A stretch of DNA of 20,000 bases. Source: an uncultured virus (IMG/VR IMGVR_UViG_3300011969_000080). Its lineage: Duplodnaviria > Heunggongvirae > Uroviricota > Caudoviricetes. The notes under the pieces were generated by a model. It was given only the letters and a program-made list of their open reading frames with translations, ran no database searches and was not told the origin of the DNA. Shown here piece after piece: positions 1-20,000 of the stretch. How positions within the stretch are numbered: the first letter of the stretch is position 1; each line of letters begins with the position of its first letter. The translations under genes were made by a program, and so were the position numbers. The stretch is taken from the IMG/VR virus record IMGVR_UViG_3300011969_000080; one strand, 5' to 3'.

Positions 1-1113
1 TGCTCAAAGGAGGCATTCAACACCGGCCTTGCCGGGGTGGCACAGGCGCTGGAGAACTGGGGTAAATCCCGGTCCGGGAAACGCAAGGGCGCCTCGGTAG
101 GGTTTCCCAAGTTCAAGTCACGGCGCCGCAGCAAGCTCTCGGTCCGGTTCACCACCGGCGCAATCCGGGCCGAGGCCAAGCACGCGGTCCTGCCCCGGCT
201 GGGCAGAATCAAGCTGCACGAGGACGCGTCCGGGCTGGTAGCCAAGGCTGCAGCCGGTACAGCCAAGATCAGCTCGGCTACGGCTCGTTTCGAGCGGGGC
301 CGGTGGTTTGTGTCGTTCACCGTTGACGTATCCCGGTCTGAGGTGACCCCGGCGTGGCCCGACAAGATTGTGGGCATCGACCTCGGGATCAAGACCCTGG
401 CCGTACTCTCGACCGGTCGGGAGGTCCCCAACCCACGACACCTGAGTGGCGCGCTGCGCAAGCTGGCCCGCCTGAACCGGGCGATGTCACGTCGGGTCGG
501 CCCGTACGACAACGCGACCAAGACTCGCCGGGCTCCGTCAAACCGCTGGCGCCTCGCCGCCGCGGCCCTGGGCAAAGCACACGGCCGGGTTGCCGACCAG
601 CGCAAGGACGCCCTCCACAAGCTCACCACGAAACTCGCCAAGGAGTACGGCGTCATCGTGTTGGAAGACCTGAACGTTGCCGGGATGATGAAGAACCGCC
701 GCCTGGCGCGGCACATCGGGGACGCCTCCTTTGGGGAGATCCGCCGGCAGTTGGAGTACAAGACGGCGTGGAATGGTGGGCGGGTGGTCTTAGCTGACCG
801 GTGGTTCCCGTCAAGTAAGACGTGTTCGGATTGCGGTGCAGTGAAAGCCAAGCTGGCCCTGTCCGAGCGCGTGTACAACTGCATGGAATGCGGTCTGGGC
901 CTGAACCGGGACGTGAACGCTGCACGAAACCTCGCCGCGTATGCGGAGGGGTGGGTCGCCGGGAGTCGCTCGGAGACCATAAATGGACGTGGAGGCCAGG
1001 GAGTTCTAGCCAGGTCGTTGAAGCGTCAACCCGGGGCCGCGCAAGCGGGTGACACCGGGACTGTCCTGCTGAAAAGCAGGGCGGCATCCAACGAGCCTGC
1101 TACTGCTCGCTGA
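1..1113 (+). CDS. tnpB: RNA-guided endonuclease TnpB (IS607/IS200-IS605 type), 5'-truncated by the window edge
   Basis: Frame is open from base 1 (CSKEAFNTGLAGVAQALENW...GFPKFKSR). RuvC-I VGIDLG, RuvC-II VLEDL, zinc finger CSDCG...CMECG, RuvC-III RDVNAARN. The three catalytic acidic residues are intact. Confidence 0.93.
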   Translation, partial: CSKEAFNTGLAGVAQALENWGKSRSGKRKGASVGFPKFKSRRRSKLSVRFTTGAIRAEAKHAVLPRLGRIKLHEDASGLVAKAAAGTAKISSATARFERGRWFVSFTVDVSRSEVTPAWPDKIVGIDLGIKTLAVLSTGREVPNPRHLSGALRKLARLNRAMSRRVGPYDNATKTRRAPSNRWRLAAAALGKAHGRVADQRKDALHKLTTKLAKEYGVIVLEDLNVAGMMKNRRLARHIGDASFGEIRRQLEYKTAWNGGRVVLADRWFPSSKTCSDCGAVKAKLALSERVYNCMECGLGLNRDVNAARNLAAYAEGWVAGSRSETINGRGGQGVLARSLKRQPGAAQAGDTGTVLLKSRAASNEPATAR

Positions 1114-1123
1114 TGTGCAACGG
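1..1123 (+). mobile_element. Right part of an IS607-like element; right end probably at ...TGCAACGG (1123)
   Basis: tnpB with the SKEAFNTG N-terminal style seen in actinobacterial IS607 elements. The sequence ends in GG, the IS607 core dinucleotide, just after the stop codon. The serine-recombinase tnpA would lie outside the window. Confidence 0.55.
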
Positions 1124-1143
1124 CATGGACACTCTCTGGAACA
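950..1143 (+). ncRNA. Putative omegaRNA (scaffold overlapping the tnpB 3' end, guide from about 1124)
   Basis: Inferred from the established TnpB arrangement. The low-complexity C-terminal tnpB extension after NAARN is where the omegaRNA normally lies. Boundaries are approximate. Confidence 0.45.
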
Positions 1144-1439
1144 CGTGCGGCCGCCGCACCCTGCGCAACACCGCGTGCCGGAACCGCGTGCGCGCATCTG
1201 GGGACCCCTGCCACCTCCACGGGACCCGGGATGCCGACACGCTAGAAGGCATCGCAGGCCCGGACGTCGACCCTGCACTACTTGACGGCGCAGAGCCCCG
1301 CCGGCCAGCGCGGACCACCACCAGACGCAGCGCCCGAGTAGGGGCCCGCCGCAGGCTCACCGCAGCCCCGCGGCGCCGGCGCGCGGCCGCAGAACCCGAC
1401 GACGAGGCCGCCGAGTGGCTGCTTGAACTGGGGCTCTGA
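1125..1439 (+). CDS. Small protein with N-terminal C-C-C-H zinc-finger header (DUF5763-like) and Arg-rich tail
   Basis: MDTLWNTCGRRTLRNTACRNRVRASGDPCHLH fits CxxxTxxxxxC-x10-CxxH. Confidence 0.65.
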   Translation: MDTLWNTCGRRTLRNTACRNRVRASGDPCHLHGTRDADTLEGIAGPDVDPALLDGAEPRRPARTTTRRSARVGARRRLTAAPRRRRAAAEPDDEAAEWLLELGL

Positions 1440-1465
1440 CCCCGCAGCTCCCGTCTGTATGCACG

Positions 1466-1520
1466 GTGTCGCTACGGCAATACCGGCCAATGGAACACAA
1501 GCAGTTGGGGAGCACCGGGC
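1466..1520 (+). repeat. 55-bp three-block motif, copy 1 (copy 2 at 10172-10226)
   Basis: GTGYCGCTACGGCA-N7-CCAATG-N11-GTTGGGGAGCACCGGGC, with the same spacing in both copies. Confidence 0.8.
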
Positions 1521-1535
1521 CACGTGTCGGCCCCC

Positions 1536-1563
1536 TTGCGCTGGCTCGGCGCGCGCGAACGGT
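1536..1563 (+). promoter_or_regulatory. Class I promoter-like motif (TTGCGC-N16-AACGGT-N8-ATG)
   Basis: Same geometry at 2293, 3179, 4271, 5415, 6306, 7788, 9257 (degenerate), 10232, 10556 and 19727. Confidence 0.7.
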
Positions 1564-1571
1564 GTGGTGCT

Positions 1572-2267
1572 ATGACCCGATCAGGCGGACGACCCGCCCC
1601 CGTAGACGCCAAAGCTCACGAACTACTCGTGGCGTGGGTAGCTGCGCGCGATGCCTACATTGCCGCGCTGGTCGACCTTACGGCGCATCACGCCGCGTGC
1701 GCCCAGGGTGGCCGCACCCCACCCGACGGGACCTTCCGGCTTCGGCGTGCCCGCCGGCGTGCGGACAAGGCCGCTCTCGCCAGCACTCGGCGGTACGACA
1801 AGCGCTACGAACAGTGCCTGCATGCGTTCACCGACGCCCGGGCTGCGGGCGACCTCTACCCGCTGCACGGCGCTACCGTCGAGGAGATAGAGACTCGCGC
1901 AGCTGCGGGCCAACGCGGGTGGGGCACTTGCACGCCACGCGAGGCACTGGCAGCGTACGCTGCCACGCGCGGTGGTGAGGACCGGGCGCTTGCCAAGGCC
2001 GAAGCCACATGGCGCGGCCCCACTGCCGTGGTGGACCCGAGTCCCTTCTGGAAGACACACCTTTTCATGGACTTCGTCCCCACGTTCCGCGCCGAAGAAG
2101 CCGCCGCCTTCACCCGCAGGGTTGTCACCAAGACCTACGAGGATGCTGGCCTGCACGCCGAAGCGGCTGTGTTCCAGCGCCTCGCCGACAACGGTGTCAC
2201 AGACGCCGACCAGCTCGAGGCCGCCATCTCCGCGGTCTGCACCCCGGCGTCTGCCTCGCACCGCTGA
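1572..2267 (+). CDS. Hypothetical protein; apparent two-unit fusion related to the array family
   Basis: Two head-like motifs (AHELLVAWVAA and TPREALAAY) and the array-type tail LEAAISAVCTP. ATG lies 8 nt after the class I motif. Confidence 0.7.
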   Translation: MTRSGGRPAPVDAKAHELLVAWVAARDAYIAALVDLTAHHAACAQGGRTPPDGTFRLRRARRRADKAALASTRRYDKRYEQCLHAFTDARAAGDLYPLHGATVEEIETRAAAGQRGWGTCTPREALAAYAATRGGEDRALAKAEATWRGPTAVVDPSPFWKTHLFMDFVPTFRAEEAAAFTRRVVTKTYEDAGLHAEAAVFQRLADNGVTDADQLEAAISAVCTPASASHR

Positions 2268-2292
2268 CGGGCCCCACTGCGCCGGGCCTCGT

Positions 2293-2320
2293 TTGCGATC
2301 GCCCTACCCGCCCCCACGGT
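2293..2320 (+). promoter_or_regulatory. Class I promoter-like motif (TTGCGA-N16-CACGGT-N8-ATG)
   Basis: Exact spacing shared with the other copies. Confidence 0.65.
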
Positions 2321-2328
2321 GTGTCGGT

Positions 2329-3033
2329 ATGACCACCGACCCGGGCAGCGCGCCCACGCCGTGCCACCACCTGTACTACCGCGAGAGCTGGCCCGCCCAC
2401 GCCTTCCGGGAAGGGGTAGCCGCGTGGGACCGCGTGCGGTACAGCCTGCTGTGGCGTTTCTGGTGGGGCCCACGCAACCGGCGAATAGAGGACCGCGAGG
2501 CTGGGGCGGTTACGGACTGGGTGGCTGAGGCGAACTGGCCGCCCGGCCAGTACGGCGGGTACCTGAGGTGCGCCCAGTGTACGGCCGCCGTCAGCAACAC
2601 ACAGGAACAGCTCAGCGACCACCCGTCCGCCCACATCCCGGCCCTGTACAACCCGTTCACGGCCCCGAACGGGTGGTGCATCGACGCGGACATCGCCGGG
2701 CTCGTGGCCGGCCTGAACAGCCTCGGCCTCGAAACTGGCACAAGCTGCCAGGGGCACGCACCTGGGAAGGGGTACGGCGGGGAAGGCTGCTGTTGTAGCT
2801 CCGACAGCACCTGTGGCTGGGCGTACCTGACCCTCGGCCCAGGTGTCATGGAGCAGTTCCTTGCTGCCACCAGGATCGCCGGGGTGCCTGTGACCCCGGA
2901 CAGCCGCTGGTTGGGGCGCCAGATGCGTTGGACCGGTGCCCGGTTCGACCGGGAATGCATCCCCGCGCTGACTGCGCTGTTCCCGCACCCGGGCGGCGAC
3001 TGGGCGCCGGTCCCGGTGGCCTACGACCGCTAG
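2329..3033 (+). CDS. Hypothetical protein with a TYW3/Taw3-like motif
   Basis: IDADIAGLVAGLNSLGLETGTSCQGH resembles the D-x2-I-x2-L-x3-N...T-x2-SC-x-G motif of TYW3-like domains common in phages. Start chosen from the promoter motif. Confidence 0.6.
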   Translation: MTTDPGSAPTPCHHLYYRESWPAHAFREGVAAWDRVRYSLLWRFWWGPRNRRIEDREAGAVTDWVAEANWPPGQYGGYLRCAQCTAAVSNTQEQLSDHPSAHIPALYNPFTAPNGWCIDADIAGLVAGLNSLGLETGTSCQGHAPGKGYGGEGCCCSSDSTCGWAYLTLGPGVMEQFLAATRIAGVPVTPDSRWLGRQMRWTGARFDRECIPALTALFPHPGGDWAPVPVAYDR

Positions 3034-3178
3034 GGCTGATGTCCCGCTGCGGAACCACCGGGCAGTGCCCGCCCGCCCCCGGAGAGCACAGTCAGCCCGC
3101 GACCCTACCCATTACCGGGAGGCATCGACAACCAAATGGGAACTGGCCCCCAGCGGCTAGACTGGGAGGCTGCGCACG

Positions 3179-3206
3179 TTGCGCTGCCCCGCGCGGCGCG
3201 CACAGT
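3179..3206 (+). promoter_or_regulatory. Class I promoter-like motif (TTGCGC-N16-CACAGT), leadered gene
   Basis: Exact 16-nt spacer; GGGAG RBS before the ATG at 3247. Confidence 0.6.
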
Positions 3207-3246
3207 AGTGGGCAGGGGACGACCCCGCCGCAGACAGGGAGCACAC

Positions 3247-4197
3247 ATGGCCAAGCACACCGACGAGGGGACCGCGGCGGACGCCGTGCGCCAGTTCCGC
3301 CAGGACGACCTGGCCAGTGCTAGCGCCAAGTGGGACCGTGTGGCTGCCGCAGTGGAGGCGGACGTCCGTAGTGAGCAGGAGATCGAGGAAGGTCTCCTAG
3401 CCCAGCTCGGGCTCAACCCCGGGGGAGGGCCCGACCCCACCGACAACCTGCGCCTGTCCCGGCTCCACCCGCCAGCGCGAAAGCGCGCCAAGGCCCTGAT
3501 AGCTGGCGCCCGAGAGGCCCGCGAGGTGCGGGCCGCCCAGCCGTCTGCGCCTGAGGACGGCCCGGCCGCGCAGGCAGAGTACGACCAGACCCCCGAGCTC
3601 CGGGAGCTGCTCGCTGCGGCGGCGGCGTCCCAGCCCACCAAGCGGACGGCGTCCCAGGAGCAGGCCCTGGCCCGCATCCGTGCGGCAGCACCCGCGGACC
3701 GGGTATCCCCGCGCGGCGCGAAGCTCACCCTCGAGGAGGCGTGCGACCGCCTGGGCCTGGACACAGGCCGAATCCGCACACTGGCCGAAGAGGGGCGCCG
3801 GGCAGTGCTCCTCTCGCCCGAGGTGTACGCGGAGTACGTGGACGAGCCAGACGACTTCGTAGACGTCGATGACGAGCTCGACCCAGAGGACCGCGCGATG
3901 CTCCTGGCCCGGCTGGCAGACCCCTCCCCCGGCATCCCGCTGGATGAGGTCATCCGCGAGCTCGGCTTCGACCCGCTCGACTTCAGGGGCAGCCCCCACC
4001 CGCCTGCCCGGGTGTGGCTGCTGTACGACGCCGGCGATCTCGTGGCGGCGTACAGCACGGAGGCCGCCGCTGAGACTGCGCGCAAGGTCTACGCCGCCCG
4101 GGTGCAGGCCGAGCTGGACGCGGAGGACCCGCCCCCGGCGGTGGCGATGGTCGTGTACCACTACATCGAGGTCTGCCCTATCGAGGTGCGGGACTGA
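3247..4197 (+). CDS. Acidic mosaic hypothetical protein with antitoxin-like segments
   Basis: RBS GGGAG. AVLLSPEVY and GIPLDEVIRELG resemble Phd/YefM- and RelB-type antitoxin C-terminal segments (recognised by eye). Confidence 0.65.
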   Translation: MAKHTDEGTAADAVRQFRQDDLASASAKWDRVAAAVEADVRSEQEIEEGLLAQLGLNPGGGPDPTDNLRLSRLHPPARKRAKALIAGAREAREVRAAQPSAPEDGPAAQAEYDQTPELRELLAAAAASQPTKRTASQEQALARIRAAAPADRVSPRGAKLTLEEACDRLGLDTGRIRTLAEEGRRAVLLSPEVYAEYVDEPDDFVDVDDELDPEDRAMLLARLADPSPGIPLDEVIRELGFDPLDFRGSPHPPARVWLLYDAGDLVAAYSTEAAAETARKVYAARVQAELDAEDPPPAVAMVVYHYIEVCPIEVRD

Positions 4198-4270
4198 CAG
4201 CTTTCGCCCCTTGGGGGCCACAGCCTGAGGCCCGGATGGGGGCGCGGGCCCGCCGTCGCCCAAGCGGTAC

Positions 4271-4298
4271 TTGCGGTTGCGACAATCGCGCGAACGGT
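4271..4298 (+). promoter_or_regulatory. Class I promoter-like motif, array block A
   Basis: TTGCGG-N16-AACGGT-N7-ATG(4306). Confidence 0.65.
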
Positions 4299-4305
4299 AC
4301 CGGGC

Positions 4306-4716
4306 ATGATCCAGCTGCCGGAGCCCCAGATGGCACCGCACGAGGCGATGACCGCGTGGGGCGCCGCGGTAGCCGTCGCCCGGGCGGCGTGGGTGCCCTT
4401 CCTTGCGGCCTCCGTGGCCCACGACGATGCCTCTGCGGAGTACTACACCCGCCCCGGCGCCCCGGCGCCGACCGCGGCCAGCGCCGATGCCCTGTTTGCC
4501 GCCAGGCGGGTGGTGGAGGACGCCTTCGTGGTCTATGACGCCGCGTGCTGCACCGCGACGGGCGCCCGGGAGCGGGCTGCGGAGTCATACGTCGCCGCGG
4601 GGCTATTCGCTTCCGTGCCGTCCCTGCTGTCGTTGTTCCCGCGCACGCTGGACGGCTACAGCCCGGACCTCGAGGGCGGCCTGGCCGCGCTGCTGTTGGC
4701 CCCGGTGCGGCCGTGA
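4306..4716 (+). CDS. Array paralogue 1 (block leader, extended N-terminus)
   Basis: MIQLPEPQMAPHEAMTAWGAA...PDLEGGLAALLLAPVRP. Confidence 0.85.
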   Translation: MIQLPEPQMAPHEAMTAWGAAVAVARAAWVPFLAASVAHDDASAEYYTRPGAPAPTAASADALFAARRVVEDAFVVYDAACCTATGARERAAESYVAAGLFASVPSLLSLFPRTLDGYSPDLEGGLAALLLAPVRP

Positions 4717-5048
4717 CACCGCACGAGGCTTTCGCGACCTGGGTGGCCGCCAAGGCGGAGGAGGACCGGCTGGTCACTGAGGACCGCGTGTGGACGGTGC
4801 GGGAGGCCGCCGGGCGGTTCCGTGTGGTCGACTACGAACCGCTGCAATCCGCCGTCCTGGCGGCCGCGCTGGCCCGCCGGAAGGTCATGGCCACCTACCG
4901 GGCCACTGGGTCACCCGCCGCTGCCCGCCTGTTCTGGGATCTGACTGGCGGCGTGGACGGCCTGCTAGAGCCCGGGGACCGGGCCATTCCCGCCACCGAG
5001 ATTGAGCACGTCATCGACGCCCTGTTTTCCGACCCGGTGGCGCCATGA
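4713..5048 (+). CDS. Array paralogue 2
   Basis: GTG start overlapping the previous TGA; (M)TPHEAFATWVAA...IEHVIDALFSDPVAP. Confidence 0.82.
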   Translation: MTPHEAFATWVAAKAEEDRLVTEDRVWTVREAAGRFRVVDYEPLQSAVLAAALARRKVMATYRATGSPAAARLFWDLTGGVDGLLEPGDRAIPATEIEHVIDALFSDPVAP

Positions 5049-5404
5049 CACCACACGAGGCAATGGTTGTGTGGGGCGCCGCCACGGCGTCGTACCTGGA
5101 AGCACGCGCCGCCTCTGACAGCGCCCGCCGGGCGTGGTTTCTGTCACTGGTGGCAGGTCCGGGCTTCTATGACAACCCGGTAGCCCCCGCCGCGGTGGAC
5201 GCCACGCATTCTCGCTCCGTGCTCGCGTACACCGTCTGCCAGCGGGCCCGCGCCGCTGTGTGTGATGCCTACGTTGACGCTGGCATGCCGATGGCCGCGA
5301 GGCTGCTAGTCCAGCTGAACCCGCGGGGCGTGTTTGCGGCCGGCGGGCCGGGGCGCACTGAGGCCCTCATCGGTGCGCTGCTGATGGCTCCGGTGCGGCC
5401 GTGA
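5045..5404 (+). CDS. Array paralogue 3
   Basis: MTPHEAMVVWGAA...EALIGALLMAPVRP; ATGA overlap. Confidence 0.85.
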   Translation: MTPHEAMVVWGAATASYLEARAASDSARRAWFLSLVAGPGFYDNPVAPAAVDATHSRSVLAYTVCQRARAAVCDAYVDAGMPMAARLLVQLNPRGVFAAGGPGRTEALIGALLMAPVRP

Positions 5405-5414
5405 CCCGCCCGCC

Positions 5415-5442
5415 TTGCGCTATGGGTGGTAGCGCGGACGGT
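5415..5442 (+). promoter_or_regulatory. Class I promoter-like motif, array block B
   Basis: TTGCGC-N16-GACGGT-N8-ATG(5451). Confidence 0.7.
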
Positions 5443-5450
5443 ACTGTGAC

Positions 5451-5861
5451 ATGACACACCCGCCGGAGCCCCCAACGACACCCCACGCCGCGCTGGCGGC
5501 ATGGGGCACCGCCGTAGCCATCGCGCGGGTGGCGTGGGTGACATTCCACGCGGCCGAGGCCACCCACAACAAAGCTGCGGCGGCGTACTGCCGCTACACC
5601 GGTCCCACAGACGCCGTCGAGGCGGGGCTTTTCAAGGCAATAGGGGCCGCAGACACGGCGGAGGAGGCCACCTACGCGGTCTACGACGACGCGGCCGAGG
5701 TTGCGGTAGTCGCCCGGGCCGCAGTGTGTGCCGCGTACGACCACGCCGGGTTCCCGCAGGCCTTCCGGGCACTGGAGACCATCGCCCCCCGCTGGGGGGA
5801 CTGGGCCCCCGACCTCGAGGCGACCCTGGCCGCGCTGCTGGCGGAACCGGTGCGGGCATGA
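5451..5861 (+). CDS. Array paralogue 4 (block leader)
   Basis: MTHPPEPPTTPHAALAAWGTA...PDLEATLAALLAEPVRA. Confidence 0.85.
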   Translation: MTHPPEPPTTPHAALAAWGTAVAIARVAWVTFHAAEATHNKAAAAYCRYTGPTDAVEAGLFKAIGAADTAEEATYAVYDDAAEVAVVARAAVCAAYDHAGFPQAFRALETIAPRWGDWAPDLEATLAALLAEPVRA

Positions 5862-6244
5862 CGCCGCACGGGGCGATGATGGCGTGGGGTGCCGCGGCCA
5901 CCACCGCGCGAGAGGTGCTGGCGTCATTCCACGCGGCCGAGGAAGCCTACGACACAGCCGGGCGGGCGTGCTGCAGCTACAGCGGCCACTCCGGGGTAGT
6001 CGAGGCAGGGCTCCTCAAGGCGCAAAGGGCCGCAGGCACGGCGGAGATGCGCGCCTACGCCGCCTACTACGGGGCGCGCGAGGTCGCCGTGTCCGCACGG
6101 GCCGCGGTGTGCGCCGCGTACACCCACGCGGGGTTCCCGCAGGCGGTGCGGGCCCTGGACACCATCGCCCGCGACGAGCTTGACTGGTCCCCCGGCCTCG
6201 AAGACGCCATGACTGCACTGCTGTCGGCCCCGGTGCGGGCATGA
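5858..6244 (+). CDS. Array paralogue 5
   Basis: MTPHGAMMAWGAA...PGLEDAMTALLSAPVRA; ATGA overlap. Confidence 0.85.
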   Translation: MTPHGAMMAWGAAATTAREVLASFHAAEEAYDTAGRACCSYSGHSGVVEAGLLKAQRAAGTAEMRAYAAYYGAREVAVSARAAVCAAYTHAGFPQAVRALDTIARDELDWSPGLEDAMTALLSAPVRA

Positions 6245-6300
6245 CACCACACGGGGCAGTCATTGACACCGTGCTCGCCCCTCCCGCCGCCACCCCCTGA
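6241..6300 (+). pseudogene. Empty array cassette: 19-aa head+tail fusion MTPHGAVIDTVLAPPAATP
   Basis: ATGA-coupled start, head MTPHGA joined in frame to a tail VIDTVLAPPAATP*, with the whole variable middle absent. Confidence 0.75.
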
Positions 6301-6305
6301 GGGCC

Positions 6306-6333
6306 TTGCGCTGGGACCGGCCGCGCGGACAGT
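6306..6333 (+). promoter_or_regulatory. Class I promoter-like motif, array block C
   Basis: TTGCGC-N16-GACAGT-N8-ATG(6342). Confidence 0.7.
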
Positions 6334-6341
6334 ACTAGGAC

Positions 6342-6647
6342 ATGACCCCGGCACCAGATCCCCAGACGACGCCACGCAGCGCCCGCAGCGCCTTCTTCCA
6401 TCAAACCATGCGCCGCCTCGAAGTGGAGGCGTCGGATGCAAGCGAGGCGTACCTAACTGCGGGCTGGGACGCCGCGGTGGCCGCCGAGCGGGCCGCTGAG
6501 GGCTGCTGGGATGTGGCGGTGGACTACCCGCGCCCGGAGGACCACGCGGCCGCGGACGCCATCTGGGAGGCGCTGGATGACGCGGCGTACGCCACCGCAG
6601 ACGCCCTGACGTGCGCTCTGTTCGACCCACCCGTGGACTCCCGATGA
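6342..6647 (+). CDS. Array paralogue 6 (divergent block leader)
   Basis: MTPAPDPQTTPRSA...DALTCALFDPPVDSR. Confidence 0.75.
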   Translation: MTPAPDPQTTPRSARSAFFHQTMRRLEVEASDASEAYLTAGWDAAVAAERAAEGCWDVAVDYPRPEDHAAADAIWEALDDAAYATADALTCALFDPPVDSR

Positions 6648-7039
6648 GCGCCCTGACGCCGCACGAGGCGATGGTCACGTGGGGCGCCGCGGTGGTCGCC
6701 GCCCAGGCAGGGCGGGTGCGGTTCCACGCAGCCGAGGGGGCCTATGCCGCGGCTTCGAGAGCACGCCGCAGCCACGGCGACCGCGCGGGGGTCCCCCATG
6801 AGACACTATTCAAGGCGGAAGTGGCCGCCGGCGAAGCGGAGATGCGCGCCTGGGATGCCTTCTACGATGCGGCCGGGGCAGCCACGGTCGCCCGGAGCTC
6901 GGTGTGTCGCGCATACGTCCACGCTGGGGTCCCGCAGGCAGTGCCAGCCCTGGACACTGCCGCTCCCGGGGGGCTTGGCTGGTCCCCGGGCCTGGAGGAC
7001 GCCCTGTCCGCGCTGCTGCGGGACCCGGTGTGGCCATGA
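6644..7039 (+). CDS. Array paralogue 7
   Basis: MSALTPHEAMVTWGAA...PGLEDALSALLRDPVWP. Confidence 0.85.
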   Translation: MSALTPHEAMVTWGAAVVAAQAGRVRFHAAEGAYAAASRARRSHGDRAGVPHETLFKAEVAAGEAEMRAWDAFYDAAGAATVARSSVCRAYVHAGVPQAVPALDTAAPGGLGWSPGLEDALSALLRDPVWP

Positions 7040-7425
7040 CCCCGCACGAGGCGATGGCCGCGTGGGGCATAACCGTAGCTGCCGCGCAGGCGGCACGTGT
7101 GCTGGCCGACCACGCGGGAGACGCCTACGACAAGGCCGCACTGGCAGAGGATGCGTGCTACGGCCACTCAGAGGACGTCGAGGAGGAGCTCGTCACAGTC
7201 GCCGGGCGGGCGGCTAGGGGGGCGGCGAACGACGCATACGCCACCTACGCCGGGGCGTTCGAGGCCGCCGTGTCCGCCCGAGCCGCGGTGTGCGACGCCT
7301 ACGTCAGCGCCGGGCGCCCACGGGCAGTGTTGGCTCTGGGTGCTATCGCCTGCGGTGCCCTCGACTGGTCCCCGGACCTCGAGGACGCGCTGGACGCGTT
7401 GCTGCGGGACCCGGTGCGGCCATGA
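7036..7425 (+). CDS. Array paralogue 8
   Basis: MTPHEAMAAWGIT...PDLEDALDALLRDPVRP. Confidence 0.85.
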   Translation: MTPHEAMAAWGITVAAAQAARVLADHAGDAYDKAALAEDACYGHSEDVEEELVTVAGRAARGAANDAYATYAGAFEAAVSARAAVCDAYVSAGRPRAVLALGAIACGALDWSPDLEDALDALLRDPVRP

Positions 7426-7778
7426 CAACACACGCGGCGATGGTCACCCTGGACGGCGCCATCCAGGAGTACCGACTGGCGGAGGACTGCGAGGTGGCCG
7501 CCCGCCACGCGCTGGCTGGGACCCACGCAAACGACTCGAACGCCACCCTGCTACCCCACATTCAGGCCGTAGAGAGCGCGCAAGCGGCGCAGGTCGGCGC
7601 CTCCGCTGCCGTCTGTGCCGCCCACCGAGCCGCCTTCTACGCCTACGCGGAGAATGGCCCTCCCGGGGCCGCGCTGCTGCTGCTCAGACTTATGGGCGTG
7701 GACATGGACGCCGTGGACGCGCCAGCGATTGAGTCGGCCATAAACGCGGTGTTCACCCCACCAGCCGCGACCGCCTGA
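7422..7778 (+). CDS. Array paralogue 9
   Basis: MTTHAAMVTL...IESAINAVFTPPAATA. Confidence 0.82.
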   Translation: MTTHAAMVTLDGAIQEYRLAEDCEVAARHALAGTHANDSNATLLPHIQAVESAQAAQVGASAAVCAAHRAAFYAYAENGPPGAALLLLRLMGVDMDAVDAPAIESAINAVFTPPAATA

Positions 7779-7787
7779 TCCGGGGCC

Positions 7788-7815
7788 TTGCGCTGCGGGC
7801 AGTCGCGCGGACGGT
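7788..7815 (+). promoter_or_regulatory. Class I promoter-like motif, array block D
   Basis: TTGCGC-N16-GACGGT-N8-ATG(7824). Confidence 0.7.
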
Positions 7816-7823
7816 GGGTGGGT

Positions 7824-8180
7824 ATGACACTACCGCCCGAGCTCCCGATGACAGCACACGCCGCGCTCCTGGTTGCGGCCTGCGCAGAGTACCGCCGGGC
7901 AGCGCAACTCTTCACCGCCGCGAGCGCCACCCGCGACGCGGCGATCATGGCCGGCGCCGGCCGGGCCGGGGAGCACGACCTGATAGTCCAAGACGCTGCA
8001 TACACGTCCGCCCACGCCGCGCTGTGCGAAGCTCGGCTCATATACGCGGACAGCGCCCCGGCCGGGTCTGCGCAGCTGCTACTTCAACTGACGGACCCGC
8101 TGATGTGCATTGCTAACGCGCCCGCCATGGCGGCAGCCGTCGCCACCGTGTTCGCCCCACCCGCGGGGCCCACCCAATGA
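7824..8180 (+). CDS. Array paralogue 10 (block leader)
   Basis: MTLPPELPMTAHAALLVAACAEY...AAAVATVFAPPAGPTQ. Confidence 0.82.
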   Translation: MTLPPELPMTAHAALLVAACAEYRRAAQLFTAASATRDAAIMAGAGRAGEHDLIVQDAAYTSAHAALCEARLIYADSAPAGSAQLLLQLTDPLMCIANAPAMAAAVATVFAPPAGPTQ

Positions 8181-8560
8181 CGAGGCTGCAGGGACCACCA
8201 CTGACACCGCACGCCGCCATGGCAGCGTGGGCCACGGCCTGCTCGGCTTACGACGCCGCGCGCACCACTACGCGTGCCGCTGTAGCGGCACGCGAGGCGC
8301 AGCCGGAGGCGTACGCGGGACCGGCCACCCCGGCCCGGGACGCCCTGCGCCGGAACTGGCTGGCCCTTGTACCAGCCCAGAACGCGGCGGAAAGGGCTGA
8401 GATCTCCGCCTACGGCGAGGCGTACCGGGCGTACTATGCTACTCACGGGCGGGACGTGGCCAACCTCTTCATGGGGCTCGTAGCCACCCGGCGGGGCCCC
8501 GGCCAGGTTGAGGCCATCATCGCGGCACTGCTCGCCCCACCCACAGGGCCAGCCCAATGA
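8177..8560 (+). CDS. Array paralogue 11
   Basis: MTRLQGPPLTPHAAMAAWATA...VEAIIAALLAPPTGPAQ. Confidence 0.85.
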   Translation: MTRLQGPPLTPHAAMAAWATACSAYDAARTTTRAAVAAREAQPEAYAGPATPARDALRRNWLALVPAQNAAERAEISAYGEAYRAYYATHGRDVANLFMGLVATRRGPGQVEAIIAALLAPPTGPAQ

Positions 8561-8907
8561 CGCCGCAAGAGGCGATGGCCGCCTGGGCCATGGCCTGCTC
8601 GGAGTATGACGACGCCCAAGACGCCTACCGCGCAGCCGGGGCCGCCTACCGCGCAGCCGTCACGGGGCCCCTCACCGTCCGAAAGGAACTGATCACACGG
8701 GGTGGTCTCGCCGAGGGCGTCCTGGCCGCGGCACGCAAGGCGGCGCGCAGCGCCCACGCCCACGCGTTCCTGGCCTACAGCACAGCTCACGGGACGGACG
8801 TGGCCGACCTCTTCCTGCGCCTCGCCCCCACCCAGACTGTGTGCCCCGGGCGGGTCGAGGACGTCATCGCCGCCCTGCTCGCCCCGCCCACTGGGCCCAC
8901 ACGATGA
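8557..8907 (+). CDS. Array paralogue 12
   Basis: MTPQEAMAAWAMA...VEDVIAALLAPPTGPTR. Confidence 0.85.
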   Translation: MTPQEAMAAWAMACSEYDDAQDAYRAAGAAYRAAVTGPLTVRKELITRGGLAEGVLAAARKAARSAHAHAFLAYSTAHGTDVADLFLRLAPTQTVCPGRVEDVIAALLAPPTGPTR

Positions 8908-9296
8908 CACCCCATGAGGCGATGGCCGCCTGGGCCGGGGCCTGCGCAGAGTTCGAGTCCCTCGACGCGGAGCTCGACGCACTCACCGCAGCCCTCAGTC
9001 GGCCTGTATACGCGTCGGGACAGTTCCCGGGGTCCAAAGACCGGGCGTGGCTCGCCGCCTACGACGCTTACGCCATCGCCGCCCTGGTCGTCCGCCACGC
9101 ACACAGCGCCGCCTACTGCGCCTACGAGGACAGCGCCCCCGCGGGGGCCGCGCAGATGCTGGACCGGCTCGTGGGCGACAGGGTGTACGACACGGACGTG
9201 CTCGCCGTCGAAGCGGCCATCGCAGCGGTGCTCGCCCCACCGCTGACCCGCCTACCCTGCGTCGCCGCCAACCGGGTGGGCGGTGCGTGGACATGA
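8904..9296 (+). CDS. Array paralogue 13 (tail reads through the next promoter motif)
   Basis: MTPHEAMAAWAGA...VEAAIAAVLAPP plus a 17-aa extension spanning a degenerate class I motif (9257-9284). Confidence 0.82.
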   Translation: MTPHEAMAAWAGACAEFESLDAELDALTAALSRPVYASGQFPGSKDRAWLAAYDAYAIAALVVRHAHSAAYCAYEDSAPAGAAQMLDRLVGDRVYDTDVLAVEAAIAAVLAPPLTRLPCVAANRVGGAWT

Positions 9297-9700
9297 CACA
9301 GCTGCCGGAGACCCCGATGACACCCCACGAGGCAATGGTCGCGTGGGGCGCCGCAGTGGCGGCGACACAGGTGGCCGCGGAGGGGGTACGCGCCGCCGCG
9401 GTCGCCTACGTGGCCGCCTCCGGGGAGTACTACGACACCCCGCCTACCCAGGAGGCCGCGGAGGGGCGCCGGGCAGCGGCGGTGGTTGCCGCCGGGGTGG
9501 AGACGGGCGCCCTGGCCACCTACGACCGCGCGTGCGAGCACGCCATGTTCCTCCGGGGTGCGGTGTGCGACGCGTACGCCCGCGCCGGGTTCCTATGGGC
9601 CTTCGAGGCCCTGGGGACACTCGCCCCCGACAGGCTGGGCTGGACCCCCGACCTCGAAGACGCCCTGGCCGCGCTGCTGGCAGCACCGGTGTGGCCATGA
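9293..9700 (+). CDS. Array paralogue 14 (block leader)
   Basis: MTQLPETPMTPHEAMVAWGAA...PDLEDALAALLAAPVWP. Confidence 0.85.
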   Translation: MTQLPETPMTPHEAMVAWGAAVAATQVAAEGVRAAAVAYVAASGEYYDTPPTQEAAEGRRAAAVVAAGVETGALATYDRACEHAMFLRGAVCDAYARAGFLWAFEALGTLAPDRLGWTPDLEDALAALLAAPVWP

Positions 9701-10056
9701 CGCCCCACGAGGCGATGGTCGCGTGGGGCGCCGCCTGCGCCCTGGAGAGCGGGGCCCGCGCCGCCAGGGAGGCCGCGTTCGAGGCGGCGCTCGCCGTGCC
9801 CTTCGGAGGGTCGCCTAGCCGAGCCGGGATGGTGGCCGCGTTGGAGGGCTACGAAGCTGCGCTGGACGTGTGGCAGGCCGCGCAAGCACAGGCCCGCGCG
9901 ACCAGCGTCACAGCCTGCCGGGCCTACGGCCGGGCGGTGGGCCAGCACGCCACGGACCTGCTCCAGTTGTTGTGCCCGCTGGGGCTCACAGACGACGCGG
10001 GGGCGGTAGAGGACGCCATAGCCGCGACGTTCGCCCCGGCCGCCGTGACCGCCTGA
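9697..10056 (+). CDS. Array paralogue 15
   Basis: MTPHEAMVAWGAA...VEDAIAATFAPAAVTA. Confidence 0.85.
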   Translation: MTPHEAMVAWGAACALESGARAAREAAFEAALAVPFGGSPSRAGMVAALEGYEAALDVWQAAQAQARATSVTACRAYGRAVGQHATDLLQLLCPLGLTDDAGAVEDAIAATFAPAAVTA

Positions 10057-10171
10057 CCCCCGGCGTCTGTCCCGGGCGAACCACACCAAACAGTCGTGAA
10101 CCTGAGATGTGGAGGGGCTCTAACCTGAGATCCGGAAGCCGCGGCCCGCACTCCCCCACCCTGCCACCAGC

Positions 10172-10226
10172 GTGCCGCTACGGCAGCCCCCACCAATGAC
10201 GCCTGTTCTGTTGGGGAGCACCGGGC
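10172..10226 (+). repeat. 55-bp three-block motif, copy 2
   Basis: Blocks match copy 1 at 13/14, 6/6 and 17/17, with unrelated spacers of identical length. Confidence 0.8.
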
Positions 10227-10231
10227 TGGGG

Positions 10232-10259
10232 TTGTGCTCTCCGGCCCGGCGCACAAGGT
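10232..10259 (+). promoter_or_regulatory. Class I promoter-like motif (TTGTGC-N16-CAAGGT)
   Basis: Exact spacer; closely similar to the copy at 10556. Confidence 0.6.
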
Positions 10260-10303
10260 AGTGGCCAGGCGGAACCACCGCCAGCGCCGACAAGGAGGCC
10301 CCA

Positions 10304-10486
10304 ATGATCAGTAACCTCACCAGCGGCCGGCAGGTAGCCGTGACGTCCGTCCTGCCACTCGGCGAGATGCCTGATGGCCTGGCCCGGAAGCTCCAGCGCT
10401 ACTTCGGGGAGGCACTCCGCATGGAAGAAGCCCGCACGGCCCAGCAGCAGACGCCCGCCCCGTACCGCCGGTGCATCCGCAACTGA
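10304..10486 (+). CDS. Small hypothetical protein (60 aa)
   Basis: Strong RBS AAGGAGG at 10292-10298, downstream of a class I motif. Confidence 0.65.
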   Translation: MISNLTSGRQVAVTSVLPLGEMPDGLARKLQRYFGEALRMEEARTAQQQTPAPYRRCIRN

Positions 10487-10503
10487 CCTCGGCGCTGAGC
10501 CCG

Positions 10504-10547
10504 CGTCCGCCAAGTTTCCGCCCAGTTGCTCCCAGACTTGGCGGACG
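10504..10547 (+). terminator. Hairpin, possible intrinsic terminator
   Basis: Perfect 12-bp stem CGTCCGCCAAGT / ACTTGGCGGACG just after the stop codon. No U-tract and a long 20-nt loop. Confidence 0.4.
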
Positions 10548-10555
10548 GGCAGGGG

Positions 10556-10583
10556 TTGTGCTCCACCGGCCGGCGCACACGGT
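10556..10583 (+). promoter_or_regulatory. Class I promoter-like motif (TTGTGC-N16-CACGGT)
   Basis: Exact spacer; GGAG RBS before ATG 10629. Confidence 0.62.
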
Positions 10584-10628
10584 AATAGCTGGCGGGAGAC
10601 CCCCGCCGCCACAGACCCGGAGTACCCC

Positions 10629-11045
10629 ATGACTGATACGCCCACCACCGAGCCCGAGAGCCGCCGCCAGAAGGTGGCACGCCTCAACGCGGACCGCGTC
10701 GCCCGCTCACTCGCTGAGCACCCAGAGCTCGCGGCTGTGCGGGACGCGATGCTCGCCGGCTCTGATGTCCTCGACGGAACCACCGAAGGCTTCGTCGCGC
10801 ACCTCCTCGGCGTGTCCCACGAGGAACTCAAGGAGCACATGACCAGCGTCGGCCTCGTCTACGGCACGCTCGGCGACTGGGAGACCACGGCCGAGCCCTT
10901 CCTCGTCAGCCAGGACACCTTCGACGAGATGTGCGACACCCTCGCGCAGCCCGCGAAGGTGAACGCCCGCCTTCTCGACGCCGCCCAGACGTCGCGCGTG
11001 CCCTTCGACGGGCACGCCGGCGACACCACCCAGCTTTCGGAGTAG
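10629..11045 (+). CDS. Hypothetical protein with a DUF1778/TacA-antitoxin-like C-terminal segment
   Basis: RBS GGAG. LVSQDTFDEMCDTLAQPAKVNARLLDAA resembles the LSxxxFxxFxxxLDxPxxPNxxLxxA tail of DUF1778 antitoxins. Confidence 0.65.
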   Translation: MTDTPTTEPESRRQKVARLNADRVARSLAEHPELAAVRDAMLAGSDVLDGTTEGFVAHLLGVSHEELKEHMTSVGLVYGTLGDWETTAEPFLVSQDTFDEMCDTLAQPAKVNARLLDAAQTSRVPFDGHAGDTTQLSE

Positions 11046-11207
11046 TCGGTCCCGCGGCCGGCGTTGGGCCGTAGAGCACCCACGGTAGGGGCTGTCTGAA
11101 GTCGCGGCGCCAAGGCGCCCAGTAGAGCCGTCACCGGCGCCCAGGTCGCACCCGGGCCGTATCGGTGGTACGCACTGCTGGGCGCCACCACGCTGCCTGC
11201 GCGGGCC

Positions 11208-11276
11208 GGAACCCTACACCCGCGGCATCCTTACACCCAAGGAACCTTACACCCCGCGCGCCGGGTGTAAGGTTCC
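11208..11276. repeat. Iteron/operator-like cluster of GGAACCTTACACCC
   Basis: Three direct copies (11208-11221 with one mismatch, partial 11229-11238, 11241-11254) and one perfect inverted copy (11263-11276), all intergenic. Confidence 0.75.
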
Positions 11277-11403
11277 GCGAACACCTGCCCCACCCGCCCC
11301 ACGGGGCGTGAAAACAGCCGCCGAAGTCGCCGCGCAAATGCCAGATTCCGCCGTTGGGCACCCACGATGTGGAAGAACAGCCCACACGGACTAGGAGCCC
11401 CAC

Positions 11404-11688
11404 ATGCCAAACCGTAGCGCCCAAGAGAACCTCGACCGGGCCGCCGACCGCCTAGAGGCGCTGGCCCGCTGGCCCGGCAAGCTGTTTGACCTCCACGGCG
11501 CAGGGCCGCGCCACGACGACGGGCTTGAGTACGACGGCGCCCACGCCGCCGACGTGAAGAGGCAGGCAGGTCGGGGCCTCACCGGGGCCATCCTCCGCCC
11601 CAAGAAGCGGTGCTTCGGTTGCCACAAGAAGCTCCCCCGCAAGCTGGTCGGCGACTACTGCGAGCCCTGCACAAAGAACCGCACCTGA
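11404..11688 (+). CDS. Small protein with C-terminal CxxC...CxxC zinc ribbon
   Basis: RBS AGGAG; CFGC...CEPC. Confidence 0.7.
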   Translation: MPNRSAQENLDRAADRLEALARWPGKLFDLHGAGPRHDDGLEYDGAHAADVKRQAGRGLTGAILRPKKRCFGCHKKLPRKLVGDYCEPCTKNRT

Positions 11689-11719
11689 CGGCCGACAACG
11701 GCGAGCGAGGATCCTGACC

Positions 11720-12715
11720 GTGACCCACGACAGCACCCAAACCGGCAAGCTGCGAGCTCGCCAGTCCTGGCGACGCTGGCTCATTCCGGCCGCCGCGGCG
11801 GCGCTGGTGGTCCTGGTAGGCGCCTGCAGTGGCGGTGACACCCCGGGCACACCCGCCAGCACGCCCGGGGCAACAACGACAACCCCGCAGCCTACGGCCC
11901 CGCACGCCGGCGTGCCTGTGTCACCCCCACCTACCCCAAACGGGACCGTTACCGTGACCACCACCCGCGTGACACTGCCAGCATACTTCGTCGGTGCCAA
12001 CTCTGGGGCCGGCACGACGTTCGGCCTCTACCGGGAGTTCGTGCGAACCACGGTTCCCGCTGGCGCCACGCCGGCACAGAAGGCCAGGGCCGCCGTCGCA
12101 GTGGCGATGAACGCCCAGCCATTCACGAACTATGAGCCCTACGTGCAGCCCTGGTCCGGGACCAAGGTCGAGAACGTCACGGTCACCCCGAGCCTGATCA
12201 CCATCACGCTCAGTGGGCCCGGCGCGACCGGCTTCACCTCTGAGCAGACCAGGCTCGGCGTGCAGGAACTCGTGTGGACCGCGACCGCCGCCGTCGGTCG
12301 GGGAAACATCCCGGTCAAGTTCGTGCTCACCGACGGATCCACGAAACTGTTCGGCACCTACCCCACTGCCCTGGCCTACATCCGGCCGGTCAGGGATCTG
12401 GCGTATCTGGACCTTGCACCCATCTGGATCACCCTCCCCGAACGTGACCAAGTGCTCCGCGCCGGAGTGCCGGTGGTGGCCAAGGGTGAATCCTGCGCCT
12501 TCGAAGCCACAACGGCGTGGACGCTGAGCAGGAACGGTAGCACCGTCAAGTCCGGAACAACCATGGCCACCAGCGGCTGCCCGCTGCGCGGCACGTGGAG
12601 CGTAGCCCTGGGCAAACTCGGACCCGGCCGGTACACATTCCGAATGTACGAGGCCAGCATGCGGGAGGGCGTGGGCGTGGTCGCCGAAACGTCAAAACCG
12701 TTCACCGTCAAGTAG
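11720..12715 (+). CDS. Lipoprotein with GerMN-like and Gmad2 immunoglobulin-like domains
   Basis: Signal peptide with lipobox LVGAC, Pro/Thr linker, LYREF / QELVWTATAA (GerMN-like), and IWITLP...GESCAFEATTAW...GTW (Gmad2-like). Confidence 0.8.
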   Translation: MTHDSTQTGKLRARQSWRRWLIPAAAAALVVLVGACSGGDTPGTPASTPGATTTTPQPTAPHAGVPVSPPPTPNGTVTVTTTRVTLPAYFVGANSGAGTTFGLYREFVRTTVPAGATPAQKARAAVAVAMNAQPFTNYEPYVQPWSGTKVENVTVTPSLITITLSGPGATGFTSEQTRLGVQELVWTATAAVGRGNIPVKFVLTDGSTKLFGTYPTALAYIRPVRDLAYLDLAPIWITLPERDQVLRAGVPVVAKGESCAFEATTAWTLSRNGSTVKSGTTMATSGCPLRGTWSVALGKLGPGRYTFRMYEASMREGVGVVAETSKPFTVK

Positions 12716-12777
12716 CACCACCTGGTGGGCGCGCCAGCAGCCCCTATTTGTGCCACAGCCTGTGGCCCAAATGGCCA

Positions 12778-12811
12778 GTGGGTCTCCCGGCGGGCCTCGG
12801 CCGCCCACAGT
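12778..12811 (+). promoter_or_regulatory. Class II promoter-like motif (GTGGGT-N22-CACAGT-N7-ATG)
   Basis: Same geometry at 14942, 17104, 18495, 19002 and 19903 (N26 at 17705). Confidence 0.7.
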
Positions 12812-13280
12812 CCACGTCATGAAGCCCCCTAAGCACTGCGCCGTCCCCGGCTGTGGCACTGGCCCGCACCCCGAGCGGCGCAAGGTGGTGGGAAACCCGG
12901 CCTGCTGCGCCACGCACAAGAACACGCCCGCCGCCAGCCTGCCTACCGTGGTCGCCCGGACCCCCGCGCTCCCGCCCACTGCCCCCTACCGGGTTCCGGG
13001 GGTCTTCAACAGGAAGCAAGATGAGAAGCTTCACGCCGTCATTGCTGCCCTCCTGTCGCCGGGGATGCAGGTGCTGCCGGCGGACGGGCACCAGGCGTGG
13101 CCCCTGTACGTGGCCAGCTACGGCGAGTTCAGCAGGGTCTGGCTGACCAACACCCGAGGAGGCGCCGGCACCATTTCAGTCAAGGCGTACGAGTTGGCCC
13201 CCGCGGACGCCGTGGTTCTCCCCAGCCCCGAGGAAGTCGAGGCGGCCGTGGCCCGTGGCGATGTCAGTGTGTACCACGTG

Positions 13281-14667
13281 CCCCCTCCACGAACGAGTGG
13301 GTTTTATAGGCGACACAACTCGCGCGGTTCTGTCAGGTTCTCGGAGGGACTGCGTGCTTGCAAAGGGTGTACACCCGGGCCCCACCCGGGAGTAGGACTA
13401 CCGGGTCGGCGCTGTGAACCTGCGCGGTGCGACGCGTTCGGTAGTCCGGATGCCCGTCTGAGCTCACGGCAGCCGGCGTCCGTGGCAGCTGCGTGAGGTG
13501 AACTCTCAGATGCTTAGCCCAGACACCCGGCTGGTCACAGCGGTTGATGTTGAGGCGCATCAGCGCAAGGAGGTTGTTCATCCGTGACATGTTGCGGAAC
13601 GTCCACCGCCGCGACCGGAGGTGCTGACGCACAACCGCCAGCTTGGGGTCCAACGCACCCGTGGAGTAGTGCGCCGGTATCCCCGCACGCCAGGCGGTCT
13701 GAGCTGTCAGCCGCTTGTCCCACTTCCGCACCCAGCTCCCGGCCGTCGGCAGGTCCGCGCCCAGCACGGCATCCCGGAACGCGGCCCACTCCTGCGGGCT
13801 GTGGAAGGCGTCTTTGAGCAGGGCCCGGAAGTGGTTGCCCATCCTGCGTTGCCCGTCGGCGCGCAGGGCGTCAGCAGCCCTGACGTACAGGTGGTGCTCG
13901 CACCTGTGCTGCTTGACCCGTGGCCATACCGCGCGCACCGCGGCCGCTATCCCGCCATCGGCGTCAGAGACGACCAGCTCCGGCCTGCCAGGCAGCGTCC
14001 GTAGGAACGCCTTCCACGCTTCGGTGTCGTGCGCCTTCGCGGCGGTCAGCGCCCACAGACGGCCGCGCACCTGGCCGGCCGGGTAGCCCCACACGGCAAG
14101 GATGGAGAACAGGTCCTCGCTGCCAGAGCCGCGCGGGTTCGTCCACTTGAACAGGGTGGAGTCCAGCACCACGGTCTGCGGCCACTCCGGTTCGGCGTAC
14201 GCGGCGGCAAGGGCGGGACCGTAGCGGCCTACCCAGTCCGAGGCGCTCTGGCCACTCACCCTCCGGTCGGCGTCGCCGTCGCGAGAGACAACAAGCCTCT
14301 TGACCGCGTCGATGTAGGTGGCCCCACGGGCAACATCAACGAGCGCGGCGGCCACTTCATCAAGGGTGTACACGCTCCCGGGGGTGGCCGCTAACCCGTA
14401 GCCATCTTTGCCGCACTGGTCACAGGTGTGCCCGGCCTCGTCGTGGCGCGGCACCGCGAACGTGAACCCGTGCTTGTCTGGCTTCCCGTCCGGCCGGGTG
14501 AAGAAACAGCGCAGGCGAGCCCGGTGCGGTGTGCCGTAGGTGCCCTCTCGGTGAACTACGGAGTCCGGATGCTCCGCGCATCGCGGCAAGGTCACATCGG
14601 CGGGGCGAGACACCTCATGATTCTACCATGTGGCTAAGACATAAAACCCACTCGTTCGTGGAGGGGG
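13281..14667 (-). mobile_element. IS256-family-like (Mutator-type) insertion sequence, 1387 bp
   Basis: Perfect 27-bp TIRs CCCCCTCCACGAACGAGTGGGTTTTAT (13281-13307 and 14641-14667); 8-bp TSD ACCACGTG (13273-13280 and 14668-14675). Confidence 0.93.
13333..14613 (-). CDS. IS256/Mutator-like transposase with N-terminal zinc-binding region
   Basis: VVLDST; LVVSDADGGIAAAVRAVWP...HRCEHH (IS256 D...CxxH signature); lies between the TIRs. Confidence 0.85.
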   Translation of the reverse strand: MSRPADVTLPRCAEHPDSVVHREGTYGTPHRARLRCFFTRPDGKPDKHGFTFAVPRHDEAGHTCDQCGKDGYGLAATPGSVYTLDEVAAALVDVARGATYIDAVKRLVVSRDGDADRRVSGQSASDWVGRYGPALAAAYAEPEWPQTVVLDSTLFKWTNPRGSGSEDLFSILAVWGYPAGQVRGRLWALTAAKAHDTEAWKAFLRTLPGRPELVVSDADGGIAAAVRAVWPRVKQHRCEHHLYVRAADALRADGQRRMGNHFRALLKDAFHSPQEWAAFRDAVLGADLPTAGSWVRKWDKRLTAQTAWRAGIPAHYSTGALDPKLAVVRQHLRSRRWTFRNMSRMNNLLALMRLNINRCDQPGVWAKHLRVHLTQLPRTPAAVSSDGHPDYRTRRTAQVHSADPVVLLPGGARVYTLCKHAVPPRT

Positions 14668-14941
14668 ACCACGTGAGCTCGCGGGCCTGGTGGCTCAGCG
14701 TCCGGCGCCGCCACGTGGGTGAGCACCCCACAAAGCGCGCAGCCCTAGCCAGCGCAGCTGTCGCAGTTGGCGTGCTCGACTGGCAATCCTACGCCTACTG
14801 GGAGCTCCACAAGCTTCCCGAGGACCACCTCGACCTGGCGATCCAGCTGGCCCCCAGATGCGCCAGTGTCGGCGACCTGCTCGCCGCGGTGAGTGCCCTG
14901 TACACGCCGCCGGCCGCCACCGCCTGAGCTCCCCCGGCGGG

Positions 14942-14975
14942 GTGGGCGCTCTACGTCCCCGCGGGCCCCCACGGT
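14942..14975 (+). promoter_or_regulatory. Class II promoter-like motif
   Basis: GTGGGC-N22-CACGGT-N7-ATG(14983). Confidence 0.7.
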
Positions 14976-14982
14976 CGGTCCC

Positions 14983-15726
14983 ATGACCACCACCACGAAC
15001 GCTCTCAAGTGCGGCCACAACGGCTGCCCCACCAAGCCCACCCCATCCCTGCGCACCCCAGGCAAGCCGACGGACCTCGCCTTCTGTGGCGACCACCAGG
15101 GTGAGGCCCGCCGCGTGGCGCCAGCAGCCACCCGGCTGCAGCCGGCCGCAGCCCCCGTAGTTGCCCCGATGTTCGCGGGGGACAAGAGCACCGCGAAACG
15201 CGAGGCCCTCATGGGCTCCCTGGTCGAGGCGCTGATCCCGGCAGAGACTCGCGTGATAGTTGCCGGCACACACAACGGCGCCCGCCCGCCGTGGCCCGTC
15301 TACTACGACGACAACACGTTCCCCGGCATGGCCCGACCCGGCTCTGCCTCAGGCTGCGGCATTATCACCCCCGTGACCCGCATCGCGCCCGCCACCGCCG
15401 AGCTGCCCACCCCTGGGGAGGTCGCCGCTGCCGTGAAGTCCGGCATCGTTCGGGTGGCCAAGCCAACCACGGGCTACCCCTACCAGCGGGCCATGTGGGA
15501 CGTGCGCGTTGCCGGGGACCGCGTTGGCTCGTACACGACCAAGCGGGACGCGATGACGATGGTGCCGGCCGCCATGGCCGTCGCTGCGTGGCACGCGCCG
15601 CTGGCCGACATCCCCACCGAGCACCTCGGGGCCGCCGCCCAGATCGCTCAGGAGTACGGAAGCCCCGCCGAGCTCGTCGTGGCCGTGGCCGCCCTGTACG
15701 CCGACCCGGCCGACACCGCCAGCTGA
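14983..15726 (+). CDS. Zinc-finger-header protein with array-like C-terminal tail
   Basis: CGHNGC...FCGDH header; paralogue of the interrupted gene; ends LVVAVAALYADPADTAS. Confidence 0.82.
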   Translation: MTTTTNALKCGHNGCPTKPTPSLRTPGKPTDLAFCGDHQGEARRVAPAATRLQPAAAPVVAPMFAGDKSTAKREALMGSLVEALIPAETRVIVAGTHNGARPPWPVYYDDNTFPGMARPGSASGCGIITPVTRIAPATAELPTPGEVAAAVKSGIVRVAKPTTGYPYQRAMWDVRVAGDRVGSYTTKRDAMTMVPAAMAVAAWHAPLADIPTEHLGAAAQIAQEYGSPAELVVAVAALYADPADTAS

Positions 15727-15782
15727 ACGGGGACACCAGCCCCTTTGGAAAGTTTTGGAACTTTTGGACTTTTTGGAAACCC
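15681..15782 (+). repeat. About 102-bp direct repeat, copy 1 (gene tail plus AT-rich TTTTGGA tandem)
   Basis: Colinear with 16977-17078; includes four (T)TTTGGA units at 9-10 bp spacing. Confidence 0.8.
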
Positions 15783-15810
15783 TGCTCGCCGGCCCCCACG
15801 GTCATGTGTC

Positions 15811-15891
15811 ATGGCCACCCCTCGCAAGACCTGCGCCCCGCCTGGCCGCGCTACCCGACCGGGTGGCCGTCCTTCCCAGAAAGATGCGTGA
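15811..15891 (+). pseudogene. Orphan 5' remnant of a zinc-finger-header gene
   Basis: CACGGT-N8-ATG; MATPRKTCAPPGRATRP aligns with MKPPKHCAVPGCGTGP (12819), with the second Cys changed to Arg, then an early stop. Confidence 0.55.
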
Positions 15892-15895
15892 CCCC

Positions 15896-16909
15896 ATGCA
15901 CAGCGAAACCGCAAACCCGCCGGTACGAAACGCGCAGCGGCGGGCCCGCTATGCGGCAGCGCTCACCCTCCTGCTCGCCAGCGCGCTGTCCGTGGCAGCC
16001 CTGGCCACGTCGCAGGAGGTTGCATCCGCCGCAACAACCAGCATCAACCAGTGCAACAACATTGACGGCAGCCCGAGCGGCGCCACGACAGGACTAACCT
16101 GCACCGTGACCGTCGTCAACACGATCAACGGAAACACCCGCGGCTCAACAACCACCGTAACCCGGCAATGTTCCCTAGGACCGTGCCCGCCCGGTAATGG
16201 CACGTTCACGACCACATCCACATCCCTGGTCACCACCGTCACCCAGTGCAACGGCTCAGCCAACGACGCGGCACCACCCCTGGTCACGTGCCGCGTCAGC
16301 GTCACCAACAACATCAGTGCGGGTACGCCCGGCGGAGCGCCCGTGAGCACGGCGAGCGTCAACCAGTGCGTAGGCTCCGGCACCGGCGGCGGCAAGTACG
16401 ACGGGTCCGGCCCGCTCATTTGCAACCCGTACCCGGCCAGCACAACAGGGGCCACCGTCACCCAGTGCAACGGCTCAGCCACGGGCGGCGGCTCAACGGT
16501 GGCCTGCTCGGTGGCGCCCACATCCAAGGTCAGCGCCGCAATCCCGCTGCGCGTCAACCAGTGCAACGGCACCGGCAACAAGGGCGGAACCCTGGTCACG
16601 TGCTCGGTCAGCATCACCACCAACATCACCCGCGGCGCCACAGCAGGAACCCCTGGCACGCCAGGCACACCCCAGGGCGCACCCGGAACCTCAGGCACAC
16701 CAGGTGCGGCGCCTGGCGCCGGCGGCGCGCCGGGAACCTCAGGCGGGCCGGCGCAAATCACCCGCGTGCCCACCGGCGGAATAGCGTCCGGTGACGGCTC
16801 AACTTCCGGCCTACAACACGGCGGGCTGCTCGGGCTCGGCGCCGGCCTGCTCCTGGCTGCGACAATCACCTTCCGCCTCCGGGGCCTCGCCGGACGTTAC
16901 GGTCGATGA
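15896..16909 (+). CDS. Secreted Thr/Cys-rich repeat surface protein with probable sortase-type anchor
   Basis: Signal peptide, repeated (V/I)(T/N)QC(N/V)G(S/T) units, G/T/P linker, VPTGG motif followed by a hydrophobic helix and basic tail. Confidence 0.8.
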   Translation: MHSETANPPVRNAQRRARYAAALTLLLASALSVAALATSQEVASAATTSINQCNNIDGSPSGATTGLTCTVTVVNTINGNTRGSTTTVTRQCSLGPCPPGNGTFTTTSTSLVTTVTQCNGSANDAAPPLVTCRVSVTNNISAGTPGGAPVSTASVNQCVGSGTGGGKYDGSGPLICNPYPASTTGATVTQCNGSATGGGSTVACSVAPTSKVSAAIPLRVNQCNGTGNKGGTLVTCSVSITTNITRGATAGTPGTPGTPQGAPGTSGTPGAAPGAGGAPGTSGGPAQITRVPTGGIASGDGSTSGLQHGGLLGLGAGLLLAATITFRLRGLAGRYGR

Positions 16910-16976
16910 GCGAAAACCCCGAACGGGGCGCAGGAGGCCGCCAACGCCTGGCTATCAAGGTAGTCGCCGGCCCCGC

Positions 16977-17078
16977 GGCTGTGGCCGCCCCGTACACCGC
17001 CCCGGCCGACACTTCCAGCTGAGCGGGGCCCGGGCCCTTTTGGAAAGTTATGGAGCTTTTGCGCTTCGTGAAAAACCC
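16977..17078 (+). repeat. About 102-bp direct repeat, copy 2 (orphan gene tail AVAAPYTAPADTSS* plus AT-rich motif)
   Basis: GGCTGTGGCCGCCCCGTACACCGCCCCGGCCGACACTTCCAGCTGA versus GGCCGTGGCCGCCCTGTACGCCGACCCGGCCGACACCGCCAGCTGA; the AT-rich core matches 21/23. Confidence 0.8.
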
Positions 17079-17103
17079 GCACCCATCCTTCCCACCCGGG
17101 AGG

Positions 17104-17137
17104 GTGGGTGCTCCACGTCCCCGTCGGCGCCCACGGT
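17104..17137 (+). promoter_or_regulatory. Class II promoter-like motif
   Basis: GTGGGT-N22-CACGGT-N7-ATG(17145). Confidence 0.7.
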
Positions 17138-17144
17138 CACAGCC

Positions 17145-17630
17145 ATGACCAAATCTCCCCTCAACGCCGGCCGCGCCCAGTTCACCTGCGGCAGTCGCAA
17201 CACTCGCAGCACGGAGCCCTGCGGCCGCCTAGTGACCCGCGCCACCTCCGAGGCAGGCACCGGCTGCGGTGTCGCCTCCCACGCCCACACGCCGAAAGCG
17301 AACCGTGCAGCGGGGCCGGCGGCCAGCGTGCGCCCCCCGGTACTCACCCCCGTCGCCGACGGCAGCTACGTGGCCGCGTGCGCTGACTACAACGCCGCCG
17401 CTGCCCGAGCCGCGGCCGCCCGAGCCGACGCCCAGGAGGACCGGGACACTGCCGCGGGTGCGGGCCGCACCTATGACGACGCACACGGTGACCTTCACGA
17501 CGACGGTGGTACCAACCGCCGTGCCTTCATCGAGGCCGCGGCCCGGGCGGCCTGTGAGTCTGAGGATCGCGCCGACGAGGCAGACGCCGCCCTGCGCGAG
17601 GCCGGCGCAGTCATCCGCCACGGCGGCTAG
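17145..17630 (+). CDS. Zinc-finger-header protein with Ala-rich helical payload
   Basis: CGSRNTRSTEPC...CGVASH header; payload VAACADY resembles array paralogue 10 (VAACAEY). Confidence 0.75.
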   Translation: MTKSPLNAGRAQFTCGSRNTRSTEPCGRLVTRATSEAGTGCGVASHAHTPKANRAAGPAASVRPPVLTPVADGSYVAACADYNAAAARAAAARADAQEDRDTAAGAGRTYDDAHGDLHDDGGTNRRAFIEAAARAACESEDRADEADAALREAGAVIRHGG

Positions 17631-17749
17631 CCCCCACGCAGCCGCACCCCTCACCGGCCCCGTACACCGCAGCTGGTGTGCCCGCAATCCCACGACTCGT
17701 CCGGGTGGGCGGTAGCCCGCGCCCGCCCCGGGCCCCCACAGTCCCCGAC

Positions 17750-18460
17750 ATGACAACCACCGAACCGCTGTTCTGCACCACCTGCCCACCCCGTTTCCGC
17801 AGACTTATCGGGAAGGAAGAGCGCCGCGTAGGGCGCTGCTGGGAGCACAAGAACGCACTCGTCGGCGGTACGCCCGCAACCGCGGCCCGCGGCGCCGGGC
17901 ACACCCCGCTACCCATGCCTGCACTGGTAGCGCTGGTGGAGGTCCCCGCACCCGCCTACGGTGATGGGTTCGCCGCCCGCGAGGCTGAGGACCGGGCCTA
18001 CGAAGCTGAGCACGGCCCCGCCCAGGTGGCCGCGACCCGCGCTGCCGCGGCGGCCCGCGAAACTCTCAGCGCCGCGTGGGACGCGTGCGAGGGCAAGTCG
18101 CTGCACGGTCCCGAGAGCCGGGCCCGCTTCGCAGCCAACGACGCCTTTATGGCTGCTGAGAAGGCAGAGAAGGTCGCGTACGCACGGGAGACAGCCATCG
18201 AAGGCGCGCAGGACGACTACCGTGCCCTCGAGCAGGACGTCAAGGACACCACCTGGGCTGCCTGCAGCGCTGACGCCGCCTACTGGATTGCGCAGAGCAC
18301 CCACAAGAGGATGCGCTCCACAGCCAGCGCGGATGCCTACGCCGCCGCGGGGTGGGATGCGGTAACCACCGCGAAGCTGCGCCACGCCGCAGACGACGCC
18401 CTGGCTGAGGCCGACGACGCCTGGCCGGCCACCATGGACGCCGCCCGCGCGGTCCGCTGA
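17750..18460 (+). CDS. Zinc-finger-header protein with Ala-rich coiled-coil payload
   Basis: MTTTEPLFCTTC...RCWEH; CACAGT-N7-ATG upstream. Confidence 0.8.
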   Translation: MTTTEPLFCTTCPPRFRRLIGKEERRVGRCWEHKNALVGGTPATAARGAGHTPLPMPALVALVEVPAPAYGDGFAAREAEDRAYEAEHGPAQVAATRAAAAARETLSAAWDACEGKSLHGPESRARFAANDAFMAAEKAEKVAYARETAIEGAQDDYRALEQDVKDTTWAACSADAAYWIAQSTHKRMRSTASADAYAAAGWDAVTTAKLRHAADDALAEADDAWPATMDAARAVR

Positions 18461-18470
18461 CCTGAGGAGC

Positions 18471-18500
18471 ACCCACTCGGAACGTAAGCCCCGGGTGGGT
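18471..18500. repeat. 30-bp palindromic-arm site ACCCAC-N18-GTGGGT (inverted partner at 18978-19007)
   Basis: 25/30 identity to the reverse complement of 18978-19007; the right arm doubles as the class II motif. Confidence 0.7.
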
Positions 18501-18535
18501 GTCCCACGTCGACGACGGCCCCCACAGTCGAGCGC

Positions 18536-18970
18536 ATGACCACACACATCTGCAACAACCCCAACACGAGCGGCACCGGCCCGTGCAGGCGCACGTTTAC
18601 TGACCCGGCCGTGTCCTGCGGCGTCACCCACCGCGGCGGCATCGCCGTCACGGCTGCCCCAGCCCAGGCCCCAGTCGCTTACCGTGGCCACGGGGGAGTC
18701 GCAGGCTACACCTTCGCCGCAGACACATACTGTGTTGACTGCATCCTTTCGGTACTCCCGGAGTACCACACCGATGGCATGGTTGGTGACACCCGGGACG
18801 TCCACGGGGTTGTGGACGTCGACGGTGCGCTGTGGGACGTTGCCATCGACAGCGGCGTCGACCGTGAGGACGAGTACAGCTTCGACAGTGACGACTTTCC
18901 CAAGGTCATCCTGCAGGGCATGACGAACGAGTCGACCGAGTGCGGCAAGTGCTCGGCCAGCATCGGCTGA
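18536..18970 (+). CDS. Zinc-finger-header protein with acidic CxxC...CxxC payload
   Basis: CNNPNTSGTGPC...CGVTH header; YCVDC...DSDDFPKVI...CGKC payload; class II motif at 18495-18528. Confidence 0.82.
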   Translation: MTTHICNNPNTSGTGPCRRTFTDPAVSCGVTHRGGIAVTAAPAQAPVAYRGHGGVAGYTFAADTYCVDCILSVLPEYHTDGMVGDTRDVHGVVDVDGALWDVAIDSGVDREDEYSFDSDDFPKVILQGMTNESTECGKCSASIG

Positions 18971-18977
18971 CCCACTG

Positions 18978-19007
18978 ACCCACTTAGGGCTTACGTCCCG
19001 GGTGGGT
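18978..19007. repeat. 30-bp palindromic-arm site, inverted copy
   Basis: Core GGGCTTACGT is the reverse complement of ACGTAAGCCC in the left site. Confidence 0.7.
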
Positions 19008-19042
19008 GTCCCGCGTAGGCGACGGCCCCCACAGTCCCCGGC

Positions 19043-19657
19043 ATGACAACCACCGAACCGCTGTTCTGCACCATCTGCCCGCCCCGTTTCCGCAAGCTTC
19101 GCGGGGAGGAAGAGCGCCGCGTCGGTCGCTGCTGGGAGCACAAGAACTCCATCGTCGGCGGCACGCCGGGAAGCGGTGTCAGCGGCCCGGCCCGCGGCCC
19201 CGTCACCGCGTATGCCCCAGACGGCATGACCCCGGAAGACTTCGAGGACGAGCAGGACACCAAGGTGGCCGGCTATGTCCTCGCCGGCCCAAACCCCGAC
19301 GGGACCAACGAGCTCACCCTGGCCGCCACCGTATCCGTGTGGGCCCGCGACGCCGCCCAGATCGACATCGCCAACGCGGTCGGGACCGCCTACCAGGCCA
19401 GCTGTGTACACAGGGGCGGCCCCACTGTCAACCGCACCTTCTTCGTCGAGGAAGACGCGCGGCCCACCCATGGGCACCGCTACTACGTCACCGTGGAGAA
19501 GCACGTATACCCGGCTGGCGTCGAGGGAGCGCACGCGCTGGCCGGCGCGGCACCCACGCGCGAGTACCCGGAGGCCTACGGGCACGACGTCCTGATCACC
19601 GCACTGGCCGAGGCCCGGGAGTGCGCCCTGGACGCCGGCTGGGTTGGCGCCCCCTGA
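19043..19657 (+). CDS. Zinc-finger-header protein; header nearly identical to that of 17750, unrelated payload
   Basis: MTTTEPLFCTIC...RCWEHKNSIVGGTP; class II motif at 19002-19035. Confidence 0.82.
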   Translation: MTTTEPLFCTICPPRFRKLRGEEERRVGRCWEHKNSIVGGTPGSGVSGPARGPVTAYAPDGMTPEDFEDEQDTKVAGYVLAGPNPDGTNELTLAATVSVWARDAAQIDIANAVGTAYQASCVHRGGPTVNRTFFVEEDARPTHGHRYYVTVEKHVYPAGVEGAHALAGAAPTREYPEAYGHDVLITALAEARECALDAGWVGAP

Positions 19658-19726
19658 TCGGGAGGCTTGCGCCAAGACCGGCACAGTTGTGCTGCTTCTG
19701 GCACACTCGCGCCCTGGTCTGGGGGC

Positions 19727-19754
19727 TTGCGATTGGCCGACCGCCCCCCACAGT
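19727..19754 (+). promoter_or_regulatory. Class I promoter-like motif with no downstream ORF start
   Basis: TTGCGA-N16-CACAGT. Confidence 0.55.
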
Positions 19755-19762
19755 AGGCATCG

Positions 19763-19890
19763 GTATCAAGCCGCTGCGGAACCTATAGGGAACCGGGCTC
19801 GCGGTGACATCTAGTGTTGCGGGACATCCAAGGGCCCGTACCTGTCCGAAGGGACGCTCCACAGCGAGCGTCCCTTCGTGCTGTCCCGCC
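19763..19890 (+). ncRNA. Candidate structured small RNA
   Basis: Follows a class I motif; perfect 13-bp hairpin 19847-19878 nested within an 8-bp stem 19819-19826/19882-19889. Confidence 0.35.
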
Positions 19891-19943
19891 CCTGTGCCCC
19901 GGGTGGGTGCCCAACGTCGACGCGGACACCCACAGTCCAGGCC

Positions 19944-20000
19944 ATGAGCGAAAACATCTGCGGAAGCACCGCCACCCGATCCACCCCCACTTGCAAGAAC
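19944..20000 (+). CDS. Zinc-finger-header gene, 3'-truncated by the window edge
   Basis: Class II motif at 19903-19936; MSENICGSTATRSTPTCKN resembles CGSRNTRSTEPC at 17145. Confidence 0.7.
   Translation, partial: MSENICGSTATRSTPTCKN

Follow-up and report, generated by a model that had tools for sequence, protein, structure and literature searches.

Positions 4306–10056 of the window, i.e. the whole stretch of 20,000 nucleotides of DNA that was analysed, hold 15 paralogous open reading frames on the plus strand, which encode proteins of 101–136 aa. As judged from sequence searches, these genes belong to an extremely rare, undescribed family. The locus is tentatively attributed to an operon-like array of old paralogues, accompanied by a longer relative, that may provide a repertoire of partner-specific binding or neutralising proteins for genetic conflict. 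The initial annotation had described 15 coupled paralogues, which was borne out: all 15 frames are intact, a third-position GC of 0.8–0.9 tracks exactly these frames, and the pairwise protein identity is 20–57%.

1572–2267, plus strand: longer 16th relative, 231 aa, family domain C-terminal; preceded by the motif given in the next line
4270–4298, plus strand: motif CTTGCG-N13-CGCGRACRGT, 7–8 nt 5' of ATG
4306–4716, plus strand: m01, 136 aa, clade A, long N-terminal form MIQLPEPQ-MAPHEAM; opens the array
4713–5048, plus strand: m02, 111 aa, GTG start within a GTGA overlap; divergent
5045–5404, plus strand: m03, 119 aa, ATGA overlap; alone in the tree
5451–5861, plus strand: m04, 136 aa, clade A, long N-terminal form; preceded by a 46-nt motif-bearing spacer
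5858–6244, plus strand: m05, 128 aa, clade A
6342–6647, plus strand: m06, 101 aa, pI 4.2; preceded by a 97-nt motif-bearing spacer
6644–7039, plus strand: m07, 131 aa, clade A
7036–7425, plus strand: m08, 129 aa, clade A; member used for the AF2 fold (pLDDT 95)
7422–7778, plus strand: m09, 118 aa, clade C
7824–8180, plus strand: m10, 118 aa, clade C, long N-terminal form; preceded by a 45-nt motif-bearing spacer
8177–8560, plus strand: m11, 127 aa, clade D, long N-terminal form
8557–8907, plus strand: m12, 116 aa, clade D
8904–9296, plus strand: m13, 130 aa, clade C, with a 15-aa additional tail
9293–9700, plus strand: m14, 135 aa, clade A, long N-terminal form
9697–10056, plus strand: m15, 119 aa; closes the array

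The joining of the genes by ATGA/GTGA overlaps, as noted initially, holds at 11 of the 14 junctions (4-nt stop/start overlaps; ten ATGA, one GTGA) and fails at the other three, which are spacers of 46, 97 and 45 nt with one conserved motif in each. Five exact copies of this motif were found, all on the plus strand and 7–8 nt before an ATG, vs. 0.17 expected; the further copies lie at 1535–1563, 5414–5442, 6305–6333 and 7787–7815. We infer a putative promoter or operator. The array would be expressed as some five sub-operons, each opened by a motif-bearing spacer, and within a sub-operon translation would proceed by termination–reinitiation at the ATGA/GTGA overlaps. A DNA junction repeat (families D3 and D5) with 61–83% identity occurs at 7–8 junctions, in agreement with the conserved DNA junctions described earlier. 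The additional tail of m13 is a read-through of a decayed spacer copy (repeat D7, 9254–9336). The 4-nt overlaps also speak for a different assignment, in which the array proteins would serve a single machine or regulatory circuit of the element as its subunits or modulators, made in fixed ratios (e.g. within a hetero-oligomeric helical bundle, as Rop-like or anti-sigma-like regulators, or as chaperones), and not as a conflict repertoire. Overlapping gene pairs are reported to be tightly coupled and often to encode heteromeric complexes (PMC6728339, PMC10666635), subunits of such complexes being reported for ATGA-coupled pairs in particular (PMC10666635). ATGA coupling is thus equally compatible with a structural complex and with a repertoire.

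Conservation is given here as the share of the 36 family sequences that carry the most frequent residue, in the residue numbering of m08. It amounts to 0.71 for the head (residues 1–13), 0.59 for the tail (114–126) and 0.46 for an internal block (76–93), while the least conserved part is the hairpin-tip loop (the turn, residues 42–47) with 0.12 and indels. Occupancy and conservation collapse across residues 35–60. The constant head, variable middle and constant tail recognised at the outset are thus recovered, together with a third block that had not been listed. The conserved elements are the N-terminal TPHEAMxAW, A..AY..AG where helix 2 ends, and a C-terminal hEDAhxALLxxP helix; the distal hairpin, from the middle of helix 1 through the turn to the middle of helix 2, varies in sequence and length. 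The C-terminal subtypes proposed before correspond to real clades, i.e. A (m01, 04, 05, 07, 08 and 14; support 99/99), C (m09, 10 and 13; 87/87) and D (m11 and 12; 99/98). Outside these clades remain m02, m03, m06 and m15: m02 is placed weakly with the long-type relatives P0032/P0033, m06 is the most divergent member, with a decayed head motif and a very long branch, and m15 clusters weakly (87/24) with the final member of the array on a related contig, L003.

AF2 modelling of m08 gave a helical hairpin with pLDDT 95.1 and pTM 0.84, in which helices span residues 3–41 and 48–91, in addition to two short helices. Given this confident hairpin, the variable part corresponds to the hairpin tip, and the conserved parts would form its closed base. 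The pI is below 7 in 12 of the 15 members, none of the array members has a signal-peptide-like N-terminus, and each holds 0–3 Cys (at least one in 14 of 15). The members are accordingly described as small soluble, mostly acidic proteins with a predicted long two-helix hairpin. A fold search with the m08 model returned a lengthened ROP variant as top match (Z 9.2, rmsd 1.8 over 85 residues), and the named matches (ROP variant, FliJ, YscO, the colicin receptor-binding hairpin and tubulin cofactor A) cover Z 8.3–9.2. The rmsd is 1.8–2.4 over 85–98 residues for the ROP variant, the colicin E2 receptor domain and tubulin cofactor A, and 5.0–6.4 over 103–104 residues for FliJ and YscO. The likeness lies in the predicted antiparallel hairpin fold only, whereas the sequence identity is just 8–14% and the Z range is common for helical models. 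The matches are to generic hairpins and do not allow a function to be deduced. The ROP variant, FliJ and YscO among the top matches would also suit subunits of one machine, and helical hairpins usually pair into four-helix bundles.

Helical hairpins of ~100–136 aa (AF2) in many copies, and a host that is a soil actinobacterium, probably of the Micrococcales, are consistent with type VII secretion-related proteins, i.e. WXG100/Esx-like substrates, PE-like proteins or Lap-like targeting partners of LXG toxins. Multi-copy families of WXG100/Esx- and PE-like small helical proteins are known in Actinobacteria and Firmicutes. WXG100 proteins carry W-x-G in the hairpin turn and the signal YxxxD/E, whereas the only conserved W-G of the present family lies at residues 10–11, outside the hairpin turn, and xxAG or xDSAP comes after its invariant Tyr. 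As, moreover, 0 of the 15 array members match WXG100 (PF06013) at E ≤ 0.01, 0 of the 36 family members match it or related Pfam models even at E ≤ 5, and no EccC/FtsK-type ATPase or other secretion gene was seen in the 20 kb window, a type VII function is considered quite improbable. A long tandem row of small genes whose products share a conserved N-terminus and have 0–3 Cys each is likewise reminiscent of a RiPP precursor array of the long-leader type, with conserved leader and variable core. With both ends conserved and the variable part in the middle, the whole chain modelled as a confident hairpin, no modifying enzyme, protease or transporter family in the window and neither Nif11 nor NHLP leaders matched in Pfam, such an origin appears extremely improbable.

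The absence of a known domain reported earlier was confirmed, as none of the 15 members reached the Pfam cut-off, and Pfam, PHROG, NCBIfam and PADLOC gave no family match for the array proteins. The defence models of PADLOC-DB matched 0 of 19 window proteins, three array members among them. At E ≤ 1e-3 a family profile retrieved 27 of 1,835,955,588 representative proteins; eight of these come from the window and 19 are external, and none of the matches exceeds 226 aa; the clusters of matches that were looked up are all environmental, with 1–3 members each. The novelty of the family implied at the outset is supported. The product of 1572–2267 contains a weak second match N-terminal to its C-terminal domain.

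The paralogues are diverged. The longest exact match between array members is 21 nt, long identical runs are confined to the head motif, and codon sharing is only slightly above expectation (head 0.55 and tail 0.59 vs. middle 0.49; 0.45 expected). Neither exact repeats nor identical runs gave a sign of recent recombination within the array. Orthologues of eight individual members were found in other samples at 59–99% identity, and in the tree the eight paralogues for which close relatives exist each cluster with their own orthologue from other contigs. The duplications are therefore old, and no recent shuffling is seen inside the array of the window.

The diversification claimed initially is reflected in clustered amino-acid differences for three of seven near-orthologue pairs at both window sizes (a fourth at the 30-residue window only), and in regional dN/dS, while three of the seven pairs diverge uniformly. 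In m13/P0007, 15 of 21 differences fall within 30 residues (p ~5e-5), in m01/P0004 16 of 38 within 20 residues (p ~5e-5), and in m14/P0017 8 of 10 are clustered (p 0.002). Six pairs were considered for regional dN/dS, one of which was dropped (mis-anchored) and one had unusable dS. Maximum-likelihood values for hairpin vs. rest, at ~60 codons per region and with partly saturated dS, are 1.12 vs. 0.22 (m04/L002), 1.12 vs. 0.27 (m04/m05), 0.40 vs. 0.20 (m04/L001) and 0.50 vs. 0.45 (m05/m07). In the two least saturated pairs the hairpin thus shows dN/dS ~1 vs. 0.2–0.45 in the conserved parts, and nowhere is the ratio clearly above 1. Whole-gene dN/dS (0.2–0.65) is high for bacterial genes and, alongside the lost head motif and very long branch of m06 and the orphan genes and insertion sequences crowding the surroundings, is suggestive of a lineage-specific duplicated family drifting under relaxed constraint, without a specific repertoire function. 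Such drift is judged improbable in view of 15 out of 15 intact frames with GC3 of 0.8–0.9, the head, tail and AY block kept across 36 sequences, the persistence of orthologues of eight members in other samples, and the very confident AF2 model.

Array content varies among relatives, as had been anticipated: 15 members make up the array of the window, as against four in the syntenic metagenome contig L003, and one each in L001 and L002. The syntenic surroundings comprise three features.

2329–3033, plus strand: Cys/His-rich gene, 234 aa; synteny with the array also in L003 (67% identity)
3247–4197, plus strand: gene directly 5' of the array, 316 aa; syntenic in L003, 46% identity
10090–10260, plus strand: conserved non-coding block 3' of the array, common to L003; AACCTGAGAT present twice

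In L003, homologues of both genes are followed by the four members and the same 3' block, and the subtype order is not collinear with the window. As a fixed complex would not tolerate a copy number of 15, 4 and 1, variation among relatives disfavours subunits of one machine. Although the maintenance of eight paralogues as separate orthologous lineages argues for that assignment, the hypervariable tip with indels, a dN/dS near 1 in two pairs and the extreme rarity of the family argue against it, and it is regarded as unlikely.

Comparison with L003 revealed a promoter-plus-head block (4263–4363) with 89 of 101 positions identical (88%), against 27/46 before and 20/53 after it. This places a sharp breakpoint directly after the conserved head, and in L003 the block is fused to the body of a different subtype. 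The breakpoint is in line with recombination at junctions, as postulated initially, but ongoing shuffling inside the array is not supported (21 nt longest match). The likeness of the head blocks could instead reflect regulatory and protein constraint and not exchange. In two additional runs from the same soil study, minor contigs connect 8163 with 8544, with one unit skipped, and other joints also fall within the array; these joints were accepted at 85% likeness, with sides of 30–183 letters, and may stem from diverged relatives, not array variants. The single member in L002 is flanked by an AAA_25 replication-type ATPase and by an XRE regulator and a phage-type Dam methylase. For the putative conflict repertoire, the array would gain and lose units when its conserved head and tail blocks, on rare occasions, recombine unequally, and the hairpin would meanwhile evolve fast. 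Each protein may be specific for a different partner, which could be a toxin, in which case it would confer immunity, or a host defence protein, which a mobile element would counter in this way.

In terms of organisation, the closest analogue of the array is found in the esaG/tipC immunity-gene strings of Firmicutes. Staphylococcus aureus RN6390 carries 12 esaG genes and the copy number varies by strain, and the same report describes, for esaG and the Streptococcus tipC strings of the T7SS, conserved blocks (gene end plus intergenic region) alternating with variable regions, mosaic genes and interspersed repeated non-family spacers (Garrett et al. 2022, PMC9484751). The features shared with the array are non-identical tandem paralogues, shared homology blocks, repeated spacers and copy-number variation. 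By contrast, the array genes overlap by 4 nt whereas esaG/tipC genes are described there as split by similar intergenic regions, and the homology blocks of the array are far more diverged (≤21 nt exact), with no recent recombination tracts found. Furthermore, the array members have no Pfam match to EsaG/DUF600, TipC or any immunity family, no toxin or T7SS gene was recognised beside them, and their host is actinobacterial with a context that looks mobile. Polyimmunity/SUKH-type loci are reported also to hold tandem diverged small paralogues in conflict-related mobile regions, including those of Actinobacteria (PMC3113570, PMC3482391), and the array shares this tandem arrangement. Unlike SUKH loci, the array proteins are predicted all-helical hairpins, no Pfam Imm or SUKH match was obtained (a single chance-level match to Imm71, E 0.074, among 36 members), and no toxin cassette was seen. 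A candidate role as immunity proteins or anti-defence inhibitors is plausible; in Pfam and PHROGs the array proteins match no known inhibitor family.

Toxin, defence and secretion genes were not recognised in the 20 kb window with Pfam, PHROGs, NCBIfam and PADLOC. In the T7SS immunity strings the first copy sits immediately 3' of its cognate toxin gene. The two syntenic genes 5' of the array show no recognisable family: the Cys-rich product of 2329–3033 gave a poor model (pLDDT 52), and that of 3247–4197 has only weak sub-threshold matches to PaaA2 and sigma-70 region 4. The region around the array is rich in orphan genes and insertion sequences and looks highly plastic and mobile-element-like. 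A complete IS is present or absent within the population, several other indel variants were observed, and the window also contains TnpB with its RNA and a phage-family protein at 18536–18970 (phrog_7422, E 2e-12).

The stretch 4306–10056 is occupied by a coupled array of a new hairpin protein family, in which both ends and an internal block are conserved and the tip is variable; size and composition of the array differ among relatives, and it lies in a mobile-looking region. It comprises 15 ORFs on the + strand encoding 101–136 aa (m01–m15, in gene order), the reading frames of which coincide with the frame showing a third-position GC of 0.8–0.9 (G+C is 66–75% in the window and 71–75% in the array region). 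Of the 14 junctions, 11 overlap by 4 nt (10 ATGA, one GTGA), in keeping with termination-reinitiation coupling (PMC6728339), and the remaining three are gaps of 46, 97, and 45 nt. The proteins can be aligned end to end with pairwise identities of 20–57%. The 15 coupled paralogues proposed in the initial annotation are thereby confirmed, and the conserved junction repeat it described was found again as the DNA repeat families D3 and D5 (61–83% identity). A 16th member, ORF 1572–2267, was identified by HMMs built from the 15 proteins (E 2e-10) and from 36 family sequences (E 1.6e-19). Its family match is strong in the C-terminal half and weak N-terminal of that, and it is similar to the external long forms P0032 and P0033.

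AlphaFold2 modelling of m08 with the 36 family sequences as input (pLDDT 95.1, pTM 0.84) provided two long antiparallel helices (residues 3–41 and 48–91), a short helix (95–104), a loop, and a C-terminal helix (115–123). Conservation across the 36 sequences is 0.71 at residues 1–13 (TPHEAMxAWGAA), 0.46 at residues 76–93 (A..ARAAVC.AY..AG, with an invariant Tyr), and 0.59 at residues 114–126 (hEDAhxALLxxP), versus 0.12 at the turn, where alignment occupancy drops to 0–30%. The constant head, constant tail and variable middle noticed at the outset are thus real features of the family, and the collapse of conservation and occupancy at the turn identifies the “middle” as the distal, length-variable part of the hairpin. 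The conserved parts probably pack together at the hairpin base. Neither a signal-peptide-like N-terminus nor a convincing membrane segment was found among the array members, 12 of which have a pI below 7. We also considered, and rejected, an ATCUN-type metal site formed by the T-P-H of the mature N-terminus; Pro at position 2 is incompatible with such a site, and five members carry an N-terminal extension.

Database comparisons agree with the absence of a known domain reported from the sequence alone. Pfam gave no match for the 15 members at E ≤ 0.01 and just 24 isolated hits, unrelated to one another, for the 36 family sequences at E ≤ 5, and PHROGs, NCBIfam, and PADLOC returned nothing for the array members scanned. 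A PDB sequence-profile search gave nothing significant (best E 0.097), and the ESM Atlas no match to m08 above lead level. The structure prediction and Foldseek search suggested earlier resulted in a confident hairpin with no match in PDB or BFVD at E ≤ 1e-3. In an exhaustive structural search, the matches were a ROP variant, YscO, FliJ, colicin receptor domains, and tubulin cofactor A, all of them hairpins of a generic kind, and the best Z of 9.2 lies in the range that the search tool itself rates as common for helical models. The array represents a protein family without a described relative.

The HMM search that had been proposed revealed a very rare family: among 1,835,955,588 representative proteins, the profile matched 27 at E ≤ 1e-3, eight from the window itself and 19 external. 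As the longest match has 226 aa, no fusion to another domain is seen. Ten external clusters were looked up and hold 1–3 members each, every source being a metagenome. The family pattern matched 58 stretches in 185,579 species-representative genomes, and in IMG/VR 241 stretches fitted the pattern for clade A, 320 that for clade C, and 151 that for clade D, none of which was confirmed; megablast of the whole window against PLSDB plasmids and INPHARED phages gave no match. A metagenome scan yielded three true loci (L001, L002, and L003), while a fourth return on a 181-kb MAG contig (L004) is not a family member by either HMM. The stretch itself is present in three sequencing runs, all belonging to a single soil metagenome study and one of them perhaps its source, and no RNA dataset is among the runs listed as carrying it. 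A further family member from outside the window, P0029 (106 aa), is recorded on a contig of 133,593 nt, a length equal to that of the longest contig on record for proteins of the window; this contig may therefore carry additional members elsewhere. The only window gene with relatives in genomes encodes a Gmad2/Germane lipoprotein (11720–12715). Its relatives (19 loci, 57–72% identity) stem mostly from MAGs labelled Dermatophilaceae or Phycicoccus, the rest being Micrococcales, Actinomycetales or Actinomycetota, and they share none of the neighbours that the gene has in the window. It looks like a host-type gene stranded amid orphan genes, and the host is presumably Micrococcales-like. Part of this gene shows a 2–5 times higher contig depth.

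Array content and order, which the initial annotation had proposed to compare across relatives, differ between the window (15 members) and the 3.9-kb syntenic contig L003 (four members). L003 carries, in this order, a homologue of the Cys-rich neighbour gene 2329–3033 (67%), a homologue of the 316-aa gene 3247–4197 (46%), the four overlapping or adjacent members, the non-coding block that also follows m15 in the window, and a homologue of ORF 12750–13496. Its members are of clade C, clade D, m09, and m15 type, an order not collinear with the window. The block after the array is conserved between the two:

Window 10090–10260: non-coding block after the array
L003, about 3440–3640: non-coding block after the four members

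It holds AACCTGAGAT twice, 23 nt apart, has no Rfam match, and its RNA fold is not more stable than that of shuffled sequences (z +1.19). L002 has a single member. It lies between the gene for an AAA_25 ATPase, which bears weak similarity to primase/helicase proteins of Streptomyces phages, and an XRE regulator in divergent orientation with a phage-type Dam methylase; in L001, the only member is extended by 80 aa at its N-terminus. When records of same-size contigs are grouped, at least four members fall on an 11,668-nt contig, at least three on a 5,575-nt contig, and two long-type members with two Cys-rich homologues on a 5,502-nt contig. Within the study, minor contigs from two further runs point to joints at positions internal to the array (85% likeness), one of which (8163 to 8544) skips 380 nt, about one unit; as these joints possibly stem from diverged relatives, they are given little weight.

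The motif CTTGCG-N13-CGCGRACRGT occurs in all three spacers and also upstream of m01 and of the long relative (1572–2267). Its five exact copies (0.17 expected by chance) are all on the + strand, and each ends 7–8 nt before an ATG. A sixth copy with two mismatches precedes gene 3247–4197 and overlaps repeat family D12, a second promoter-like repeat of the TTGTGC..GCGCACAAGGTAGTGG type:

3169–3212: D12 copy before gene 3247
10222–10265: D12 copy before gene 10304
10546–10589: D12 copy before gene 10629

These copies lie 35–40 nt before the genes. A sigma-70 consensus scan of the motif gave no sites; we tentatively regard the motif as a promoter or operator belonging to the element. In contigs of two runs, 10262 is linked to 10602, with loss of a 60-aa gene between two D12 copies. 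An 8-aa N-terminal extension (MTxxPEPP) is present in the members preceded by a spacer and also in m11 and m14, which now overlap the preceding gene, and the 15-aa extra tail of m13 is the read-through of a decayed spacer copy. Judged by these extensions and the m13 tail, the array looks built of blocks, each opening with a spacer and a long-head gene. Between the window and L003, 101 nt comprising motif, start, extension, and head are identical at 89/101 positions, compared to 27/46 in the 46 nt before and 20/53 in the 53 nt after, and the first array gene belongs to clade A in the window and to clade C in L003. Thus, the same promoter-plus-head block is joined to different bodies. Recombination in the head would produce such an arrangement, constraint on the block being the alternative.

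Shuffling by recombination at the junctions, as first envisaged, finds no recent counterpart inside the array: members share no exact match longer than 21 nt, and the longest identical runs all fall within the head motif. The fraction of identical residues encoded by the same codon is 0.55 for the head, 0.59 for the tail, and 0.49 for the middle, with 0.45 predicted from codon usage. Conservation of junction DNA is therefore mostly a consequence of protein conservation, and no sign of recent homogenisation is seen. In a GENECONV-like permutation test, which is confounded by the conserved head, no pair passed Bonferroni correction. In the tree, each of eight members out of 15 (m01, m04, and m09–m14) has an orthologous partner on a different contig, most of these pairings being well supported, so that the duplications predate the split of these elements. 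Support is 99–100% for m14/P0017, m13/P0007 + P0010, m09/P0009, and m10/P0026, 99/94 for m04 with P0019 and L002, and 94/79 for m01/P0004; m11/P0018 (93/67) and m12/P0024 (83/47) are weaker, and m15 pairs weakly with P0031. The patchy divergence along the genes that had been anticipated holds for part of the orthologues. Differences are clustered at both window sizes in three of seven pairs (m13/P0007, m14/P0017, and m01/P0004) and at the 30-residue window in m01/P0005 (p 0.005; 0.085 at 20 residues), whereas divergence is uniform in m13/P0010, m10/P0026, and m09/P0009. Whole-gene dN/dS is 0.2–0.65. In the regional analysis proposed earlier, maximum-likelihood values for hairpin versus rest are 1.12 versus 0.22 (m04/L002), 1.12 versus 0.27 (m04/m05), 0.40 versus 0.20 (m04/L001), and 0.50 versus 0.45 (m05/m07). 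For m05/m08 dS is saturated, and m09/L003 was left out as mis-anchored. These values fit fast or diversifying evolution of the hairpin and are no proof of positive selection.

Strings of diversified small paralogues are a mark of genetic conflicts (toxin immunity, counter-defence). The array may encode a set of proteins that specifically bind or neutralise partners in such a conflict (immunity or counter-defence), remodelled by rare head/tail recombination, a reading that we hold at slightly short of an even chance. In organisation, the closest described analogue is the esaG/tipC immunity strings (PMC9484751). This likeness implies no membership, given that a family match, a linked toxin, and recent recombination are all lacking. 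Toxin, secretion, conjugation, and virion genes were not recognised within the 20 kb. A hetero-oligomeric or regulatory role of the array members is the main rival and appears unlikely; were the products to form a structural complex instead, they would still be a new family for the poorly known soil Micrococcales elements. It is conceivable, albeit doubtful, that the family defines a new class of hypervariable helical-hairpin inhibitors on actinobacterial mobile elements, with a constant base, a specificity-setting tip, and a coupled repertoire exchanged as cassettes. The constant base would hold the fold and the variable-length tip would set specificity, translational coupling would hold together a repertoire that comprises up to 15 or more specificities, and cassettes would be exchanged between elements at the conserved promoter/head and tail blocks. 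On this view, the array would be the actinobacterial counterpart of an immunity-gene string, though one lacking a linked toxin, and hence perhaps an island of broad counter-defence or “orphan immunity”. Such paralogue strings have been a source of useful specific protein inhibitors in the past, and the simple, confident fold with its clear base/tip split makes partner-finding and specificity-swap experiments straightforward. The array also provides an actinobacterial case for how tandem repertoires are built and remodelled with short shared blocks.

The Cys-rich neighbour (2329–3033) encodes 234 aa, rich in Cys and His, with invariant CxxC, DHxxAH, C.D, and CQG. Synteny with the hairpin family is seen in L003 and, by same-size contig records, on the 5,502-nt contig. 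Only three external relatives were found, and tblastn against plasmids and phages gave no match. Its AlphaFold2 model is poor (pLDDT 52). The top four rows of a structural search are all TYW3-like but weak (Z 4.7–5.6), and the Atlas weakly points to DUF6919-type clusters (scores 0.84–0.87); both are taken as leads only.

The remaining surroundings include the following features:

1–1113, running off the left end: TnpB gene (OrfB_IS605 and Cas12f1-like TNB domain matches)
1020–1086: Rfam Transposase-2 RNA (53.9 bits), overlapping the TnpB 3′ end
13281–14667 (within 13273–14675): complete IS, with a Mutator/IS256-like transposase at 13333–14613 on the − strand
17678–18460, + strand: gene favoured by codon-position GC
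18536–18970, + strand: gene favoured by codon-position GC
19043–19657, + strand: gene favoured by codon-position GC

Contig depth at TnpB is 2–4 times that of the rest, and the TnpB element is therefore multi-copy in the sample. The IS ends in terminal inverted repeats of 27 nt that match perfectly, has an 8-bp target duplication (ACCACGTG), and interrupts ORF 12750–13496. An empty site is present in the population as well, since each of the three runs has contigs that connect 13272 with 14668. The region is plastic and shows further indel variants. A 591-aa ORF (17909–19684, − strand) is probably spurious, since the codon-position GC pattern favours the three + strand genes. The product of 18536–18970 is a phage-family protein (phrog_7422, E 2e-12), and nearly all other ORFs of the window are orphans. 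Rearranged variants of the window's right half are indicated by contigs from two runs, in which 12729 is followed by 23 other letters and then 17732, and 17760 leads back to 15006. In all three runs, contigs join 18970 to 19897, with 37 other letters instead of gene 19043–19657.

Follow-up and report, generated by a model that had tools for sequence, protein, structure and literature searches.

Cys-Cys-Cys-His heads on diverse bodies behind a common upstream cassette in actinomycete-type DNA

Seven complete genes in the window, by which we mean the whole 20,000-nt stretch of DNA analyzed, encode proteins with the same order of parts: an N-terminal Cys-Cys-Cys-His head of 32–48 residues, a Pro/Ala/Gly-rich linker and a body, with six different kinds of body behind the heads (Table 1; genes are named g1125, g12819, g14983, g17145, g17750, g18536 and g19043). 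In addition, a head gene at 19944 is truncated by the window end and a remnant lies at 15811. By sequence, the heads divide into three subtypes (A, B and C), one conserved cassette of ~50 nt precedes seven of the head genes (g1125 carries a head without it), heads are found on unrelated bodies, and bodies occur elsewhere without a head. Our preferred, still tentative reading, to which we assign a probability of about 0.45, is that these genes encode lineage-specific, co-regulated two-part proteins, in which a zinc-binding head would act as a common docking or binding module, with fast-evolving bodies and shuffling of the cassette.

Table 1. Positions of head genes, upstream cassettes and the insertion sequence in the window
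Feature	Position	Strand	Remarks
g1125, 104 aa, subtype-A-like CCCH head, Arg-rich tail	1125..1439	+	without upstream cassette
Cassette before g12819	12771..12818	+	nhmmer E 2.2e-10; left-out E 8.5e-4
g12819 5' part: subtype C head, linker, start of body, ending at IS	12819..13280	+	
IS256-like insertion sequence	13281..14667	-	Transposase_mut match, 27-bp perfect inverted repeats, target duplication
g12819 3' part of body	14676..14927	+	34% identity with g14983 aa 172-246, E 1.6e-6
Cassette before g14983	14937..14982	+	nhmmer profile
g14983 (247 aa) with subtype C head, linker and an alpha/beta body ending in a helical tail	14983..15726	+	
3' half of a cassette, with a remnant ORF of 26 aa	15784..15891	+	nhmmer E 0.044
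Cassette before g17145	17098..17144	+	nhmmer profile; 14-bp hairpin involving GGGTGGG box
g17145, 161 aa: subtype A head, linker, Ala/Asp-rich body; orphan	17145..17630	+	
Cassette before g17750	17702..17749	+	nhmmer profile
g17750, 236 aa: subtype B head, linker, Ala-rich body	17750..18460	+	
Cassette before g18536	18489..18535	+	nhmmer profile; hairpin z -2.59
g18536, 144 aa: subtype A head, linker, phrog_7422-type body (aa 55-133)	18536..18970	+	
Cassette before g19043	18995..19042	+	nhmmer profile
g19043, 204 aa: subtype B head, linker, orphan body	19043..19657	+	
Cassette before g19944	19898..19943	+	nhmmer profile
g19944, first 19 codons, subtype A head, truncated by window end	19944..20000	+	

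The translations bear out a preliminary description of this DNA, which had noted a CCCH head, a Pro/Ala linker and then mostly unrelated domains at these gene starts. The ligand spacings read C8-x9-C18-x10-C29-H30/H32 in g1125, C7-x4-C12-x17/18-C30/C31-x2-H34 in g12819, C10-x4-C15-x19-C35-x2-H38 in g14983, C15-x10-C26-x14-C41-x4-H46 in g17145 and C6-x10-C17-x10-C28-x3-H32 in g18536; g17750 and g19043 are identical at C9-x2-C12-x17-C30-x2-H33, and the 19 visible residues of g19944 hold C6-x10-C17. At least three Cys within the first 45 residues were found in 7/7 head genes versus 0/23 other listed window proteins, the chance expectation being 0.047 per gene at a background of 61 Cys in 3,410 residues. 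As the bare head regular expression is common (20 matches over six frames, with 12 outside the gene frames), the signal rests on position and context. GC3 values of 0.79–0.88 in all head genes indicate that the frames are coding, and single metagenome contigs cover head and body of g17750 (17751–18462) and g19043 (19044–19956), so these fusions are not assembly chimeras. In the 30 residues following the His, the linkers, which are probably disordered, consist of 53–77% P/A/G/T/S/V, and the linker region of g14983 (residues 41–69) has an AF2 pLDDT below 50. The heads themselves are net basic, with 3–8 K+R versus 1–5 D+E. The surrounding DNA is of soil actinomycete type, with ~70% GC and many insertion sequences; g1125 starts 39 nt downstream of a TnpB-associated RNA, and the remnant at 15811, which has one Cys, adjoins a downstream gene for a secreted Cys-repeat protein. 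So far, the head-gene family comes from a handful of metagenome contigs. Overall, the head genes look like a plug-in module system in nearly unexplored sequence space.

The second head gene, g12819, is split by an insertion sequence with a transposase at 13333–14613 (Transposase_mut, 37.3 bits; cutoff 21), terminal inverted repeats and an 8-bp target duplication (ACCACGTG at 13273–13280 and 14668–14675). These are the features of IS256, to which the element can be assigned at family level only, since the NCBIfam IS256 equivalog scored 33.7 bits against a cutoff of 150. In the open reading frame that continues from g12819 to 13496, the tail belongs to the element. Contigs of three runs from the same soil metagenomes carry the uninterrupted allele, with a precise joint from 13272 to 14668 and 8 shared letters.

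The head most likely holds one structural zinc through its three Cys and one His in a zinc-ribbon/treble-clef-like knuckle, as judged from the sequences: four candidate ligands form two pairs and are kept in relatives, being invariant in 5/5 subtype B, 3/3 g18536-type and 2/2 subtype C sequences. In subtype B, 27 of the first 34 residues are invariant, and this head is ~85% conserved across three unrelated bodies. The preliminary description had treated all heads as one homologous header and had named a profile–profile comparison as a way to refute this; the comparison went against it, as hhalign detected no homology among the three subtypes (probabilities of 0.3–0.4%), with profiles of ~40 residues and 2–5 sequences that are too weak to exclude common descent. 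Together with the varying ligand spacing of the first knuckle (x2, x4 or x9–10), this result is what one would expect if three unrelated small zinc fingers sat at neighboring N-termini, served separate roles and had nothing in common beyond co-regulation. We consider such a coincidence quite unlikely, since position in the protein, cassette and kind of linker are the same in 7/7 genes of a 7-kb row, and subtypes B and C have C-x2-H-K-N in common after the third Cys.

No Pfam, NCBIfam or PADLOC family fits the heads. The proposed resemblance of g1125 to DUF5763 found no backing, as the protein had no Pfam-A match, either whole (E ≤ 0.1) or with its first 40 residues (E ≤ 10), in searches whose HMMER filters may lose very weak matches; the name DUF5763 was likewise without a match in the literature searched. 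Residues 6–32 of g1125 matched phrog_16145 with E 0.0051. EsV_1_7_cys (PF19114) has a C-x4-C-x16-19-C-x2-H spacing that equals that of the g14983 subtype C head, but this head scored 14.4 bits (E 0.035), below the gathering cutoff of 25, and the other six heads gave no match, so that we rejected this assignment; the motif is one described from brown algae and their viruses. Being ~35 residues long and tethered by a linker, head B is also similar to small N-terminal zinc-binding modules such as DUF6011, the UvrD-type Cys4 module and the ClpX-type zinc-binding domain, in which two ligand pairs lie 17–18 residues apart. Head B (C-x2-C-x17-C-x2-H) has its pairs at the same distance; unlike these modules, its last ligand is His, and no Pfam HMM matches it at E ≤ 10, for which reason membership in DUF6011 was rejected. 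Its ESM Atlas model (residues 1–38; pLDDT 0.38 overall) lies nearest to small zinc-ribbon-like modules. The neighbors, a DUF6011 cluster and an actinobacterial UvrD-type helicase Cys4 module, reached TM scores of 0.55–0.65 over 29–35 residues (DUF6011: 0.61 by query over 35 residues), and feature matches to DUF4428, NinD and the ClpX-type domain 0.82–0.84; as these scores lie below the tool's own bar, we treat all of them as leads only. AF2 yielded no confident fold in support of the predicted zinc binding, with pLDDT values of 25–52 for residues 1–69 of g14983 and of 45 for g18536 overall, and three short strands in the g18536 head at 46–50.

The cassette, which the preliminary description had missed, unites these genes no less strongly than the head does. 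Its layout is a GGGTGGGTG box, 21 nt, CCCACRGTC, 6 nt and the ATG. The 8-mer CCCACRGT occurs 11 times in the window, always on the + strand, versus 2.93 expected (0/200 shuffles reach 11), and at 7 of the 11 sites it is followed by exactly 7 nt and an ATG, which accounts for all seven cassette-bearing head genes; g2329 has the 8-mer and no head. A 56-nt profile built from six copies retrieved the seventh in 7/7 leave-one-out runs (E 8.5e-4 to 4.3e-11), with the best site outside the cassettes at E ≥ 0.0098, and the L001 ortholog of g19043 bears the same cassette. There is no GGAGG-like Shine-Dalgarno sequence between cassette and ATG. Counting against a promoter role, 0 promoter-like sites with a sigma-70 consensus were found in 12600–20000. 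In Streptomyces coelicolor, leaderless mRNAs arise from 21% of primary start sites, with a TANNNT -10 motif and a preference for AUG (PMC4895711); here, the -10-like hexamer CACRGT begins with C, not T, and retains A2 and T6 of this motif. Most likely, the cassette is a promoter/operator yielding leaderless mRNA, and in that role it would make the head genes, as separately transcribed accessory genes, one regulon.

Alternatively, the conserved unit could be the cassette itself, as a mobile regulatory element akin to the PeSLs of T4-type phages, with the head hitchhiking or binding the palindromic box for autoregulation instead of addressing the body. PeSLs are described as short repeats that bear a promoter and through which unrelated genes recombine with one another (PMC2839356, PMC4122927). 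Similarly, one short conserved repeat, partly with a stem-loop, here precedes many unrelated or distantly related small genes in a plastic region, making the cassette a candidate substrate for modular shuffling. In contrast to PeSLs, described in the same sources as sigma-70-like promoters with terminators that end before the gene in AT-rich phage genomes, the cassette is GC-rich, lacks a sigma-70 consensus, adjoins the ATG and leads into the coding sequence of a head. The GGGTGGG box pairs with upstream CCCACCC/CACCCAC into a hairpin, of which it is the 3' arm, in 4/9 folded intergenic regions (g17145, g17750, g18536 and g19043), and GC hairpins with T-tracts lie upstream of the cassettes at 15795 and 17130; however, the hairpin is missing from some copies, and while two of the nine regions had z scores of -2.69 and -2.59, the remaining seven folded no better than shuffles. 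A metagenome contig carrying another cassette copy joined to the g19944 sequence at 19953 also fits a mobile cassette, as does the dS of head B DNA, at 0.19 between two paralogs versus 0.31–0.37 between orthologs, where the differences rest on 4 to 7 changes. Unitig breaks in the metagenome contigs are located inside head B.

Comparison of g19043 with its L001 ortholog argues for selection on the head protein. The head (codons 1–35) had a dN of 0.012 and a dS of 0.31, the latter resting on just 6 synonymous differences, and the body a dN of 0.25 and a dS of 0.47, corresponding to dN/dS ratios of ~0.04 versus ~0.5. Head B is under strong purifying selection, and as its dS is not clearly below that of the body, it is the protein rather than the DNA that is selected. 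As, in addition, three different heads behind one cassette do not look like simple hitchhiking, we regard a unit that is first of all regulatory and mobile as unlikely. The contrast between head and body suggests that the bodies are engaged in an arms race, like anti-defense or effector proteins.

The bodies support the view that the head is modular. The earlier claim of unrelated payloads holds for most head-gene pairs, which gave no BLASTP match at E ≤ 0.01, but not for g12819 and g14983, the sole paralogous bodies (E 3e-6 and 1.6e-6 for two halves). Between g17750 and g19043, similarity is limited to residues 1–54 (70%, E 5.6e-27), and the subtype B head was found on three bodies mutually unrelated by BLASTP. 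The g18536 body matches phrog_7422 (E 2e-12, 48.3 bits, profile positions 9–81 of 87), a family that includes Rhodococcus phage E3 gp82 and Mycobacterium phage Madruga gp56. By tblastn, this body type is present in 15 actinophage records as stand-alone, headless genes of 89–91 aa that begin at the g18536 body, to which g18536 adds a head. It is headless in 7/9 database relatives, and among its carriers only g18536, P0006 and P0007 have the head. In the same line, the three remote relatives of the g14983 body among 1.84 billion representatives all lack a head. Portability, as initially proposed, is therefore upheld by subtype B and by the headless bodies, but it does not concern one single header.

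An identical head type on unrelated, fast-evolving bodies, one of them from a family otherwise known from actinophages, in a region with abundant mobile DNA, could also point to an export address that loads cargo into a virion, conjugative or secretion channel, as initially suggested in the narrow sense. Polymorphic toxins and T4 internal proteins, the latter carrying a capsid targeting sequence, combine a conserved N-terminal with a variable C-terminal part, and the head genes share with them a constrained head, diverging or swapped bodies and clustered paralogs. On the other hand, no domain of a toxin, immunity, secretion or virion protein was recognized among the scanned proteins, and the head, a Cys/His module 32–48 residues long, does not correspond to the trafficking domain of any known system. 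Scans of 12, 14, 20, 17 and 14 window proteins, the window being 20 kb of a 133-kb contig, recognized no capsid, portal, protease, terminase, FtsK/TraB-type or secretion gene; with the exception of the headless g18536 body, there were no relatives in 2.9 million viral contigs, 50,697 phage records and 72,556 plasmids; and folded zinc modules are unusual as export signals. An export address therefore appears very unlikely.

In our preferred reading, the head would instead be a docking module that takes different bodies to one kind of target, with nucleic acid or one hub protein as candidates, and cassette plus head would be a unit duplicated and recombined onto new bodies. Given that the subtypes lack detectable homology, a single common target is an assumption. 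In a bolder version, which we consider doubtful, cassette, head and linker would belong to a so far undescribed mobile element of actinomycetes and serve it as one plug-and-play unit for 'expression and docking'. Foreign small genes, such as actinophage phrog_7422 genes, would be captured by recombination at the 50-nt cassette and the coding sequence of the head and thereby come under a leaderless promoter with one regulator, and the zinc head would tether their products to one hub, be it RNA polymerase, the nucleoid or a transfer or defense machine. If true, bacteria would here have an equivalent of exon shuffling that builds effector repertoires and differs from both polymorphic toxins and PeSLs. 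Gene shuffling by promoter repeats is known, as is, separately, the fusion of small zinc modules to varied domains; the literature searched contained no description of the two combined before a row of orphan genes.

If docking through a common head is correct, a single pull-down would reveal the target of an entire set of otherwise unreadable proteins, while the cassette, with one regulator and one promoter type, would provide a handle on an element of an uncultured soil actinomycete.

Translation of the window bore out a head, an N-terminal Cys-Cys-Cys-His module followed by a Pro/Ala/Gly linker and a body, in every complete gene for which the preliminary description had listed one (g1125, g12819, g14983, g17145, g17750, g18536 and g19043, named by start coordinate), with three cysteines and the histidine inside 32-48 residues. 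The partial head gene g19944 displays its first two cysteines before the window ends, and the remnant at 15811 is a 26-aa open reading frame with one cysteine. The head-gene frames are coding, because their GC3 is 0.79-0.88. At least three cysteines occur within the first 45 residues in seven of seven head genes versus none of the 23 other listed window proteins, the chance of this being 0.047 per gene at the window's cysteine frequency (61/3410). A loose head regular expression also matches 12 times in non-gene frames, so it is position that carries weight and not the expression. All heads have a net basic charge, and 53-77% of the 30 residues after the histidine are small or proline; AF2 confidence is low over the linker and head of g14983.

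The heads fall into subtypes A (C-x9/10-C-x10/14-C-x1-4-H; g1125, g17145, g18536, g19944), B (C-x2-C-x17-C-x2-H; g17750, g19043) and C (C-x4-C-x17-19-C-x2-H; g12819, g14983), and by eye all four A heads share a first knuckle, [TI]-C-[GN]-x3-T-x2-T-x2-C. The single header family initially proposed did not emerge: profile-profile comparison of the three subtype alignments gave probabilities of 0.3-0.4%, from profiles of 40 positions and 2-5 sequences that are too small to prove separate origin. Three unrelated fingers would account for these probabilities; given profiles of this size, we consider that explanation rather improbable. Six of seven heads were without any Pfam match at E <= 10, the g14983 head reached 14.4 bits against EsV_1_7_cys (under the cutoff of 25), and neither NCBIfam nor PADLOC matched any head. 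The likeness of g1125 to DUF5763 was not reproduced in the Pfam search; this gene weakly matches phrog_16145 (E 0.0051). A PDB sequence search with the three head profiles returned chance rows only (E 1.2-1.5). In the ESM Atlas, the best score for head A (0.76) was of no use, and head B adjoins small zinc-ribbon-like modules, as leads only. A predicted complex of the B heads of g17750 and g19043 with zinc scored 0.00, which speaks neither for nor against it.

Head B, in which 27 of the first 34 residues are invariant, was counted on four proteins among 5.8 billion clustered proteins; those named are g17750, g19043, P0002 (a g19043 ortholog, 66%), P0003 (almost identical to g17750) and P0004, which has a body unlike that of g17750 or g19043. 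By these comparisons, one head sits on three unrelated bodies. The body of g18536 belongs to phrog_7422 (E 2e-12); two of its nine relatives carry the head and seven are headless, and a phrog_7422-type body stands alone in 15 actinophage records, as genes of 89-91 aa where checked. When 1.84 billion representatives were searched exhaustively, g14983 had three relatives, which match residues 102-243 only and carry no Cys head. The bodies of g18536 and g14983 are thus headless elsewhere, which, together with head B on three bodies, argues that the heads are additions to self-standing bodies. For g17145, no relative was found at all. The head B alignment gave one locus in metagenome contigs (L001, with a g19043 ortholog), none in viral contigs and nine pattern hits, none confirmed, in species-representative genome contigs; the upstream open reading frame of L001 matched neither the P0004 nor the g17750 body. 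A head A profile yielded five weak hits in 151 Streptomyces genomes (E 0.003-0.01), about chance, and one genome alone gave E 0.455.

Between g19043 and its L001 ortholog, the head has a dN of 0.012 and a dS of 0.31, its ratio resting on small numbers (7 differences), versus a dN of 0.25 and a dS of 0.47 for the body; protein-level selection therefore holds the head, while the body changes fast. An export address would likewise be a portable, conserved head, and to this explanation we give little credence.

The preliminary description had also called the payloads mostly unrelated, which stood insofar as the seven complete head genes have six kinds of body; the exception is the pair g12819 and g14983, whose bodies are linked. 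In all-against-all BLASTP of 30 window proteins, the only other link was g17750-g19043, over residues 1-54. An IS256-like element splits g12819, whose 3' part (14676-14927) matches the end of g14983. In contigs of all three runs, 13272 is joined precisely to 14668 without the IS, over 8 shared letters, and the insertion is therefore polymorphic in the population. The IS copy of run X3 carries many differences, which shows that there are related copies elsewhere. Residues 143-210 of g14983 were confidently modelled as an alpha-beta-beta-beta-alpha unit with a G-x-Y-x-T-K-R-D-A motif. Foldseek against the PDB gave a best E of 0.92 with several dsRBD rows, the wide VIA search a best Z of 4.4 with dsRBD/HicB-like rows at 2.6-2.9 over these residues, and BFVD a best E of 0.36; the model may hint at a dsRBD or HicB-like fold. 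In tblastn searches, g14983, g19043 and g1125 had no phage match and g14983 no plasmid match; the g14983 family was absent from 401 sampled genomes of the class, a sampling in which an empty answer carries no weight.

The preliminary description had not noticed a cassette of about 50 nt upstream of all head genes from 12819 on, laid out as a GGGTGGGTG box, 21 nt, CCCACRGTC, 6 nt and ATG. There are 11 copies of CCCACRGT, all of them on the plus strand, versus 2.9 expected, and leave-one-out profiles recovered each of the seven cassettes above every other window site. The g19043 ortholog in L001 also has the cassette, and half a cassette precedes both the 15811 remnant and the gene for a secreted Cys-repeat protein. 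The bare 8-mer also lies upstream of g2329 and at two sites that lack a gene start; taken alone, GGTGGGTGYCC shows no enrichment when 2 mismatches are allowed (46 versus 40.5 expected). The cassette pattern gave four single hits in species-representative genomes, about chance, the Streptomyces one (L004) being unrelated, and one unrelated hit in viral contigs. The TnpB element ends about 40 nt upstream of g1125, which may be why g1125 has no cassette.

No Shine-Dalgarno sequence was found between cassette and ATG, and the last base of CACRGT, a T, is placed 8 nt upstream of the A of ATG, a position that would suit a -10 element in leaderless transcription; the first base of the hexamer is a C, however, and a simple sigma-70 scan finds nothing. 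Leaderless mRNAs are common in Streptomyces, according to PMC4895711. Four of nine intergenic regions contain an upstream CCCACCC-like arm that pairs with the GGGTGGG box. Upstream of two cassettes, GC hairpins are followed by phased TTTTGGAA repeats (seven matches in the window versus 1.6 expected), which could be a terminator with phased T-tracts or a protein-binding array. Such features would suit a cassette whose role lies mainly in regulation or recombination, like PeSL, the mobile promoter/stem-loop repeat of T4-type phages (PMC2839356, PMC4122927); with the selection on the head also in view, we regard this as unlikely.

Features of the window outside the head genes, with coordinates
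Feature	Position	Strand	Description
TnpB-type gene (OrfB_IS605, Cas12f1-like TNB)	1-1113		Rfam Transposase-2 RNA at 1020-1086
g2329	2329-3033		Starts MTT 8 nt after CCCACGGT 8-mer; Cys/His-rich orphan without Cys head or full cassette
Fifteen tandem paralogs	4306-10056		Overlapping stop/start; 101-136 aa; start MTPHEAM-like, end ALLxxPVRP-like
94-aa open reading frame	11404-11688		Ends in C-x2-C-x13-C-x2-C zinc-ribbon-like motif (C-terminal, not N-terminal, Cys module); no family
IS256-like element	13281-14667	-	Mutator-type transposase; 27-bp perfect inverted repeats; 8-bp duplication
TTTTGGAA-like direct repeats	15743-15778 and 17038-17075		Four, 9-10 bp spacing; each block after short GC hairpin, just upstream of cassette
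Secreted-looking protein	15884-16909		Repeated V-[NT]-Q-C-N-G motifs, Gly/Pro-rich stalk, C-terminal hydrophobic anchor; no family; behind degenerate cassette
GC hairpin, 10-bp	19850-19875 (within 19843-19883)		Contigs of runs X1 and X2 diverge on both sides

The window DNA (GC 66-75%) is represented in three runs of one soil-metagenome study, has no near-identical DNA in plasmids or phages, and was found to contain no tRNA genes; the sequence basis is 20 kb of one contig, for which the protein index gives a length of 133,593 bases, and one 4-kb relative. All recognisable genes between 12.8 kb and the window end lie on the plus strand, the IS256-like element being entered on the minus strand. 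Short-read unitigs break off within the first, near-identical part of head B; single contigs span head and body of g17750 and likewise of g19043. At 19953, the g19944 sequence is joined in one contig to an additional cassette copy, which points to more paralogs beyond the window. With contigs diverging on either side of it, the hairpin within 19843-19883 is either common to other loci or the mark of a structural variant.

The remaining window genes are orphans as well in PHROG, NCBIfam and PADLOC scans, among others, with no PADLOC family matched and no Pfam, PHROG or NCBIfam family for the array paralogs. The array profile matches g1524 (1524-2267) twice (E 3.3e-4 and 1.9e-9); against the head-gene bodies it gave hhalign E 0.084-0.44 and hmmsearch E >= 0.32. 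A C-terminal tail, A-[IV]-x-A-[LV]-[FLY]-x-x-P, was seen by eye only, and is not significant, in the array, g1524, g12819, g14983 and the database relative P0017.

The heads and most bodies lie outside any described family. Zinc modules on varied domains and promoter repeats before varied genes are kinds already known; for the combination of such a putative zinc head and promoter repeat before orphan genes, searches of open-access text gave no match. Together, the genes form a regulon-like row, each consisting of a cassette, a Cys/His head, a linker and a variable body, in which a conserved, portable head is combined with a body that evolves fast or is swapped. By analogy with small Cys/His modules in general, the heads would putatively hold one structural zinc and have a binding role. 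On these grounds, we favour, at a probability of roughly 0.45, a common docking or binding head, with cassette plus head as the unit that may be shuffled.
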